DNA from: Chthoniobacter flavus
GTDB lineage: Bacteria > Verrucomicrobiota > Verrucomicrobiia > Chthoniobacterales > JACTMZ01
Assembly: GCA_945878135.1 (NCBI GenBank)
Contig: CAMDUL010000010.1
Location: forward strand, 10,022-74,021
Length of the DNA stretch: 64,000 nt
Reading direction: 5' to 3'
Part shown: positions 1-64,000 of the stretch, one piece after another
Position numbering within the stretch: position 1 is the first letter of the stretch
How the letters are laid out: the number at the start of each line of letters is the position of its first letter
Notes under the pieces: generated by a model
Seen by the model: only the letters and a program-made list of their open reading frames with translations
Told to the model about the DNA's origin: nothing
The model's database searches: none
Translations under genes and position numbers: made by a program

Positions 1-1
1 C

Positions 2-124
2 GACTACATCAAAGGACTCGGCCTCGGCGGCGCCATGTTCTGGGAGCTGAGCGGCGACACCAAAGATCCGTCCACCTCGCTGCTCGAAGTCCTCTACCAA
101 GGCTTCAAGCCGCAGCAGAACTGA
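2..124 (+). CDS. GH18 chitinase-like protein, C-terminal fragment (5' part outside window)
   Basis: Frame 2 reads DYIKGLGLGGAMFWELSGDTKD...QQN*; GLGGAMFWELSGD is the typical GH18 beta-8 strand motif. Confidence 0.85.
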   Translation, partial: DYIKGLGLGGAMFWELSGDTKDPSTSLLEVLYQGFKPQQN

Positions 125-148
125 GCAGATCTCTCCTTGGCAGAAACA

Positions 149-181
149 GCCCGCGGGCCGGCAACGGTCCGCGGGTTTTTT
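149..181 (+). terminator. Rho-independent terminator
   Basis: GCCCGCGGGCCG-GCAA-CGGTCCGCGGGT hairpin followed by a T run, just after the chitinase stop. Confidence 0.85.
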
Positions 182-238
182 GTCGGCACGGTATGGGGCA
201 CCGAAACGAACGAAAGCCGCGGCGCCCTTTGAACTGCT

Positions 239-1969
239 CTATCCCTCTTGCTCCGCGGCCTTGGTGTGCAGGATGTCGCCCAGCCACCAGCTGATGCCGC
301 GTGCGGCCAACTCGGCCAGGGCGATGGGATGCTTTTCCAACTGACGCAGAACCTGCGCAGTGAAGTCCGTCTCGGGCTTCTTTTCCGTGCCCGAGACTTT
401 GATCGAACACCAGTGGAGACCGTCCTCGCTGCGGGCAAACACGGTTTTGGTCGCTTCCGGCAACCACTTCAGGGCGGACTCCGGCAATCCGGCCAAGATG
501 GTTCCGGAAAGCGCGCCGGCGGGTGCGACGTGCAGCGACCCGCGCAGTCCCGCTTGTCCCGGGGCGAGGATGTCGATGTTTTCCACGTAAAGTCCGGTGT
601 TGTCCTGTCGCCACGCGCAGGCGGCTTGGCTGAGATCCATTTCGGCGTAGTTGCGACTTTTGAAAAAGCGGTCGAGGAAGGCCTGGAAATGAAAGCCGGA
701 AAGTTTCACGTCGTGCAACTGCAACGTCCCGCCGCCAGTGCCTTTGGCGATGTCCGTTCCGCGCCACGACCAGTCCACTGTGCCGCCGATCGATCCGCGC
801 AGGCTGCCGACGATGTCCGGCGGCAAGTAGGTGCCGAGCGGAATGCCGCCGACTTGCAGGGCGAGAGTCGCTGCGGAGGTCCGCGTGTGCCATGAGCCGC
901 GGCCGGAGGCGGTGATGCGGTCGCCGGCGCGGACCGCGAGGTCGCTTACCCGAATGACATCGCCCTCGAGCGCGTAGGTGATGGCGGCGTCGTTGATGGC
1001 CAACTTCTTGAAGGCGGGATCGCCCGAGCGGGCGGCGAGGTGGTCGAGATAATCCCAATCCTGCAATTCCCCACCCGCCAGCGAGACCGTGCCGCCGCCG
1101 GTGATGTTCTTTCCCGAAGTGTCGGTGGCGTAGTCCAGTGTGCCGCTCAGTTTTCCGGACAGAATCCTGGCCACATCCGAGGGAAGGAAGGGCACGATGT
1201 CGAGGTGGTCGATCTTGGCTGAGGCCTTGATGCTTTTGTCCGCATGCTGTCCGAGCCGCATGGCCAGTTGCAGATTGCTGCGCGGCGACTGTGGCTCGCG
1301 CAGGTAAATGTAACCGATGTCGATCATTTCGCGGGTCACGTAGACCTCCATGGCATCGACATCCATGGTCGGATAATCGGGATAAACAACGCGTCCGCCC
1401 TTGCCGAAGTATTTGAAGTTCTGCCCGATCATCCTCGCGCCGACACGCAGGTTTTCGCCCCGCACATTTTCCGAGCCCAAGGGCAGTTCGATGGTCATGT
1501 CCGGGCATTCGATCCACCCGCAACTGAATTGCGAGGGCATGAGGAAGGCATACCAAGGCTTCGGCGGGATCACCGGGTCCTGCGCCTTGAGCTTGTTGTC
1601 GGGATTGACCACCCGGAACTCCGCGCGGTCGATGTCGATGAGCGGCACGCGCCATTGGCCGCGGAGGACGCCCCGGGGATCGAACCAACCGCGGGCCCGC
1701 GTGGTGTCGAGCGAACCGATGGCCTGCCCCGGCCAGCCCTTGCTGGTGAAGCTTTCCGCCATGACGCTGAGATCCGGTTGCAACTTCAACGGACCAAACT
1801 GTCCTTGCGCCTTGAGCGCGCGGGAAACGGTTTGGGAAAGCATCCGGTTGAAGTCCGGTCCCGCGACCCATGAGGACAAGATCCCCGGCAGATAATGTCG
1901 CGCGGCCAGAGTCGCGGTGGCGACCAGGAGGACCGCCGCTATCAGGATGAGGAGGATCTTGCGCAGCAC
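239..1969 (-). CDS. Membrane-anchored AsmA-like hypothetical protein
   Basis: N-terminal TM segment (KILLILIAAVLLVATATLA) followed by a long Gly-rich beta-strand repeat region; GTG start at 1969 chosen by eye. Confidence 0.6.
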   Translation of the reverse strand: MLRKILLILIAAVLLVATATLAARHYLPGILSSWVAGPDFNRMLSQTVSRALKAQGQFGPLKLQPDLSVMAESFTSKGWPGQAIGSLDTTRARGWFDPRGVLRGQWRVPLIDIDRAEFRVVNPDNKLKAQDPVIPPKPWYAFLMPSQFSCGWIECPDMTIELPLGSENVRGENLRVGARMIGQNFKYFGKGGRVVYPDYPTMDVDAMEVYVTREMIDIGYIYLREPQSPRSNLQLAMRLGQHADKSIKASAKIDHLDIVPFLPSDVARILSGKLSGTLDYATDTSGKNITGGGTVSLAGGELQDWDYLDHLAARSGDPAFKKLAINDAAITYALEGDVIRVSDLAVRAGDRITASGRGSWHTRTSAATLALQVGGIPLGTYLPPDIVGSLRGSIGGTVDWSWRGTDIAKGTGGGTLQLHDVKLSGFHFQAFLDRFFKSRNYAEMDLSQAACAWRQDNTGLYVENIDILAPGQAGLRGSLHVAPAGALSGTILAGLPESALKWLPEATKTVFARSEDGLHWCSIKVSGTEKKPETDFTAQVLRQLEKHPIALAELAARGISWWLGDILHTKAAEQEG

Positions 1970-2034
1970 CGCGCATAGCGTAGTGCCCGGCCGGACGCAT
2001 CTCAACCCCACCGTCCGGCGAAGAGCCGGAGCGT

Positions 2035-2598
2035 TCAATCCGTCCGGCGCTTGAGGTCCGGATCGATGTTCCTTTTCGGCAGCAAGGCGCGCAATTGTGC
2101 GAGGGGGCCATGCGGGGCTCGGGGCGGGATGGTTCCCGCGGCGGCTCCGCCGACGCAGGTGTCGCCGCCCTGGCCTCGGGCGGCCTCGAGGGTGCTTTGC
2201 GCGCGGCGCAGGAGATCCTGCGGCGGACGGTGGTCATCCGGCACGGCCACGGCCACGCCGACCGAGACACGGTGGGCATGGTCGTCATCGGCCGCGCGCA
2301 TGGCATCGACGATCTGTTCGCCCACGCGCTTGGCGCCCGGCGGCGGCGTGGCGGGAAGAATGGCGATGAATTCATCGCTTGAGCGCCGGAGCACGACATC
2401 ATTGGTGCGCGCGCAATGGACTTTCATCGCGCGCTCGAGGATCTCGAGGCCGGTCGCCGTCGGGGTCGTGTCGAAGGAGACAAGGACCACGGCCAGCGGG
2501 CTGCTTTCGGCCGACCCCCGGTTCCACGCGCTCTGCAGCGCGGCGGTGACGCGCTCTCTGGCATCGAGGGCCGAGACGGATGCGAAGAAAGAGGTCAT
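2035..2598 (-). CDS. Stand-alone degenerate GGDEF domain protein
   Basis: PLAVVLV..D, RTND-VVLRR-SSDEF, VSVGVA, ARGQGGD; the A-site reads SSDEF instead of GG(D/E)EF. Confidence 0.75.
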   Translation of the reverse strand: MTSFFASVSALDARERVTAALQSAWNRGSAESSPLAVVLVSFDTTPTATGLEILERAMKVHCARTNDVVLRRSSDEFIAILPATPPPGAKRVGEQIVDAMRAADDDHAHRVSVGVAVAVPDDHRPPQDLLRRAQSTLEAARGQGGDTCVGGAAAGTIPPRAPHGPLAQLRALLPKRNIDPDLKRRTD

Positions 2599-2702
2599 GC
2601 AGGGACAATTTCGGGCCGCCGGAGGCTCCGCGCAAGCGGCAGATTCGGGAATCGACCGCTTTCCAGTTTGCCGCGGCACTGGGTCGCGATTATTTTGAGG
2701 AC

Positions 2703-5192
2703 ATGAAGCCTGCTTCATTGCCGCCCGATGAAGCCGCGCGGCAGCTCGCTTTGGACGAGCTGCAACTCCTGGACACCCCCGTCGAGCAGGAGTTCGACGA
2801 CATCACCCTGCTGGCGTCTTTCATCTGCGGCACTCCGATCGCGCTCATTTCCCTGATCGACCGTGAACGCCAATGGTTCAAGAGCCGCGTCGGCATCGAC
2901 ATCCCGGAAACACCGCGGGACATCGCCCTATGTGCGCACGCCATTCTCGGGGACGATATATTCGAGGTCACGGATGCGTCGCTCGACCAGCGGTTCAGCG
3001 ACAACCCGGTGGTGACCGGCGATTTGCATTTGCGGTTTTACGCCGGGGTGCCGCTCAAGACTTCGGACAACCACAATGTCGGCACGCTTTGCGTCATCGA
3101 TCGCGAGCCGCGCCGCCTGAGCGAGCCGCAGCGCGATGCACTCAAGGCGCTGGGGCGGCAGATCATGCGTCTGCTCGAGTTGCGCCAGGCCACCCGCCGG
3201 CAAACCGAGTTGCGCCAACAGCTGGTCTCCGAAACGGCGCTCAGCCGTGCCATCGTGGAGAACGCCGGCACGGCGATCATTTCGACCGACCTGGACGGCA
3301 CCATCCGGGCGTTCAATCCGGCGGCCGAGGAGTTGCTCGGTTACACCGCCGCGGAGATGGTCGGCAAGACCACGCCGGAGGTTTTCCATGATGCGGAGGA
3401 GGTGATGCGGCGCGGCGCGGAACTGTCGCGGCTTTACGGGGAGGAGGTCGGCGGCTTCCAGGTTTTCGTCCGCCCGCTCCGCGAAAACGCGATGTCGTCC
3501 GGGGAGTGGACCTACATCCGCAAGGACGGGCGGCGGGTGCCCGTCGCGCTGACCGTTTCCACGCTGCGCGACGAGGCGGGGGTGCCTTTCGGCTTTCTCG
3601 GGGTGGCCCGGGACCTGAGCGCGGCGAAGGCGCGTGACCGTCAGTTGGAAGCGGCCGCCCGCCTGCGCGACATCATCCGTCGCAGCCAGGAGGATTTCAT
3701 CGCGCGGGGTCCGACCAACGAAATGTTCGACCACCTGCTCCGCGAAATCCTCGATTACACGCAAAGCGAATACGGGTTCATCGGCGAGGTGCTGTACGAC
3801 GAGAAGGGCGATCCCTATCTGCAGACCCATGCCATCACCAACATCGCGTGGAACGAGGCGACGAGGAAACTCTACGAGGACAGCAAAATGACGGGGTTCA
3901 TTTTCCGCAACCTGCACACGTTGTTCGGTGCGGCCTTGACCACCGGCGAGCCGGTCATTGCCAACCATCCGGCCACGGACCCGCGCCGCGGTGGTCTCCC
4001 CAAGGGGCATCCCGCCATGCATGCCTTCCTCGGTCTCCCTTTCCGCTTCGGGGGGGAACTCGTCGGTATGGTCGGGGTGGCCAACCGGCCGGGCGGCTAT
4101 GACGAGGAGTTTGTGCGCGAACTGGTTCCGCTGACCGCCTCATGCGCCGCGCTCATCCACGCCATGCGTTTGGACGCCGAAAGCTCCGCGGCCCGCGAGT
4201 CTCTGGCCAGGGAGCAGGACCGCTTCCGCCTGATCGTCGACACCGCGGCCGAGGCCTTTGTCGAGATCGACGAGGACGGGCGGGTGACCGAGTGGAACCA
4301 GCATGCGGCCGAGGATTTTCATGTCCCCGTGGCGGAGGCGGTCGGACGTCCGGTCGACGAACTCGTCACCTTGCGGAACGAGGACGGAATGTCGTCCGGC
4401 CTGCGGGACCATTTGCCCCGCGAGCTGGAGCGTCCCGGGCAGGCGCGCGAATTCACCTTCGTGCGTGCCGACGGAACGCAGTTCCAAGGCGAACTGGTCA
4501 TGTGGGCCATGCCGCAAGGGGAGTCCCGGCGTCATTGCGCTTTCATCCGCGATGTGACCGAGCGCCACGAATTGGTGAAGCAGCAGCGCCTGCGCTTCGA
4601 GTCCGAGACCCTGCTGAAGGAAATCCATCACCGGGTGAAAAACAACATGCAGGTCATCTCGAGCCTGCTCAGCATCCAGTCCGCGCAACTGAAGGATGCC
4701 GCGCAGCGCGATGTCTTCCTCGAGTGCCGGGAGCGCATCCGCGCCATGTCGCTCATCCACGACAAGCTCTACTCGGCCGGGCGCTACGAGGGGATCGACT
4801 TCGGCGACTACCTGCGCGAAATGGTCGCGCTGATCACTTCCTCGAACCGCCCGGGCGATGCCGAGGTGCGCACCGACCTGCAGGTCGAGCCGGTCGAAGT
4901 GCCCGTGGAGAAGGCGGTGCCGCTCTCGCTCATCGCCAGCGAACTCGTCCTCAACTCGCTCAAACACGCCTTCCGCGGACGCCGCGGGGGGACGCTGACC
5001 GTGCGGCTGCACCGCGAGGACGGGACCTGCCGGCTATTTGTCGGCGATGACGGCCCCGGCATGCGACCGCCCGATCCGGACCACGCGGGCGTGGGGCTGC
5101 AGCTCGTCGAGGGCTTGACCAAACAAATCAAAGGCCGCCGCGAAGTGTCGTCCGGCCCGGGCGTCGGCACGACGATCATCTGGGAGCAATGA
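2703..5192 (+). CDS. Cytoplasmic sensor histidine kinase GAF-PAS-GAF-PAS-HisKA_2/HATPase
   Basis: GAF (FYAGVPL, GTLCVID), PAS domains, LLKEIHHRVKNNMQVISSLL H-box, ELVLNSLKHAF, DDGPG. Confidence 0.92.
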   Translation: MKPASLPPDEAARQLALDELQLLDTPVEQEFDDITLLASFICGTPIALISLIDRERQWFKSRVGIDIPETPRDIALCAHAILGDDIFEVTDASLDQRFSDNPVVTGDLHLRFYAGVPLKTSDNHNVGTLCVIDREPRRLSEPQRDALKALGRQIMRLLELRQATRRQTELRQQLVSETALSRAIVENAGTAIISTDLDGTIRAFNPAAEELLGYTAAEMVGKTTPEVFHDAEEVMRRGAELSRLYGEEVGGFQVFVRPLRENAMSSGEWTYIRKDGRRVPVALTVSTLRDEAGVPFGFLGVARDLSAAKARDRQLEAAARLRDIIRRSQEDFIARGPTNEMFDHLLREILDYTQSEYGFIGEVLYDEKGDPYLQTHAITNIAWNEATRKLYEDSKMTGFIFRNLHTLFGAALTTGEPVIANHPATDPRRGGLPKGHPAMHAFLGLPFRFGGELVGMVGVANRPGGYDEEFVRELVPLTASCAALIHAMRLDAESSAARESLAREQDRFRLIVDTAAEAFVEIDEDGRVTEWNQHAAEDFHVPVAEAVGRPVDELVTLRNEDGMSSGLRDHLPRELERPGQAREFTFVRADGTQFQGELVMWAMPQGESRRHCAFIRDVTERHELVKQQRLRFESETLLKEIHHRVKNNMQVISSLLSIQSAQLKDAAQRDVFLECRERIRAMSLIHDKLYSAGRYEGIDFGDYLREMVALITSSNRPGDAEVRTDLQVEPVEVPVEKAVPLSLIASELVLNSLKHAFRGRRGGTLTVRLHREDGTCRLFVGDDGPGMRPPDPDHAGVGLQLVEGLTKQIKGRREVSSGPGVGTTIIWEQ

Positions 5193-6109
5193 GCACGTCC
5201 GGCCGACCCCGCATTCTCATCGTGGAGGACGAAGCCATCACCGCGATGGACTTGGCCGCCGAACTGCGCCGGCTTGGCTACGACGTGTGCGGCACGGAGG
5301 ACACGGCTGATGGGGCGGTTGCCGCGGTCGAGCGGGAAAAGCCCCGTCTCGTTCTTATGGATATCCGCCTCGGCGACAACGGGGATGGCATTGGGGCCGC
5401 GCAGCGCATTGCCGACCGGCATGATGCTGCCGTGGTTTTTCTCACCGCGCATTCCGACGAGCAAACCTTGGCCCGCGCCCTGGCTGTTTCCCCCTACGGC
5501 TACATTGTAAAACCCTTCCGCGCGCGCGAACTGAAAGTGGCCGTGGAACTGGCCCTGAGCAAACACGCGGCCGAGCGGGCTGCGACGGAAAAAATGTCCG
5601 AACTGGTCCTGACCGATCCGCTGACCGGTCTGGCCAACCGGCGTCATTTCGACCAGATGCTGGCTTCCGAATGGGACCGTGCGGCGCGCGAAGAGCATCC
5701 GCTGGCCGTGATCATGATCGACATCGATCACTTCAAAGCCTTCAACGATTCGCGCGGTCACGCGGCCGGCGACGAGTGCCTCAAAGCGGTGGCCAAGGCC
5801 TTGCGCGGACATTGCACGCGCCCGGGCGACCTGGTCTGCCGCTGGGGCGGGGAGGAATTCGCCGTCGTTCTCCCCGGCACAGATGCGGCCGGGGCCGCGC
5901 ACTTGGCGCGCGAACTTGTCGAGGTTGTGCGGAATCTCGGCCTCGAGCATGGAAAATCCGGCGTGTCTCCCTGCATCACCATCTCCGCCGGGTCGGCCTC
6001 CGCCGCGCCTTCCGACCAGGGATCCGCCGCCGCGCTGGTCGCAAAGGCCGATGCCGCGCTCTACGCGGCAAAGCAAGCCGGACGCAACCGCGCGCAAGCC
6101 GCAGATTAG
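5189..6109 (+). CDS. Response-regulator diguanylate cyclase (REC-GGEEF)
   Basis: ILIVEDE...LMDI...KPF receiver; DPLTGLANRR, DIDHFKAFND, RPGD I-site, RWGGEEF; ATGA overlap with the kinase. Confidence 0.93.
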   Translation: MSTSGRPRILIVEDEAITAMDLAAELRRLGYDVCGTEDTADGAVAAVEREKPRLVLMDIRLGDNGDGIGAAQRIADRHDAAVVFLTAHSDEQTLARALAVSPYGYIVKPFRARELKVAVELALSKHAAERAATEKMSELVLTDPLTGLANRRHFDQMLASEWDRAAREEHPLAVIMIDIDHFKAFNDSRGHAAGDECLKAVAKALRGHCTRPGDLVCRWGGEEFAVVLPGTDAAGAAHLARELVEVVRNLGLEHGKSGVSPCITISAGSASAAPSDQGSAAALVAKADAALYAAKQAGRNRAQAAD

Positions 6110-6153
6110 CCGCCAAGACGGGAAAGGGTGTCCTCGCGGTCGCCACCCCGGGA

Positions 6154-6933
6154 TTATTCCAATGGTTCCAACGAGACCCAATCCACTGTCATGGTCTGCG
6201 GTTCGGACCAATCCGCATCCCCGGCCCAGGGCATTTGGCGCAGACCGAAAATGACCCGCGCGGGCCGGTCCGGCACAGCGTCCTCGATGGTGTGCTGGAG
6301 TACGCCGTCGATGAGAAAGCGCACTTCGATGTCGTCCCATTCGATGGTGTAGACGCGGAACCGGTCGTCCTGCAGCGACATCTTGTTTCCTTCGGCATCG
6401 CGGGCGGGTTGCTTGACCAGGGTCTCGGGCTCCGGGCGCCTTTGGTCCGCGTCGATCCAGGTGGCGAGGCGCAGATCGGTCCAACCGCCCTCGGGTCGCG
6501 TCCCGTGCCGCGGTGCGCGGCTTTCCGTGTCCGTCGCGGTGATCTCCAGGTCGATCTCATCGATGGTGTCCTGTTCCCGGTAGGTGAAGATCATGGCGGC
6601 GAGTCCGGGAACGGCCGTGTTCTTGGCGCGCATGCTGATGCGGTGTCCGGCACCGACCGGGCCGAAGGAAAGATTCTGGAACGGCCAAAAACGCCCGCGG
6701 CGCTGGCGACCTCTGAGGAAGTCGCGTTCGGCCGTGAGGTAGGCGTAACCGTCGCCGGGGATGAGTTCGGACCAACCTGTGACCGGCGACAGCTCGGCGC
6801 GGTAATCCCAGACGAAGCCGCGCCGATCCTCCGGTTTTCCCGCGGTATCGAATCCCTCGAAGTATTCCTGGGCGAGAACCGGGGACACGAGCAATCCGGA
6901 GCCGATCAGAAGCGAGAGGCCCCGGTTAAGCAT
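6154..6933 (-). CDS. Secreted GH16-like glycoside hydrolase
   Basis: Signal peptide ending VLA-Q; DEIDLEI catalytic ExDxE motif; YTIEW...VRFLIDG; start overlaps the upstream stop. Confidence 0.75.
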   Translation of the reverse strand: MLNRGLSLLIGSGLLVSPVLAQEYFEGFDTAGKPEDRRGFVWDYRAELSPVTGWSELIPGDGYAYLTAERDFLRGRQRRGRFWPFQNLSFGPVGAGHRISMRAKNTAVPGLAAMIFTYREQDTIDEIDLEITATDTESRAPRHGTRPEGGWTDLRLATWIDADQRRPEPETLVKQPARDAEGNKMSLQDDRFRVYTIEWDDIEVRFLIDGVLQHTIEDAVPDRPARVIFGLRQMPWAGDADWSEPQTMTVDWVSLEPLE

Positions 6934-8227
6934 CCACGATCTTCGCGGTGCGATTCCGCGGAACGACATGACAGGTGTCGACGATCAGGGGCACATGGTC
7001 GGCCAGTTCATCGTATTTCACGCCGCGGTGCGGGGTGCAGACCACCGCGGCGTCGAAGGTCTTCAACTCATGGTCGCTCCACGGGATGGAATGCCGGCCC
7101 GACCAGTGATTGCGGCCCGGAGCGATGCGCGGCACGTGCGGGTCATAATACTCGACATCCGCACCCTTGGCCGCAAGCAGATCCATGATGTCGTAAGAAG
7201 GGGACCCGCGGTCGTCGGATACACCCGGCTTGTAGGCCAATCCGAGGACGAGCACGCGGGCCCCGTGCAGGGCGCGTCCCGCGGAATTCAAGGCCTCGAG
7301 AAGATGGTTGACCGCGTAGTAGGGCATCGAACGGTTGATCTGTCCGGCCAATTCGATGAACCGCGTGTCGTAGTGGTATTCCTTGGCTTTCCACGTGAGG
7401 TAATAAGGGTCAATGGGGATGCAATGCCCGCCCACGCCGGGTCCGGGGTAGAAGGGCATGAAGCCGAAAGGTTTGGTCTTCGCCGCGTCGATGACCTCCC
7501 AGATGTCGATGCCCATGGACGAGTAGATACGCTTCAGTTCGTTGACCAGGGCGATGTTGATGAAGCGGAAGATGTTTTCGGTCAGTTTGACCGCTTCGGC
7601 CGTGTCGCAGTCCTTGACCGGGACGAGGTGCTTGATCACGCGGCCGTAGAGTTCCTCGCCGCGTTCGAGGCAGGCGGGGGTGAGTCCGCCGATGACCTTC
7701 GGCATGTCACCGAGCACACTCTGGTGGTTGCCCGGATCTTCCCGCTCGGGGGAGAACACCAGCGCGAAATCCACGCCGGCTCTCAGTCCGGATCCCTTCT
7801 CCAGCACGGCGAGCAATTCCTCGCGGGTCGTGCCGGGGTAGGTGCTGGACTCGAGCGAGACGAGCATGCCGCGCCTGAGATGCGGGGCCACTTGCGCCCC
7901 CGCGTCGAGGATGTGCGAGAGGTCGGGATCGTGGTGGCGTCGCAACGGCGTCGGCACGCAAATGATGACCGCGGCGGCCTCGGAGAGACGGTCATGGTCG
8001 GCGTTGAAGTCGAGATGGCCCGAGGCGAGGCACGCTTTGATCCGTGAGGACGGGAGATGGGCCAGCGGCGAGTGGCCTTGTTGCAATTCGAGCAGGCGCC
8101 CCTCGTCGGCATCGCTGCCGAGCACGCGGCAGCCGGCCTCGGCGAAGCCCAAGGCGAGCGGGATGCCGACGTAGCCGAGCCCGACAACGGCCACGTCGTA
8201 ACGGGCATTTTCCGGTTTGCCGATCAT
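6926..8227 (-). CDS. Nucleotide-sugar (UDP-GlcNAc/ManNAc-type) dehydrogenase
   Basis: VVGLGYVG, ICVPTP, ESSTYPGTT, SPEREDPG, GPGVGGHCIP, GLAYK. Confidence 0.93.
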   Translation of the reverse strand: MIGKPENARYDVAVVGLGYVGIPLALGFAEAGCRVLGSDADEGRLLELQQGHSPLAHLPSSRIKACLASGHLDFNADHDRLSEAAAVIICVPTPLRRHHDPDLSHILDAGAQVAPHLRRGMLVSLESSTYPGTTREELLAVLEKGSGLRAGVDFALVFSPEREDPGNHQSVLGDMPKVIGGLTPACLERGEELYGRVIKHLVPVKDCDTAEAVKLTENIFRFINIALVNELKRIYSSMGIDIWEVIDAAKTKPFGFMPFYPGPGVGGHCIPIDPYYLTWKAKEYHYDTRFIELAGQINRSMPYYAVNHLLEALNSAGRALHGARVLVLGLAYKPGVSDDRGSPSYDIMDLLAAKGADVEYYDPHVPRIAPGRNHWSGRHSIPWSDHELKTFDAAVVCTPHRGVKYDELADHVPLIVDTCHVVPRNRTAKIVDA

Positions 8228-9639
8228 GAGACGGCGGCGGCGGGGGTGAGTCTCTCCATTTTGGCGCCGAGATCCCGACGGCGCAGAAACACGTATTGGA
8301 AAGTCCCGACGAGGGAGCAGAGGAGGCGGAATTGGTGGAAGCCGAGCTGATCGAGAAAGATCGCGCCGATCATTTTCCAGAACTCGCCCCATGACGCGGT
8401 GCGCCAGCGCGAGGACTCATTGATCAAGACGGCCAGCAAGGTGAGGAAAACACCCGTGATGTAAGCAAGGAAAAGAAGGACAAGAACCTGCTTCCCCGTG
8501 GCGAGTCCGGCGATCAGGAGGACGATGGCCAGGGTGTAGGCGAGCAATTCCACGAGCGGGGCGAGGGCTTCGAAGAAGAGAAAGAACGGGAGCCCGAAGA
8601 TTCCGGTCATCCCGTAGCGCGGGTTGAAGAGCATGCGCCAGTGGCGGAAGATCGACTGGAGGGTGCCGCGTTGCCAGCGGTTGCGCTGCGAAGCGTATTG
8701 ACCCCAGCTCTCCGGCACCTCGGTGTAGCACACCGCGTCCGGGGTGAAAGCGAGCGCGTGGTGGCGTCCGTTGCGCCGGTCGTAGATGTGCCCGTTGAGC
8801 CGGATGGCGAATTCCATGTCGTCGGTGATCGATTGCGGCCAGGGTCCGCCCGCGGCCTCGAAGACGCTTTTCTTGACGAGAAGCAGCGCACCGGAAATGC
8901 AGAGCATGCTTCGCAAGCGGCTCAAGCCGGTGCGGGCCCAATGGAAGCTGCGCGCGTATTCGATCTCCTGGTTTAGACCGAGCATGGTGCGGGGCAAGCC
9001 GCGGCGGGTGATGGTGCCGTTTTCCACGGTGAGGCCGTTGGAAGGACGGACCACGCCGGCCGAGGCGGCCAGCCGCGACTCGACGAGGAAGGGCCGCGCC
9101 ATGTGGAGGAGACCGTCGGGCTCGAGGACGCAGTCGGCATCGATCACGCAGAGGAGCGGATAGCGGGCGAGGCCCGATCCGGCATTGATGGCGTCCGCCC
9201 GGCGACCGTTTTCCTTGGCCGCCACCACCAGGTTCGGGAAGGTCTCGCTTTCATAAATGGCGTTCACTTGCTTCGTGCCGATGCGCTTGCGCGCCTGCTT
9301 GTCCACCCGGCGCAAGCCGAAGCGGCGTTGGAGCACGCCGATGGTGTCGTCGGTCGAGCCGTCGTCGACCACGATAACCTCGTGGGCGGGGTAGTTCAGC
9401 TTGAGAGCGTTCTCCACCGTGCCGACGATGATGTCCGCTTCGTTGTGTCCGGGGATAATGACCGACACCGGCATGGACAGCTCCGATTTGGAAATCCGGT
9501 CGAACTCCGCGAAGGTAACCGCGCTCTTGTAGCGTCGCACTTGGGCCGCGCCGAGAAAGACGAGGAGGAAATAGACGAGGTGCAGGGCGACGAAATAAAT
9601 GAGGATGCCCCAAAGAAGGATGTGGACGATGTTGATCAT
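8224..9639 (-). CDS. Processive GT2 glycosyltransferase (PgaC/IcaA-like)
   Basis: N- and C-terminal TM helices, DDGSTD, IDAD, TDD, QRNRW (QxxRW). Confidence 0.9.
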   Translation of the reverse strand: MINIVHILLWGILIYFVALHLVYFLLVFLGAAQVRRYKSAVTFAEFDRISKSELSMPVSVIIPGHNEADIIVGTVENALKLNYPAHEVIVVDDGSTDDTIGVLQRRFGLRRVDKQARKRIGTKQVNAIYESETFPNLVVAAKENGRRADAINAGSGLARYPLLCVIDADCVLEPDGLLHMARPFLVESRLAASAGVVRPSNGLTVENGTITRRGLPRTMLGLNQEIEYARSFHWARTGLSRLRSMLCISGALLLVKKSVFEAAGGPWPQSITDDMEFAIRLNGHIYDRRNGRHHALAFTPDAVCYTEVPESWGQYASQRNRWQRGTLQSIFRHWRMLFNPRYGMTGIFGLPFFLFFEALAPLVELLAYTLAIVLLIAGLATGKQVLVLLFLAYITGVFLTLLAVLINESSRWRTASWGEFWKMIGAIFLDQLGFHQFRLLCSLVGTFQYVFLRRRDLGAKMERLTPAAAVS

Positions 9640-10727
9640 AAAGCGGCCTCCCGGGCCGCGAGGGCCCCGTTTTCCTCGAGAATCTGACGGCTCATCTCGC
9701 GCGCGAAGCGGTCCGGGCTGCCGGTCATGGCCACGGTCAAAGCCTCGCGTCCTTCCGTCCCCAGATTCCAGAGCGCCTGCGCAGCGGAGAATCGCACCCA
9801 CCAGGAGCTGTCCCGCAGGGCATCGCTCAGCAGACCGGCATGCTTGACGGACCGCATCCGGCCGAGGGACTGCATGACAACATTGCGCACTTCCCAGGCA
9901 GGATCGCCGGCCAAGCGGGCCACGGCTTCGGCGGTGCCGTGGTCTCCGATCAGTCCGAGGGAACGAACCGCATTGAGGCGGACGCGGAAGTCAGAGCGTC
10001 CGAGCAGCGCGGTGATCGGTTCGACCGCTTCGTCGATGCGCAGGAGACCAAGAACGCGCACGGCCACATCGACCGCGCTGTCCGAGTAGGTCCCGTCTTC
10101 GTTTTCGAGAATCTCGAGCAGCGGGTCGGCGGCGGACGGACCGAAGAGGACAAGGACCTCGGCCACGCGGCGCTGGTTCATTTCACCCGGCAAATCGAAA
10201 GCGAGCATGATGTTGCGGATGGTGCGGTTTTCCCCGAGTGCGGCGAGCGAGCGGGCGGCGGCGAAGCGGACAGCGAGCACGGGGTCTTGCAGTGCGTCGA
10301 GGAGGGCCGGCACGGAAACCCCATCGCCGAGGTAGCCGAGTCGGCCGGCCGCTTGCAACCGGCGCTCCCAACGGCGGTTGTGCAGGGCGGCAGACTCCTT
10401 GGTCCGCAAGGGCAGGGAAGTGAAAAGAGTTTCCAATGGCGCGCGCTCGGCCGGCGGGAGGCGGTCCGAGATCTCCATGAGCAGATTGAGGGCGAGCGCA
10501 GGTTGCTCCTGCAGAATGGGCAGGGCCTTGGCCGCGTTGTCGCGTCCGGCCAGAAACGCGTGCACTGCCGGTTCGGCCCGGCGGCGGAACCGCTGGGTGC
10601 GGAGGGTTTCGGCCTGGGCGGCGAGGCGCACCAGCACGATGACGCCAAGGACGACCGCGCTCATGGCGGCGAGCACGAGAGCGATGTCGAAGGCAGTGCG
10701 CAGAAAGTCTGGTCCTAAAATGTCCAT
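9636..10727 (-). CDS. Membrane-anchored HEAT-repeat protein
   Basis: N-terminal TM; repeated motifs of the VRFAAARSL / VRLNAVRSLG / VRFSAAQAL type. Confidence 0.88.
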   Translation of the reverse strand: MDILGPDFLRTAFDIALVLAAMSAVVLGVIVLVRLAAQAETLRTQRFRRRAEPAVHAFLAGRDNAAKALPILQEQPALALNLLMEISDRLPPAERAPLETLFTSLPLRTKESAALHNRRWERRLQAAGRLGYLGDGVSVPALLDALQDPVLAVRFAAARSLAALGENRTIRNIMLAFDLPGEMNQRRVAEVLVLFGPSAADPLLEILENEDGTYSDSAVDVAVRVLGLLRIDEAVEPITALLGRSDFRVRLNAVRSLGLIGDHGTAEAVARLAGDPAWEVRNVVMQSLGRMRSVKHAGLLSDALRDSSWWVRFSAAQALWNLGTEGREALTVAMTGSPDRFAREMSRQILEENGALAAREAAL

Positions 10728-11596
10728 ACGGCTCCTATTGTCGGGGCCCACTGTTGGTAGAGCTCACCGGAGTTGTTTTCGCGCAGGCGGTAGACGTATT
10801 GCAGGCCGGCCACGAGGGCGAAGTCCGGCGTGATGGGCTGCCGGTAGAAGAGCGAGCCGATCCATGCGTTGGAAAGACTGGTCGCGCCGCTGCCGAACTC
10901 CAGATCCGGATCGGTGCCGTAGGCCAGGCCGACGGTCAGGCGTCCGCCGCCCGGCATATTCCAGAAATTCATGCTGCCGGCGTAGTAATTGTAGTTGTCG
11001 TCGTTGAACGCCCAGCCGTGCGCGTAGCGGAAGGTGAAAAATATGTCGTCGTTGAACCACCAGGAGAATCCGGGTTTGATCTGCTCGATTGACCCCTCGC
11101 CGAGCGGGGCGACGCTGGCGAAGTTCAGCTGCGTGTAGTCGAAGAGGAGAAGCAGGCGCGGGGCGACTTGGTATTCCAGTCCGCCGGAATAGATCTGGTT
11201 GGGCGAAAACTGCGGGTCCGCAGAGAAGGACAGTTTGGTGTGCACTTCGAGGTATTTGACCGGATACCAGGAGGCGATGGCGCTGTAGAGAATGTCGGTG
11301 CCCGAAGGAGGGCGCTGCAGGATGTCGATGCCGGTCCCGATGATGAGGTTGGGGTACGGCTGGTAGAGGACCTCGGTGTAGATTTGCTGCCAGGCGCTGC
11401 GTCCGTCGTTGAATCCGGTGATGGTGTAAAGAGGCACGATGGTCCACCGTCGGAACGGTTTCCCTTCCCGCACTTCGACCGCCTGCTCCAAGATCACCTC
11501 TTGGTTGAGCAGGGCGGCAGCGTCGTTCATCTGACCGGATGCGGTCGTCAGGACGCCGGAAGCAAGAAGGAGCAGCGCGGCCGTGGGGGCTCTCAT
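10715..11596 (-). CDS. YaiO-like outer-membrane beta-barrel protein
   Basis: Signal peptide, alternating aromatic beta strands, C-terminal ...IGAVWTF; context next to GT2/HEAT genes. Confidence 0.7.
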   Translation of the reverse strand: MRAPTAALLLLASGVLTTASGQMNDAAALLNQEVILEQAVEVREGKPFRRWTIVPLYTITGFNDGRSAWQQIYTEVLYQPYPNLIIGTGIDILQRPPSGTDILYSAIASWYPVKYLEVHTKLSFSADPQFSPNQIYSGGLEYQVAPRLLLLFDYTQLNFASVAPLGEGSIEQIKPGFSWWFNDDIFFTFRYAHGWAFNDDNYNYYAGSMNFWNMPGGGRLTVGLAYGTDPDLEFGSGATSLSNAWIGSLFYRQPITPDFALVAGLQYVYRLRENNSGELYQQWAPTIGAVWTF

Positions 11597-12579
11597 GCGG
11601 CCCGCCTTTCCGAAGTCTCGCGGGCGCACCCGAGCAGATCGTCGATTGTTTGCTCGAGGTTCCAGTGCGGACGGAACCCGGTGAGTGCTTCCAATCTTTC
11701 CGTCACCGGATGGCGCTGCGTGATCTGGTCGAATTGCGCGCCGTAAGCTTGGGCAAAAGGTACGAACTCGATTTCCGAGCGGCTGCCGGTGCGTTCGATG
11801 ACCATGCGGGCAAGGTCGACGATGCGCGTCTCGCGATCGTTGCCGACATTGACCGGCTGTCCGGCCGCGGCCGCATTGCCTGCGAGGAGGTCGATGGCTG
11901 CGATAGTGTCGCGCACGTCGCAGAAGGAACGGGTCTGCGTCCCGTCACCGAAGACGGTGAGCGGTTCGCCGGCCAAGGCCTGCTTGATGAAACGCGGCAG
12001 GACGAACCCGTAATTGGGCGACTGGCGGGGTCCCACCGCATTGAAAAGACGGGGGATGGTCACCTGCAGACCGTGCTCCTGGCGGTAGGCCATGGCTTGG
12101 ATTTCATTGCTCAGCTTGCTCAGGGCGTAGCCGGTCAGTCCGCCTTCCCGCGGCAGGTAGACCAATTCGTCATCTTCCCGCAGGTCCCGGCTGCGGCTGT
12201 GGCTGTAGACCGAGGAGCTCGAGGCAATGACCACCTGCGGGCGGTGCGCACACGTGGCGATTGTTTCGAGCAACCGTTCGGTTGCGCAGACATTCACTTG
12301 CGTCACGCGCACCGGTTCGCGCAGCACGCGAAACATGCCGACCACGGCGGCCAGATGGTAGACGCGGTCCGCGGCCTCCGCCGCTCCGGCCAATCCCTCC
12401 CAGTCCATGAGATCCGCCTCGACGAGACAAAAGCGGGCATTGCTCTCGAAGGCGGCGATGTTGTCCCGGTGGCCCGTGCTCAGATCATCGATGGCCGTGA
12501 CATGGTCCCCCCGGTTCAAATGTTTCTCGACGACGTGGGACCCGATGAAGCCGGCGCCGCCGGTGACCAAGATATTCAT
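11593..12579 (-). CDS. NAD-dependent nucleotide-sugar epimerase/dehydratase
   Basis: MNILVTGGAGFIGSH, HLAA, ASSSSVY, YALSK, FGDGTQTRSF. Confidence 0.93.
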   Translation of the reverse strand: MNILVTGGAGFIGSHVVEKHLNRGDHVTAIDDLSTGHRDNIAAFESNARFCLVEADLMDWEGLAGAAEAADRVYHLAAVVGMFRVLREPVRVTQVNVCATERLLETIATCAHRPQVVIASSSSVYSHSRSRDLREDDELVYLPREGGLTGYALSKLSNEIQAMAYRQEHGLQVTIPRLFNAVGPRQSPNYGFVLPRFIKQALAGEPLTVFGDGTQTRSFCDVRDTIAAIDLLAGNAAAAGQPVNVGNDRETRIVDLARMVIERTGSRSEIEFVPFAQAYGAQFDQITQRHPVTERLEALTGFRPHWNLEQTIDDLLGCARETSERRAA

Positions 12580-12798
12580 TCGGCGGAGAGAGGTTGTTGT
12601 CCCACTCCGCGGAGGTGAGCAGGGCGCGATGTGGTGTGCTTGTCGAGTGGAGTTGTGCTGTGGCGTGTTTCCATATGGCAAAGCCAATCTAATCTCCCGT
12701 CTCCGCCCGCCACTATGGGGTGAGTTGCCCATGCCGTGGCCCGTCGTTTCACCATCGCGAACACAGGGTTGCGGTCCGCCCTTTGCATCCGCCGACTG

Positions 12799-13473
12799 TC
12801 AGCGTTTGGCGGGTGCGCCGGCGCCCGGTGCGCGTGCCGCCTCCGTGTTTTCTTCCGCGATCCGGCGGGTTTGCATGGCGAGGAGGTAGGAATCGTAGCG
12901 GGGGCGGATAAAAACCCACTCCCACCAGCGCTCGAGTGAACTTGCGCGTTCGATCCCGTTGCCCCAGTTGTTGAGTACCCACCACTCGTTCCCCTCGGGC
13001 ACAGCCAGCACGGAATGCCGCGTGCGGCCGCCGTCCTGCGGCACATCGGCCAGGGCGACGAATGTCCGGCTCGCGCTGAATCCGGATTGCTCGAGGCGGT
13101 GCTTTTTGGTCAGCGCATAATCTTCGCAGTCGCCGTAGCGCGCCGGTCTCATCCCGGCCACGAGTGGGTGCCGCACGGGCGGTTCGGTCACAGGCCGGTC
13201 GAACACGCCGTAATTGGCCCTGTCGGACAGATAGCGGATGTCGCGATTGACCGCACTGTTCACCCGGCGTAGGAGTCGCCACTCCTCCCGGGTCAGGCGG
13301 GGGAAGGTTGCCTTGCCCAGGTGGTCGACTTGCGCGGCATTGACCAGTCCCCGGTAGTCTGCAGTCCGTCCTTTCGGTTGAATGTAAGTGCCCGCCGGCG
13401 CGTCGGCCGAAGGAAGGCGGCAAGCAACCAGCGAAGCGACTGCCGCGAGACAGGAAATGGCAAATGCTTTCAT
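12799..13473 (-). CDS. Transglutaminase-like cysteine peptidase (C93/LapG-like), probable lipoprotein
   Basis: GDCEDYALTK, HSVLAV, WVLNN; lipobox LVAC. Confidence 0.85.
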   Translation of the reverse strand: MKAFAISCLAAVASLVACRLPSADAPAGTYIQPKGRTADYRGLVNAAQVDHLGKATFPRLTREEWRLLRRVNSAVNRDIRYLSDRANYGVFDRPVTEPPVRHPLVAGMRPARYGDCEDYALTKKHRLEQSGFSASRTFVALADVPQDGGRTRHSVLAVPEGNEWWVLNNWGNGIERASSLERWWEWVFIRPRYDSYLLAMQTRRIAEENTEAARAPGAGAPAKR

Positions 13474-13609
13474 TGCCGCCCAGCGTGCGGCCGGGGCATG
13501 GCGCGGACTATGGGGACATGACCGGCAGGTCAACGACCACGGGCACAACACCCCATATTCACATTCTTCGCTGCGTTTACATTGGGCATCGAATCAAACA
13601 CACCAACTC

Positions 13610-14119
13610 ATGAATAAACGCACCATCATACTTCCCGCTCTCGCCTGCGCCGCGGCGGTTGCTTTCCCCGGATTCGTCACCGCCCAGGAGCATCCCGCCC
13701 CGCCGGCCGCGTCCGGAAATCTTGCCACCGTGGCCTCCGCCAACCCGGACTTCACCACCCTGGTCGCCGCCCTGCGCGCGGCGGATCTGGTCGCCACGTT
13801 GCAAGGCAAGGGACCATTCACCGTTTTCGCACCGAACAACGCCGCCTTTGCCAAATTGCCGCCCGGAGCGCTCGATGACCTGATGAAGCCGGAGAACAAA
13901 AAGAAGCTGGCCGCAATCCTGAAAAACCACGTGGCTGCCGGAAAAATCATGGCAGCGGAGATCAAAGACACGCGGTTGCCGATGCTCAATGGCGACCGGG
14001 TCGAGATCGCGGTGGAAAACGGCAACGTCGGCTTCGGTGGTGCCAAGGTCCTGCGCACCGACATTTCCGCCTCGAATGGCGTGATCCACGTGATCGATAC
14101 CGTGGTCATGCCCGACTGA
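13610..14119 (+). CDS. Fasciclin (FAS1) domain protein
   Basis: Signal peptide; FTTLVAAL, GPFTVFAPNNAAF, SNGVIHVIDTV. Confidence 0.93.
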   Translation: MNKRTIILPALACAAAVAFPGFVTAQEHPAPPAASGNLATVASANPDFTTLVAALRAADLVATLQGKGPFTVFAPNNAAFAKLPPGALDDLMKPENKKKLAAILKNHVAAGKIMAAEIKDTRLPMLNGDRVEIAVENGNVGFGGAKVLRTDISASNGVIHVIDTVVMPD

Positions 14120-14315
14120 ATTTGTGCATGGGCGCGCGGTCAACTTGCACTCGCAAGCCAAACCGCGTTTGCACAGGGCCATCCCGCGGTGGGGCGGGAT
14201 GGCCCAACTTTTTTCCAGGCAGTGGAGGCAAGGTGGCGCTTGTGTTCTCCAGACGACAAAAGACTCCGCACAAGGCCCCATGGTCGCGCGCGCGAAGCAG
14301 AGGCATGGTGGGGCT

Positions 14316-14609
14316 ATGAAGACCATGATGACGTGGGGGGCGGTCTTGACCGTTCTGCTCGCGGCTTGCGCGACGGTCCCGATCGACGGCGAAGCGGTGG
14401 AATGCGATGCGTGCCGGACGATCTGGATCCGCCTTTTTGAATCGAGCGGCGCGCCGGGCATTTATCGCCTGAATCACGAGGAGAAGCGCCGGCCGTGTGC
14501 GAACTGCGGCAAGCTCGCCATGCGTTACTTCGAGACCGGTGAGCTGCCCGGGCGCTGTCCGCAATGCGGCGGGAATCTTGCGCCCCGCCCGGTCAATGTA
14601 ACGCGCTGA
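14316..14609 (+). CDS. Small lipoprotein with three CxxC motifs
   Basis: Lipobox LLAAC; CDAC, CANC, CPQC. Confidence 0.7.
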   Translation: MKTMMTWGAVLTVLLAACATVPIDGEAVECDACRTIWIRLFESSGAPGIYRLNHEEKRRPCANCGKLAMRYFETGELPGRCPQCGGNLAPRPVNVTR

Positions 14610-14702
14610 GGCTACCGGGCCTTGTCCCGTGGGCACTTCACCGCATGGCGGGCTCCGGGCCGTGGCGCGATGCTTTCCCCGTCAATCAAATCAAAACACA
14701 TC

Positions 14703-15311
14703 ATGGAAAACTTCCGCTACCTCGTTGCCTTGTTGCTCGTCACCCTTGTCCCGGCCACCTTCTTCTACTGGCTGCTGCTTCATGCCTTGCTGCCCGTGTG
14801 GCGGCGGCTCGGCATCTCTGCTTCGCAGTATTTGCTCTGGGCCGCGGTCACTGCGATGGCTCTCCTCCTCTTCGCCTGTCGCGACGAGTTGCTGGGGAAC
14901 GCCTACGGGTTCCAGCCTTTGCTCGCTGCGGTCGGCATCGTTTTGCTGGCCGGGGCCATTGTCTTTCGCTTGCAGATCGAACGCCATTTGCCCTGGCGGG
15001 TGCAGCTCGGCTTGCCCGAGATCGATCCCTCGGGCCACCCGCAGCGGCTGGTCACCGACGGACCTTACGCCCACACCCGGCATCCGCGCTACGTGCAGGT
15101 GCTCCTTGCCTTGGCGGGTTGGGCCCTGCTGGCCAATTACCCGGCAGGATATCTTGCGGCGCTGCTCTGGATTCCTTTCCTCTTTGTCATCGTGCGCCTC
15201 GAGGAACCGGAGTTGCGCCGGCGTTTCGGCATGGAGTATGCCGACTACGAGCACCGCGTGGCGCGCTTCTGGCCGCAGACGCCCGCGTCCAATCACCGCG
15301 TCAAAGCCTGA
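14703..15311 (+). CDS. Isoprenylcysteine carboxyl methyltransferase / PEMT family membrane protein
   Basis: LVTDGPYAHTRHPRY, EEPELRRRFG.EY.DY; multiple TM segments. Confidence 0.88.
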   Translation: MENFRYLVALLLVTLVPATFFYWLLLHALLPVWRRLGISASQYLLWAAVTAMALLLFACRDELLGNAYGFQPLLAAVGIVLLAGAIVFRLQIERHLPWRVQLGLPEIDPSGHPQRLVTDGPYAHTRHPRYVQVLLALAGWALLANYPAGYLAALLWIPFLFVIVRLEEPELRRRFGMEYADYEHRVARFWPQTPASNHRVKA

Positions 15312-15321
15312 GCAAAGAGCC

Positions 15322-15687
15322 ATGAACACGCACCATCCGGCGATTGGCAACCTGCTGCGCTCGCATTCCGGCATCCGGCGGGGCGGACTGCGGGAAATCC
15401 TCGAAATGATCGACGGCGAGATCGGCCTGCCCGTTCCCGCGGCCCGATTCCGTGCCGATTTCGTGCCGACGGCCGCGCGTTGGGACGGACCCTCGCGCAC
15501 GGTCCATCTCTACGAAATCAGTTCGGGCCAGTCCTTTCCGGACGGCACCTTCGATGCCATCCGCGATTTTGCCGAACGCTTGCACGAAGGCACGGGCTGT
15601 TTCACCGCCATGTGGATCGCCGACGGCGATGGTAACGATCCGATGAAGGTCTGGGACGTGAGGGACGAGTTGATTTGGGCCAGATAA
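15322..15687 (+). CDS. Hypothetical protein
   Basis: 121-aa ORF directly after the ICMT gene, with protein-like composition. Confidence 0.6.
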   Translation: MNTHHPAIGNLLRSHSGIRRGGLREILEMIDGEIGLPVPAARFRADFVPTAARWDGPSRTVHLYEISSGQSFPDGTFDAIRDFAERLHEGTGCFTAMWIADGDGNDPMKVWDVRDELIWAR

Positions 15688-15750
15688 AGGAAGGCTGAAA
15701 GCTGAAGCTTGAGCGTGAGTTATGCCGGAACCTCATGGCAACAAATGCAC

Positions 15751-15774
15751 CGACGCTCACAGAGCGCCGCTACA
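15751..15774 (-). repeat. GTAG-type REP, family 1
   Basis: Minus strand TGTAG-CGGCGCTC-TGT-GAGCGTCG; same pattern at 27813, 27851, 42383 and 43217. Confidence 0.8.
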
Positions 15775-16636
15775 AATGTGTCGCTGTGCCGGTGTGGTTC
15801 GCCAGCGCGAGGCGGCGGGCGCGTTGGCGGAGGTAGGAGCGGGCGCGGCGGGCGCGGGCCATCACGATGTCGGGGCTGCCGTCGCCGGCCAGTTCGAGGA
15901 TGAGGGCGCCGGTGAAGTTCACGGCGGCCAATTCCTTGAGCAACGCGGTCCAGTCGATGCGTCCGTCGCCCGGCGGAAGATGGTCGTCGCCGTGGCCCTT
16001 GTTGTCATGGACGTGGAGCAACCGCAGATACGGGGCCATTTTGCAGACGAGCGCGAAAAGGTCCCCGGCGAGATGGGCGTGGCCGGTGTCGAGGCACGCG
16101 CCGACGCGGTTGCCTTTGAGGCAGGCGAGGATCCAGAGGAGGTCGGCGGACTGTCCGAACATGAGGTGCGGCAGTTTGTTTTCCAGCACGCATTGGATGC
16201 CGACCTCGCCGCAGCGCGCGGCCACGCGGTCGAGGACGCCGCAGACGTTCTCGATGCGCAGCAGGCGTTCCTCGCGCGAGGGAATGTCCGAGTTCTCGGG
16301 TCCAGGATGGATGACGAAATAATGCACGCCGAGCAGGGCGGCGGCGTCGATGGCGGGCAGGATGGCCTCGAAGGCTCGTTGGCGGGTGGCGGCGTCGGGT
16401 GAGGAGATGTCGATGTCGTCGGCAAACGGCGCGTGGAACGAGTAGGCTTCCATACCGAGCGTGTCGATGCGCGCCGCGGCCTCCTGGACGCGCGCGGGGT
16501 TTTTGTAGTCCAAGTGCGGCGACGAGAACACAACCTCGATCATGCTGAAGCCGCTGGCGCGGATGGTCTCGAGCCGGTCGATCAGCGGCTCAGTGTAGAA
16601 GCAACCGGTCGACAATCCGATGGGCCAGTTGGTCAT
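15770..16636 (-). CDS. Xylose-isomerase/AP endonuclease 2 (endonuclease IV-like) TIM barrel protein
   Basis: FHAPF, IHPG, LENK, CLDTGHA, LHVHDN, DDHLPPGDG, ILE metal-ligand pattern. Confidence 0.85.
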   Translation of the reverse strand: MTNWPIGLSTGCFYTEPLIDRLETIRASGFSMIEVVFSSPHLDYKNPARVQEAAARIDTLGMEAYSFHAPFADDIDISSPDAATRQRAFEAILPAIDAAALLGVHYFVIHPGPENSDIPSREERLLRIENVCGVLDRVAARCGEVGIQCVLENKLPHLMFGQSADLLWILACLKGNRVGACLDTGHAHLAGDLFALVCKMAPYLRLLHVHDNKGHGDDHLPPGDGRIDWTALLKELAAVNFTGALILELAGDGSPDIVMARARRARSYLRQRARRLALANHTGTATHL

Positions 16637-17994
16637 AGCTCGACGGCTGCGAGTGGCGAGGGCACGGCGCACGGCGGATGGGTTTCGGCGCCGCGGATTT
16701 CCTCCGCCTCGGTGGCGACGGAGGTGCGTTGTCCGGCGAAGATGCGGGTGTAGTAGTCGGCACGCAGAGCCGGGGAATAATCTTTCCATTCCGCGCCCCA
16801 TCCGTAATCACGTTCGAATTTCGAGCGGATCAGCCCGGCGATGTGGCGCGGATGCCAGCCGCGGTCGAGCAGGGAATTGGTGACCCGCTGCATGCCGACC
16901 GGGCGCAGGAGGAGATCATTGGGATGGCGCAGTGCCTCCCGCGCGCCGGCCGGCAGAATGTCCAGCGGCGTGTGGTCGTAGGTTTCCGGCCAGCGGTGGG
17001 GATCGTCGTGCCGGGCGGTATGGAAAAAGTCGTGGAAGGCCTTGAGTCCGGATCCGAGGTAGTGGTGCAGCAGGTGTTCCGTGCCCGTGGTGTGATCGGG
17101 AATGACCGCCGTGGCGTCGCGGGCCGCTTCGGCGGCCAGCGCCGGGTTGCGCATCGCGGCGAGGCCGTGCCGCAGGTCGGTGCCGTCGAGAGTGACGAAA
17201 ATGATCGGTCCGATGCGCGGCAGGTTGTCCGTGCCGATGGCTTGCGGTTGTTGCCATGGCTTGAGGTAGCCGCTGAAGGGCACACGGATGGTGCGCATGG
17301 GCAGGGGATCGGCGTATTCGGAGAGGTCGAGCGAGATCATTTCCCTTCCGCGCCGCGAGGGCGGCGGTTCGACGGCCGTCATTTCGACGGGAATGACCGT
17401 GTCGCGATCGGCCAACTGCATGACAAGGCGGGCGACGAATTCCATGAGGAGCCCGAGTCCGGCGAAAGCGCAGGTGATGGACGGTGCGTCGAGTCCGTCG
17501 CGCCGGCGGACGAGCAGGGAGTCATGAAGCTGGGCGGCCCGGCCCGATTCGGCCAGGCGGGCGAAAACACTCGAGGCGCGGCTGATGCGCCAGACGAAAT
17601 GGTGTCCGCGTCCGCTGAGGATATGCAACGGTTCGATCCCGTAGTGCGCGAGCACACGGCGCAAGGCCATCTCGACCGGTTCCTGCAGGGCGAAGGCCCG
17701 GGCGGGGTCGAGGTAGGCGTCCGCCGGGAAGTCGAAATTCACATACTCGATATCGACGTGGGCGAGAAGTGAGTCGCGGTCGGCCAGCGAGCGGCAGATG
17801 TCGCGTCCGGCTTCGAGTTGGGGCGCGAGTTCCCAAGGCAGGAGCGGCTCGCGCTCGGCGGCGCGGGTGTTGTCCGCGGTGATGTATTCCGCGGTGAAGT
17901 CGCCCGCGGCGTCCGCCCCGAGGAATTCCAGCATGCGCGCGCGCACGGCAGGCTGGCGGTAGTAGTCGCGAAGGGTGTCGGTGATATCGGGCAC
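16633..17994 (-). CDS. Hypothetical protein with archaeo-eukaryotic primase (AEP/Prim-Pol)-like motifs
   Basis: HVDIEY (motif I DxE), SGRGHH (motif II), LDLSEY...RTIRVPFS (motif III plus RxxRxPxS); GTG start chosen by eye. Confidence 0.65.
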   Translation of the reverse strand: MPDITDTLRDYYRQPAVRARMLEFLGADAAGDFTAEYITADNTRAAEREPLLPWELAPQLEAGRDICRSLADRDSLLAHVDIEYVNFDFPADAYLDPARAFALQEPVEMALRRVLAHYGIEPLHILSGRGHHFVWRISRASSVFARLAESGRAAQLHDSLLVRRRDGLDAPSITCAFAGLGLLMEFVARLVMQLADRDTVIPVEMTAVEPPPSRRGREMISLDLSEYADPLPMRTIRVPFSGYLKPWQQPQAIGTDNLPRIGPIIFVTLDGTDLRHGLAAMRNPALAAEAARDATAVIPDHTTGTEHLLHHYLGSGLKAFHDFFHTARHDDPHRWPETYDHTPLDILPAGAREALRHPNDLLLRPVGMQRVTNSLLDRGWHPRHIAGLIRSKFERDYGWGAEWKDYSPALRADYYTRIFAGQRTSVATEAEEIRGAETHPPCAVPSPLAAVEL

Positions 17995-18082
17995 GACATG
18001 AGGGAACACCAGGCGCGGTGATCGTGAAATGGGGTATACTGCCCGCTGCACGCCTCCGGCGCGGGTGGCAGAATTGTCCACG

Positions 18083-18304
18083 GTGAAGACTCCGGCTATT
18101 CCGCCAAAGTTCCGTTCCGCGTTGATCGCTTCCGCGGACGGCTCGCCGGGCCGCTACAAAGTGCGGTTGCCCCACGGCCACACGGTTTACGAGGTGCGGA
18201 TCGACGGAGAGGGCAATGTCGTATGGGTGGACGGCCGCAAGGTGCATGGCAATGCGGAGCTCGGCTTCCGCATCGAGGACGCGCTCGGGATCGAGGCATA
18301 CTGA
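18083..18304 (+). CDS. Small hypothetical protein
   Basis: 73-aa ORF with beta-rich composition, divergent from the AEP-like gene. Confidence 0.5.
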   Translation: MKTPAIPPKFRSALIASADGSPGRYKVRLPHGHTVYEVRIDGEGNVVWVDGRKVHGNAELGFRIEDALGIEAY

Positions 18305-18520
18305 CGACTCCGGGCGGGCCGGTCATTGTTTGGCATTCCGGAAGAGACCGCCCGCCTGCTCATGACTATTCATGAAGGCGCATGGCTCGGGCGCGGCCCC
18401 AAAGTCTACTATACCTTGATCATGGGGTGCGGTCTGCTCGCCTTGGGAATCTTCGGCCTTCTCTTGCGGCGCAAACGGCATTGGTGGCGCGGCTCTTTCG
18501 CGTCTTGGGTGGGACTTTGA
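18305..18520 (+). pseudogene. Probable N-truncated PepSY-associated TM helix protein
   Basis: AGRSLFGIPEETARLLMTIHEGAWLG...YYTLIMGCGLLALGIFGL resembles the C-terminal half of PepSY-TM proteins; no first TM helix or strong start. Confidence 0.45.
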
Positions 18521-18578
18521 CCCGATGGATGCAGAAAGAGTTTGACGGTGCAAGTCGGGCGCTTAGCTTGAGGCGGTG

Positions 18579-18899
18579 ATGAATCTGGGTCGCCGCTTCC
18601 GCCTTCTCTGGTTGACCGGCTTGGTCCTCTTGGCCGCCTCCCATGCCATGCATGCCTTCGAGCACTGGGAAATTGCCGCCCACGCGGATTGCGTGGCGCA
18701 TGCCCATGCCGAGGGTGACCACGGGGACGGCGGATCGCGGCACGATCACGGTTGCGCTTCGCACGACCATGCGCCGGCTCTGACGGACGGCGTTTTCCTG
18801 CTTTCATTCACCGAAACCGTCGCGATCGTGCGTCCGGTCTGTCTTGGCCTGCCCGCACCGCAGGTTTCCTCGATCGATCATCCACCGCAGTTGTCCTGA
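18579..18899 (+). CDS. His-rich DUF2946-like leader protein upstream of the metal efflux operon
   Basis: N-terminal hydrophobic segment, His/Cys-rich middle, C-terminal IDHPPQLS. Confidence 0.65.
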   Translation: MNLGRRFRLLWLTGLVLLAASHAMHAFEHWEIAAHADCVAHAHAEGDHGDGGSRHDHGCASHDHAPALTDGVFLLSFTETVAIVRPVCLGLPAPQVSSIDHPPQLS

Positions 18900-19027
18900 C
18901 TGCCGACGGGCGAAGTGTGCCCGTTGCCCGCCACGGCCGGTCGGCCGTGGGGCATCATCCCCCCCGGGCGGGATGTTCACACGCCGCATAACCGGAGCGG
19001 CTTTCCCATGATCCGGTGGTCAGGACT

Positions 19028-20332
19028 ATGAAATATCATCCGACAACTTCGCTTATGGTGGTCGCCTTTTGCGCGGCGGCCGTCTCGCATGCTCGCGCGA
19101 CCGCACTTTCCTTGGAGGGCGCGGTGCAGGCGGCTTTGATGGGCAACCGCGATCTCCTGGCGGCGCGTTATGCCGTCAAAAAATCGGAAGGACGCCTGCG
19201 CCAAGCCGGCTTGCTCCCCAATCCCGAGCTCGAGTTCAACGGTTTCAGCGATTTTGTCTCCGGTGGAAGCGGCGAGGGGGAGTTTACCATAGGGTTACAT
19301 CAAATGTTGCCACTGACCGCGCGCTTGTCGCTGGCCAAGGAAGTGAATCGCGTCGGCGTGGCGGAAGCCCTGCGCGAGGTGCGCAATCATGAGCGTTTGC
19401 TTGTGGCCCGCGTGCAGGAACTTTATGTCCGGTCCCAAGCGGCGGCACGCCGCGGAGCGGACAGCGGGCAAGCCCGGGCCGATGCTGCGGCGCTGGGCAA
19501 GTTGGCGCAGGAACGCCTCGCTGCCGGGCAAGGGGCGCTCTCGGAATCCGCCTTGGCCAGGGTCGAGGAGCAACGCTGGATCACTTCGTCAACCGCAGCG
19601 GCGACCGACGCGGAAAGTTTGCGGCTCGAGTTGAAAACCGCGCTCGGCCTGCCGGCTGATGCGCCACTCGAGCTGACCGAATCTTTGGCCTCCGCCGTGG
19701 AATCACTGCGCGCGCGTTCATCCGCCGCACGGCCGTCCTACCGCCCGGATGTGGAGCTCGCCCTGCTGGCTTTGGACCGCGCCGGTGCCGAGACGCGTCT
19801 GGCCAAGGCCAGTGCGTGGGAAGGCATCCGCGTGGGGGTCGAATACATGCAGGACAACGGGGTGGATGCGCCTGGAGGTATCGATACGGGACATTTCCTC
19901 GGGGTCAAAGTGATGCTCCCTTTGCCCGTGTGGGATCGCAAAACCGGCGAAATCGAGGCCAGCCAGGCCGCCGCGGAGCAAACGGCCGCGCAAGTGCGGG
20001 CCCTCGAATTGGAGGTGGCCAACGGCATCGCCGCGGCACGACGACGCGCGGCCTTGCTCGAGCAGCAGTCGAGCCTCTACGGTCGCGACACGCAGCCGGT
20101 CATCGACGGCGCGGAGCGCGACATGGCCGAGGGTTTCGAACAGGGGCGCGTCGATGCCCGCGACGTGCTTCTCGTCCGCGCGCAGAATGCGGCCCTGCGC
20201 CTCGAATCGACCAAGATCCTCGAAGACCTCGGCCTCGCCCTCATTCAACTCGAAGCCGTCGCCGGCACGCATCCGGCCGTGGCGGCGCCTTACCTCGAAA
20301 AAGAACCCGCCCGCCGGAGAAAGAAACCATGA
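19028..20332 (+). CDS. TolC/CzcC-family outer membrane efflux protein
   Basis: Signal peptide, QAGLLPNPEL, LPLPVWDR..GEI, coiled coils. Confidence 0.9.
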   Translation: MKYHPTTSLMVVAFCAAAVSHARATALSLEGAVQAALMGNRDLLAARYAVKKSEGRLRQAGLLPNPELEFNGFSDFVSGGSGEGEFTIGLHQMLPLTARLSLAKEVNRVGVAEALREVRNHERLLVARVQELYVRSQAAARRGADSGQARADAAALGKLAQERLAAGQGALSESALARVEEQRWITSSTAAATDAESLRLELKTALGLPADAPLELTESLASAVESLRARSSAARPSYRPDVELALLALDRAGAETRLAKASAWEGIRVGVEYMQDNGVDAPGGIDTGHFLGVKVMLPLPVWDRKTGEIEASQAAAEQTAAQVRALELEVANGIAAARRRAALLEQQSSLYGRDTQPVIDGAERDMAEGFEQGRVDARDVLLVRAQNAALRLESTKILEDLGLALIQLEAVAGTHPAVAAPYLEKEPARRRKKP

Positions 20333-21282
20333 AAACCCTCCTCGTCCTCGCCGTCCTCGCGACCGGCCTTCCGCTTTTGCAAGCCGGCCCCGGGCATGAT
20401 CATCCGTCCGAGCCCGGAGGCGCCGCATCGCCGGGCGGTCCGGTCGAGCTGACCGCCCAACAGGCGGCCAATCTCGGGTTGCAGACCGTGGAGGCGGAGA
20501 TCGTCGAACTGGCCCCGACCCTCGAAGTCCCCGCCGTCTTCGTGCTGCCGCCCGAACGTCACGCGCGCATCACGGCGCCTTTCGCCGGACGTGTCACCGC
20601 GTTGCTGGCCAAACTCGGCGACCATGTGCACCGCGGCCAACCCCTCATGCGGGTCACCCCGCTGGCTGTGGGTAGTCCACCGCAGGAAATCCGGGCCCCG
20701 CTCGACGGCGTCGTCTTCGAGCAGGACGCGGTCATCGGCCTGCCCTTCACCCCGGAGACCACACTCATGGAAACGGGCGATTACCGCGAGTTGCTGGCCC
20801 GCGGGAGTTTCTACCAGTCGCCCGAATTGACCCGCGTCGCGCCGGGTCAGAAATCCGTGGTCCTGCTTGACGTGTTTCCCGGCGAACGCTTCGAGGGCGT
20901 GGTCCAGCGCATCGATCCCGGTCACCTCGACGGCAGTGCTTTCTTCCACATCTACGCCCTTGTGCCGAATACTTCGCACAAGTTGCACCCCAATTACCGC
21001 GGCCGCATGCTCGTCGAAACCGGCGCGTTGCAAACCGTGGTGGCCGTCCCGCGTCGCGCCGTGCTCGGCCGCCTCGGGGCCAGATTCGTCTACGTGCAAA
21101 CCGAACCCCTGCACTTCGAGCGGCGCGACGTGGTGACCGGCCTCGTCTCCGGCGACCGCGTGGAAATCGTCGAAGGCGTGCTGCCCGGCGACATCGTTGT
21201 GACCAACGGACATTACCAGCTGCAATACACCACGAGCGGCGGGGCGGTCGCCGGGGAAGCCGGACACGACCACGCGCACTGA
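20329..21282 (+). CDS. RND periplasmic adaptor (CzcB/CusB-like)
   Basis: AGPGHDH N-terminus, ITAPFAGRV, IRAPLDGVV, VEIVEGVLPGDIVVTNG, GHDHAH tail. Confidence 0.9.
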   Translation: MKTLLVLAVLATGLPLLQAGPGHDHPSEPGGAASPGGPVELTAQQAANLGLQTVEAEIVELAPTLEVPAVFVLPPERHARITAPFAGRVTALLAKLGDHVHRGQPLMRVTPLAVGSPPQEIRAPLDGVVFEQDAVIGLPFTPETTLMETGDYRELLARGSFYQSPELTRVAPGQKSVVLLDVFPGERFEGVVQRIDPGHLDGSAFFHIYALVPNTSHKLHPNYRGRMLVETGALQTVVAVPRRAVLGRLGARFVYVQTEPLHFERRDVVTGLVSGDRVEIVEGVLPGDIVVTNGHYQLQYTTSGGAVAGEAGHDHAH

Positions 21283-21285
21283 TCC

Positions 21286-24200
21286 ATGTTCGACCGCCTC
21301 ATCGCTTTTTCCGTGCGCAACCGCCTTCTGGTGGTGGTCGTGGCCGCTCTGTTGGCGGCCTACGGCGGTCATGTGCTCACGCGGATCCCGGTGGATGTCT
21401 TTCCGGATTTGAATCGTCCGACGGTCACCATTTTCACCGAGGCGCCCGGCCTCGCGCCGGACGAGGTGGAGTTGCAGGTGACGCTGCCGCTCGAGACGGC
21501 GGTCAACGGGGCCGCCGGGGTGGAACGCGTCCGCTCCATGTCGGGCATCGGGCTCTCCCTCGTCTTTGTCGAATTCGGTTGGGATACCGACATCTACCGC
21601 GCACGGCAGATTGTCGGGGAAAAGGTGGCCGAAGTGACGCCGTCCTTGCCCCGCGAGGTCCGTCCGTTTCTCGGTCCGGTCTCCTCGATCATGGGCCAGA
21701 TCATGGCCATCGGGCTGACGAGCGACAACGCCGCGGTCAAGCCGATGGAATTGCGCACCCTGGCCGATTGGGATCTGCGGCGGCGGTTGATGGGGATTCC
21801 CGGCGTGTCGCAGGTCACCGTGATGGGCGGCGATGTGCGGCAATACCAGGTGCTGGTCGATCCGGTGACACTGGCCGCCAACCGGATCTCGTTGCACGAG
21901 GTGCAGACCGCCATCGACGAATCCAACGTCAATTCCTCCGGCGGTTTCCTTCCCGACGCCCATTCCGAGATGCTCATCCGAAATCTCGCCCGGTTGGAAA
22001 CGGCGGATGATCTGGCGGCTACCGTGGTCAAAGTGCTGCCGGACGGATCAAGCATCCTGCTCGGGCAAATTGCCGAGGTGCGCGAGGGTGCGGCATTGAA
22101 CAAGCGCGGCGATGCCGGCATCGACGGAATTCCCGGGGTCATCCTCACCGTGCAAAAACAACCCGGGGTGGACACCGTTCTACTGACCCGCAAAATCGAG
22201 GCCGAACTGGCCACCATCGCCGCGAGTTTGCCGCAAGGCGTGCGCGTGCACGGGGACATTTTCCGTCAGAGCAACTTCATCGAGCGAGCCGTGCACAATG
22301 TGGAGGAGGCCCTGCGCGACGGCAGCCTCATGGTGGCTGTTGTGTTATTCATCTTCCTCCTCAACTTCCGCACGACCGCGATCACCCTCACGGCCATTCC
22401 GCTGTCGCTGCTCGTCACCTTCATCGTCTTCAAGTGGGCCGGGCTGGGGATCAACACCATGACCTTGGGCGGGTTGGCCGTGGCCATCGGCGAGTTGGTC
22501 GACGACGCCATTGTCGACGTGGAAAACGTTTTCCGCCGCCTCCGCGAGAACCGCCATGCCGCGCAGCCGCGTCCGGTGCTCGACGTGGTCGTCTCCGCCT
22601 CGCGCGAGATCCGCAATTCCATCGTCTTTGCCACGGTGCTTGTCGTTCTTGTCTTTCTCCCTCTCTTCGCTTTGCAGGGCATCGAGGGGCGCATTTTCAC
22701 GCCTTTGGCCGTGGCTTACATCGTCTCGATCCTTGCCTCGCTGCTTGTTTCCCTGACCGTGACCCCCGCACTCTGCGCCCTGCTTCTGCCGCGCATGAAG
22801 CGCATGGAGCACCGGGGGGATGGATGGCTGGTCCGCCGGATCAAAGCTCTCGAGGCGCGTGTCCTCGCTTCCTGTTTCGCCGCCCCGAAACGCATCTATC
22901 TGGCCGCCGGCGCCCTCTTCCTGGCTGCGCTGGCCACCGTACCCACGCTGGGACGCGAGTTTTTGCCGGAATTCAACGAGGGCAGCATCACCGCCTTTGT
23001 CGTCTCCGCGCCGGGCACCTCATTGGAAGAAAGCAACCGCATCAGCCGGATTGCGGAGGAGTTGCTCGGGGGCGTGCCCGAGGCCAAGACCATCGCGCGC
23101 CGCACCGGACGCGCCGAGGGCGATGAGCACGTCATGGAGGTCAATACCACGGAGATCGAATTCGAATTGGACCCCTCTGACCGCTCCAAAGCGGAAATCC
23201 TGGCCGACATCCGCGGGCGTCTCTTGACGTTGCCCGGGGTGGGGGTGAGTGTGGGTCAACCCATCTCGCACCGCATCGACCACCTTTTATCGGGCGTGCA
23301 GGCCCAGATCGCGATCAAGATTTTCGGCGATGACCTCGAGGAACTGCGGCGCTTGGCCGGCGAGGTCCGCGATGCGGTGTCCGGCGTCCCGGGCATGGCC
23401 GATGTGCAGATCGAACGCGTCACTCTCGTGCCGCAGGTCCACGTGCGCTTCGACCGCGCCAAATGCGCGGCCTACGGATTGCGTCCGGGCGAGGCGGCAC
23501 ATTACACCTCGCTCGCCCTCAAGGGCGCGGCGGTCACCGAGGTGCTCGAGGGACAGCGCTCCTTCGATGTCGTGCTGCGCCTTACCGATGAAGCCCGGGA
23601 GGATCTCGACGCCATCCGGGCCATTCCGATCGATACGCTGAACGGCGAAATCGTCCCCCTTGGTCTGGTCGCCGAGGTTTCCGAGGCCATGGGTCCGAAC
23701 ATGATCAACCGGGAGAACGCGCAGCGCCGGATCTATGTCTCGGCGAATGCGGCCGGCCGCGACCTCGTCTCCACGGTGCAGGACGCGCAAGCCGCGGTGG
23801 CCGACCAGGTCGTTTTCCCCGAGGGCTACTTCGTGACCTACGGCGGGCAATTCGAGAGCGAGGCCGGGGCCTCGCGCATGATCCTCCTGCTCGGCACCCT
23901 GAGCCTCGCCGCCATGTTCCTCGTCCTTTACCTGCAATTCCAGAGCACGGCCCTGGCGGCTCAGGTCATGCTGAACATTCCTCTGGCCTTTGTCGGCGCC
24001 GTCTTCGGCGTGAAATTATTCTCCGGCGGCGTCCTCTCGGTCGCCTCGCTGGTCGGCTTCATCGCCCTTACCGGCATCGCCGCGCGCAACGGCATCATGA
24101 TGATCACCCACTACCTCCATCTCATGCGCGAGGAGGGGATGCCATTCGACCGGGCGATGATCTTGCGCGGCACGCAGGAACGGATCGTGCCCGTGCTCAT

Positions 24201-24432
24201 GACGGCCCTTACCGCGGGTTTGGCTCTTTTCCCGCTGCTCCTCGGGGCGGGTCAGCCGGGCAAAGAGATCCTCCATCCGGTCGCCGTCGTCATTTTCTGC
24301 GGACTTTTCACCAGCACGCTGCTCGATCTGGTCGTGCGCCCGCTCGTTTTCTGGCAATACGGACACCGCGCCGCGCAGCGGCTTGTGCCCCAGGCTTTCA
24401 CCGAACACCCAACCAACAACACACCATCATGA
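21286..24432 (+). CDS. CzcA/CusA-family heavy-metal RND permease
   Basis: 1048 aa; PVDVFPDL, AIGELVDDAIVDVEN, FLPEFNEG, RIVPVLMTA. Confidence 0.95.
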   Translation: MFDRLIAFSVRNRLLVVVVAALLAAYGGHVLTRIPVDVFPDLNRPTVTIFTEAPGLAPDEVELQVTLPLETAVNGAAGVERVRSMSGIGLSLVFVEFGWDTDIYRARQIVGEKVAEVTPSLPREVRPFLGPVSSIMGQIMAIGLTSDNAAVKPMELRTLADWDLRRRLMGIPGVSQVTVMGGDVRQYQVLVDPVTLAANRISLHEVQTAIDESNVNSSGGFLPDAHSEMLIRNLARLETADDLAATVVKVLPDGSSILLGQIAEVREGAALNKRGDAGIDGIPGVILTVQKQPGVDTVLLTRKIEAELATIAASLPQGVRVHGDIFRQSNFIERAVHNVEEALRDGSLMVAVVLFIFLLNFRTTAITLTAIPLSLLVTFIVFKWAGLGINTMTLGGLAVAIGELVDDAIVDVENVFRRLRENRHAAQPRPVLDVVVSASREIRNSIVFATVLVVLVFLPLFALQGIEGRIFTPLAVAYIVSILASLLVSLTVTPALCALLLPRMKRMEHRGDGWLVRRIKALEARVLASCFAAPKRIYLAAGALFLAALATVPTLGREFLPEFNEGSITAFVVSAPGTSLEESNRISRIAEELLGGVPEAKTIARRTGRAEGDEHVMEVNTTEIEFELDPSDRSKAEILADIRGRLLTLPGVGVSVGQPISHRIDHLLSGVQAQIAIKIFGDDLEELRRLAGEVRDAVSGVPGMADVQIERVTLVPQVHVRFDRAKCAAYGLRPGEAAHYTSLALKGAAVTEVLEGQRSFDVVLRLTDEAREDLDAIRAIPIDTLNGEIVPLGLVAEVSEAMGPNMINRENAQRRIYVSANAAGRDLVSTVQDAQAAVADQVVFPEGYFVTYGGQFESEAGASRMILLLGTLSLAAMFLVLYLQFQSTALAAQVMLNIPLAFVGAVFGVKLFSGGVLSVASLVGFIALTGIAARNGIMMITHYLHLMREEGMPFDRAMILRGTQERIVPVLMTALTAGLALFPLLLGAGQPGKEILHPVAVVIFCGLFTSTLLDLVVRPLVFWQYGHRAAQRLVPQAFTEHPTNNTPS

Positions 24433-24845
24433 AATACCTCCTGCTCATCGCCACCATCGCCCTCGGATGCACCCAACCCCTGCATGCGGGGGAAGACCAC
24501 AACCACAGCCATGAACACATCACCATTCCGGCGACTCTGCCGGAGGTCCGCGCTGAAATCACGGCGCAGCAACAAAAGCTGGCCGCCTCCCTGACGGCAA
24601 AAGACGCCAAGACCGCCCACGCGGCCACCGACACGCTCTCCGCTTTGGTCCAAGCGGTGCCCGGCATGGCGGAAGGTTTGGATGAAGCCACCGTGCAGCG
24701 TCTCAAAGGGATGGCCAACAACGCGGCCAAGGCTTGGGGAAACGCCGCTCACGATGCCGAGCACGGCGATTACGACAAGGCCGGACGCGAAGCAACCAAA
24801 GCCGAAGCGGCCTACCGTCTGCTCGAAGCTCGGCTGGCGCCCTGA
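24429..24845 (+). CDS. Secreted His-rich helical protein
   Basis: Signal peptide, AGEDHNHSHEH; ATGA overlap with the RND permease. Confidence 0.8.
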   Translation: MKYLLLIATIALGCTQPLHAGEDHNHSHEHITIPATLPEVRAEITAQQQKLAASLTAKDAKTAHAATDTLSALVQAVPGMAEGLDEATVQRLKGMANNAAKAWGNAAHDAEHGDYDKAGREATKAEAAYRLLEARLAP

Positions 24846-25042
24846 CAAGCCGGGCTTGGCGCCGGTCCTCCCTCGGAAGGTCAACGAAGTCCCTTCTTCA
24901 CAGCGATCTGGGGTCTTCGGTCGGTAGCCCGCCGGTTCCTTGTCAAACGATCCAGCGATCTTACCGGGGAAAAAAGGGAACCGTGCGCGCCGCCGCCAAG
25001 CGGGCGCGCACGGTCTGGTTTGGTTTGCGTTGCTAGTTGCGC

Positions 25043-25495
25043 CTAAGAAACGGGGACTTCGACGGCTTTGGTCTGGATCTCGGGAGCCTTGGGCAGATGG
25101 ACGTGCAGGGTGCCGTCTTTGAACTCGGCTTTGACCTTGTCCGTCTTGGCCCCTTCGGGCAGGACGAAGGATCTTTCGAAGCTGCCGTAGGAACGCTCGA
25201 TCCGGTGGTAGCGGCGGTTTTTCTCCTCTTTCTCGAACTTGCGCTCGCCGGTGATGCGGATGGTGCCGTCCTCCACGGTGACATGGACGTCTTCCTTTTT
25301 CACCTCCGGCAGATCGGCTTTGATGGTGAACTCTTTGTCGTCCTCCGAGACGTCGACCAGCGGGCTCCATTCGGAGGCGCTGATCGTTTCCTCCCCGGTC
25401 CACGGAACGAGGGAACGGCCTCCGAAGAGGCGGTCGATGCGGTTTCGCATGGTGTCCATTTCGCGGACCGGATTCCAGGTGGTGAGTATGCTCAT
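25043..25495 (-). CDS. Hsp20/alpha-crystallin small heat-shock protein
   Basis: WSPLVDV, ADLPEV, ITGERK, ERSYGSFERSF.LP, AEFKDGTLHVHLPK. Confidence 0.95.
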   Translation of the reverse strand: MSILTTWNPVREMDTMRNRIDRLFGGRSLVPWTGEETISASEWSPLVDVSEDDKEFTIKADLPEVKKEDVHVTVEDGTIRITGERKFEKEEKNRRYHRIERSYGSFERSFVLPEGAKTDKVKAEFKDGTLHVHLPKAPEIQTKAVEVPVS

Positions 25496-25620
25496 GATGT
25501 TGTTTTTCCTTTTTCTGCGGTGATTTCGGTTGCCGTGCGCGGCATTCACCGCCGGTGCCGTGCGCGGGTCCGGTTTGACGTCTGAAGCGGCGCTCCGGGA
25601 TGTCCCAAGCAAAGCGCAGG

Positions 25621-25634
25621 GCGAGCGGCGTGCC
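25621..25634 (-). promoter_or_regulatory. Possible sigma-54 -24/-12 element upstream of hsp20
   Basis: Minus strand GGCACGCCGCTCGC = GG-N10-GC, close to TGGCACG-N4-TTGC. Confidence 0.35.
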
Positions 25635-25791
25635 CATGGGGTGTTCGACCCAAAGGAGGAAGACAGGCCACAGCCGAGCGCAGCGAGACGGCCGAGGCCT
25701 CAAGGCCGCAGGCAAATTGACGCGGATGAAAGGCGGGATAGGAAGCTTGGCCGGCTGATTGGCTTGCGGCCATCTAGGTCTTGATGCCTCC

Positions 25792-25904
25792 ATGTCGAGC
25801 ACGCTTCCCTACAGGGACCTTACTTAAGTGGTCATTGGGGCTGCTTTGAGGTGCACGGGGCTCTTGGTTCCGGTTTTTTTGAGGCGGTTTATCGCAATGC
25901 GATT
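25792..25904 (+). pseudogene. GxxExxY protein remnant
   Basis: MSSTLPYRDLT*VVIGAA, then after a frameshift EVHGALGSGFFEAVYRNA (GxxExxY); internal stop, frameshift and truncation. Confidence 0.75.
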
Positions 25905-25949
25905 GGAGTAGTCGTCGGGCGCCGTCCGTCGGTTATCGCTCACCCGGAA
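25904..25949 (+). repeat. 46-bp direct repeat, copy 1
   Basis: TGGAGTAGTCGTCGGGCGCCGTCCGTCGGTTATCGCTCACCCGGAA; 3 mismatches to 28026-28071. Confidence 0.85.
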
Positions 25950-26000
25950 AATTAGCCTCGGCTGTCTCGCAGACTCCGCTGTGGCTAAATTCCGACTTTC

Positions 26001-26510
26001 TTATTCCCGGGCGTAGCGACCGAGGAGTTCGGCGCGCTCGAGGATGTGGTCGCGCATGGCGTCCTCCAAGTCGGCGCGGAACGAACCGGCGCGGAGATCG
26101 AGGGTTCTGTCGAGGGCGTAGAGACGGAAGCAGTAGCGGTGGGTGCCGCGCGGGGGACTGGGACCGACGTATTTGGCCGTGCCGGCGTCATTGGTTCCGA
26201 CGACCGCGCCGCTCGGGACGGAATCCTCTTTGATCACGGTGGTGCCGGGCTGGATGTTCCAGACCGGCCAGTGAGTCCAAGTGCCCATCGGCGCATCGGG
26301 ATCGTCGACGATGAGAACAAGGCTCTTGGCTTCGTCCGGGACGCCGCTGATTTTGAGGGGCGGGTTGACGTTTTTGCCGTCCGCGGTGAAGCGTTCAGGG
26401 ATGGGACGGCGTTCGCTGAAGGCCGTGGTCGAGATTTTCATGCTGGTGAAGGGTTTTGCTTCCGCGGTGCCGGTGAAGAATGGGTGCAGCAGGCAAAGGC
26501 AGGGCGGCAA
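26001..26510 (-). CDS. YbhB/YbcL (PEBP, Raf kinase inhibitor-like) protein
   Basis: NPPLKI, LVLIVDDPDAP.GTWTHW, YVGPSPP.GTHRY.F.LYALD; start may instead be ATG 26441. Confidence 0.9.
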   Translation of the reverse strand: MPPCLCLLHPFFTGTAEAKPFTSMKISTTAFSERRPIPERFTADGKNVNPPLKISGVPDEAKSLVLIVDDPDAPMGTWTHWPVWNIQPGTTVIKEDSVPSGAVVGTNDAGTAKYVGPSPPRGTHRYCFRLYALDRTLDLRAGSFRADLEDAMRDHILERAELLGRYARE

Positions 26511-26839
26511 TCACCTCGGGATCCATCGGGTCAGCATGCGGCGGCCGGGAGGCGGAAGAGGATCAGGGAGAAGAAGGAGGAGTTTTCGCAAGAGCGCTTT
26601 CATGCAGATGATTGTGGGATGTCCGGCCGTGGTGATCCATGGGGTGATCGACCCGGAGATTCGGAGAAAGGATCTTCGTGCCGACCGGCAAACGATCATC
26701 TTCTTGCGTCTTTCCAAAATGAAGCAACTGGTCTCGCCGGAGGAGCGGCGGGCGGCTTGTTTTCGGCGGAGGCGGCGCGTGAAGGCCTTGCGGTCATCGC
26801 CCCATGGTTTGGGAGTCGCGGGAGACTCAGGATGGGGCC

Positions 26840-27700
26840 ATGGAAGAAAAGCAGATCGCGGCTTCCGGCGCGGCGGTGAATGCCTTCGGGCTCTACTTGC
26901 GGGAAATCGGAAGGGAAACCTTGCTCACGCCGGAGCAGGAGAAGGAATTGGCCGCGCGGATCAAGCGGGGGGACAAAGCGGCGCGGGAGCGGATGATCAC
27001 GGCGAACCTGCGCCTCGTGGTGAAACTGGCCACGGGCTATGCGAATCTCGGACTGCCGCTGCTCGACTTGATTTCGGAGGGTAACATCGGGTTGATGAAA
27101 GCGGTGGAGCGATTCGATCCGGCCAAGGGCGGGAAGCTGAGCACTTATGCCGCATGGTGGATCAAGCAATCGATCAAGCGAGCGCTGGCCAACCAGAGCA
27201 AAACAATCCGCGTGCCGGTGCACCAGATCGAGAAGATCGCCAAGATCCGGCGGCTGAACGAGCGACTGACCGCGGACCTGGGCCGCGAGCCGTCGGATGA
27301 GGAATTGGCCGACGAAGTCGGGCTGACGGCGGCGAAAGTGGCTGCGCTGAAGGGCAGTGCGATCAGTCCGGCGTCCCTTGACGCACCGGTCGGCCGGGAC
27401 GACGGGGAGACGCTTTTCGGCGAGATGATTTCGGACGAAAATGCGGAGGATCCGCGTGCAAAGCTGGAGGAAAAAGACGCGCTTGCCGGCCTCGGCAGCG
27501 TGCTCGAGGTGCTGACCCCGCGCGAGCGCGAGATCATGAAGCTTCGTTACGGCTTGGGAGGGGGCAGGCAGAAAACGCTGGAGCACATCGGCGCGAAGTT
27601 CGGGATCACGCGCGAGCGGATCCGGCAGATCCAGGTGGGGGCGTTGAGGAAGCTGCGGCGGGAGATGGGGCGGCAGCAAGCTGTGGCGGTGCCGTATTAG
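26840..27700 (+). CDS. Group 2-like sigma-70 factor (RpoD/RpoS family, no region 1.1)
   Basis: YLREIG, ANLRLVVK, DLISEGNIGLMKAVERFDP, STYAAWWIKQ, TRERIRQIQ. Confidence 0.93.
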   Translation: MEEKQIAASGAAVNAFGLYLREIGRETLLTPEQEKELAARIKRGDKAARERMITANLRLVVKLATGYANLGLPLLDLISEGNIGLMKAVERFDPAKGGKLSTYAAWWIKQSIKRALANQSKTIRVPVHQIEKIAKIRRLNERLTADLGREPSDEELADEVGLTAAKVAALKGSAISPASLDAPVGRDDGETLFGEMISDENAEDPRAKLEEKDALAGLGSVLEVLTPREREIMKLRYGLGGGRQKTLEHIGAKFGITRERIRQIQVGALRKLRREMGRQQAVAVPY

Positions 27701-27812
27701 GGGAAAGACAGGCCACAGCCGAAGGCAAATTCACGCGGACAAACGCGGATATCAGAGGATATGTTTGCGCCGGCTGATTGCCTCCCGACCAACTCGAGGT
27801 GTTTTTAGGCAG

Positions 27813-27874
27813 CGACGGTCATAGACCGCCGCTACAATTTTTCGTCGAGGTGTAGCGGCGCTCTATGAGCGTCG
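27813..27874. repeat. Inverted pair of family-1 GTAG REPs
   Basis: CGACGGTCATAGACCGCCGCTACA (27813-27836) and TGTAGCGGCGCTCTATGAGCGTCG (27851-27874). Confidence 0.85.
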
Positions 27875-28025
27875 GTGCTTTTCCCCCTTGCCCGGATGAT
27901 AACCCCGGTTACTCCCGGAACACACCTGCCAATGTGCAGGTTCAGGGACTAAGGGCTATCTCGCAAAGCCTCGGTTCCGGTGCAAAAAGTCTGGTCCGCC
28001 GGAAGCAATGATTGCGTATGTCGCG

Positions 28026-28071
28026 TGGAGTAGTCGTCGGACGCCGTCTGTCGGTTATTGCTCACCCGGAA
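28026..28071 (+). repeat. 46-bp direct repeat, copy 2
   Basis: TGGAGTAGTCGTCGGACGCCGTCTGTCGGTTATTGCTCACCCGGAA. Confidence 0.85.
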
Positions 28072-28106
28072 GAAATAAGCCCGGCTGGTGTCAGCCAGCC
28101 GGGCCG

Positions 28107-28787
28107 TCAGGCTCGCGCCATGGCGAATTGGGCGGGGGTCTCGACGAGGCCGGCGGCGATGGCGTGGCGGGTGAGACCGGCGGTGTCGTGGATGTGGAGT
28201 TTGTTCATCACGGATTGGCGGTGCTTCTCCACGGTCTTGATGCTGATGCCGAGTTTGTCGGCGGTCTGCTTGTTGGCGTTGCCCTCGGCGATGAGTTGGA
28301 GGACTTCGGTTTCGCGTTCGGTCAGGGTATCGGTCCGGCGGCGCTGCATCGTGGAGCTGCCCTCGTTCTTTTCGTATTGCGCGAGGCGCTTTTTCACCGC
28401 CGGGGAGAAGGCTTTCATGCCGCTGGCCACATCGCGGACGGCTTTGGCCAGGGTTTCGGCGGCGGAAGTCTTGGAGACGTATCCGTCGACCCCGGCCTCG
28501 AGGGCGTGCTGCATGAAGATGTCGTCCTCGTAGGCGGTGAGGATGAGGATGCGGGTGGCCGCGGACTTGCGGCGGATGTGGCGCGCGGCGTCGAGGCCGT
28601 TGAGATTGGGCATGGCGACGTCGAGGGTGACGACGTCGGGCTTGAGCTTGGCCGCTTTTTCCGCGCCTTCACGTCCGTCGGCGGCCTGGCCGACAACTTT
28701 GATGTCTTTGTGCCGTTCGAGGATGGTGACGAGCGCTTCGCGCATCATCTGGTGATCGTCAATGATGAGGACTGAGGTTGTTTTCAT
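28107..28787 (-). CDS. NarL/LuxR-family response regulator
   Basis: IIDDH, LDVAMP, LTERETEVLQLIAEG.ANKQ.A..L.ISIKTVEKHR. Confidence 0.95.
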   Translation of the reverse strand: MKTTSVLIIDDHQMMREALVTILERHKDIKVVGQAADGREGAEKAAKLKPDVVTLDVAMPNLNGLDAARHIRRKSAATRILILTAYEDDIFMQHALEAGVDGYVSKTSAAETLAKAVRDVASGMKAFSPAVKKRLAQYEKNEGSSTMQRRRTDTLTERETEVLQLIAEGNANKQTADKLGISIKTVEKHRQSVMNKLHIHDTAGLTRHAIAAGLVETPAQFAMARA

Positions 28788-28796
28788 ATTTGGAAT

Positions 28797-30086
28797 TCAG
28801 CTTCTCCGCGGGGAGGTTTTGCGGGGGGGGGGGGGCACTTTGACGCGGACGGTGGTGCCTTGGCCGGGTATGGCTTCGAGGTGAAATTGGCCGCCGAGCA
28901 ATTCGGCGCGTTCGCGCATGCCGAGGAGACCGAGGTGACCGTCGGCTTGGGCCCGGGTGATGCGATCGGCGTCGAAGGAGCAGCCATCGTCGCCGATTTC
29001 GAGCATGACATGACCGTCATGGCGATGGAGCCGGATCCACGCGCGCCCTGCACCGGAGTGTTCCTCGATGTTCTGCAGGGCTTCCTGGGTGAGACGGAAA
29101 AGATGGGTCAGGCCATCGCCGGCCAGAAATTCGATGGCGACCGGTTGGAGATCGAGGTCGAGGGTCAGGCGGGTGCGTTCGCGGAAAGCCTCGGCGTGTT
29201 TCTCCAGCGCGGCGACCAGGCCGAAGTGGTCGAGAAGGGCCGGACGCATGTCGCGGGCGAGGGTGCGGACGTCGGCCAGCGCGCTTTTGAGTTGGTCGCG
29301 CAGATCGGTCAGCTCCTGCCGGAGCCAAGCGGGGATCTTTTCGTCTTTGGCCATGCTGATGCGGTTGGCGGCGGCGGCGATCACTTGCGCAATGTTGTCG
29401 TGGAGCTCGCGGCTGATGACTTGCTGCCGCTGCTCGCCGGATTCGATGAGGCGTTGGGCGAGGTGTTCCAGTTCGCGGATATGGACCGTGAGATCGGCCG
29501 GTTCCTGCGGTGTTCTCCGGCGTTCAAGGGCCAGCGGAACGTGGGATGCCCCGTTGCCGGAATTATGGTGCTCGCCGCCGGAGTTGCCGTCTCCACCGCC
29601 GGTAACATCGCGCCAGGTGTGATGGAGGTTGTCGCCGACTGGGACGGCACGGATGTCGAAGCGCCGCACCTTGCCATGGATCTCGTGCGGATAGCTGTAG
29701 TCTTGCAGGTTGAGGATTTCCCCGGTGGCGAGAATCCGGCAATACGTGTCGAAAAGCCCGGTCTCACGGGCATTGGGAAACAGTTCGAGAAGGCGGCGGC
29801 CGACGAGCAGTCCGCGCGGCAGTCCGTTGTAAGCGCAGGCGGCGTCGTTGGCTTCGGCGAAGATGAAGTCACAGACACGGCCCCGGGGATCGCGGAGGGC
29901 GCGGAGGATGACGCGCGGATCGAAATCCGAATCCAGCAAAGCGCGGAGCTGCGCCTCGTCTGCCGGGAAGACCCCGCCGTCTGGCGGCCGCCCGCCGTGC
30001 GGGGGAGCCAACAAGGTAGTTGCGGGTGCATCGCCCGCCACTTGCTTTACCACCGTTTTTTTTGCCTTCCGACGCGCGGAGTTCAC
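28797..30086 (-). CDS. PAS + HisKA_3 (NarX-like) sensor histidine kinase
   Basis: ISRELHDNIAQ, QEALQNIEEHS, DDGCSFD, HLGLLGMRERA; GTG start after AAGGAAGG (alternative ATG 30251). Confidence 0.85.
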   Translation of the reverse strand: MNSARRKAKKTVVKQVAGDAPATTLLAPPHGGRPPDGGVFPADEAQLRALLDSDFDPRVILRALRDPRGRVCDFIFAEANDAACAYNGLPRGLLVGRRLLELFPNARETGLFDTYCRILATGEILNLQDYSYPHEIHGKVRRFDIRAVPVGDNLHHTWRDVTGGGDGNSGGEHHNSGNGASHVPLALERRRTPQEPADLTVHIRELEHLAQRLIESGEQRQQVISRELHDNIAQVIAAAANRISMAKDEKIPAWLRQELTDLRDQLKSALADVRTLARDMRPALLDHFGLVAALEKHAEAFRERTRLTLDLDLQPVAIEFLAGDGLTHLFRLTQEALQNIEEHSGAGRAWIRLHRHDGHVMLEIGDDGCSFDADRITRAQADGHLGLLGMRERAELLGGQFHLEAIPGQGTTVRVKVPPPPRKTSPRRS

Positions 30087-30256
30087 GGCTTTGCCTTCCT
30101 TGGTGTGGCTGTTGGAATGGCTCAACTCGTGGTTGAGTTGGCTTTGAAAAGTAGGATCTTGATCATTGATTAACTTACGTCGCCTCCGCGGAATATCAAC
30201 TATGTATTCAGCAGGAGGCGATGGAGCCGGCGCCATGGTGGAGAAGCTCATGATGC

Positions 30257-31582
30257 TCAACTTGTTGCGATGGTAGTTTGGCCGTTGAAAGGGACGACGC
30301 GGTTGCGTCCGCCTTGTTTGGCGAGATACATCGCGGAATCGGCGCGGGCGACAAGGGCATCGGCTGTTTCCTCCGGGTGCGCGATGGTGACGCCGATGCT
30401 GACGGTGGCCGTGACCGGTCCGGCCGGCGTGGCAATGGGTTGGGCGGCGGCGGCGCGGAGTTTTTCGGCAATGACGATGGCGTTGTCGATGTCCTGCACG
30501 CCATGGAGGACGACGAGGAGTTCGTCGCCGCCGATGCGGGCGGCGAGGTCGTCGCTGGTGCGGAGGACGGAGCGCAACCGTTCGGCGGTGACGCGCAGGA
30601 CTTCGTCGCCGGCGGCGTGACCGTGGAGGTCGTTGATGTCCTTGAAACGGTCCAGATCGCAAAAGAGCACGGCGAGTTCGTGCCCGCTGCGCCGGGACTG
30701 GGCTCCGAGGGTTTCGATGCGGCTGAGCACTTCCTTGCGGTTGAGCAGTTCGGTGAGTTCGTCCGTGCGCGCGCGGTGCTCGAGTTGTTGCTCGACGGCG
30801 ACCTGGGTATCGACAATGCGGCTGGTGGCGACAAAGCCTTCGGGGCGACCGTGGGTGTCGAGGTAGGGGCTGGCATGGGTCTCGATCCAGTGGTGCGTGC
30901 CGTCCTTGGCCGAGACGCGGTGGCGCCCGAGCACCGTATGCCCGGCATCGAGCCGTGCGATTTTCTCGGCGCAGAGAACGCGATCCTCCGGCTCGAGAAA
31001 TTCCTCGACCTTGCGTCCGACGCACTCGTCGATACTCCAGCCGAAGGTGGTCTGCACGGATGGCGAGATCCACATGATGGTGCCGTGGCGGACGCGGGCC
31101 ACGACGTCGGAAGAGTTTTCGGCGAGCAAGCGGTAGCGTTCCTCGGAGGCGGCGAGGCGTTTGGCGGCGAGGTGGCGCTCGGTGACATCGCGCCAGGTCC
31201 AGACGAGCGAATCGTCAGTGCGGATGGCGCGGATGTCGAAGCGCCGCTCCTGGCCGTAGATTTCGAGGGAGAAGGCGAAGTTGTTGGCGACGAGGGGCTC
31301 GCCGGATTCGAGGGCGTCGCGGGCCATGGCCATCAGACAGCCGGCGTTGTCGGGCGGCAGGAATTCGAGCAGCCGGCGTCCGAGCATCGCTTCGCGTCCG
31401 AGCCCGTAGTATTCGGCGGCGGCTTGGTTGGCTTCGACGATGAGGAAGTCGGAAACCTTGCCCGTGTGGTCCCGGACCGGAGAGAGCAGAAGATGCGGAT
31501 CGAACAGGGCGTCGAGGATGGCGCGCGGGGAGAAGTCCGGCGGCGCGACGGAGGCTTCGGCGGCGGGAGCCATGAAAGTCAT
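30257..31582 (-). CDS. PAS-PAS diguanylate cyclase (GGDEL variant)
   Basis: Two PAS domains, TDELTELLNR, DLDRFKDIND..GH.AGD, RIGGDEL, ADSAMYLAKQGGRN. Confidence 0.9.
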   Translation of the reverse strand: MTFMAPAAEASVAPPDFSPRAILDALFDPHLLLSPVRDHTGKVSDFLIVEANQAAAEYYGLGREAMLGRRLLEFLPPDNAGCLMAMARDALESGEPLVANNFAFSLEIYGQERRFDIRAIRTDDSLVWTWRDVTERHLAAKRLAASEERYRLLAENSSDVVARVRHGTIMWISPSVQTTFGWSIDECVGRKVEEFLEPEDRVLCAEKIARLDAGHTVLGRHRVSAKDGTHHWIETHASPYLDTHGRPEGFVATSRIVDTQVAVEQQLEHRARTDELTELLNRKEVLSRIETLGAQSRRSGHELAVLFCDLDRFKDINDLHGHAAGDEVLRVTAERLRSVLRTSDDLAARIGGDELLVVLHGVQDIDNAIVIAEKLRAAAAQPIATPAGPVTATVSIGVTIAHPEETADALVARADSAMYLAKQGGRNRVVPFNGQTTIATS

Positions 31583-31776
31583 TGGTCGAGGCGCGAGATG
31601 GTTTGTTGCAGACGGAGAATCTCCGCGGCGGCATCGCGCATCAGGCCGCACAAAAGGACTTCGCGCCGGCCGTCGCAGCCGGAGCCGGCATCGACGAGCA
31701 TTTCGCGCAAGGCGGCCACTTCGGCAAAGCGTGCGGCGTGCTGATCGCGCAATTCGCAGGCAGTCGATGATGTCAT
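31579..31776 (-). CDS. Small helical hypothetical protein coupled to the DGC
   Basis: Its stop overlaps the DGC ATG (ATGA); amphipathic helix AAAEILRLQQTISRL. Confidence 0.5.
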   Translation of the reverse strand: MTSSTACELRDQHAARFAEVAALREMLVDAGSGCDGRREVLLCGLMRDAAAEILRLQQTISRLDQ

Positions 31777-31964
31777 CACGACCCGAGAATAAGCTTCCGC
31801 GGGGCGGACCATCACTGGGGTATATTGCCCATTCGTTTTCCCGTCGCAGATCAACCGCCGTCGGGCTTGCGTTCCGCAACTGGTCATCCGCCCTAACGGG
31901 GCCGGGGCCTCCCGGTGGGCGAAGACCTCATGGTATCTCCGGCGGTGCGGGATTTATTGGAAGT

Positions 31965-32165
31965 ATGAAGCGGAACACGAAGGATCAGGCTGACCAACAA
32001 CGCGCGCAGCAGAAAGAACGCACCATGGCCGCGCGGCCGTGGAAAGAAGCCCTATCCATGCCGGATGGCGGAACAAAGCGCCGGAGAGTGGAGGAGGAGT
32101 GGCGTCCGGGTTCAGTCGCGCGGCGGGGGCATCAGGGGGCGGTGGAGGACCGGTGGTGGCTCTGA
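31965..32165 (+). CDS. Possible small hypothetical protein
   Basis: 66-aa charged ORF (MKRNTKDQ...DRWWL) after a GGAAG purine tract. Confidence 0.3.
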   Translation: MKRNTKDQADQQRAQQKERTMAARPWKEALSMPDGGTKRRRVEEEWRPGSVARRGHQGAVEDRWWL

Positions 32166-32243
32166 CGCGTTTGGCCCGGGGGTAGCGCGTCTTTGACGAG
32201 AACAACCCGTGACCTGCCGGGGCGGACACGTTAGGTTCCGCGG

Positions 32244-33899
<1,656 letters not shown>

Positions 33900-34026
33900 C
33901 GCCGCTGAGTCCCGACCGGGTCACCTCATTGTCCGGCACTTGCCGGCGAGTTGCACTGGGGTGTTGCTGGGATAGCACTCCTCCCCAGAGCAACGTCATG
34001 CGCCACCCCGTAGCTTCCCGTCCTCT

Positions 34027-35163
34027 ATGGACAGGAACACAAGCTATTCAGTTGAAAAATTCACCTCATCGAAACTCGCAACGCGGGGAGCGTTGCACGG
34101 GCGGATATTGTTGTCGGTGTTGGTCATCTTGGGCGCGGCCGACGGTCTCGGGCAGACGACTTACACGTGGACCGGGGGCGGGGGCGTCGGCAACCAGAAG
34201 TGGAGCAAGAACAACAACTGGTCCGGAGTGGGCGCCCCGGGCAACAACTCGACCAACTCGTTTGTCTTCTCCGGATCGGCGAGGGAGTTTGCGCCCGATA
34301 ACGACCGCAACAATCTCTCCGCGGCATTGATCGTGTTCGCGACCAACGCGTCAACCAACACGCAGAGCTACGATCTCGTCGGAAACGGCCTGCGTTTGCT
34401 CGGCGGGGTGACCAATCTTTCGACGCGCGGGCACACCCTGAGCCTTGATCTGGTCCTGGCCGCCCCCACGGTGCAGTTCAGCGCGACGGAAGGAAATCTC
34501 ATCCTGGCCGGGGAGGTGAGCGGCGAGGGGTCTTTGCTCAAAGCCGGCGCGGCCACTTTGATTTTGTCGGGCAGCAACAGCTTTTCAGGCGCGCTCGGCG
34601 TGGACTCCGGTGTTCTCGAGTTGGCCGCGCTGACTGGCGCGGCGGCGGGCTCGGTCTCCTCGGTCGCCGTCTCTCAAGGGGCGACCCTTCTGCTGTCACG
34701 TGACGATCAGGTGAACGACGCCGCGACGATCACGCTGTCGGGAGGGACGATCCGGCGCGGCGGGGCTGCGGGCGAGGTCTGCGGTGATCTCCTTGTCACC
34801 GCCCCATCGTTGGTCGATTTCGGAACCGGTGCCCCCAGCACTCTGGGCTTCGGGACCTACACACCGGAAACTTTGCTTTCCGTCGGGAATTTCCTGCCGG
34901 GAAATATCCTGACCTTCCGGCAAGACCTCTCGGGTTCGATCAACAACCCGAGTCTGTTTTCTTTCGACCACGGCTTCGCCACTTCCTGGGACGGGTCGAC
35001 CTTCGTCATCACGGCCATCCCGGAACCGTCCGCTTTCATCACCGCGGCCGCCCTCATTGTCCTGATGAGCCGGCCGTCACGGCGACTGATACTGCGCGAC
35101 CTCAAGCGCATCGTCGGCCTGCGCGCCCCGATGCGCGACCGGCTCGCGCGGCGGCGGGAATGA
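34027..35163 (+). CDS. PEP-CTERM surface protein with autotransporter-associated beta-strand repeat
   Basis: Signal-like segment, W...NW Gly/Asn-rich repeats, GSLLKAGAATLILSGSNSFSG, IPEPS + hydrophobic helix + basic tail. Confidence 0.85.
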   Translation: MDRNTSYSVEKFTSSKLATRGALHGRILLSVLVILGAADGLGQTTYTWTGGGGVGNQKWSKNNNWSGVGAPGNNSTNSFVFSGSAREFAPDNDRNNLSAALIVFATNASTNTQSYDLVGNGLRLLGGVTNLSTRGHTLSLDLVLAAPTVQFSATEGNLILAGEVSGEGSLLKAGAATLILSGSNSFSGALGVDSGVLELAALTGAAAGSVSSVAVSQGATLLLSRDDQVNDAATITLSGGTIRRGGAAGEVCGDLLVTAPSLVDFGTGAPSTLGFGTYTPETLLSVGNFLPGNILTFRQDLSGSINNPSLFSFDHGFATSWDGSTFVITAIPEPSAFITAAALIVLMSRPSRRLILRDLKRIVGLRAPMRDRLARRRE

Positions 35164-35394
35164 AGCGGCCGTTTTCCGGAACGCGCTCCCTCACACCGGT
35201 ATAACACCCGCGCCCTCGCCGCCGGATCCCCGGCACGGTGCCCCTCCGGCGGATATCGCCGGGTTTGATGCGGACGGCAGGTCGGCTCGCCGCTCAGGTT
35301 TCAGCGCGAGCGGAAGAGTTTCCATGCGATCTGGAAGGCGGTGAAGGTCTTTTGGATCAGGTTGATTGATGATCCGTTCCGTTACCGGCTTCGT

Positions 35395-36402
35395 TCATCG
35401 TTGGCGGAGTGCGTAGTGGCCGGTTTTCTTGCCGCCGATTTTTTCCACCAACCCCGCATCGAGAAGCGGGCGGAGCAAGCCCATCGCGCCTTGCCGGGAG
35501 ATTTGCATGGCCGCCCAGATTTGGGCCGGCGTCATGCGGCCGTGGTCGCGCAGGAGTTGCAGCAAGCGTTCCTGATTGGGGCGCAGCACCAATTTGCCGG
35601 GTGATTTGACTTCCAAGGCCTGCACCCGCAGCCAGACATTTTCGAGAGTCTGGCGCACTCCCTCCGCGCAGTATTCGAGCCACTCGCTGAGGTCTTCGCC
35701 GCGCTTCCGCACGGCATCGAGCGCAGCGTAGTAGCCGCGGCGGTCCTCCCAGTAGTATTCATCCACGGAGAAGATGTGGTGGCTGTCGAAGCCGCGACGG
35801 TAGAGTTCCCACAACGCCAGCGCGCGTCCGGTCCGTCCGTTTCCATCGGCAAAGGGATGAATGTCCTCGAAGCGGTAGTGCAGGATCGCGGAACTCAGCA
35901 CCGGCGAGAGTTTCGGCGCGTCCTTGTTCCACCACTCGAGAAGCTCGAACATCAGGCCCGAGACATCCGCCGCCGCTGGCGGGAAATGGTTGCCCACCCG
36001 CACGGCGATCATCCGGTAACTCCCGGCCGTGCCTTGATCCATGACCTCGCCCGCCAAGATCCGGTGCAACTCGAAGAGATCTTCGTGGCGGATCCGCTCT
36101 TTCACGGCGTGCTTCTCGACATACCGCAGCCCGGCGAAATAGTTCAGCACCTCCCGCCGTGAACGCCCATCCGAGGCGGCGATTTCCCGTCCCTCTTCCA
36201 GCGCCTGCACTTGCTCCAGCGTCAGCGGATTGCCTTCGATCGCCGTGGAGGCGTGCACATTGCGTGTCCTCGTATCCTTCTGCAGAGCAGGAATCCAGGA
36301 AACCTCGACCGCCGCGCTTTGAATCCGCTCCCTCAATACCGCAATGGTCTCCACCAGAGAGAGAAGGCGCGGCGTGATGGAAAATTGCGGGCTGTAGGCC
36401 AT
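35395..36402 (-). CDS. Fic family protein with C-terminal HTH
   Basis: HPFADGNGRTGR Fic motif; STAIEGN inhibitory motif. Confidence 0.93.
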   Translation of the reverse strand: MAYSPQFSITPRLLSLVETIAVLRERIQSAAVEVSWIPALQKDTRTRNVHASTAIEGNPLTLEQVQALEEGREIAASDGRSRREVLNYFAGLRYVEKHAVKERIRHEDLFELHRILAGEVMDQGTAGSYRMIAVRVGNHFPPAAADVSGLMFELLEWWNKDAPKLSPVLSSAILHYRFEDIHPFADGNGRTGRALALWELYRRGFDSHHIFSVDEYYWEDRRGYYAALDAVRKRGEDLSEWLEYCAEGVRQTLENVWLRVQALEVKSPGKLVLRPNQERLLQLLRDHGRMTPAQIWAAMQISRQGAMGLLRPLLDAGLVEKIGGKKTGHYALRQR

Positions 36403-36484
36403 GCGATAAGTCAAGCGTAAGTCAACTTATGAGTCAAGCAGGTCCGCGGGGCTCACCCGGCGACACGGAGGGCGCCGGTGAGGA

Positions 36485-36600
36485 TCATAGGTTAACGTAG
36501 AAGGCTTGGTGCAGCAGGGATTTCTTCAACTCCGCGAGCGCCGCCTGCTTTTGTTCGTAGATGCGGGTGAGGCGTTGGGTTTCGATAAGTCTTATCACAA
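36485..36600 (-). pseudogene. Type I restriction-modification HsdS C-terminal remnant
   Basis: ETQRLTRIYEQKQAALAELKKSLLHQAF matches the conserved HsdS C-terminal helix; the rest of the gene is absent. Confidence 0.7.
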
Positions 36601-36603
36601 AGT

Positions 36604-36895
36604 CAGTCATTGAGGTTGTGCCATTCGGTTTCGGGCGACCCTCGCAGAAATGCGCTGATCCTGTCCAAACCCGGTGATCCTGCGCCCACGCGATGTGGTC
36701 AGCGAGGCGCAGCGCTTTCGCATGGTTTGATGCATAATTCCGTGCCCCCGGGATCAAGGGCAGTGGCGGGGTCCAGCCAACGCGGACCTGAACCATTTCA
36801 GGCAACATTTCCCAGAGTTCGTTCCAGCGAACGGGCATGGGGCACACTCGACTGTTTTCTCGGCAGTAGGGACCAAAGAATCCGGAGTTTCGGCA
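36604..36895 (-). pseudogene. Frameshifted small hypothetical gene
   Basis: Pieces in different frames join to ETPDSLV/YCRENSRVCPMPVRWNELWEMLP...PPLPLI...LRLADHIAWA/LDRISAFLRGSPETEWH. Confidence 0.55.
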
Positions 36896-37063
36896 TTAGT
36901 AACAATTCTCCGGAGAAGGCTTGGGGTGGTGGGAATCCGCCGAGGGCCTGCCGCGGAGCTTGCGCGGATCCCGTGTCCGATCCCGAGGGCATCTTGGACC
37001 GGCGGGCCGAGATAAAGGTTCCGGCTGTCACCGACCACTGTTATGGATGGGACTGTGACGACG

Positions 37064-37735
37064 ATGGTGCACCGCGCGGCGACGGGCCTGCTCGCCATCC
37101 TGCTTGGGGGGTGCGCCTCGGTGAGTGTGAAGGAAGACCAATGGTCGCCGGAAAAGCTGGTAATGCCAAAGCGGGTGTACGTGAAAGATTATGACATGCC
37201 ATCCGATTCTCTCGCGGTGGACCGCAGCGGGGAAGAGTTGGAAAAGTTCCGCGAGGACACGTCAAAGAATTTCACGGCGGAACTTTGCGAGCGGATCACC
37301 AAGCGCATCGCGCCGGCCGTTCCGCTGGTTGAAGGTGTCCGTCCGGAACCGGGCAGCTGGGTGGTCGAAGGCCGCTTCTTGCGGTTGAACCAAGGGAGCC
37401 GTTTGCTGCGCAGCCTGGTCGGGCTGGGCGCCGGCGGAACAAAGATGGACGCGCAGACGACCGTTTCGGCGGTCGGGGCGCGCGGAGCCGAGAAGGCGAT
37501 TGCCGAGATCGAAACAACCGGCGGATCGAATGCCGAACCGGGCATGCTCACCTTCCCGACGCCGATCGGCGGCGGGATCCGGGCCGTGGTGTCGCTCGCG
37601 AAGACGGGAGTCACGGCGGACCAGCGCCGCACGGCGCGGATGATCACCGCGGCGATGGCGGAGAAGTTGGAGACGCAGGGCTACGCGTTGCCGGGGAAGA
37701 AGGAGAAGGCCAAGAGGTCGGAGACCCAGCCGTGA
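37064..37735 (+). CDS. DUF4410-like lipoprotein
   Basis: Lipobox LGGC; EGRFLRLNQGSRLLRSLVGLGAG. Confidence 0.75.
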   Translation: MVHRAATGLLAILLGGCASVSVKEDQWSPEKLVMPKRVYVKDYDMPSDSLAVDRSGEELEKFREDTSKNFTAELCERITKRIAPAVPLVEGVRPEPGSWVVEGRFLRLNQGSRLLRSLVGLGAGGTKMDAQTTVSAVGARGAEKAIAEIETTGGSNAEPGMLTFPTPIGGGIRAVVSLAKTGVTADQRRTARMITAAMAEKLETQGYALPGKKEKAKRSETQP

Positions 37736-37754
37736 CCGTTCTGCCCGGCGGTCT

Positions 37755-39230
37755 TCATGCGGCGCGGAGCGCGTCGAGAAGGGCGCCGAGGGGAACGGAA
37801 GCGAAACGGGTGGCGGTGTCGGAAACGGCGTAGGGAAGAATGAGCGTGTCGTGGTGAACGAGGCCGCCGCAGGAGTAGACGACATTCGGAACGTAGCCCT
37901 CGCGCTCGTCGGGCGCCGGGCCGAGAAGGGGTTCCTTGAGGCGTCCGATGATGCGGGAGGGGTCGTCGCGATCGAGAAGGACGGCGCCGATGCAGTATTT
38001 GCGCATGGGGCCGACGCCATGGGTCAGGACGAGCCATCCGGCCGCGGTTTCGATGGGCGAGCCGCAATTGCCGAGCTGGGTGAATTCCCAGGGCTGGGAG
38101 GGGCGGATGATGACTTTGGATTCATACCAGAAATACGGATGATCGGAGAACATGAGGTGGATGTTCTCGCCGTCCTGGCGTCCGAGCATGGCATAGAGTC
38201 CGTTGATTTTGCGCGGGAAGAGGGCGAAGCCTTTGTTGGTCACGGCGGGGCCGTTGAGGGTGCTGACCCGGAAGGCGCAGAAGTCGCGCGTCTCGACGAT
38301 CTGCGGGAAAATCGTGCTGCCATTGTAGGCGGTGTAGGTGGCGTAGTAGACGACGGATCCGTCCTCGTGCGTGAAGCGGACGAACCGCGCGTCTTCGATG
38401 CCGTTGCTTTCCAGCGGCGAATAGGGGAAGAGGACTTTTTCGGCCATTTGCAGTCCGTCTTTGAAGCGCACGGTGTAGTTCGCTTCGGCCAGGTGGAGGG
38501 CCTGCTCCCCGGCGCGGATGACATCGGAGGGCACATCCTCGCGGCGGAGGCGCACGACGCGCGCGACGAGTTCGCCCATGTGGAAGGTTTCCGGTAACTC
38601 GGAGGTGGCGCGTTTGACCGCGTCGTGCTCGAGGCCCATTTCGTGGAGTTTGCGCCGGAAAAGGGAGAGGTCGTAACGGGCGGCGGGTTCGGGGCGGGGC
38701 GAGTGGACGAAGCGCGTGACGGGATCGAGTCGCACCGTTCCGTCGGGCGCGGCGAGGCCGGAGCGGAAGGTGATGGACGAGATGTGGCCCTCGCCGGTGG
38801 CGCGGAGGCTGAGGATGAAACGCAGTTCGCCGGGTGCGAGACCCGACTGGTCGGGGGCGGGAACGATGCTGGGGTTGAAGAGGGCGCTGGATTCGAGCGA
38901 ATACTCGTTGGTGAAATACGAACCGATGAGGAGTTTGCGCGGTTCGCTGACCGTGCCGTCGACCGGCAGGAGCGGGGCCATCTTGTTGTAACGGTCGAGG
39001 AAAATGGCGCGGATGTCCTCGTGGCGGTCGTGGAATTCGTGAAGGACGTTTTCGAGGGTGGCTTCCACGGTCGCATCGTCGAGGAGGAGGACGCGGGCGA
39101 GGATGTCGAGCAGACGGCGGCTGGGTTCGGCATGCCCGGTGGGTTTGACGATGACGGAGGCCATGAACGGACGCAGGAGGACGCGCCGGGCGTCGGGGCG
39201 GAGTTCGAGCGGTTGGCGGCGGAGGTTCAT
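37755..39230 (-). CDS. Glycoside hydrolase family 130 protein
   Basis: SALFNPSI, NGIEDARFV, YATYTAY, NKGFALFPRKI, REGYVPNVVYSCG. Confidence 0.92.
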   Translation of the reverse strand: MNLRRQPLELRPDARRVLLRPFMASVIVKPTGHAEPSRRLLDILARVLLLDDATVEATLENVLHEFHDRHEDIRAIFLDRYNKMAPLLPVDGTVSEPRKLLIGSYFTNEYSLESSALFNPSIVPAPDQSGLAPGELRFILSLRATGEGHISSITFRSGLAAPDGTVRLDPVTRFVHSPRPEPAARYDLSLFRRKLHEMGLEHDAVKRATSELPETFHMGELVARVVRLRREDVPSDVIRAGEQALHLAEANYTVRFKDGLQMAEKVLFPYSPLESNGIEDARFVRFTHEDGSVVYYATYTAYNGSTIFPQIVETRDFCAFRVSTLNGPAVTNKGFALFPRKINGLYAMLGRQDGENIHLMFSDHPYFWYESKVIIRPSQPWEFTQLGNCGSPIETAAGWLVLTHGVGPMRKYCIGAVLLDRDDPSRIIGRLKEPLLGPAPDEREGYVPNVVYSCGGLVHHDTLILPYAVSDTATRFASVPLGALLDALRAA

Positions 39231-41515
39231 GAGTCGTGGTTGCGGTCGGCGTGGAAGGCGGCGCTGGCGTTGTCGAGGGCCTTCATCTCGGCGAGGGCCA
39301 GCCAGAAAGAAAGGGTGGATTCGGCGCCTTGGTTTTGGTTCGCCCGGTTGGGGTGGAGTCCGTCACGACAACCCCCGGATGCCGCATCGTAAAGAATTTC
39401 GCCGAGGTCATTGGTGCCGAGGAACCAGTCGAAGCTGCGGGCGGCCTCGGCGCGCCAATGGCGGTCGCCGGTGGAGTTGAACGCTTCGATGCAGGCGCTC
39501 ACCGCGGCCGCCGCCTCGATCGGTTGCTGGTCGAACTCCGCCGGGGCGCTTCCCTTCTGCCAGAAGCCATTGGAGCCGACCGGACGGAAACAGCCGCCCT
39601 CGCCGCGTTGGTGATCCATGAGCCAGCGCAGGGAGCGGAGCCCGGCGTCGCGCATCTTGTCGTTGCCGGTCCAGCGTCCGGCCAGAATGAGCGCGTGGCT
39701 CAAGCGGGGATTGTCATAAGCGACGATGTCCTCGAACCACGGCCAGTCGTCCGTGGCGGTGCGTTGCCAAAGCTCGAAAAGACGGGTGGCAAGGTCTTCG
39801 CGGAGGCGTGCGGCGAGCAGGTCCCCGTCGAGGGTGCGGAGGTATTCGTGCAATCCGAGAACGGCGAAGGCCCAGGCGCGTGGCGAGCTGAAGGTGTCGA
39901 CGGCGGGAAGCGCTTCCTCGAAAAGCGGCGCGGCCCAGGCGCGCAGGCTTTCGCTGCGGGTGCGGCCGACGACGGCACCGAGGGCCCAGAGGGCGCGCCC
40001 GTGGCTGTCCTCCGACCCGTGTTGCTCGAGCCATTTGCGGTCGAAACTCATGAAATTGCGGAAGCGCGCGGTTTCGCGGACAAAAGCGTGCTGGAGGAAG
40101 GCGGCGTAGGCCGCGCGGGCGAGGCGGACTTCCGTCGGGCATTCGTCCAGTTCCTCGAGCAGGACGGAAAGGAGGAGGGCGCGGGCATTGTCGTCCGTGC
40201 AATAGCCGTGGTCGAACCAAGGCACGGTGAAAATGGCGTGCTGGAAGATCCCGGTGCTGTCGGTCATGCGCAGGAGGTGATCGAAGCGCCAGGGCGGGAG
40301 GTGGGAATGTTCGCCGAGTGCCGCGGCAGCTTTCGGTTGGTGGTTGCGCTGAATCTCGTAATGCTCGCAGGCATTGGCGAAGACGCCGGTGTAGGCCTTG
40401 GCCACTTCGGCCCAAACCATGTGGCGTCCGGAAAGGTAAGCCTGCTTGCGGATGGCGCTGAGGCTTTTCCCGTCGTCGAGCAGCGCGTTGACCGCGCCGG
40501 CCGCGGCGGCGGCGTCGCGGAAGGGGATAAGGGCCCCGGCACCGTCGGCCAGGAGCTCGGCGGCGTGCCAGTAGGGAGTGGAGACAACGGCTTTGCCCGC
40601 GCCGTAGCAGTAGGACAAGGTTCCGGAGGTGATCTGGGCTTCGTTCAGGTAGGGGGTGATGTAGATGTCGGCGGCGCCGATGTATTCGACCAGTTCCTCG
40701 CTCGAGACGTAGCGGTTGACGAAGATGACGTTTTTGTCCACCCCGAGCCGTCGGGCCATGCGTTCGAGTTGCAGGCGGTAATTCTCGCCCTCTTCGCGCA
40801 TCAGGTTCGGGTGCGTGGCGCCGAGCACGATGTAGACGAGTCGCGGATGGCGCGCGACGATCGCGGGCAAGGCCTGGATGACATACTCGATCCCTTTGTT
40901 GGGGGAGAGCAGACCGAAGGTGAGCATGACCGGCCGTCCGGCGACTTCAAACTGGTCTTTGTAGAAACTGGGGTCGGTGAAAGCGGTGTCGGGGATGCCG
41001 TGGGGAATGACGGAGAGCTTGCCCTCATCCACGCCGTAGAGGCTGAGGAGCATGCCGCGGGCGCGTTCGGCCATGACGACGACGCGGGAGGAAAGATCGA
41101 GGAGCTCGGTGAAGACACGGCGCTGGTCGGCATCGGGGTTTTCCAGCACGGTATGCAAAGTGGTGATAACAGGCATGCGCACCCGGCGGAGAAGGGCGAG
41201 CAAATGGCTGCCGGCCGCACCGCCGTAGATACCGAACTCGTGTTGCACGCAGAGGGCGTCCATGTGCGCGAGGTTGAGGAAGTTGGCCGCGCGGACGTAG
41301 GACGCCACGTCGGGTTGGGGGATTTCGAAGCGGACAGTTTCTGGGTAGGCGTAGGCGCCGGGCCGGTCGGACACGGCAATGACAGGACAGTTCCATCCGG
41401 GGTTGGCGGAAACAATCGAATCGCGCAGGTCGCGCGTGAAGGTGGCGATCCCGCACTGGCGCGGTGGATAGTCGCCGAGGAAGGCCACTTTGCTGACAAG
41501 AGACGGTGCAGCCAT
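39227..41515 (-). CDS. GT4 glycosyltransferase fused to a C-terminal six-hairpin-like domain
   Basis: PPRQCGIATF, QHEFGIYGG, FGLLSPNKG, QITSGTL; C-terminal GYCTDDNARAL, NQNQGAESTL. Confidence 0.92.
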   Translation of the reverse strand: MAAPSLVSKVAFLGDYPPRQCGIATFTRDLRDSIVSANPGWNCPVIAVSDRPGAYAYPETVRFEIPQPDVASYVRAANFLNLAHMDALCVQHEFGIYGGAAGSHLLALLRRVRMPVITTLHTVLENPDADQRRVFTELLDLSSRVVVMAERARGMLLSLYGVDEGKLSVIPHGIPDTAFTDPSFYKDQFEVAGRPVMLTFGLLSPNKGIEYVIQALPAIVARHPRLVYIVLGATHPNLMREEGENYRLQLERMARRLGVDKNVIFVNRYVSSEELVEYIGAADIYITPYLNEAQITSGTLSYCYGAGKAVVSTPYWHAAELLADGAGALIPFRDAAAAAGAVNALLDDGKSLSAIRKQAYLSGRHMVWAEVAKAYTGVFANACEHYEIQRNHQPKAAAALGEHSHLPPWRFDHLLRMTDSTGIFQHAIFTVPWFDHGYCTDDNARALLLSVLLEELDECPTEVRLARAAYAAFLQHAFVRETARFRNFMSFDRKWLEQHGSEDSHGRALWALGAVVGRTRSESLRAWAAPLFEEALPAVDTFSSPRAWAFAVLGLHEYLRTLDGDLLAARLREDLATRLFELWQRTATDDWPWFEDIVAYDNPRLSHALILAGRWTGNDKMRDAGLRSLRWLMDHQRGEGGCFRPVGSNGFWQKGSAPAEFDQQPIEAAAAVSACIEAFNSTGDRHWRAEAARSFDWFLGTNDLGEILYDAASGGCRDGLHPNRANQNQGAESTLSFWLALAEMKALDNASAAFHADRNHDS

Positions 41516-41605
41516 TCCCTGCATTGTGGTCGGGAGGGCCGAATGGCCAATGGTAAAATGCGAAGCTGCCGGGAGGCAGAAGTCGCCGGCCTCGCGCGGC
41601 CGCGT

Positions 41606-42337
41606 TCAATACCTGAGAACTTTGGCGAGGAAACGTCGCGCGCTTTCGGTCTCCGGGGCGGCGAAAAACTCGCCGGCAGGACCGTGTTCCGCCATCCGGC
41701 CGTCGGCGAGGAAAGCGATCTGGTCGGCGACGGTGCGGGCGAAGTTCATGGCATGGGTGACGAGGATGAAGGTGCGGCCCTCGGATTTGAGGTCGGCGAT
41801 GACTTCCAACACTTCGGCGGTCATTTCCGGATCGAGGGCGGAGGTGGGTTCGTCGAAGAGGAGAAGCTTCGGACGGATGGCCACGGCGCGGGCGATGGCG
41901 ACGCGTTGGCGTTGTCCGCCGGAGAGTTCGGCCGGACGTTTGTGGCCGTGGCCTTGGAGATGCAGACGTTCGAGAAGTTCTTCCGCGCGGCTGCGGGCTT
42001 CGTCGGGAGTCCGTCCGTGGACGGCGGTGAGGGGAAGCATGATATTGGCGAGGGCGTCGAGATGGGGAAAGAGGTTCCACGATTGGAAGACGGTGCCGAT
42101 GTTGCCGCGGTAGGCGCGAAGAGATTTCCCGGAAGCGGGCACGGGCTCGTGGTCGACGGTGATGGATCCCGCCTCGGGTGACTCCAACCCGCCGATGAGG
42201 CGCAGCAGGGTGGACTTGCCGCCACCGGAGGGGCCGAGCAAAGCGAGCACGTGCGGAAAATCGAGCGTCGCCGTGATATCGTCGATCACGGTGTGATCGC
42301 CGTAGCGCTTGGTGAGATGCTGCAACTCCAGTCGCAT
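41606..42337 (-). CDS. Polar amino acid ABC transporter ATP-binding protein
   Basis: GPSGGGKST, LSGGQRQR, FDEPTSALDPE. Confidence 0.95.
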   Translation of the reverse strand: MRLELQHLTKRYGDHTVIDDITATLDFPHVLALLGPSGGGKSTLLRLIGGLESPEAGSITVDHEPVPASGKSLRAYRGNIGTVFQSWNLFPHLDALANIMLPLTAVHGRTPDEARSRAEELLERLHLQGHGHKRPAELSGGQRQRVAIARAVAIRPKLLLFDEPTSALDPEMTAEVLEVIADLKSEGRTFILVTHAMNFARTVADQIAFLADGRMAEHGPAGEFFAAPETESARRFLAKVLRY

Positions 42338-42342
42338 TGCTA

Positions 42343-42451
42343 GTTGAGGGTTGAGGGTTGAAGGTTGAGGGTTTGGCGGGTCCGGCGGTCATAGACCGCC
42401 GCTACAAGTGGAGGATATTTTCTCTCAACTCTCATCGCTCAACCCTCAACT
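42343..42451. repeat. Heptamer (GTTGAGG)n array, REP and inverted heptamer array
   Basis: Four GTTGAGG-like units 42343-42370; family-1 REP 42383-42406; CCTCAAC-like units 42421-42451. Confidence 0.8.
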
Positions 42452-42456
42452 GTTCT

Positions 42457-43203
42457 TCACGTTTCATAGCGGAACTTGTGCTCGAGATACCGGGCCAGAA
42501 TGGAAACGGGGAGAGTCAAAGCGAGGTAGCCGATGGCGAGGGGAAGATAGCTTTCCAGCGTGCTGTAAGTGGCGGAGTTGACTTGTTGGGCCGCGAGGGT
42601 GAATTCGCTGATGCCGAGGATGGAGAGGAGGGAACTGTCCTTGATGATCGAGGCGGCTTGTCCGGCCAGCGGGGGCATGACGTGCCGGATGGCCTGGGGG
42701 AAAATGACATGGCGGTAGGTTTGCCAGCGGGTCAGGCCGATGGCGCGGGCGGATTCGAGTTGCGATTTGCCGATGCTTTCGATCCCCGCGCGGATCATTT
42801 CGGCGATGTAGGCGCCGCTGAAGACGGCAAGAATGACGATTCCGGCGGTGTAGCGGTTTTGCAGACCGACCGCATCGGCCACGACGTAGAAGAGGATGAG
42901 AAGCTGGACGAGCAGCGGGGTTCCGCGGATGAGTTCGACGTAGCCGGTGGCGAGCCAGCGCAACGCGGGATACGGCGCGCGGCGTCCGAGGGCGGCGAGG
43001 AGTCCGAGCAAGACGCTGAGCACGAGGGCGGCCGCGGAAATCCAGATGGTGTTGAGCCAGCCGCGCCAGAAGACTTCGCGGTAGGCCCAGACGCCGGACC
43101 AGTTCCAGCTGAGCGCTTGCAGGATGGCGAAGCAAACGGCAGCGAGCAGGGCGGCGCCGAGGAGGACGGAGATGACCGCGTTGATGGTGTGGTGGCGGGT
43201 CAT
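42457..43203 (-). CDS. Polar amino acid ABC transporter permease
   Basis: YVELIRGTPLLVQL, AYIAEMIRAGI, Q.ESARAIG, IKDSSL. Confidence 0.93.
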   Translation of the reverse strand: MTRHHTINAVISVLLGAALLAAVCFAILQALSWNWSGVWAYREVFWRGWLNTIWISAAALVLSVLLGLLAALGRRAPYPALRWLATGYVELIRGTPLLVQLLILFYVVADAVGLQNRYTAGIVILAVFSGAYIAEMIRAGIESIGKSQLESARAIGLTRWQTYRHVIFPQAIRHVMPPLAGQAASIIKDSSLLSILGISEFTLAAQQVNSATYSTLESYLPLAIGYLALTLPVSILARYLEHKFRYET

Positions 43204-43216
43204 GGCGAAGCGCAAC

Positions 43217-43240
43217 CGGCGGACATAGTCCGCCGCTACA
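43217..43240 (-). repeat. GTAG-type REP, family 1
   Basis: Minus strand TGTAG-CGGCGGAC-TAT-GTCCGCCG, overlapping the mazG stop. Confidence 0.8.
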
Positions 43241-44030
43241 ATTTGTGGGATTTGGCGGTGGCCCAAAGACCCTCGAGTTCTCCGGGTGTCAGGTCCTCCA
43301 GCTTTTGGTTCTCGGCGGCGGCGGAGGTTTCCATGTGTTGGAAGCGGGCGACGAACCGCTGGTTGGCGTGTTCGAGGGCCAGTTCGGGTTCGATGCCGAG
43401 CTTGCGGGCCATGTTCACCGCGGTGAAAAGGAGGTCGCCGAGTTCGTGTTCGAGGGCTTTGCGGTCGCCGGATTCGATTTCGACCGCGAGTTCGGCGAGC
43501 TCTTCACGGAATTTGTCGATGACTCCGGCGGTGTCCGGCCAGTCGAAGCCGACGCGGGCGGCCTTCTTCTGGATGTTGGCCGCGCGGATGAGGGCGGGGA
43601 GGGCGCGCGGGATGCCGTCCATGATCGAGGCGCGTGCGCCTTTTTCCTGCCGCTTGATCTGCTCCCATTGGCGGAGGACGGCCTGGGTGTCGGCGGCGTC
43701 GACGTCGCCGAAGACGTGGGGATGCCGGCGGATGAGCTTCTCGCACGTCTCGCGGGCGGCGTCCTCCAAAGTGAAGGCTCCGCGTTCGGCGGCGAGATCG
43801 GTGTGGAAGACGACCTGGAGGAGAAGATCCCCGAGTTCCTCGCGGAGGTTGGCGTCGTCCGCGTTGCTGATGGCGTCGATCGTCTCGCAGGCTTCCTCGA
43901 GGAGTCCGGCGCGGAGGGATTCGTGGGTTTGCTCGCGGTCCCAAGGACAACCTTCCGGCGAGCGGAGGAGGCTGACGATGGCGCGGAGGCGGGCGACGGG
44001 TTCGGCCGGGAGATTTTCTAGATGCGCCAT
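43236..44030 (-). CDS. mazG: Nucleoside triphosphate pyrophosphohydrolase MazG
   Basis: GCPWDREQT, EELGDLLLQVVFH, KLIRRHPHVF, GFDW, ELGDLLF. Confidence 0.95.
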   Translation of the reverse strand: MAHLENLPAEPVARLRAIVSLLRSPEGCPWDREQTHESLRAGLLEEACETIDAISNADDANLREELGDLLLQVVFHTDLAAERGAFTLEDAARETCEKLIRRHPHVFGDVDAADTQAVLRQWEQIKRQEKGARASIMDGIPRALPALIRAANIQKKAARVGFDWPDTAGVIDKFREELAELAVEIESGDRKALEHELGDLLFTAVNMARKLGIEPELALEHANQRFVARFQHMETSAAAENQKLEDLTPGELEGLWATAKSHKL

Positions 44031-44719
44031 TGCTCCTTGTGGCTGCCGCGGAGGTCGGTCACTTCACCGGCGCTATTGACCGAGACATACCAGGTCAGGG
44101 CGGTGGCTGCGAGGATGGTGACGAGGAGGACGCCGCCCACAAGCCATGCGGGGAGTTCGCCCACCGCGAGCGCCTGGTAGAAGGCGGACCACGAGTCGAT
44201 GGGCGGGCTGGCGTGCATGAAGATTTTGGTCATCCACGCGACGATAATGATGGCGATGATGAAAACGTAGTTCCGTTTGAGCCGGCGACCGACCGCCTCC
44301 AGTTTGCTGATCTTGAAAGAAGGGAGGATGAGATCCTCGCAGACCAGCTTTTGCCAGTCGCCGCCGAGGAGCTTGGGATTGCGGGAAACCGTGGCGACAA
44401 GGAAGTGGGACTCGATCATGCGGACACGGCCGCGGAAGGCGTCATAGAAGCGGTAACGCCGCGCTTCGATCCACAGCATCATCCAGACGATGACGAGATT
44501 GAAAAAGAAGATGATGTGGGGGATGTCGCGGAAGGAGAAGGCCACGGTGACGATGGTGGTGGTGCTGGTGATGGCCCAGGTGGTGGTGATGTCGAGGCGC
44601 TGGCGCCAGACCATGATGCGTCCGAGTTCGCCGCGGTAAAAGTGGGCCATGGCGTTGACGTAGCACGGGTCGTGCAACTCGTCGCCGTTGGTGCGGGTGA
44701 TGGAGCGGTCGCTGTCCAT
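44018..44719 (-). CDS. DUF2270-like membrane protein
   Basis: AHFYRGE..R...WRQRLD.TTTWA, EARRYRFYD. Confidence 0.8.
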   Translation of the reverse strand: MDSDRSITRTNGDELHDPCYVNAMAHFYRGELGRIMVWRQRLDITTTWAITSTTTIVTVAFSFRDIPHIIFFFNLVIVWMMLWIEARRYRFYDAFRGRVRMIESHFLVATVSRNPKLLGGDWQKLVCEDLILPSFKISKLEAVGRRLKRNYVFIIAIIIVAWMTKIFMHASPPIDSWSAFYQALAVGELPAWLVGGVLLVTILAATALTWYVSVNSAGEVTDLRGSHKEQWRI

Positions 44720-44723
44720 GGGA

Positions 44724-45560
44724 TCAGCGCCGCTCCCGTTCGAGCAGGAGCGCGCGGGCCCGCTCGAGTTGCTCGCGCTCGCGCCGGGTCAGGCTGGCGA
44801 GCCCGTCGCGGGAAATTTTCTCGAGCAGCGGATCGATGATGCGGTGGGGGTCGACGGGTTCGGAGTCGGGGTCCTTGACCACGCGCAAGCGCGGGCGGCC
44901 GGCGCGTCCGGCAGCGGGGCGGAGGCGGGACATGAACTCGAGCTTCATTGCCGAGCCGTGACGGATGGCATAGTAGGCGAGGAAAGCGGTGGCGAGGAGC
45001 ACAAGCATCTGGGGCCAATCCCGCCCGGCGAGGAGTTGGAGGGAGGAAAGTCCGAGCAGGACCCAGGCGAAAACCTTGGCCGGGATCTGGAAGAGAAGTT
45101 GGGCACCCGGGTAGAGCGCGGCAAAGGCGAGGAAGACGGCGAAGTTCGCCCACCCGTGGGAGAGGGTGAAGATCTGGCCGGTGACCAGCGCCGTCGCGAG
45201 CAGCAGCGAGGGGCCGAGGAGCAGGAAGCCGAGGTAGAGACGGACGAATCCCTTGCGCCCGAGGTATTGCTCCACGTCGCGGCCGAAGATGTAGACCATG
45301 ACCAGCGAGATGATGAACCAAGGGTCGGGCGGATTGACGAAAGCGTAGGTGAAGCAGCGCCAGATTTCCCCGTGGCGGAGGGCGTCTTCGGTATTGAACC
45401 GGAATTTCTCGAGGAGTCCGTCGGCGCCGGAAGCCAGCGCGACAGCGACCCCGATCATGGAGAGGACATAGAGAGCCACGATGATGGTCGTGGCATAGAC
45501 CGGAACACGGCCGACCCAAGTGATTGGATCATAGTTTTCGGAGCTGCGGTGGGTGATCAC
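44724..45560 (-). CDS. Rhomboid-like intramembrane protein
   Basis: GEIWRCFTYAF, multiple TM helices, C-terminal IDPLLEKISRDGLASLT. Confidence 0.75.
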   Translation of the reverse strand: MITHRSSENYDPITWVGRVPVYATTIIVALYVLSMIGVAVALASGADGLLEKFRFNTEDALRHGEIWRCFTYAFVNPPDPWFIISLVMVYIFGRDVEQYLGRKGFVRLYLGFLLLGPSLLLATALVTGQIFTLSHGWANFAVFLAFAALYPGAQLLFQIPAKVFAWVLLGLSSLQLLAGRDWPQMLVLLATAFLAYYAIRHGSAMKLEFMSRLRPAAGRAGRPRLRVVKDPDSEPVDPHRIIDPLLEKISRDGLASLTRREREQLERARALLLERERR

Positions 45561-45573
45561 GGGGAAAGCCAGA

Positions 45574-46293
45574 CTAGCGGCGTTCGGGCGGGTGGACAAG
45601 GGGAAGAGGGTTCAGTGATGTTGAGTCGGTCAGGCGCCTGATGGGTTTGAAGTAGGCGGTCATTTGGTCGGCGGGTAGCCGGGCGGCCGTGCCGTCCGTG
45701 GCGAAAACGCGGTCCCAGCAGCGCTCGAAACAGTGGGGGGCGAGGGGGAAGTCGGAGGCCATGACCCCGGCGCGGCGGTAAAAGTCCGCGGTCCGGCGCC
45801 GGGCGGCCTCGCGGGTCACCGCGAACTGGGCGCCGACGAAGAAGCGGTAAAGCTCGGGGCCGGGTTGCCCGAACAGCTGTTGGTGAAAGTCATCGAGCGG
45901 CAATTCGGTGCGGTCGGGGTTTTTGCTCCACGGGACGAAGAGACGCCGCCCGCGCGCGTCGTCGGTATCGGCGAGGAATCCCAGCCAATGGAAGTCGGCA
46001 ACGGATTCGCGTTCTTCGGCCAAAGCGCGGAGGCGAGCGTGCAGATCGGGCGCGTGGTCGAACGGATGGCCTTGGACGAACACGGTTACATCCGCGAGCG
46101 TCTCGTATCGCCCGGTGAGATGATGGAGGTAGGTGTGTGCTTCCCGGCCGATGTTCGGGAGGGTGGTGGCGTTCGGGATGTCCTCGCCTTTGTTGTAGAG
46201 CGTGACGCTGAATTCCCCCGGCACGCGGCGCAGCCAGGCCAAATCCTCGGTGTGCCGTGCGACGACGAGTTCAAGTCGCGGCGGGGTTTTCAA
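45574..46293 (-). CDS. DUF3431-like protein
   Basis: LVVARHTEDLAW, LPNIGREAHTYLHH, FVQGHPFDH, GAQFAV, FERCW. Confidence 0.8.
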   Translation of the reverse strand: MKTPPRLELVVARHTEDLAWLRRVPGEFSVTLYNKGEDIPNATTLPNIGREAHTYLHHLTGRYETLADVTVFVQGHPFDHAPDLHARLRALAEERESVADFHWLGFLADTDDARGRRLFVPWSKNPDRTELPLDDFHQQLFGQPGPELYRFFVGAQFAVTREAARRRTADFYRRAGVMASDFPLAPHCFERCWDRVFATDGTAARLPADQMTAYFKPIRRLTDSTSLNPLPLVHPPERR

Positions 46294-47279
46294 TTGATTC
46301 GGGAGGTAGGGACACGCGGCTCGCGTGTCCGTGTTGCTGCGGGCGGACGAGCGGGCTGCTCGTTCCTACCTTGGTTGGTAAAGAACTCGGCGGCGATGGT
46401 GATCGTGTTGGCGTGCAGGCGGGCGGTCATTCCCGGCGCGCGGTGGTAGCCGCCGCCGTAGAGGACGGCCACGGGAAGATCTCGCTGCCGGCACCAATCG
46501 ACGACAAACCGGTCGCGGGTGGCCATGTGCCCGGTGGTCAATCGCATCTGGCCGAAGCGGTCGTTTTCGTGGACGTCGGCACCGGAGATCCAGATGACGA
46601 GACCGGCGGGAAACCGGTCGAGCGCGGACGGGAGGGTGTCGGCGAGGGCGGCGAGGTAGTCGTCGCCCGAGACCTCGCGGGGGAGTCCGACGTCGAGGTC
46701 GCCGGGTTCCTTGGCGCTGGGGTAATTTCGTTCGCCGTGGATCGAGTAGGTGAAGACGCGTTCGTCAGCGCGGAAAATGCAATGGGTCCCGTTGCCTTGG
46801 TGCGCATCGGTGTCGGCGACGAAAATGCGAAGGTCCGGTTGCCTCTCGTGCAGGTCGCGGATGGCGACAGCGACATCATTGAGCACGCAATAGCCGAGGC
46901 CGCGCTCGGGGAAAGCGTGATGCGTGCCGCCGGCCAGGTTGGCGGCCATGCCGTGGGCGAGCGCGTGATGGCAGGCGGCGACGGTGGCGGCGGTTTCGAG
47001 GGAGGACCGGCGGAGCAGGCGCGGTTGCCAGGGGAGTCCAAGCTTGTGGACCTCGGTGTTGTCGAGGGTGCCGTGGGCCAGTTTGAGGAGATAGTCGCTG
47101 GTGTGGACGCGGAGGAGCTGGCGGTTCGAAGCCGGTGCGACCGGGCTAATCCGGACGGGTGCATTTTCCGCGACGAGCAGGTCGTGGGCCTGCGGGAATT
47201 TTTCCATGGGGAATGCATGGCCGGGCGGAAGGGGCAGGAAAAATTCCGGATGGTAAAAGCAGCGCAGGCGCGGCGGCAT
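46290..47279 (-). CDS. Histone deacetylase family protein
   Basis: HAFPMEKF, GGTHHA, GYCVLND, DTDAHQGNGT, GADV...D, GGGY. Confidence 0.93.
   Translation of the reverse strand: MPPRLRCFYHPEFFLPLPPGHAFPMEKFPQAHDLLVAENAPVRISPVAPASNRQLLRVHTSDYLLKLAHGTLDNTEVHKLGLPWQPRLLRRSSLETAATVAACHHALAHGMAANLAGGTHHAFPERGLGYCVLNDVAVAIRDLHERQPDLRIFVADTDAHQGNGTHCIFRADERVFTYSIHGERNYPSAKEPGDLDVGLPREVSGDDYLAALADTLPSALDRFPAGLVIWISGADVHENDRFGQMRLTTGHMATRDRFVVDWCRQRDLPVAVLYGGGYHRAPGMTARLHANTITIAAEFFTNQGRNEQPARPPAATRTREPRVPTSRIN
46305..46370. repeat. REPIN-like inverted REP pair, family 2
   Basis: GGTAGGGACACGCGGCTCGCGTGTCCG...CGGACGAGCGGGCTGCTCGTTCCTACC; similar copy at 56189-56253. Confidence 0.8.
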
Positions 47280-47341
47280 GGAGGAAAGGATGCAAGGAGG
47301 GGGTTGGCGCGGCAAACCATCTGATGCATCTTGGCGACGGC

Positions 47342-48229
47342 ATGGATTGGATCTCCCGCGACCAATGGACTGATCGGGCCCGGGAAAACACGGACGCCCA
47401 CCGGCTGGCGAGCGGGAGAGATGGATATTTGGACCGCTACGGGGACTGGATCGTGTGGAGCGGTGGCCAAGCGCCCCGGGTGGAGGTTTTGCGCGGGGAG
47501 TTGCTCGGACATTTCGGGTTCGCGCCGCGGGGGTATCTGGGACGCGAGTTGGTGCGAAAGGCTTCGGAACAAAGGCCGGCGGAATTGCTCGCCGGGGAGG
47601 AGCCCGGGAAGATCGTGGTGCGCGAGAACGGGTTTTCCTACGAAGTCGAACCGGCCTCCGGGTATTCGTCGGGCTTGTTTTTGGACCAGCGGCTGAATCG
47701 CCATTGGGTGGCCGCGCTCGGATCGAAGCGCATGCTCAATCTATTTGCCTACACGTGCAGCTTCACGGTCTGCGCCGCGGCGGGAGGCGCGGAAACGTGC
47801 AGCGTGGATGCGGCGAAGCGTGTGCTGGGGTGCGGGCGGGAAAATTTGCAACGTAACGGGATCGATCCGGCGGACGGCCACCGGTTTTTGGCCGACGATG
47901 CGGTGAAAGTCGTGCCGCGTCTGGCCAAGCGGGGGGAGACTTTCGATCTCATCGTGCTCGATCCGCCGACCTTCGGACGTGCGGATGGCCGGGTCTTCCG
48001 GATCGAGAAAGATTTGTCCGGGTTGGTCCGCGACTGTTTCGAGATCCTTGCTCCGGGCGGATGGTTGCTGGTCTCCGCCAATTACGCGGAATGGGATGCG
48101 CGGGACTTGCGTGCGGTCTGCGAGGAGTCGTTGGGGGGAGCACGGTTCGCGATAGAAGCAGGACAGCTTCCCGCCGAGATCCCGCACGGGGCCGTTTCGT
48201 GGCGTTTACGGAAGTCCGGACCGGAGTGA
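47342..48229 (+). CDS. SAM-dependent methyltransferase (RlmI/RlmK-like)
   Basis: SGLFLDQR.NR, LNLFAYTCSF, IVLDPPTF. Confidence 0.88.
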   Translation: MDWISRDQWTDRARENTDAHRLASGRDGYLDRYGDWIVWSGGQAPRVEVLRGELLGHFGFAPRGYLGRELVRKASEQRPAELLAGEEPGKIVVRENGFSYEVEPASGYSSGLFLDQRLNRHWVAALGSKRMLNLFAYTCSFTVCAAAGGAETCSVDAAKRVLGCGRENLQRNGIDPADGHRFLADDAVKVVPRLAKRGETFDLIVLDPPTFGRADGRVFRIEKDLSGLVRDCFEILAPGGWLLVSANYAEWDARDLRAVCEESLGGARFAIEAGQLPAEIPHGAVSWRLRKSGPE

Positions 48230-48274
48230 CGGATTGGCGTTGCCGGCCGGCGGACCGGGGAGAACAATCACGGC

Positions 48275-49024
48275 ATGAGCCGAACTGCGATTCTCCTCCT
48301 TGTCATGGCAAGTGTGGCCTGGCCAGCGTGGGCCCGGGCGGCGGAACAAAAACCGGTGTTGATGGTCCTGACCAGCCATGCGCAATTGGGTGATACGGGC
48401 AAGACGACCGGATTTTTTCTCGGTGAAGTGACGCATCCGCTTGAGGTGTTCGAGAAGGCCGGTCTGACGGTGGAGCTTGTCTCGATCAAAGGCGGTGAAC
48501 CGCCGGTCGATGGTCTTGATTTGGACGATCCGGTCAACGCGCGTTATTGGAACGATCCGGCGTTTCGTGCCAAGTTGTCCGCGACGAAGAAGCTGGCTGA
48601 GGTCAACCCGACGGACTTCGCGGGTGTTTATTTCTCCGGGGGCCATGGGACGATGTGGGATTTTCCGGATGACGAGGCCGTGCAAAAAGCGGCGCGCGAA
48701 GTCTACGAGGCGGGCGCGCCGGTCGGTGCGGTGTGCCATGGCCCTGCGGCGTTGGTCAATGTGAAGCTCTCCGACGGCAGCTATCTGGTCGATGGCAAGG
48801 AGGTCAGTGCTTTTACCAATCAGGAGGAGGAGAAGGTGGGGCTGACCGAGGTGGTTCCGTTTTTGCTCGCGACGAAGTTGGAGGAGCGCGGTGCGAAGCA
48901 TCTGCCGGCCCCGGATTTCGAGAAGCAGGTGGCGGTCAGTGGGCGCCTGGTCACGGGGCAGAATCCGGCTTCGGCTGCCGGAGTGGCGGAGAAGATGGTT
49001 GAAATGCTAAAGGGCCAGCCCTGA
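48275..49024 (+). CDS. DJ-1/PfpI (Hsp31-like) protein with signal peptide
   Basis: TGFFLGE..HP, GGHGTMWD, AVCHGP, LVTGQNPAS. Confidence 0.92.
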   Translation: MSRTAILLLVMASVAWPAWARAAEQKPVLMVLTSHAQLGDTGKTTGFFLGEVTHPLEVFEKAGLTVELVSIKGGEPPVDGLDLDDPVNARYWNDPAFRAKLSATKKLAEVNPTDFAGVYFSGGHGTMWDFPDDEAVQKAAREVYEAGAPVGAVCHGPAALVNVKLSDGSYLVDGKEVSAFTNQEEEKVGLTEVVPFLLATKLEERGAKHLPAPDFEKQVAVSGRLVTGQNPASAAGVAEKMVEMLKGQP

Positions 49025-49078
49025 TTCGAGCGGGTCAGCGTATAGAAAATACCAGGGACAAGCCTATACCTTGCCCCC

Positions 49079-49207
49079 GTGGCCGTCGGCAGCTACCGCG
49101 TCATTTTTGAATACGAAATGATCGGCGGAAAGCGGACGGCGACCTGCGTTTTTGCCGGGGCGCGGCGCTGGGTTTACGAGACCTTCCAGAGCCGGCTGAT
49201 GGAATAA
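49079..49207 (+). pseudogene. RelE/ParE-like toxin C-terminal remnant
   Basis: VAVGSYRVIFEY...CVFAGARRWVYETF resembles the RelE R.G.YR.IF...R..VY region; N-terminal half and antitoxin missing. Confidence 0.55.
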
Positions 49208-49289
49208 AAATTGAACAGAAGCTAACGAAGGAAACGAAGGGGAGACGGACCTGGTTTGTGTTTGGCCCTTTGTTTCCTTTTGTTAAAAA

Positions 49290-49772
49290 TCAGTTCAGCT
49301 CGGCCAACTTGGCTTTGATCGCTTCAAAGTCCGGCAGTTCGCGCGGGTCGTCGTGGGATTCGGCGTATTGAATGACACCGTTTTTGTCGACGATGAAGGC
49401 CGAGCGTTTGGCCACGCCGCCCATGGGGAGATTCAACTGCGGGGCGAATTGTTCGTAGGCGATGCCGTAGGCTTGGGCGACTTTGTGGTCGTAGTCGCTG
49501 GCCAGGGTGACGTTGATGGCTTCTTTTTGGGCCCAGGCTTCCTGCGCGAAGGGATTGTCGCCGCTGATGCCGATGACGGTGGCTCCGGCGAAGTCGGCGA
49601 GGCCTTTCGAGACGGAGCAGAATTCGTCGGTGCAGACGCTGGTGTAGACCATGGGGAAGAAAAGAAGGACGACGTTTTGGCCTTTGTGGTCGGAGAGTTT
49701 GACCAGGTTGAGGCCATCGGCGTTTTTGGACGAGAGGGCAAAGTCGGGGGCGGTGGATCCTACGTTGAGCAT
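49290..49772 (-). CDS. Peroxiredoxin (AhpC/TSA, 1-Cys AhpE-like)
   Basis: APDFAL, FFPMVYTSVCTDE (PxxxTxxC), KRSAFIVD. Confidence 0.9.
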   Translation of the reverse strand: MLNVGSTAPDFALSSKNADGLNLVKLSDHKGQNVVLLFFPMVYTSVCTDEFCSVSKGLADFAGATVIGISGDNPFAQEAWAQKEAINVTLASDYDHKVAQAYGIAYEQFAPQLNLPMGGVAKRSAFIVDKNGVIQYAESHDDPRELPDFEAIKAKLAELN

Positions 49773-49848
49773 GGGAATAGTTGAGAGCTAAGAGATGAGG
49801 GTTGAGAGATTAGGAGGATGAGAAGATGAGCGAGAGGGTGATAACGCG

Positions 49849-51234
49849 TCAAGGACGGGTCATGGCTTCGGGGTTGACCCACTGGTCGAATTGTTCGCCG
49901 GTGAGGTGGCCCGAAGCGACGGCGGCTTCGCGGAGGCTGCTTTTTTCTTTGTGCGCTTTTTTGGCGATCTGCGCGGCTTTGTCGTAACCGATGTGCGGGT
50001 TGAGCGCGGTAACGAGCATGAGCGAGTCCTGCACGTAATGGTTGATGCGCTCCATATTCGGTTCGATGCCGATCGCGCAGTGGTGGTTGAAGGAATGGCA
50101 GGCGTCGGTCAGCAACCGGACGGAATGGAGGAAGTTGTGGATGATGACGGGCTTGAAGACGTTTAGTTCGAAATTGCCCTGCGATCCGGCGAAGCCGATG
50201 GCGGCATCGTTGCCCATGACTTGGCAGCAGACCATGGTCATGGCCTCGCTTTGGGTCGGGTTGACTTTGCCCGGCATGATGGACGAGCCGGGTTCGTTTT
50301 CGGGAATGGTCAACTCGCCGAGTCCGCAACGCGGTCCGCTGGCCAGCCAGCGGATGTCGTTGGCGATTTTCATCAGCGAGCAGGCGAGGGTCTTCAATGC
50401 ACCCGAAGCGAAGACGAATTCATCGTGGGCCGAGAGGGCGGCGAACTTGTTGGGATTCGAGGTGAAGGGGAGTCCGGTGAGGTCGGCGATTTTTTTCGCG
50501 GCGCGGTCGCCGAATTCGGGGTGGGAGTTGAGTCCGGTGCCGACCGCGGTGCCGCCGATGCCGAGGGACATGACGCCGGGGAGGGTCATTTCGATGCGCG
50601 CGAGGTCGGCGTCGAGGAGCGCGACGTAGCCGGAGAATTCTTGTCCGAGCGTGATCGGCGTGGCGTCCTGCAGGTGCGTGCGGCCGATTTTGACGATGCC
50701 GGCGAAAGCCTTGGCCTTGGCGTCGAGCGTGTCGCGGAGTTCGCGGACGGCGGGAAGAAGTTTGTGCACGACGACCTCGGCCGCGGCGATGGACATGGCG
50801 GTCGGGAAGGTGTCGTTCGACGACTGCGACATGTTGACGTGGTCGTTGGGATGGACCGGGGTTTTCGATCCCATTTCGCCGCCGGCCATTTCGATGGCGC
50901 GATTCGAGATGACCTCGTTGGCGTTCATGTTGCTCTGGGTGCCGGAGCCGGTCTGCCAGATGCGCAGGGGGAAATGGTCGTCGAGTCGGCCGGAGATGAC
51001 TTCGTCGGCGGCTTGCGCGATGAGCGCGGCTGTGTCGGCGGGGAGTTTGCCGAGGTCCTGATTGACGAGGGCGCAGGCCTTTTTCAGCACGCCGAGGGCC
51101 CGGATGAGTTCGCGCGGTTTGGTGTCGTCGCCGATGTCGAAGTGGACGAGCGAGCGGGCGGTTTGCGCGCCGTAGTAGCGGTCGGCGGGAACCTCGATGG
51201 CTCCCATGGAGTCGGTTTCAGAGCGGGTTTTCAC
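49849..51234 (-). CDS. fumC: Fumarate hydratase class II
   Basis: [41 protein letters not shown]. Confidence 0.97.
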
Positions 51235-51251
51235 GGGCTGAGGAAAGAAAG

Positions 51252-51335
51252 TGGTGCTCGGGGGGGGACTTGAACCCCCATGCCTTGCGGCATACGCCCC
51301 TCAAACGTACGTGTCTGCCATTTCACCACCCGAGC
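51252..51335 (-). tRNA. tRNA-Leu (GAG)
   Basis: GCTCGGG acceptor stem, TGG D-loop, TACGT-TTGAGGG-GCGTA anticodon arm, long variable arm, GGTTCAAGTCC, encoded CCA. Confidence 0.95.
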
Positions 51336-51435
51336 GTAGGTCCCAAGCATAACGGACCCCTGCGCGGGTGCAAGTTTTTCAGTGTATCCGTCTGGACTCT
51401 GTCCGTCGGGAGGAGCAATTTCAGTTTCCCGCACG

Positions 51436-54400
51436 ATGAACAAGACCCTGGAGTTTACCCTCAACGGCGAGGCGATCTGTCTGGTCGATGTGTCGCCGAA
51501 CACACCGCTGCTCGACTGGTTGCGGTCCTCGGGGCGCACCGGGTCGAAAGAGGGATGTGCGGAGGGCGACTGCGGCGCGTGTTCGGTGGCGATGATCGAG
51601 GCCGATGCGCGGGGGCGTGCGGTCTGGCGGTCCTTCAACAGCTGCCTGACCCCGCTCGCGCTGGTCCAGGGGCGGGAAATTGTCACGGTCGAAGGGCTGG
51701 GCAACGGGAAGCTGCACCCGGTCCAGCAATGCATGGTGGCCAACCACGGGTCGCAATGCGGCTATTGCACGCCGGGGATCATCATGTCGTTGTTCGAGGG
51801 GTATTACCGCCGGGACCTCGACCGCGATTGGCAGCTGAACGACCAGCTTTGCGGAAATCTCTGCCGTTGCACGGGGTATCGTCCGATCCGGCAGGCCGCG
51901 CTGGAATCCTGGGAAGCGGCGGAAAATGCGGCGAAGGACGAATTCGGGCGGAGATTGAAAAAGGCGGAGGCGGTCCCCGCGGCGGCGGAATACGAAGGCG
52001 GCGAGGCGAAGTTTTTCCGTCCGGATTCCTTGAAAGACTTGTTCCGCCTGCGCAAAAAGCATCCCGAGGCACGTCTCATTGCGGGGGCGACCGAGTTGGG
52101 ACTGGAAATCAGCAAGCGCTTCAAGAAGTTCCCGGCTTTGATTTCCCTCGAATCGGTGCCGGAACTGCGCCGCCTCGAGAAAAAGAAAAGCTGCTGGCAC
52201 ATCGGCGGAGCAGTGACCTTGACGCAATTGGGCGAGGCCATCGCGGAGGATTTTCCCATGTGGGCCAAGATGCTCTGGGTCTTCGGCGCGCGCCAGATCC
52301 GCAACCGCGCGACGCTGGGGGGGAATTTGGTCACGGCTTCGCCGATCGGCGATTCCGCTCCGGTCTTGCTCGCCTTGGGCGCGGACGTCGTGCTGGCTTC
52401 GCCCCGGGGCAAGCGCACGGTCCCCATGGCGGATTTCTTCACCGGCTACCGCAAGACGGCGCTCAAGCCGGATGAAATTCTGCTCGAGGTGACGGTCGGA
52501 GCGGGCGCGCCGCCGAAAGGCCTGACGCGTCGCCGTGAGTGGTTCAAGGTTTCCAAGCGGCGCGAGATGGACATCAGCACGGTGTCCGCGGCCTTCCAGG
52601 TCGAGACCGACCGCAACCATGTCGTGACCGACGTCCGTCTGGCGTTCGGCGGCGTGGCGGCCACGCCGGCACGGGCCGTGCGGACCGAAAAATTTCTCCG
52701 CGGCAAGGTATGGAACGAAGAAACCGTGGCCGGGGCCTGTACGGTGCTGGCCAAGGAATTCCAACCGATCAGCGATGCGCGCGGCGGCGCCGATTACCGG
52801 GCGGGATTGATTGTCAGTCTGCTCGAGAAATTTTACCGCGAACCCGCATGGTCCGAGGACACTGCGCCTTTGCCCGAACCGGTCGTCCCGGCCGACCGTC
52901 CGCTGCCCCACGAAAGCGCGGCCAAGCATGTCACCGGCGAGGCGCTTTACACCGATGACATCGCCCTGCGCGGCGGTCGGGCTCTCGAGGTCTGGCCGGT
53001 GCACTCGCCGCATGCCCGCGCCAAGATCAAGAAGTTGGATGTCTCCGCCGCGCGCAAAATGCCCGGCATTCATGCCGTGCTCACGGCGTCCGATGTTCCC
53101 GGGATCAACGACATCGGGGCGGTGCGCAAGGATGAGGAACTTCTCGCCGCGACGGTGGCGCAATTCCACGGACACATAGTTGCCGTGGTGGTCGGCGAAA
53201 CGGCCGACCAGTGCCGCGCCGCGGCGGAGAAGATTGTCGCCAGCTACGAAGTGTTGAAGCCGGTGCTGACCATCGAGCAGGGGATCGCGGAGCAGAGTTT
53301 CCACAGCGAACCGAATTTCATGCGCCGCGGCGACGTCGATGCGGCGCTGGCCGCCGCGCCTCGTCTTCTGGAAGGAACCTTCTCCCTCGGCGGGCAGGAC
53401 CATTTTTATCTCGAGATGCAGGCCGCCTACGCCGAACCGGGCGAGGACGGGACGGTCCACGTCACCAGTTCGACCCAGCATCCGACCGAGGTGCAGCACG
53501 GGGTGGCGCACGTTTTGGGGATCCCGTCGAACAAGGTCGTGGTCACCGTGCCGCGGATGGGCGGCGGCTTCGGGGGCAAGGAAACCCAGGCCGCCACGCC
53601 GGCCGCGCTGGCCGCGTTGGCCGCGCAGGTCACCGGGCGTCCGGCGCGTATGCGTTTCAACCGCGATCAGGACATGATGCTGACGGGGAAACGTCATCCC
53701 TTCCTCGCCAAGTTCACCGTCGGCTATGACAATGAGGGCCGCTTGCTCGCCTTGAAATCGGCGCACTACTCGAATGGCGGCTGGGCGCTGGATTTGTCCA
53801 TGCCGGTGACCGACCGCGCCATGTTCCATACGGACAACTGCTATTACATCCCGAACGTCGAGTTGCGCGGGCAGGTGGTGAAGACCAACCTGGCTTCGAA
53901 TACCGCCTTCCGCGGCTTCGGAGGTCCGCAGGGCATGCTGATCATCGAGGAAATCATCGACCGCATTGCGCGCCAGTTGGATTTGCCGCCGGAAGTGGTG
54001 CGTGAGCGGAATCTTTACCATGGCTCGGGCGAGACCAACACCACGCACTACGGTCAGGAGATCGAGGACAACCGCATCCAGCAGGTCTGGCACGATCTGC
54101 GCGGGAACTCGGATTTCTCCGCCCGCCGCGCGGAGATCGAGGCGTGGAATGCGGCGCATCCGCACCGCAAGCGCGGGCTGGCTATGACCCCGGTGAAGTT
54201 CGGCATTTCCTTCACCAACACCATGCTGAACCAAGCCGGGGCGTTGGTGCTGGTTTACACGGACGGTTCCGTCCAGGTGAACCACGGCGGCACGGAAATG
54301 GGCCAGGGGATCAACACCAACATGACGGCCATCGCGGCGCGGGCCCTGGGGCTTCCGGCGGAAAACATCCGCGTGATGTCCACCGCGACGGACAAGGTCC

Positions 54401-55251
54401 CGAACACATCGGCCACCGCCGCCTCGAGCGGCACGGACATGAACGGCATGGCGGTGCAGGACGCGTGCGAGCAAATCATCGCGCGGTTGCGTCCGGTCGC
54501 GGCCGAAATGCTTTCTTCCAAGCTCGGCAAGACCTGCGGGGCGGATGACGTCGGGTTCCGTGACGGACGCGTCTTTCATGCCAAGCATCCGGCCGAGTTT
54601 CTCGGGTTCCGCGACGTCGCCCAGAAAGCGTGGATGCAACGCGTGAGTCTGGCTGCAACGGGTTACTACCGCACGCCGGAGATCCACTGGGACCGCGACG
54701 CGGGGAAGGGGCATCCGTTTTATTATTTCGCCGTCGGTGCGGCGGTCAGCGAGGTGGAAGTCGACGGTTTCACCGGGGACCTGCAGGTGCGGCGGGTCGA
54801 TATTCTTCATGACTGCGGGCAGTCGATCAACGAGGGGATCAACCGCGGACAAATCGAGGGCGGTTTTGTCCAAGGTGTGGGTTGGCTGACCGCGGAGGAA
54901 CTTGTCTGGAATCGCGAGGGCAAACTGCTCACGCATTCGCCGGACACCTACAAAATTCCCGCGGTGGGCGACATGCCGCGGGATTTCCGCGTGCGATTGC
55001 TGGCCGACGCGCCGAATCCGAAGCAGACGATCGGGCGGAGCAAGGCGGTGGGCGAACCACCCTTCATGCTGGCCATCTCGGTGCGGGAAGCGATCCGCGA
55101 TGCGGTGGCGGCGTTCGGTCCGGGCGGACGGCAAGTGCGTTTGTCCTCACCGGCCACGGGCGAAGCCATTTTCCGCGCCATCCGTGAACAACAGATGCCG
55201 GACTTCAAGGGCGCGCCAGTCGAGGCGGTGCCCCGCGGGGTCTTGGTGTAG
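51436..55251 (+). CDS. xdhAB: Xanthine dehydrogenase, fused XdhA (2Fe-2S/FAD) + XdhB (molybdopterin)
   Basis: GCAEGDCGAC, SQCGYCTPG, GNLCRCTGY, RMGGGFGGKE, AFRGFGGPQG, SKAVGEPP. Confidence 0.93.
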   Translation: MNKTLEFTLNGEAICLVDVSPNTPLLDWLRSSGRTGSKEGCAEGDCGACSVAMIEADARGRAVWRSFNSCLTPLALVQGREIVTVEGLGNGKLHPVQQCMVANHGSQCGYCTPGIIMSLFEGYYRRDLDRDWQLNDQLCGNLCRCTGYRPIRQAALESWEAAENAAKDEFGRRLKKAEAVPAAAEYEGGEAKFFRPDSLKDLFRLRKKHPEARLIAGATELGLEISKRFKKFPALISLESVPELRRLEKKKSCWHIGGAVTLTQLGEAIAEDFPMWAKMLWVFGARQIRNRATLGGNLVTASPIGDSAPVLLALGADVVLASPRGKRTVPMADFFTGYRKTALKPDEILLEVTVGAGAPPKGLTRRREWFKVSKRREMDISTVSAAFQVETDRNHVVTDVRLAFGGVAATPARAVRTEKFLRGKVWNEETVAGACTVLAKEFQPISDARGGADYRAGLIVSLLEKFYREPAWSEDTAPLPEPVVPADRPLPHESAAKHVTGEALYTDDIALRGGRALEVWPVHSPHARAKIKKLDVSAARKMPGIHAVLTASDVPGINDIGAVRKDEELLAATVAQFHGHIVAVVVGETADQCRAAAEKIVASYEVLKPVLTIEQGIAEQSFHSEPNFMRRGDVDAALAAAPRLLEGTFSLGGQDHFYLEMQAAYAEPGEDGTVHVTSSTQHPTEVQHGVAHVLGIPSNKVVVTVPRMGGGFGGKETQAATPAALAALAAQVTGRPARMRFNRDQDMMLTGKRHPFLAKFTVGYDNEGRLLALKSAHYSNGGWALDLSMPVTDRAMFHTDNCYYIPNVELRGQVVKTNLASNTAFRGFGGPQGMLIIEEIIDRIARQLDLPPEVVRERNLYHGSGETNTTHYGQEIEDNRIQQVWHDLRGNSDFSARRAEIEAWNAAHPHRKRGLAMTPVKFGISFTNTMLNQAGALVLVYTDGSVQVNHGGTEMGQGINTNMTAIAARALGLPAENIRVMSTATDKVPNTSATAASSGTDMNGMAVQDACEQIIARLRPVAAEMLSSKLGKTCGADDVGFRDGRVFHAKHPAEFLGFRDVAQKAWMQRVSLAATGYYRTPEIHWDRDAGKGHPFYYFAVGAAVSEVEVDGFTGDLQVRRVDILHDCGQSINEGINRGQIEGGFVQGVGWLTAEELVWNREGKLLTHSPDTYKIPAVGDMPRDFRVRLLADAPNPKQTIGRSKAVGEPPFMLAISVREAIRDAVAAFGPGGRQVRLSSPATGEAIFRAIREQQMPDFKGAPVEAVPRGVLV

Positions 55252-55302
55252 CGGCGGCGCTACGGGGTTGGCTTTCCCCGCGGTGCCTGCTAGAGAACTC
55301 CC

Positions 55303-55449
55303 ATGGTCACCCAAGATCCCGAAGATCGTTTCATCCGCAATTTGCTCATTCTGGCCGCCACCGGCGCGGCGGTGGGCCTGCTCACGGTGGCCACCGTCGT
55401 TACGGTGATGGTCAGTGCCAATTTCAACATCCTCAATTGGATGGAGTAG
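55303..55449 (+). CDS. Small single-TM membrane protein (48 aa)
   Basis: MVTQDPEDRFIRNLLILAATGAAVGLLTVATVVTVMVSANFNILNWME*; below the ORF-track length cutoff. Confidence 0.55.
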   Translation: MVTQDPEDRFIRNLLILAATGAAVGLLTVATVVTVMVSANFNILNWME

Positions 55450-55495
55450 GAAAGGCTTGCTCTCCCATGGGCAGCCCGATACTGTCCCGCCCCTT

Positions 55496-55705
55496 ATGCC
55501 GAAACCGGTAGCACGCAGAAAAACAAAAAAGGCGGTGGCCAAGCGATTCAAGGTCACCGCTACCGGCAAGGTCCTCCGCGCCCAGGCTTCCCGACGTCAC
55601 TTGTTGTCGTCGAAGAGCGCCAAGCGCAAGCGTCAGCTCGCCAAGAACGTCCTCGTGGACGTGACCGACGTGGCCCGCATCAAAGAGAACCTGCCGTTTG
55701 GCTGA
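55496..55705 (+). CDS. rpmI: 50S ribosomal protein L35
   Basis: KTKKAVAKRFKVTATGKV...HLLSSKSAKRKR. Confidence 0.95.
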   Translation: MPKPVARRKTKKAVAKRFKVTATGKVLRAQASRRHLLSSKSAKRKRQLAKNVLVDVTDVARIKENLPFG

Positions 55706-55824
55706 AAATTGACGCCGGCCGACGCACCTGGCTCCGCGAATCGGGGCTCACGGGATGGGTGAGGTGCGGGGCCGAACAACGAAACGATCCGTCCCGAGGA
55801 GACCGCCGCAAGGCGGGACAATAA

Positions 55825-56187
55825 ATGCCAAGAGCAACAAACGCGCCGGCCAGTCGTGAGCGGCGCAAAACGATGGTGTCGAAGGCCAAGGGTTACCGCG
55901 GCCGTCGCAGCAAACTCTTCCGCTACGCCAAAGACGCGCGGATGAAAGCGCAGGTCTGGGCGACCCGCGATCGCAAGACGCGCAAACGGAACTTCCGCGG
56001 TCTGTGGATCACGCGCATCAATGCCGCGTGCCGCGCCGAGGGGATCACCTACAGCCGCCTGATGGAGGGCCTGAAAAAGGCGTCCATCGCCATCAACCGC
56101 AAAATGCTGGCCGATCTGGCCGTGGCCGACGAGGACACGTTCAAGCAGATCGTGGCCCGCGGTGCGGCGGCGCTGAAGGCGGCTTGA
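55825..56187 (+). CDS. rplT: 50S ribosomal protein L20
   Basis: AKGYRGRRSK, RDRK.RKRNFRGLWITRINAA, NRKMLADLA. Confidence 0.97.
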   Translation: MPRATNAPASRERRKTMVSKAKGYRGRRSKLFRYAKDARMKAQVWATRDRKTRKRNFRGLWITRINAACRAEGITYSRLMEGLKKASIAINRKMLADLAVADEDTFKQIVARGAAALKAA

Positions 56188-56188
56188 T

Positions 56189-56253
56189 GGTAGGGGCACG
56201 CGGCCCGCGTGCCGGCCGGTAGGGGGCGGACGAGCGAGCCGCTCGTCCCTACC
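56189..56253. repeat. REPIN-like inverted REP pair, family 2
   Basis: GGTAGGGGCACGCGGCCCGCGTGCCG...CGGACGAGCGAGCCGCTCGTCCCTACC. Confidence 0.8.
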
Positions 56254-56312
56254 CTCCGGTGGCTCGCGGAGGCGCTCGCCCTCCACGGAACGTCCGCTAC
56301 AATTCTTCCATC

Positions 56313-57332
56313 ATGCGTGAGGAACTGAACGCCCTGCGCGGGGACGCGTTGCGGGACATTGCTGCCGCGGCGGATTTGTCCGCCCTCGAGCAGGTCCGCG
56401 TGGCTATCACCGGACGTTCCGGGCGCCTCACCCAAGCGGGCGAGCAGATGAGGCATCTGGCCAAGGAGGACCGGCCGGAGGTGGGCAAGCTGCTCCACGA
56501 GGTCCGCACCGCGGTGACCGCTGCCCTCGAGGCGCGCACCGCGGAGTTGTCCTCCGCGGCGGAGGAAGCCGAACTCGCGCAGATCGATCCGACCATGCCG
56601 GGCCGGGCGCGCGCGGTCGGCAGTCTGCACCCGTTGCAGCATTTGCAGCGCCGCGCGGTGGAGATTTTCCGCCGCATGGGTTTCGCCTTGGCCGAGGGGC
56701 CGGATATCGAGACCGAATGGCATTGTTTCGATGCCCTCAATACCCCGCCTGATCATCCGGCGCGCAACGAGCAGGACACGTTTTACCTGCCCGACGGACG
56801 CCTCTTGCGCACGCACACCTCGAGCGTGCAGATCCGCACGATGGAAAACCGGACCCCGCCGATCCGCATCATCGCGCCGGGTGCGGCTTACCGCCGGGAT
56901 GAAGTCGACGCCACGCACTTGGCGCAGTTCACCCAGATGGAAGGACTTTATGTCGATGAAGGCGTCACCCTGGGCGATCTCAAGGGCACGCTGGAATATT
57001 TTTTCCGCGAATTGTTCGGCTCCGACGCGAAGGTGCGGTTTCGTCCGCACTTTTTCCCCTTCACCGAGCCGAGCTACGAAATCGACGTGCGCGCCGCCGC
57101 GCTGGGTGGCGGCGAGCGGTGGCTCGAACTGGCCGGATGCGGCATGGTCGATCCGGCGGTCTTTGCGCAGATCAACGAACGGCGCGGCGACCAGGCGTTC
57201 GATCCGGACAAAGTGACCGGCTTCGCCTTCGGCTTCGGTCTCGAGCGCTTGGCCATGATTCTCTACGGCGTGCCGGACATCCGCATGTTTGTCGAAAACG
57301 ACCAACGGTTTCTCTCGCAATTTCCGTCATGA
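56313..57332 (+). CDS. pheS: Phenylalanyl-tRNA synthetase alpha subunit
   Basis: HPARNEQDTFY, LLRTHTS.VQIR, FPFTEPS, GFAFGFGLER. Confidence 0.97.
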   Translation: MREELNALRGDALRDIAAAADLSALEQVRVAITGRSGRLTQAGEQMRHLAKEDRPEVGKLLHEVRTAVTAALEARTAELSSAAEEAELAQIDPTMPGRARAVGSLHPLQHLQRRAVEIFRRMGFALAEGPDIETEWHCFDALNTPPDHPARNEQDTFYLPDGRLLRTHTSSVQIRTMENRTPPIRIIAPGAAYRRDEVDATHLAQFTQMEGLYVDEGVTLGDLKGTLEYFFRELFGSDAKVRFRPHFFPFTEPSYEIDVRAAALGGGERWLELAGCGMVDPAVFAQINERRGDQAFDPDKVTGFAFGFGLERLAMILYGVPDIRMFVENDQRFLSQFPS

Positions 57333-59620
57333 AAATTTCCCTCGAGTGGCTGAAAGATTACGTCGCTTTGCCGGAGTCGGCCGACGCGCTGTCCGAAGCC
57401 TTGACCCACGGGGGCACCGAGGTGATCGGGCGCGAGGCGCGCGGTCATGTGCCCGACAAAATCGTGGTGGCGCAGATCCTCTCCAGCGAACAGCACCCGA
57501 ATGCCGACCGATTGAGCGTGTGCCAGGTCGATGACGGATCGGGTCAGCCTCGGCAAATCGTCTGCGGTGCCAAAAATTACCGGGTCGGGGACAAAGTCCC
57601 GCTGGCGTTGCCCGGCGCGGTGCTGGGTCCGGATTTCAAGATCAAGGCGGGCAAACTGCGCGGGGTGACGTCCGACGGCATGATGTGCAGCGCCAAGGAA
57701 CTCGCCTTGGCCGAGGATGCCGAAGGACTGCTGATTTTGTCCGCCGATGCCCCCGTGGGCCGACCGGTGAAAGAATTGTTCCCGCCCGACACGGTGCTGG
57801 AGTTGGAAGTCACGCCGAACCGCCCGGACTTGCTCGGCTATCGCGGGGTGGCCCGGGAAGTGGCGACTTTGACCCGAGTGGAAGCCAACCTCGCGCCGCC
57901 TCCGGTCGTCGCGGAGAAGCCGGCGGGCGAGATGGTCAGGCTGGAGGATGCGGGCTGTCCGTTTTACACGGCACGGATCATCCGTGGGGTGAAGGTTGGT
58001 CCGAGCCCGCGGTGGCTGGCCGATCGCCTGACCGCGGTCGGGCTGCGTCCGATCAACAATGTGGTCGACGTGACCAATTACGTGCTGCTCGAAACCGGGC
58101 AACCGCTGCACGCTTTCGATTTGGCCAAACTGGAAGGCGGCATCGTGGTGCGCCATGCGCGCGATGGCGAAAGCCTGTCGGCTCTCGATGGCTCGGAGCT
58201 GAAGTTGCGCCGGCATGATTTGGTCATTGCCGATGGCGGCAAAGCCGTCGCCCTCGCGGGTGTCATGGGCGGTGCCGCGACCGGAGTGGGTGAGGGGACA
58301 ACAGATCTTGTGCTCGAAAGCGCGTGGTTCGAGCCGGCGCGGGTGCGCAAGACTTCGCGCGAACTGGGTATTTCGACCGACTCGAGTTACCGCTTCGAGC
58401 GGCGGGTTGATCCCTCCGGCGTCCTGGCGGCATCGGCGCGGGCCGTGGATTTGATTTTGCAGACCGCAGGCGGTGCAGCCGAGCCGGAGGTGCTCGTGGC
58501 GGGAGAGTTGCCGTCCGCGGGAGCGCAAGTGGCGTTGGACCACGAGCGTTGCCGCGCGCTGCTCGGGTTGGATATCGGGGACGCGGAGATCGACGCGATT
58601 TTGCAAAGACTGGGACTGACAAAATCCGGCGCGCATTGGATGGTGCCGAGTTTCCGTCCGGACCTCACCCGCGAAGTCGACCTGATCGAGGAAGTGATCC
58701 GCGTTGCCGGTATCGAGCGCGTGCCCTCGCGTCTGCGGGGCTTTCCGGCCGAGGCGGGGGTGGCGGACTTGCGTCACGACAACGCGGAGAAACTCCGCGA
58801 GCGCCTGCGGGCGCAAGGTTTCAGCGAGGCGCGGACATCGCATTTTGTTTCACCCGAAGCCTTGCAGCGTGCGGGCACCGATGGCGCGGGCGCGGTCGCC
58901 ATCCGCAATCCGCTGGGCGCCGACCAGGCCTTGCTGCGTCCGGTTCTTCTGTCCGGCTTGCTCGAGGCTCTGGCCCGCAACCTGCGTCACGGGGCCGACA
59001 TCGTTCGCTTGTTCGAGCTTGGTCCGGTATTCCGCCAAGGCGAGGGAGGGCAAAAGACCTCTCTGGCCCTGCTGGCCACGGGAGCGGGGAGCGATCTTTA
59101 CGATGTGAAGGGAGTGCTTGTCGCCGTCCTTGGTCCGGTGGACTTCGTTCCGGCGGATGGCGCGGTGCTGGAAATTTCCGGACGCGGAGTCCAAGGGACG
59201 GTGCGCCGTCTGCCGCGCGCGCTGGCCGAGGCCCACGAGGCGGCTGGTGCGGTGTATTTCGCGGAGGTTCTGCTCGACGCGTGGCTGGAGACTCCGGCCG
59301 GCGCGGTTCGCGTGCTGCCTTTGCCGAAATTTCCGGCGGTAGAGCGCGACTTGTCCATCTTGCTGCCGCGCGCCACGCCGTATGTGGCGATTGAAAAAAC
59401 TTTGCTCGGGGCCAAGGCGCCGCATTTGCATGCCGTCGGGTTGAAAGACGTTTTTGTCGACGCGACGGGCGTGAAATTGGCGGCCGATCAGCGTTCGGTC
59501 ACGGTCACCTTGACATTCCGCGACGAGGGTCGAACATTGACTTCGGAAGAAGTCGATCGCGCGGTGGAAACCCTGCGCGATCACGCGAAGGCGGAGCTGG
59601 GAGCCGTCTTCCGCTCCTAG
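57329..59620 (+). CDS. pheT: Phenylalanyl-tRNA synthetase beta subunit
   Basis: HPNADRL, IVCGAKN, TPNRPDLL, GQPLHAFD, DLIEEV, FPAVERDL. Confidence 0.97.
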   Translation: MKISLEWLKDYVALPESADALSEALTHGGTEVIGREARGHVPDKIVVAQILSSEQHPNADRLSVCQVDDGSGQPRQIVCGAKNYRVGDKVPLALPGAVLGPDFKIKAGKLRGVTSDGMMCSAKELALAEDAEGLLILSADAPVGRPVKELFPPDTVLELEVTPNRPDLLGYRGVAREVATLTRVEANLAPPPVVAEKPAGEMVRLEDAGCPFYTARIIRGVKVGPSPRWLADRLTAVGLRPINNVVDVTNYVLLETGQPLHAFDLAKLEGGIVVRHARDGESLSALDGSELKLRRHDLVIADGGKAVALAGVMGGAATGVGEGTTDLVLESAWFEPARVRKTSRELGISTDSSYRFERRVDPSGVLAASARAVDLILQTAGGAAEPEVLVAGELPSAGAQVALDHERCRALLGLDIGDAEIDAILQRLGLTKSGAHWMVPSFRPDLTREVDLIEEVIRVAGIERVPSRLRGFPAEAGVADLRHDNAEKLRERLRAQGFSEARTSHFVSPEALQRAGTDGAGAVAIRNPLGADQALLRPVLLSGLLEALARNLRHGADIVRLFELGPVFRQGEGGQKTSLALLATGAGSDLYDVKGVLVAVLGPVDFVPADGAVLEISGRGVQGTVRRLPRALAEAHEAAGAVYFAEVLLDAWLETPAGAVRVLPLPKFPAVERDLSILLPRATPYVAIEKTLLGAKAPHLHAVGLKDVFVDATGVKLAADQRSVTVTLTFRDEGRTLTSEEVDRAVETLRDHAKAELGAVFRS

Positions 59621-59644
59621 ATCTTTGGTATCTCCAAAACCACT

Positions 59645-59822
59645 TTGCCCTGGGGAGTGCGAGTAAACGATTCAAACCCCGAACCGTATTACATATTCCC
59701 AGGAGGCTAGGCCGTAGTCGGCAAGGGCATGCCTTTATTGGAAGCTCACGCGGGCTGCGGCGGTCATCCGCCCTTGTACTCAGGGGATCGGGAATTGGGT
59801 CGTGACGGCTCATCCGGGGCAA
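59645..59822 (+). ncRNA. ssrS: Probable 6S RNA
   Basis: About 178 nt after pheT; 5' TTGCCCTGG pairs with 3' CCGGGGCAA; rod-like with an AU-rich internal region; followed by a terminator. Confidence 0.72.
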
Positions 59823-59832
59823 TCCTCTCTCC

Positions 59833-59866
59833 AGGCGCCACCCGCCAGCGGGTGGCGCCTTTTTGT
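59833..59866 (+). terminator. Rho-independent terminator
   Basis: AGGCGCCACCCGC-CA-GCGGGTGGCGCCT followed by TTTTGT. Confidence 0.88.
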
Positions 59867-59946
59867 GCAACGGTGACGCCCCCGGGTCGCCGCCGCATTG
59901 GCGGGTTGCCGGGCGGTCGGGCAGGAGATACAAAGTGTGATCATCG

Positions 59947-61128
59947 ATGACGGCACTTTTGGCACTGGAGGACGGCAGGGTTTTTCGCGGCGAGGCGTTC
60001 GGGGCATCCGGCACGACGACCGGGGAGATTTGCTTCAACACATCGTTGAGCGGCTATCAGGAGGTGCTGACCGATCCTTCGTATTTCGGGCAGATCGTGG
60101 CCATGACCAATCCGCACATCGGCAACTACGGCATCAACGTGCTCGACGAGGAGGCGCGGGGTCCGCAGGTGCGGGGGCTGGTCATCGAAGAGTTGAGCGA
60201 AGCGCCGAGCAATTGGCGGTCCGAGGAATCGCTTCATGACTATTTGCACCGCCACGGAATCCCGGGCATCCAGGAAGTCGACACGCGCGCGTTGACCAAG
60301 CACCTGCGCCAAGCGGGGGCGATGAAGGCCTGCCTGACCACGGAGGCGATGACCCCGGAACAGGCGGTCGATCGTGCCAGGCGGGGAGACGGCGTGGTCG
60401 GGATGGATTTTGTCCGCGAGGTGACACCGAAGCAGGCTTTTGATTGGGATCCGACCGACGCGGAGAGCCGTCCGTGGAAGCTGACCCAAGCCGGCAACCA
60501 GGCCGGAGAATTGCGCGATGCTTTGGGCAATGCTTTCGGGTTCCTTCCGCCGGTGCGCCACCGTGTGGTGGCCTACGACTTCGGTATGAAGCGGAATATC
60601 CTGCGCGGTCTGCGTCAGCGCGGCCTGGCTGTGCGGGTGGTTCCGGCGGACACCTCCGCGGAGGATGTCCTCGCCATGGAGCCGGACGGTATTTTTCTCT
60701 CCAACGGCCCGGGCGATCCCGGGGCGCTCGACTACATCCACAAAAACGTCCGCGTCCTCCTCGGCAAGAAGCCGATTTTCGGCATTTGTCTCGGCCACCA
60801 GATCCTCGGCTATGCGCTGGGCGGGAAGACCTTCAAATTGAAATTCGGCCACCGCGGCGGCAACCAGCCGGTCAAAGACCTCACGACCGGCCGGGTCTCG
60901 ATCACCGCGCAGAACCACGGTTTTGCCGTCGACCCGGAATCCTTGCCCTCCGATGTCGAGGTCACCCACATCAATCTCAACGACGGGACGGTCGAGGGTT
61001 TGCGCAGCAAATCCATGCCGGTTTTCAGCGTCCAATACCATCCCGAGGCCGCACCGGGACCGCATGATGCGGAATACTTTTTCGACCAGTTCGCCAATCT
61101 CATTGATGAGACCGCGGCCAAACGGTAG
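59947..61128 (+). CDS. carA: Carbamoyl-phosphate synthase small subunit
   Basis: [45 protein letters not shown]. Confidence 0.97.
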
Positions 61129-61140
61129 TCTCCGGCCATC

Positions 61141-61662
61141 ATGCGCTTGACCGTCTATTTCCCCGAGGACAGCCCGACGATCCACGAGTTTGTCGGCCAT
61201 AAATTGACCGTAGGACGCTTGGTCGACAATGATGTCACGCTCGACGACGGGTCGGTCTCCGGGCGCCATGCGGAGGTGGATCTGGGCGGCGACGTGGCCG
61301 TCCTGCGCGACCTCGGTTCGACCAACGGCACTTTTCTCAATGGCGAGCAGGTGACCGGAGAGGCCGCTTTGCGCGAGGGCGATGAGATTTATTTCGGAGC
61401 CGTCCGCAGTGTCTTCATGGAGGCGGCTCCGGCTGCGGTTGCCGAATCGGAGGAGGCTCTTGTTGCCGCTGCCCCTGCCATGGCTGCGCCCGTGTTTGCC
61501 GTGTCGGACTCCGGCACCGGGCGTCCGGCCAACTTCCGCTACCTCTCATCCATGCCGCGCGCCGTCGTTCCGCGCGACACGCTGGCTCTGGTCGCATGGT
61601 CTTGCGCCGGCCTCGGTGTGCTCGCCGCAGCTTACGCCCTGTTTGCCATTTTCACGGCCTGA
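61141..61662 (+). CDS. FHA domain protein with C-terminal TM helix
   Basis: VGR...ND, SVSGRHA, DLGSTNGTFLNG. Confidence 0.9.
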   Translation: MRLTVYFPEDSPTIHEFVGHKLTVGRLVDNDVTLDDGSVSGRHAEVDLGGDVAVLRDLGSTNGTFLNGEQVTGEAALREGDEIYFGAVRSVFMEAAPAAVAESEEALVAAAPAMAAPVFAVSDSGTGRPANFRYLSSMPRAVVPRDTLALVAWSCAGLGVLAAAYALFAIFTA

Positions 61663-61732
61663 GTGGCTGCGCGGTCCGGCATAGGTTCGGGAGCGGCACG
61701 CGGATTGCTCCCGCCGTCCGGGCAGATGACTT

Positions 61733-61900
61733 TCAGAAGGCAAAGGTGAGTTGGCTGGGCCGGGGCGCGGTCCGGGGATGCGCGGCGCGGCGGGCCAGGA
61801 GGTTGCGTTTGATCAGCGCGAAGAGGTGGGCGCCCAGCTCGTGGGGCAGGGGTTCTTCTTCGCGCCGGCGGCGGGATACGGATTGGTTTTTGTCTTTCAT
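61733..61900 (-). CDS. 55-aa protein divergent from the WYL regulator, with a C-terminal clamp-binding-like motif
   Basis: MKDKNQ...PRPSQLTFAF*; ATG lies 42 bp from the WYL start. Confidence 0.55.
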   Translation of the reverse strand: MKDKNQSVSRRRREEEPLPHELGAHLFALIKRNLLARRAAHPRTAPRPSQLTFAF

Positions 61901-61915
61901 CGCCTGCGAGTTTGC

Positions 61916-61947
61916 GGCATGGGGTAAGACATTCGCTGTCCCATGCC
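61916..61947. promoter_or_regulatory. Palindromic candidate WYL operator
   Basis: GACA-N5-TGTC (61928-61940) within the GGCATGGG...CCCATGCC inverted repeat between the divergent starts. Confidence 0.45.
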
Positions 61948-62989
61948 CAAAAAAATTCTTCCCCGCCCCCGCTCCGGTGCCTCCGCCGGCGCGACCCGTC
62001 CGCCCATGGAGCGCATGTGGCGCATCCACCAGGAGGTTTCCGGCGGCGGCTACCCGAACTGCCGGGGTTTGGCCGCCACTCTCGAGGTCTCGGCCAAGAC
62101 GGTGATGCGCGACGTGGAGTTCCTGCGCGACCGTCTCGGTTTGCCGCTGGAGTATGACGCGGTGAAGCACGGGTTTCACTACACCGCGCCGGTGCGTGAT
62201 TTTCCGGTCATGAAAGTCTCGCAGGGCGAGGTGGCCGCGCTCTTGCTGGCGCAGAAGTCGCTCGAGCAATTCCGCGGCACGGCCTTCGAGCGTCCGCTGG
62301 CCGCCGCTTTCCGCAAGCTGAGCCATTCGCTCGGCGGGGATATGGAGATCGCCTGGCACGAACTCGAGCAGGCGCTTTCCGTGCGCAGCAGCGGCGCCGG
62401 CCTGGCCGACATGCAGGTCTTCGACGCTTTGGCCAAGGCGGTGATGGACGGCGACGAGGTTGCCTTCGCTTACCACAAACTGTCCGGCGAAAAGCCGGAA
62501 CCGCGCACCGTGCAGCCCTACCACCTCGGCTGTATCGAGAACCAGTGGTATCTCTTCGCCCACGACTGCGCGCGCGGCGCCGTGCGCACCTTCGCCTTGC
62601 CACGGATCCGCGGGGTGGAAAAAACCGGGGGCAAGTTCCGGCGTCCGGCCGGCTTTTCCCTGGCCAAGATCCTCGAGGGCAGTTTTGCCGTCTTCGAGGG
62701 CGGACGCGCGGTCCGTGTCCGCCTGCGTTTCACGGGCGTGGCCGCCCGCCTCGTCGGCGAGCGCGTCTGGCATGCCTCGCAGCAACTGGTCCGCGACAAA
62801 ACGGGGCTCGTGCTGGAGATGAAAGTCGGACTCTCGCCCGATCTGCGCCAGTGGATTCTCGGTTGGGGGGGTGAGGCCGAAGTGCTGGAACCGGCGGACC
62901 TGCGGCGCGAACTGGCCCGGGCGGCGGCCGCCGCGGTGCGGGTGCACGGAGACGGCACGAAACGTGCCCGTGGAAACTGCCGCCCATAG
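61943..62989 (+). CDS. HTH-WYL-WCX transcriptional regulator (YafY/PafBC/DriD-like)
   Basis: LAATLEVSAKTVMRDVEFLR wHTH; RTVQPYHL, NQWYLFA, RTFALPRI; WILGWG.EAEVLEP..LR. Confidence 0.93.
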   Translation: MPKKILPRPRSGASAGATRPPMERMWRIHQEVSGGGYPNCRGLAATLEVSAKTVMRDVEFLRDRLGLPLEYDAVKHGFHYTAPVRDFPVMKVSQGEVAALLLAQKSLEQFRGTAFERPLAAAFRKLSHSLGGDMEIAWHELEQALSVRSSGAGLADMQVFDALAKAVMDGDEVAFAYHKLSGEKPEPRTVQPYHLGCIENQWYLFAHDCARGAVRTFALPRIRGVEKTGGKFRRPAGFSLAKILEGSFAVFEGGRAVRVRLRFTGVAARLVGERVWHASQQLVRDKTGLVLEMKVGLSPDLRQWILGWGGEAEVLEPADLRRELARAAAAAVRVHGDGTKRARGNCRP

Positions 62990-63145
62990 CCGGTCTCCGC
63001 CGTGGGTGTCGGGCCTCGGGTGGAGCTTGGCGCGGCGGGGGTGCAGCTTTAGTTTTGCGGCGTGTCCACACTGCCCGAGCCGGAAGCCGCCGCCTTCACT
63101 TGTCCTTTCAGCGGCAAGGTGTGGGCTGCCGATGGCAGTGCCTTG

Positions 63146-64000
63146 ATGCCTGCGCCGGGGAGCGAGCAGATCGACCGCGCGGCGGCGGCTGTGGAATTCC
63201 TACGGCAATTCGCGCAGGAAACGGGCTGTGATGTTCCTCCGTCGCGGATCGAGGCGGTCCGCAGCGAGATAGCCGCCCGCGGTTGGTATCGGCAGACTTT
63301 CGAAGAACTCGAGTATGCCTGCCGTCTGGCTTGGCGGAACAACCGCCGGTGCATCGGACGCCGTTTTTGGCCGACGCTCGAGCTGGCCGATGCGCGCGAG
63401 GCCGTCACGGCGGGCGAAATTTTCGACGCTTGCGTGGAGCATCTGCGCCGCTCGACCAACGGGGGCAAGATCAAGCCGCTGATCACGGTCTTCGCCCCGG
63501 CCGATGGCGAGGGCGTCGGGCCGATCATCCACAACTATCAACTCATCCGCTACGCAGGCTATCAGGAGGCGGACGGTCAGGTTTTGGGGGATCCGGCGGA
63601 GGTGGCCTTCACCGAGCGAGTCATGGGGGCCGGATGGCGTCCGCCGGCGAAGCGCGGTGCCTTCGACCTTTTGCCCCTGCTGATCGAAGCGCCGGGCGAG
63701 GGGGAGAAACTTTTCGAGTTGCCCGGCGATGCCGTCCTCGAGGTGCCGATCTCGCATCCGGGCTTTGCGTGGTTCGCGGACCTGGGATTGAAATGGCACG
63801 CACTGCCGGCGGTGTCGAACATGGCGCTCGAGACCGGCGGAGTGAACTATCCGGCGGCACCTTTCAGCGGCTACTACATGGAGACGGAAATCGCCGCGCG
63901 CAACTTCGGCGACACTTCGCGCTACAATCTCCTGCCGGTCGTGGCCGACCGGATGGATCGCTCGATGCGGGCCAAGGATCCGTTCTGGCGCGACCGTGCG
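63146..64000 (+). CDS. nos: Nitric oxide synthase oxygenase (partial, runs off the 3' end)
   Basis: Manual translation: AWRNNRRCIGR (heme thiolate Cys), STNGGKIKP.ITVF, NYQLIRYAGY, GDPA, FDLLPL, LGLKWHALPAVSNM, APFSGYYMETEIAARNFGD..RYNLL. Confidence 0.93.
   Translation, partial: MPAPGSEQIDRAAAAVEFLRQFAQETGCDVPPSRIEAVRSEIAARGWYRQTFEELEYACRLAWRNNRRCIGRRFWPTLELADAREAVTAGEIFDACVEHLRRSTNGGKIKPLITVFAPADGEGVGPIIHNYQLIRYAGYQEADGQVLGDPAEVAFTERVMGAGWRPPAKRGAFDLLPLLIEAPGEGEKLFELPGDAVLEVPISHPGFAWFADLGLKWHALPAVSNMALETGGVNYPAAPFSGYYMETEIAARNFGDTSRYNLLPVVADRMDRSMRAKDPFWRDRA

Follow-up and report, generated by a model that had tools for sequence, protein, structure and literature searches.

In bacteria, most knowledge of primase-polymerases of the AEP superfamily comes from end joining by LigD and Ku, excision repair by Prim-PolC and LigC, and mobile elements. 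LigD joins its polymerase to a 3′-phosphoesterase, an arrangement analogous to the gene pair analysed here, and PriL-like domains typify primases that start chains de novo, not the gap-filling repair AEPs. In mycobacteria, as described in PMC5663958, base excision repair has been reconstituted with Prim-PolC, LigC and EndoIV, the partnership with EndoIV having emerged from protein interactions and in vitro reconstitution. Among the nucleases and their relatives, MJ1311 of M. jannaschii is given as a predicted EndoIV homologue in Table 1 of PMC2770678, tthb071 is described as AP-endonuclease-like and as up-regulated in a mutS2 mutant (PMC3084264), and CbiR of Akkermansia is presented as a cobamide-remodelling phosphodiesterase of the same superfamily with conserved metal residues (PMC7733943). 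Kazlauskas et al. (2018) state that PriL accompanies replicative primases almost exclusively. Our literature search, for which subscription journals and supplements lay out of scope, returned no description of a pair such as the one reported below, and the mycobacterial paper was its sole match for a primase-polymerase together with endonuclease IV.

We analysed two adjacent genes, A and B, in a 64,000-nt stretch of a Chthoniobacter flavus contig (the window), the features of which are collected in Table 1. The GTG assigned as the start of A agreed with its relatives, whose N-termini read M-x-D-I, and the GC3 of both frames (0.80–0.83) was of the coding type. The overlap of the A stop with the B start, already read as ATGA in the preliminary description, held on inspection of the four bases. 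The neighbours of the pair in the window comprised a convergent PEMT-like methyltransferase, a fasciclin protein, a transglutaminase-like protease, an NAD epimerase, a GT2 glycosyltransferase and an RND efflux operon, in agreement with the earlier statement that no Ku, ligase, helicase or mobile-element gene adjoins A and B. The source genome (90.7% complete) contained xth (ExoIII), dnaG and an ATP-dependent ligase, the latter on another contig; neither Ku nor a canonical nfo was found in it, and B was the only match to the nfo model. The A/B stretch was also present in freshwater metagenomes, on contigs of four sequencing runs; the run listing named no RNA dataset with the stretch, two runs with an RNA-Seq label being probably DNA. 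A structure prediction for the A+B complex scored 0.00 against a mark of 0.32, a result that counts neither for nor against such a complex.

Table 1. Features of the A/B locus, in window coordinates.
Feature	Position	Strand	Remarks
Gene A	16633..17994	minus	453 aa; start GTG at 17994, stop TGA at 16635..16633
Gene B	15770..16636	minus	288 aa; start ATG at 16636..16634, stop TAG at 15772..15770
ATGA overlap, A stop/B start	16633..16636	minus	four bases common to both genes
Predicted AEP catalytic domain of A, residues 1 to ~296	17107..17994	minus	VIA-align, Foldseek
Motif I, D81-I-E83, putative metal-binding acidic pair	17746..17754	minus	invariant 25/25
Motif II, S127-G-R-G-H-H132, putative nucleotide binding	17599..17616	minus	invariant 25/25
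Motif III, D223	17326..17328	minus	invariant 73/73
Predicted C-terminal helical domain of A, residues 297 to ~430	16705..17106	minus	PriL-CTD/PriX/PriCT-like
Promoter-like motif GGGC-N6-ACCCCAT	18029..18044	minus	its end lies 34 nt upstream of the A start codon

A and B are an obligate, translationally coupled pair, and their pairing goes far beyond chance. The preliminary description had proposed a co-occurrence analysis, and a B orthologue followed A in all 80 related loci, which came from at least seven phyla. The match covered at least 250 of the 288 residues of B in 74 of these loci; among the other six, four were cut by a contig end, one had B split in two frames and one (L049) held a fragment only. 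When 301 genomes of the phylum were surveyed, B matches of at least 375 bits occurred only in three genomes (four copies), in each case directly beside a core-type A, and the next B-like match after the true partners reached 169 bits and belonged to a group found apart from A in four genomes of one genus. In two representative proteins (P0133 and P0135), A and B make up a single frame, the start codon of B being in frame with A in both. Because the frame of A extends into B by about 56 nt in many lineages, a one-base error could fuse the two genes, and we therefore gave less weight to the fusions; no longer fused form, of 794–2265 aa, was found, which is weak evidence. The distribution was patchy (8 of the 301 genomes), one genome held two copies, and the identity of about 45–50% across phyla suggested horizontal transfer.

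From its structure model and its motifs, gene A is predicted to be a primase-polymerase of the AEP superfamily, in a new family for which Pfam and NCBIfam hold no model. Searches of these two libraries returned no family at E values up to 1, PF01896 and PF21686 included, and the family profile of A had no match among PDB sequences. At least 1229 homologues of A were collected, named ‘hypothetical protein’ wherever the source gives a name, and the family comprised 526 representative clusters at 50% identity and at least 413 species genomes. The suggestion of an AEP-like protein was borne out by the structure model of A (pLDDT 93.3, pTM 0.93), which VIA-align matched to Prim-PolC (6sa0_A) at Z 17.3 (rmsd 3.1, 250 aligned), to LigD-Pol at Z 16.2 (2fao_A) and 15.6 (2iru_A and 5dmu_A) and to eukaryotic and archaeal PriS at Z 10.7–12.3, the best non-AEP chain scoring Z 5.1. 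A Foldseek comparison with LigD-Pol and PriS had also been proposed beforehand, and among the matches listed, ranks 1–26 were all AEP chains (best E 2.8e-3). On this model, Prim-PolC and LigD-Pol, which are bacterial repair AEPs, come nearer to the catalytic core of A than the replicative PriS does.

The motifs DIE, SGRGHH and LD...RTIRVPFS, previously assigned to AEP motifs I–III, whose consensus is DxD/E, SGxGxH and D, were indeed present in that order; L222-D223 followed by R234-T-I-R237-V-P-F-S was, like motifs I and II, invariant in all 25 relatives sharing 49–84% identity with the window protein. Across a wider set of 73 relatives, reaching down to 27% identity, G130 and D223 were invariant and D81, G128, H132, R234 and R237 were at least 90% conserved. 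When the profile of these 73 sequences was compared by hhalign with nine verrucomicrobial LigD-Pol domains, no profile homology was detected (E 0.29, probability 0.2%), motif II alone being aligned. A helical insert separates motifs II and III of A. One relative of A carries an N-terminal CBS pair, which is a metabolite-sensing module. A distant A-like subfamily (23–25% identity) has no B partner, and its neighbours, a DEDDh exonuclease, an HD hydrolase, Ldh_2, an ATP-grasp protein and a GDSL lipase, gave no clear lead.

The helical C-terminal domain of A noticed in the preliminary description was recovered in the model, but its possible likeness to the PriL Fe-S domain and the four-cysteine motif of most of its relatives had been missed. 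The domain of a Cys-bearing orthologue, modelled on its own (pLDDT 83.8), was compared by VIA-align with known structures and matched photolyase helical domains at Z 6.4–6.6, the yeast PriL Fe-S domain (6di2_A) at Z 6.2 over 112 aligned residues, human PRIM2C at Z 4.7, PriX at Z 4.3 and the pRN1 helix bundle at Z 4.0, all of them below the VIA-align caution line of 8, and the structure at rank 50 scored Z 3.1. The Atlas features for this domain were PriL-CTD (0.89), PriX (0.87) and PriCT_1 (0.86). As modelled, the C-terminal domain of A may resemble the Fe-S domain of the primase large subunit, in which four cysteines bind a 4Fe-4S cluster. Four C-terminal columns of the alignment hold cysteine in 57, 56, 56 and 47 of the 73 relatives, respectively; in the window protein all of these cysteines are absent, the motif that most of its relatives carry having been lost.

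Gene B is predicted to encode a xylose-isomerase-like TIM barrel with a nine-residue metal site of the endonuclease-IV type, in one clade with MJ1311. It matched PF01261 (1e-38) and scored 37.9 bits against nfo (TIGR00587), below the cut-off of 129.65, and 60 bits against CbiR (NF041277), its best score among the curated models and also below the cut-off (105). In a profile search of the PDB, the nearest solved relative of B was MJ1311 (3wqo, 2.5e-29), followed by TTHB071 (1e-11), ketose 3-epimerases (3e-11) and endonuclease IV (3.4e-9 to 1.6e-6, the last value being that of E. coli Nfo). The endonuclease-IV ligand series attributed to B at the outset was found complete: H68, H110, E152, D183, H186, H208, D217, H219 and E248 are invariant in all 24 orthologues, align with the nine-ligand series of MJ1311 and TTHB071 and presumably match the corresponding residues of E. 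coli Nfo. The segment D-x-H-x3-G-x-G is present in B as well. The aligned ketose 3-epimerase 8yeb, from the branch of PF01261 whose metal site is a single E-D-H-E, lacks four of the ligands, namely the equivalents of H68, H110, D217 and H219; sources nevertheless label B homologues ‘sugar phosphate isomerase/epimerase’. The crystallographic paper on MJ1311 reportedly describes nine ligands and no DNA-binding groove. To our knowledge, no DNA activity has been demonstrated for MJ1311, and neither MJ1311 nor TTHB071 has a proven substrate or a known AEP partner. By sequence comparison, B falls outside canonical Nfo, with MJ1311 and CbiR-like enzymes as its closest relatives.

The genomic context of the pair is stress-related. 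An hsp20 gene was called in 22 loci, in 18 of which it immediately precedes A and shares its strand, and universal stress protein genes were located within 8 kb in 13 loci. The promoter-like motif upstream of A, which may be sigma-32-like by the E. coli consensus, also occurs upstream of hsp20 and of one PEBP, one fasciclin and one NAD-epimerase gene on the same contig; GGG-N7-CCCCAT is common to A and hsp20 in the window, and a related TCACCCCATTGA precedes hsp20 in 12 of the 23 hsp20 genes of relatives. The motif was not enriched genome-wide (15 matches versus about 60 expected from base composition), and inspection by eye revealed no −35 element common to the five CCCCAT sites. Between 15200 and 18500, a consensus scan found no sigma-70-like promoter, and the three terminator-like matches in this interval were within chance and lay inside coding sequence. 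The preliminary description contained nothing about a stress-related context.

Our best reading, to which we give a probability a little short of even, is that A and B form a stress-induced repair module that cleans ends or nicks, and then fills. During heat or general stress, or when cells do not grow, the two proteins would together act on nucleic acid that has been damaged, DNA being the likeliest target. As a trinuclear-metal phosphodiesterase of the endonuclease-IV type, B would incise abasic or otherwise damaged sites or strip 3′-blocking groups to leave a 3′-OH, which A would extend over a short gap, or A would prime anew; either the 5′ end or the initiating nucleotide would be held by the PriL-CTD-like domain of A, and sealing would fall to a ligase of the host. 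In this scheme we infer which substrate is used, which enzyme acts first, whether A takes rNTPs or dNTPs and how the nick is sealed. The repair reading is favoured because A has the AEP fold, intact catalytic residues and repair AEPs as its best structural matches, because B carries nine endonuclease-IV ligands, four of which are missing from the ketose 3-epimerase, and because the pairing is obligate and its context stress-related; the mycobacterial precedent and the absence of a canonical nfo from the source genome point the same way. Against it stand the score of B, below the nfo cut-off and higher against CbiR, its closest solved relative MJ1311, for which we know of no demonstrated DNA activity, the PriL-like domain of A, and the lack of any ligase, Ku or glycosylase linked to the pair in any lineage, as judged from the conserved neighbour families of the 80 loci. 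The ExoIII already encoded in the genome, the CBS pair on one relative of A and the promoter motif that is not enriched genome-wide also weigh against repair.

The public annotation would make B a sugar isomerase or epimerase and A an unrelated neighbour, which seems barely credible. The names of B homologues, the ketose epimerases among its PDB sequence matches, the sugar-nucleotide genes within 10 kb of the pair in the window and the transketolase and phosphoglucomutase genes near the Fibrobacterota loci agree with this assignment; however, epimerases lack four of the nine ligands invariant in B, the sugar genes are lineage-specific and lie on other strands or in other operons, no conserved carbohydrate operon surrounds A and B in the loci, and the coupling to A is strict. 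Neither a non-AEP fold of A, nor motifs left unconserved in its homologues, nor an epimerase-type B paired with A in carbohydrate operons was found, each of which the preliminary description had named as evidence against its own proposal. It is very unlikely that the pair defends against phages or belongs to a mobile element as its cargo or replication module, even though PMC5862659 describes many bacterial AEPs as encoded by mobile elements and A and B are patchily distributed, with about 45–50% identity across phyla and two copies in one genome. Searches of 72,556 plasmid records and 50,697 phage records gave no match, viral contigs held no relative, and with E values up to 0.1 neither protein matched a PADLOC or PHROGs family; the 80 loci were free of genes for integrases, helicases or replication, and GC content and codon bias were like those of the surroundings.

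A different role in damage tolerance, which we regard as unlikely, would have A act mainly as a de novo primase, a single-chain PriS plus PriL-CTD that reprimes or restarts replication after stress or on exit from dormancy, with B preparing the template or trimming what A has made, abasic sites and blocked ends being examples of its targets, and no excision repair. The stress context of the pair is compatible with such a primase, the wider A family carries a four-cysteine motif like that of the PriL Fe-S cluster, and single-chain PriS–PriL primases have been described in Nanoarchaeum and plasmid pTN2; the C-terminal domain may resemble the dinucleotide-synthesis domains PriL-CTD (Z 6.2), PriX and the pRN1 helix bundle, but at Z scores under the caution line of 8, and the window protein lacks the cysteines. 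The catalytic core of A is also nearer to repair AEPs than to PriS, DnaG is present in the genome and no helicase is linked to the pair. Targets other than chromosomal DNA, to which we likewise assign a low probability, would include RNA in end-healing, or a nucleotide small molecule or short oligonucleotide made by A and cleaved or matured by B in a CbiR-like manner. A nucleotide product of A that B processes was also the second proposal of the preliminary description. CbiR gives B its best curated-model score, the next B-like group (169 bits, four genomes of one genus) lives apart from A, MJ1311 reportedly has no DNA groove and one relative of A bears the CBS pair, all in keeping with such a target. 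Yet all characterised AEP catalytic domains that have PriL-like helpers polymerise nucleic acid on a template, the 60 bits of B stay under the CbiR cut-off of 105, and neither cobamide genes nor a conserved nucleotide-metabolism or signalling gene accompany the pair in the window or the 80 loci. In another scheme without excision repair, which we hold to be decidedly improbable, stress would lead the AEP, by means of its PriL-like initiation domain, to make short 5′-triphosphate oligonucleotides de novo, which an MJ1311/CbiR-like phosphodiesterase without the DNA groove of endonuclease IV would cleave or mature. If this were true, bacteria would have primase-made small nucleic-acid products, in a pathway conserved in PVC, Fibrobacterota and Acidobacteriota lineages.

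A represents a large chromosomal AEP family that escaped all profile libraries searched and that, as predicted, unites a repair-type AEP core with a PriL-like domain mostly of the Fe-S type and is tied to a dedicated endonuclease-IV-like enzyme. If the repair reading is true, the pair would be a self-contained repair cassette for stress or dormancy in poorly studied, environmentally abundant phyla, namely freshwater and soil Verrucomicrobiota, Planctomycetota, Fibrobacterota and Acidobacteriota, and the MJ1311 clade, now annotated ‘sugar isomerase’, would gain a function. The Cys-bearing and Cys-free orthologues of A offer a natural series for testing the debated role of the primase Fe-S cluster. 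The A family also bears on the statement by Kazlauskas et al. (2018) cited above, that PriL-type domains occur almost only with replicative primases.

Compared with PriS and PriL-CTD, including the single-chain Nanoarchaeum equitans primase and PolpTN2, A shares the order of an AEP domain followed by a helical helper domain, and its family has the PriL-like features of four cysteines in most members and a modelled structure that may be akin to the yeast PriL-CTD and the photolyase helical domain. In contrast to those primases, the A family is bacterial and chromosomal, with DnaG alongside, PriS is a weaker match to A than the repair AEPs are, and the window protein, unlike PriL-CTD, is devoid of all four cysteines. 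We know of no TIM-barrel phosphodiesterase partner for primases of the PriS/PriL type.

With endonuclease IV (Nfo/Apn1), B has in common the TIM barrel and the nine ligand positions of the trinuclear site in the same order, whereas its 37.9 bits against the cut-off of 129.65, and the value of 1.6e-6 for E. coli Nfo in the profile search, set it apart from Nfo. MJ1311 (3wqo) and TTHB071 (3ayt) are by sequence the closest solved relatives of B and have the same ligand series. CbiR differs in that B falls below its cut-off of 105 and no cobamide genes stand beside A and B. Prim-PolC and LigD-Pol share with A the AEP fold, with motifs I–III intact, and are its best structural matches (Z 17.3 and 15.6–16.2, respectively); they differ in lacking a sequence-profile relation to A (no match to PF21686; hhalign E 0.29), in the PriL-CTD-like domain and helical insert of A, and in the absence of a linked ligase or Ku from the A/B loci. 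The mycobacterial system, as presented in PMC5663958, offers a precedent in which an AEP functions after endonuclease IV, and in contrast to mycobacteria the putative nuclease partner B is encoded in the same operon as A. On our analysis, nick-and-fill appears to be the best-precedented reading of the pair.

Gene A, the unannotated archaeal/eukaryotic-type primase-polymerase (AEP) gene of the window, matched no Pfam, NCBIfam, PADLOC or PHROGs model, and no PDB sequence matched it in searches that included a family profile. Its homologues (at least 1229 in 90% clusters; 526 representative clusters at 50% identity) are called "hypothetical protein" wherever the source provides a name. The AlphaFold model of A, built on an alignment of 73 diverse relatives, reached pLDDT 93.3 and pTM 0.93, and a Foldseek search of the PDB placed AEP chains at all of ranks 1−26 among the matches listed, at weak significance (best E 2.8e-3). 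Exhaustive VIA-align comparison aligned 250 residues with Prim-PolC (6sa0_A) at Z 17.3 and rmsd 3.1, and gave Z 16.2, 15.6 and 15.6 for the LigD polymerase domains 2fao_A, 2iru_A and 5dmu_A, 11.8 for CAPP, and 10.7−12.3 for eukaryotic and archaeal PriS; the top non-AEP chain reached only Z 5.1. The structural search against LigD-Pol and PriS proposed in the preliminary description thus returned an AEP fold, and the motifs I–III that it had read in the protein proved to be real and conserved: D81-I-E83 (motif I), S127-GRGH-H132 (motif II) and D223 (motif III) were unchanged in 25 of 25 A sequences, with D223 and G130 invariant across 73 relatives at identities down to 27%. When the A family profile was compared by hhalign with nine verrucomicrobial LigD-Pol domains, motif II alone aligned (E 0.29), and assignment of A to the LigD-Pol family at the sequence-profile level was rejected. 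Taken together, the fold matches, the conserved motifs and the failed LigD-Pol profile match indicate that A, judged by its modelled fold and active site, is an AEP nearest in shape to bacterial repair enzymes, and that it represents a new, separate AEP family with no existing model.

Several relatives of A show other arrangements. P0239 (612 aa) carries an N-terminal CBS domain pair, which hints at regulation by an adenosyl ligand. P0258 (428 aa), whose residues 184−376 match A residues 47−235 at 43% identity, starts with a PocR sensor domain and ends with an AraC-type HTH, and could have arisen as a chimera, by misassembly or through domain recruitment. A distant A-like subfamily (23−25% identity; loci L096−L100) was found in other verrucomicrobial families, whose genomes hold as many as three copies, at times as convergent neighbours (L096, 6148..7512 on the plus and 7843..9156 on the minus strand); at L100 the gene is flanked by a DEDDh exonuclease and by Ldh_2 and HD-domain genes. 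The B partner is absent from this subfamily.

The C-terminal domain of A (residues ~297 to 430) is helical and extremely conserved, for example in WHPRHIAGLIRSKFERD. Protein-language features, used as leads only, placed whole A near the clusters of archaeal PriS, of PriX and of fused PriS-PriL (0.94), and the C-terminal domain alone near PriL-CTD (0.89), PriX (0.87) and PriCT_1 (0.86). In a wide alignment of 73 sequences, four columns are occupied by cysteine in 57, 56, 56 and 47 of them. One of these columns belongs to an LPxC motif, and the other three fall within a C-terminal stretch that reads FNC..C....C; A of the window and its freshwater relatives carry none of the four. The domain modelled alone from a Cys-bearing orthologue (pLDDT 83.8) gave matches that all lay below the caution line of the tool, comprising photolyase/cryptochrome helical domains (Z 5.3−6.6), the Fe-S domain of yeast PriL (6di2_A; Z 6.2 over 112 aligned residues), a (6-4) photolyase of the Fe-S type (5.2), human PRIM2C (4.7), PriX (4.3) and the pRN1 helix bundle (4.0), with rank 50 at 3.1. 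Despite the low Z, this list is exactly the PriL-CTD/photolyase/PriX/PriCT set, and PriL itself resembles photolyase. We interpret the domain as a helper of the PriL-CTD type, probably with a bound Fe-S cluster in most members and with none in the window lineage. A PriL/PriCT/PriX relationship is argued in sections of PMC5862659.

The partner gene B, encoding the endonuclease-IV-like protein, matched PF01261 at 1e-38; against curated models it scored 60 bits with CbiR (cut-off 105) and 37.9 bits with nfo (cut-off 129.65), sugar epimerases being weaker. In the PDB, a 24-sequence profile of A-linked orthologues found MJ1311 (3wqo, 2.5e-29), TTHB071 (1e-11), ketose 3-epimerases (from 3e-11) and endonuclease IV, from 3.4e-9 (5zhz) to 1.6e-6 (E. 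coli). The H, H, E, D-H, H, D-H, E series previously noted in the barrel held at every position: H68, H110, E152, D183, H186, H208, D217, H219 and E248 are invariant in the orthologues (n = 24), and we take these nine residues to correspond to the trinuclear ligand pattern of endonuclease IV. The profile-search alignments showed the same series in MJ1311 and TTHB071, and the ketose 3-epimerase 8yeb has no equivalents of H68, H110, D217 and H219. The structure of MJ1311 reportedly lacks the DNA groove. From the ligand pattern and profile hits, B is predicted to be a phosphodiesterase of the endonuclease-IV type, belonging to a distinct clade like that of MJ1311. MJ1311 has been listed as a predicted EndoIV homologue of M. 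jannaschii (PMC2770678, Table 1), tthb071 was described as AP-endonuclease-like (PMC3084264), and CbiR, of the same superfamily as B, is presented in parts of PMC7733943 as a metal-dependent phosphodiesterase.

A and B constitute an operon of their own, and the ATGA overlap claimed for the A stop and B start was confirmed on the reverse-strand sequence and the translations. The GC3 of the two frames (0.80 and 0.83) is at the real-gene level for a 64% GC genome, and the GTG start of A fits relatives opening with M-x-D-I. Convergent plus-strand genes for a PEMT-like methyltransferase, a small unknown protein and a fasciclin protein lie downstream, a small divergent ORF and an RND efflux operon upstream, and GT2, HEAT-repeat, NAD-epimerase, UDP-glucose dehydrogenase, Hsp20, PEBP and sigma-factor genes farther away.

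Coordinates of the A-B pair, the promoter-like motif and associated genes in the window
Feature	Position	Strand	Remark
Gene A	GTG at 17994 to TGA at 16635..16633	minus	453 aa
Gene B	ATG at 16636..16634 to TAG at 15772..15770	minus	288 aa
Promoter-like motif GGG(C/T)-N5-(C/A)ACCCCAT, site at A	18029..18044	minus	pattern match
Other motif-bearing gene	25043..25612	minus	
Other motif-bearing gene	26001..26510	minus	
Other motif-bearing gene	about 13610..14119	plus	
Other motif-bearing gene	11593..12687	minus	
Sigma factor gene	26804..27700	plus	298 aa, sigma-70 family, regions 1.2−4

When one genome per species was scanned by pattern, 413 stretches proved to encode an A relative, and the best 80 of the 413 derived from Verrucomicrobiota, Planctomycetota, Fibrobacterota, Acidobacteriota, Nitrospirota, Methylomirabilota and one Alphaproteobacteria bin. 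A B orthologue begins directly after A in 80/80 loci, its match spanning at least 250 of 288 residues in 74; B is cut at the contig end in L032, L053, L067 and L076, split over two frames in L035, and reduced to residues 207−259 in L049 (4417..4575). Among 301 genomes drawn evenly as a phylum sample, eight contained an A-like gene, three of them the core type (four copies); B matches of at least 375 bits occurred in exactly these three genomes, beside A, and the next B-like protein scored 169 bits. The co-occurrence analysis suggested in the preliminary description therefore bore the pairing out, and the A-B pair is obligate. One of the two B copies of genome G123 (contig C43) has an in-frame TAG, and this pair and that of L049 look decayed. 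The proteins at ~169 bits (G093, G111, G132 and G279, one genus with ~2.3-Mb genomes without A) may be CbiR-type enzymes.

Two proteins, P0133 (747 aa) and P0135 (724 aa), found among nine mostly long representatives scanned out of 150 listed, contain A and B in a single reading frame. In many lineages the A frame overlaps B by ~56 nt, so that a one-base error could fuse the two genes, and we give these fusions moderate weight as evidence of pairing. The long overlap was seen in Cys-bearing lineages (L036, L039−L048, L051−L081), the window lineage having the ATGA only, and the conserved A tail within it (..RPFNRL..) is the other-frame reading of the conserved B N-terminus.

Besides B, no neighbour of A was conserved between lineages in the 80 loci. 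Hsp20 genes were present in at least 22 loci, a lower bound because greedy ORF choice lost some, and immediately preceded A in the same orientation in 18 of the 22; in 13 loci of soil Verrucomicrobiota, universal stress protein genes, grouped with a P-type ATPase and an erythromycin-esterase-like gene, were found within 8 kb. GGG-N7-CCCCAT had 15 hits in the window's genome compared to ~60 expected from base composition, five of which, in the form listed in the table, precede ORFs of the window's contig by 19−128 nt in the right orientation, namely those of A, hsp20, PEBP, fasciclin and NAD-epimerase. TCACCCCATTGA occurs within about 150 nt upstream of 12 of 23 hsp20 genes of relatives, and CCCCATnT is the −10 consensus of E. 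coli sigma-32. The sigma factor gene adjoins hsp20 and PEBP, and together with the five-gene motif set may form a local stress regulon. These observations are suggestive of A-B being regulated jointly with small heat-shock and stress proteins.

In 16 Terrimicrobiaceae-type loci (L008, L009, L010, L011, L013, L014, L016, L019, L021, L023, L024, L026, L027, L030, L032 and L050), the stretch that separates the stop of hsp20 from the start of A contains a conserved GC-rich hairpin of 11 bp, ~30−70 nt before A. Three pairs covary and ten stem pairs are intact in 16/16, the loop-closing pair being broken in one; no U-run follows the stem. The hairpin may serve as an attenuator, mark a processing site or act as a stability element.

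The best-supported reading, which we advance tentatively as a little short of an even call, is a stress-induced repair cassette, in which B would make or clean a 3′-OH at abasic or blocked sites, A would then gap-fill or reprime, and a host ligase would seal the nick. A precedent is the mycobacterial Prim-PolC/LigC/EndoIV pathway, as covered in parts of PMC5663958. The window's genome (2.64 Mb, 90.7% complete, 56 contigs), which has A as a single copy, contains xth, and a model search found no canonical nfo in it. LigA-independent ligation options exist there, among them a 1240-aa fusion of an MBL/beta-CASP-like (RMMBL) part with a three-domain ATP-dependent DNA ligase (contig C11, locus L103, 2068..5790, plus strand), which is unlinked to the pair and is a possible candidate for the sealing partner.

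That A serves as a de novo primase in restart or in damage tolerance appears unlikely to us, and we hold it equally doubtful that the pair acts on a substrate other than chromosomal DNA, such as RNA ends or a nucleotide-containing small molecule, toward which the CbiR and MJ1311 affinities of B and the CBS-fused A relative point. That the pair is a mobile element or defence system is very improbable: it had no plasmid or phage match, viral contigs carried no relative of it, and neither protein matched a PADLOC or PHROGs family. The lowest probability of all goes to a function in sugar metabolism, which draws on the public annotation of B homologues as "sugar phosphate isomerase/epimerase", a name that the ligand pattern of B speaks against.

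A targeted full-text search, with supplements and subscription journals outside its reach, found no description of the A-B pair, nor did sections of the main survey of bacterial AEP families (PMC5862659) contain one. Each kind of component (AEP, PriL-like helper, endonuclease-IV-like barrel) is already known. The apparent novelty lies in the A family, in its fusion architecture within a bacterial chromosome, in the fixed pairing and in the stress context. A is closest in shape to Prim-PolC and LigD-Pol yet unlike them at the profile level, with PriS a weaker structural match, and the four-Cys motif of PriL-CTD is kept in most A relatives but missing from A of the window. B keeps the nine ligands of endonuclease IV while falling below the nfo cut-off, obtains its best curated-model score with CbiR, yet below the cut-off, and shares its ligand series with MJ1311 and TTHB071.

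Follow-up and report, generated by a model that had tools for sequence, protein, structure and literature searches.

We report an intact, complete, stand-alone nitric oxide synthase (NOS) oxygenase of the bacterial type in a MAG of a freshwater bacterium of the Chthoniobacterales (Verrucomicrobiota). The gene begins near the end of the window, i.e., the whole stretch of 64,000 nucleotides that was analysed (G000:C10:10022-74021, from an assembly of 2.64 Mb in 56 contigs that is 91% complete), and is preceded on the same strand by the gene of a WYL-domain regulator. The reading that we consider probable is that this 395-aa enzyme converts arginine to citrulline and NO, that its gene has a leaderless promoter of its own, and that its position beside the WYL gene results from genome rearrangement.

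The gene and its catalytic core

The NOS ORF runs on the forward strand from a GTG at 63062 to the window end at 64000 and, being open at its 3' end, comprises the first 313 of 395 codons; it was missing from the ORF list of the window because it runs off the edge. In the contig, the full ORF (L002:3084-4271) closes 249 nt beyond the window. The preliminary description had called the gene a clear NOS oxygenase and had left it to the sequence beyond the window to show whether a reductase or globin is fused. The profile search bears out the first point: the in-window part matches PF02898 with E 1.2e-102 over profile positions 7-279 of 362, and the full-length protein with E 9e-139 and 462.8 bits (the curated cut-off is 22.7 bits) over positions 7-357 of 362, i.e., 351 positions, with the key residues intact. 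Extension of the contig answers the second: the ORF closes at 395 aa without frameshift or truncation, and it carries no fused reductase, globin or calmodulin site. No second Pfam domain was found in a scan of the full ORF. The GC content of the gene, approximately 66%, is similar to that of its flanks.

The start assumed previously, the ATG at 63146 (Met29), is probably too late. We prefer the GTG at 63062, since residues 1-28 are conserved in relatives and the GTG is in frame in all seven related loci that were aligned.

Individual positions were surveyed in the 120 nearest homologues and in 150 diverse representatives of 50%-identity clusters. The haem Cys97 lies in the motif R-C-[IV]-G-R with the proximal Trp91 six residues upstream, an arrangement found in 118 of the nearest and 141 of the diverse homologues. 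In a separate alignment of 42 sequences, Trp91, Cys97, Glu276, Arg280, and Trp360 are invariant. The substrate-site Glu276 (in TEI) and Tyr272 are retained, as are Arg280 and Asn281, and the pterin-site set is present, including Arg280 after TEI, the W-x-W pair Trp360/Trp362, and the C-terminal aromatic Phe375. Cys14, Trp91, Cys97, His246, Val251, Tyr271, Glu276, and Arg280 are encoded inside the window, and Trp360/Trp362 beyond its end. Alignments with PDB sequences confirm all the motifs that had been named earlier, i.e., RCIGR (Cys97), TEI (Glu276), WHALPAVSNM, and GYYM. The stretch WHALPAVSNM aligns with WYALPAVSNM of eNOS and WYAVPIISDM of the Geobacillus enzyme, and GYYMETEI aligns with GWYM[SG]TEI (GWYMSTEI in eNOS, GWYMGTEI in Geobacillus), so that the earlier reading of GYYM in place of GWYM was correct.

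The best sequence matches in the PDB are the Geobacillus NOS (2flq, E 3e-106) and the haem domains of eNOS, nNOS, and iNOS (E approximately 1e-103 to 1e-101). The AlphaFold2 model of the protein has a mean pLDDT of 91.7, and a structure search with it returned eNOS haem domains as the best matches (Z approximately 48, rmsd 2.6-3.1, 375-381 residues aligned).

Pocket residues and the N-terminal extension

The distal gate residue, Val251, had been described as a mammalian-type feature. The residue itself had been read correctly; its presentation as a special mammalian trait does not survive the survey, because Val is the commoner state at this position both in the nearest homologues (Val 94, Ile 25, Leu 1) and in the diverse representatives (Val 85, Ile 55, Leu 7, other residue or gap 3). 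Even among the 36 diverse representatives of at most 460 aa, taken as stand-alone, Val occurs in 13, along with Ile in 20 and Leu in 3. An excerpt of PMC9500659 gives Ile at the gate in bacterial NOS and Val in mammalian NOS. Judged by the sequences surveyed, the Ile rule describes Bacillus-type enzymes only and fails for bacterial NOS as a whole, and the textbook opposition of a bacterial Ile to a mammalian Val does not hold across the NOS family.

Two further positions of the pocket differ from the usual residues. At the Trp position of GWYM, occupied here by Tyr271, the nearest homologues have Tyr (88), Phe (17), Trp (6) or His (6), and the diverse representatives have Trp (115), Phe (23) or Tyr (5). 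At the Tyr position of WYALP, occupied by His246, 118 of the 120 nearest homologues have His, and the diverse set is divided between Tyr (79), His (37), Phe (18), and Cys (10). Hence, by residue frequency, Tyr in place of Trp at position 271 is a signature of the verrucomicrobial NOS clade that is rare elsewhere, and His in place of Tyr at position 246 is common. At the three positions, His, Val, and Tyr occur together in 67 of the 120 nearest homologues. The clade-specific Tyr271 is also of residual interest.

Residues 1-40 precede the Pfam domain and contain the motif CPF[ST]G[KR]. Counted back from the haem Cys, the Cys-Pro pair stands at exactly 83 and 82 residues in 43 of the 49 nearest homologues whose N-terminus is long enough. 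In the AlphaFold2 model, this Cys14 forms part of a hairpin with beta-strands at residues 12-13 and 20-21 (pLDDT 72-81 over residues 12-21). Structural alignments to mammalian haem domains extend to model residue 10, and they provide residue ranges rather than residue pairs.

The hairpin lies near the place of the eukaryotic zinc motif. In eukaryote-type representatives, the two Cys of the Cys-X4-Cys zinc motif precede the haem Cys by approximately 90 and 85 residues. Among the 111 diverse representatives with sufficiently long N-termini, we observed Cys-X4-Cys in 33, a single Cys-Pro in 21, other Cys in 14, and none in 43. Cys-X4-Cys is absent from the N-terminus of the window's NOS, which has one Cys only, in the conserved hairpin at roughly that place. 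In a global profile-profile alignment with eukaryote-type NOS, Cys14 falls opposite the first zinc Cys, in a column of low confidence. Bacterial NOS is described in an excerpt of PMC9500659 as having neither the hook nor the zinc site. To judge from these N-termini, the verrucomicrobial NOS clade may keep a one-Cys version of the zinc/hook element. Many reductase-fused bacterial NOS have a single Cys-Pro at the same distance, and the Cys14 element is thus possibly an evolutionary intermediate.

It is conceivable that the hairpin is a functional single-Cys counterpart of the eukaryotic zinc/hook motif, in which two Cys14 residues would pair across the dimer axis, through a disulfide or at a metal site, and so seal the pterin pocket; alternatively, Cys-Pro may act as a haem-regulatory motif. 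We hold this to be rather unlikely. If true, Cys14 and Val251 together would mean that the NOS of this verrucomicrobial clade, although bacterial and stand-alone, resembles the mammalian enzymes in its dimer and pterin architecture and releases NO fast. The presence of a conserved N-terminal Cys-Pro-Phe hairpin near the site of the eukaryotic zinc Cys motif is in itself one modest new point.

Promoter-like element and genomic context

The spacer between the WYL gene and the NOS gene is 72 nt long (62990..63061, forward strand). It contains a -35-like hexamer TTGGCG (63027..63032) and, 17 nt after it, a -10-like hexamer TAGTTT of the form TAnnnT (63050..63055), both on the forward strand; the latter ends 6 nt before the GTG. 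The arrangement TTGGC[TG]-N17-TA[GA][CT][GT]T-N6-GTG, with TTGGC invariant and the GTG in frame, is kept in 7/7 loci of the NOS subclade (G000, G021, G022, G013, G012, and two named contigs), in which the upstream genes are unrelated. In the 64-kb window the full pattern has a single instance, as against 0.00 expected from 100 shuffles. A consensus scan of the spacer returned no sigma-70-like site, the element matching the E. coli hexamers at approximately 7 of 12 positions, which is below the threshold; the promoter call is based on comparative conservation and geometry.

A sigma-70-type geometry at this element would put the transcript start at the start codon, and hence a leaderless NOS mRNA is predicted. 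When the genome was searched for TTGnCn-N16-18-TAnnnT ahead of an ATG or GTG with at least 150 open codons behind it, 15 cases were found with the start codon at 6 nt, 10 at 7 nt, and 0-2 at 0-5 nt, a distribution which suggests that leaderless genes of the same design may exist in this organism. We infer that the NOS gene carries its own conserved promoter-like element with a predicted leaderless start at 63062. No terminator-like hairpin was detected in the spacer, so that read-through from the WYL gene is also possible. A by-eye search for a PafBC-type promoter motif showed only TGTCGGG at 63007-63013, which does not keep register with the -10 hexamer and speaks neither for nor against such a motif.

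The genes upstream of the spacer form a conserved block on the forward strand. It starts with carA, encoding the small chain of carbamoyl-phosphate synthase (59947..61128; the label comes from reading the translation), continues with an FHA-domain protein identified by Pfam (61141..61662), and ends with a WYL-WCX transcription regulator of 348 aa, assigned by Pfam and a PDB match as PafBC/DriD-like (61943..62989). The order carA-FHA-WYL was observed in 11 of the 11 WYL loci examined. The regulator is a core gene of the genus and stands outside the NOS unit: 27 of 30 congeners have an orthologue (66-92% identity), whether they carry NOS or not. Of the 14 congeners with NOS, 13 have it on a different contig from the WYL gene, and the search of the remaining one (G005) gave no WYL match. 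Neither the WYL, FHA, and carA genes nor a homologue of the downstream beta-lactamase-family gene occurs at any of 13 NOS loci of relatives (within 7 kb on either side, where the contig allowed), and all four are likewise missing beside NOS on two further named contigs.

Comparison with the closest relative, G017, whose WYL protein is 92% identical, places the boundary. DNA similarity ends at about 62977, near the WYL stop codon. In G017 the WYL gene is followed after approximately 1 kb by an OprB gene, and the same OprB gene lies 9.3 kb downstream in the genome studied here (G000), the interval including NOS. A 9.3-kb variable segment thus opens with the NOS gene. At the other end of the gene, two congeners (G012 and G022) have NOS directly upstream of a tig-clpP-clpX block, which G000 keeps without NOS on another contig (C9), the synteny beginning just after the NOS stop. 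The WYL-NOS junction is not an assembly artefact, since an independently assembled contig of 2217 nt from another data set (probably DNA), approximately 95% identical, bridges positions 61900-63284. What this contig shows is only stability of the arrangement at the species level. Among the sequencing runs found to contain the stretch, none was recorded as RNA.

Downstream of NOS and on the same strand, a gene for a beta-lactamase-family protein with a PEP-CTERM tail follows at 70 nt, and then genes for a choloylglycine-hydrolase-family protein and a DUF4440 protein. Beyond these lie genes for a TPP enzyme and two OprB porins. No gene common to all NOS loci was found; each sub-clade keeps its own context, e.g., a 587-aa Pfam-less protein with a glycosyltransferase in five genomes and tig-clpP-clpX in two. 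An integron gene cassette was also considered and gained no support: a general inverted-repeat search found no attC-type repeat in the 70-nt spacer 3' of the NOS stop. A lone GTTAGGC after the stop is within chance expectation.

The preliminary description had proposed a possible link between NOS and the neighbouring regulator, and had taken the latter for a damage sensor. The resemblance to damage-response regulators is borne out: the best PDB relative of the WYL protein is PafBC (6sj9, E 1.9e-20), followed by mycobacterial PafB/PafC and by weaker WYL-domain chains, and "damage-type regulator" is a reasonable label by homology to that best solved relative. The weaker chains we take to be Caulobacter DriD. 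If NOS belonged to the regulon of this regulator, being co-transcribed with it or activated upon damage, it might provide an NO recovery signal of the Deinococcus kind; an excerpt of PMC9500659 lists recovery from UV damage as the role of Deinococcus NOS. The common strand, the 72-nt gap free of terminator-like hairpins, and the junction kept in the 95% identical contig all agree with such a link. However, the adjacency is seen in 0/14 NOS-bearing congeners, the carA-FHA-WYL block is present regardless of NOS, similarity to the nearest relative breaks off at the WYL stop, and NOS brings its own conserved promoter-like element. The regulon explanation is therefore improbable to us, and the claimed tie is not upheld. 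On comparative grounds, the adjacency looks like a by-product of genome rearrangement rather than a regulatory unit.

Two other explanations concern the enzyme and its standing in the host. The fold could serve an altered chemistry, with Trp to Tyr and Tyr to His shifting the substrate or product towards another guanidino compound, nitrite/nitrate, nitroxyl, or NO handed to a nitrating or biosynthetic partner. This idea draws on the replacement of a Trp kept in 115/150 diverse representatives and of the commoner Tyr (79/150), and on PMC9500659, an excerpt of which has Tyr, Trp, and Glu hydrogen-bonding the substrate and some NOS dedicated to natural-product nitration. Yet Glu276, Tyr272, Arg280, and Asn281 are kept, position 271 remains aromatic, the Trp usual there contacts the substrate through its main chain, His246 has equivalents in 37/150 diverse representatives, both residues are typical of the lineage (88/120 and 118/120 nearest homologues), and no P450, NRPS or other biosynthetic neighbour of NOS is conserved, which leaves a change of chemistry quite unlikely. 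Still less credible, and in our view very improbable, is that the gene has no function in its host and is a passenger, recently moved, decaying or silent. Its patchy distribution and variable genomic position would fit a passenger, whereas the full-length ORF with all key residues, the identity of 77-82% throughout, the conserved upstream element, and a GC content like that of the flanks would not.

Mechanism, distribution, and comparison with known enzymes

The reading favoured here, a stand-alone NOS with a promoter of its own, implies the following mechanism. The protein would act as a haem-thiolate enzyme, a homodimer as is standard for NOS, that turns L-arginine and O2 into citrulline and NO, with N-hydroxy-arginine as the intermediate between its two steps; this is the family chemistry described in an excerpt of PMC9500659. 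Reduced pterin or folate would be the transient one-electron donor, and NO would leave past Val251 faster than past the Ile of Bacillus-type enzymes. The gene would be transcribed from TTGGCG-N17-TAGTTT as a leaderless mRNA starting at the GTG at 63062. Electrons would be supplied by non-dedicated cellular reductases. Bacterial NOS reportedly functions with such reductases (Gusarov and co-workers, 2008), and the kinetic effect of Val or Ile on NO release is said to have been established by Wang and co-workers in 2004.

Candidate partners were sought in the 91% complete genome, which yielded no H-NOX (PF07700), globin/flavohaemoglobin (PF00042) or flavodoxin (PF00258); a dedicated NO sensor or dioxygenase is thus not evident in it. 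Since no flavodoxin was found, a ferredoxin/FNR-type electron route seems likely, although this is a guess. The genome does have a single FNR-type NAD_binding_1 gene, a single Rrf2 gene, and two matches to Fer2, all at a distance from NOS. A single FIST-domain gene is situated on another contig than NOS; a make-and-sense pairing of NOS and FIST was considered and dismissed, as FIST is present in 11/14 NOS-bearing and 10/16 NOS-lacking congeners, with no association. By analogy, the enzyme most probably serves to protect the cell from oxidative or UV stress or to tune its respiration; stress protection, UV recovery, and respiration tuning are listed for NOS in other bacteria in an excerpt of PMC9500659.

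The nearest named relatives of the protein come from MAGs that bear the label Chthoniobacterales or Verrucomicrobiota (77-82% identity over the whole length), which agrees with the earlier guess of a probable verrucomicrobium. More distant relatives (55-64% identity) are found in Rubritalea, Luteolibacter, Haloferula, and Akkermansiaceae, and the annotation of NCBI or JGI already gives many relatives the name "nitric oxide synthase oxygenase". PF02898 was detected in 14 of 30 congeners and, among the other families of the order, in 2 of 16. A sample of 400 genomes of the phylum yielded 18 with the domain; counted by genus, this amounts to 15 of 185, the window's own included. NOS genes in several freshwater verrucomicrobial MAGs were mentioned in 2017 (PMC5673642, in an excerpt); our literature search returned this mention of genes and no paper characterising a verrucomicrobial NOS. 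Contrary to what had been supposed, the lineage is thus not unexpected for NOS. As far as sequence relationships tell, there is nothing out of the ordinary in the enzyme, which belongs to a patchily distributed verrucomicrobial clade that is annotated already.

The importance of the finding is modest, in that a well-resolved example is added to an uncharacterised verrucomicrobial NOS clade. It illustrates that a gene's position beside a damage-type regulator can be an artefact of rearrangement. The predicted leaderless promoter borne by the gene, the Cys-Pro-Phe hairpin, and the failure to find a flavodoxin partner bear on the expression, dimerisation, and electron supply of stand-alone NOS, respectively.

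Other verrucomicrobial NOS (from Chthoniobacterales MAGs, Rubritalea, Luteolibacter, Haloferula, and Akkermansiaceae) belong to the same clade at 55-83% identity. Their genomic context varies by genome, and the Verrucomicrobiales forms, of 318-345 aa, lack the N-terminal extension. Domain architecture also varies within the genus: in congener G011, a form of 1065 aa has its NOS at the C-terminus, together with two cNMP-binding domains and a BFD-like [2Fe-2S] domain. The reductase-fused type of Sorangium cellulosum, reportedly described by Agapie and co-workers in 2009, is alike in its oxygenase domain, whereas the enzyme of the window has no extra domains.

The stand-alone NOS of Bacillota (Geobacillus stearothermophilus 2flq, B. 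subtilis) are alike in consisting of a single oxygenase domain without a reductase; the alignment with 2flq covers query residues 60-389. They share the haem Cys, the proximal Trp, the substrate Glu, the pterin Arg and Trp, Asn at the Asp/Asn position, and the lack of Cys-X4-Cys. In contrast to them, the window's enzyme has Val251 rather than Ile and Tyr271 rather than the Trp of GWYM, and compared with the Bacillus enzymes it adds an N-terminal extension of approximately 40 residues with the CPF[ST]G[KR] hairpin. Unlike the mammalian enzymes, it has no reductase, calmodulin site or Cys-X4-Cys, and in its pocket Tyr replaces Trp and His replaces Tyr; its N-terminal Cys stands 83 residues before the haem Cys, as against approximately 85 and 90 for the eukaryote-type zinc Cys. 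At the same time, eNOS, nNOS, and iNOS, which match it at E of approximately 1e-103 and provide the best structural matches, share with it the gate Val and a WxALPAVSNM stretch that is nearly identical to that of eNOS, and the Asn at the Asp/Asn position is common to eNOS, the bacterial enzymes, and the NOS reported here.

Genomic setting of the NOS gene

The stand-alone NOS lies in a 9.3-kb segment that is missing from the closest relative, G017. On L002, the stretch of the source contig that reaches past the end of the window, the segment spans positions 3000-12277 (window 62978 onward) and contains genes for NOS, a beta-lactamase-family PEP-CTERM protein, a CBAH hydrolase, a DUF4440 protein, a TPP enzyme, and an OprB porin, as well as a 310-aa ORF. 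The DNA downstream of the WYL regulator gene differs in 10 of the 11 congener loci. No sign of an integrase or a tRNA gene, or of repeats at its flanks, was seen for the 9.3-kb segment. Further upstream lies an ORF of 1289 aa (window 51382-55251, forward strand), part of which (window 51457-51654) matches the 2Fe-2S ferredoxin family Fer2.

Possible leaderless-type promoters

Long ORFs across the source genome show an enrichment of the promoter-like motif TTGnCn-N16-18-TAnnnT at exactly 6-7 nt upstream of their ATG or GTG (25 cases), which suggests that this member of the Chthoniobacterales has a set of leaderless genes.

Other NOS forms in the phylum

A second NOS sub-clade (65-69% identity) is characterized by an ATG start and the sequence MNIPTQCPF. 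Here the gene order is NOS, a 587-aa protein, and a glycosyltransferase, the 587-aa protein (L017:8072-9832 in one relative's NOS locus; homologues in L018, L020, L021, and L022) always being present after NOS. This protein is without a Pfam match. The source genome has a copy, 59% identical, elsewhere on the same contig (contig positions 10263-11927, i.e., window 242-1906, reverse strand).

Larger proteins also occur. The congener G011 encodes a NOS protein of 1065 aa (L019:4883-8077), in which two cNMP-binding domains, a BFD-like [2Fe-2S] domain, and approximately 250 residues without domain assignment precede a C-terminal NOS oxygenase; the oxygenase part shares just 46% identity with the enzyme in the window. 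Among the 150 diverse NOS representatives, many of those 1040-1170 aa long have this layout. G366 and G224, genomes of another class within the phylum, also have NOS inside long open frames (1064 and 1075 aa).

Short verrucomicrobial enzymes

Among the 120 nearest homologues, P0073-P0121 (Luteolibacter, Haloferula, and Akkermansiaceae types) are verrucomicrobial NOS of only 318-345 aa, with called starts 20-35 residues ahead of the haem Cys. Either the N-termini could be genuinely short or the start codons could have been mis-called; as called, these proteins lack both the N-terminal CPF[ST]G[KR] hairpin motif and the N-terminal helices that Bacillus enzymes have.
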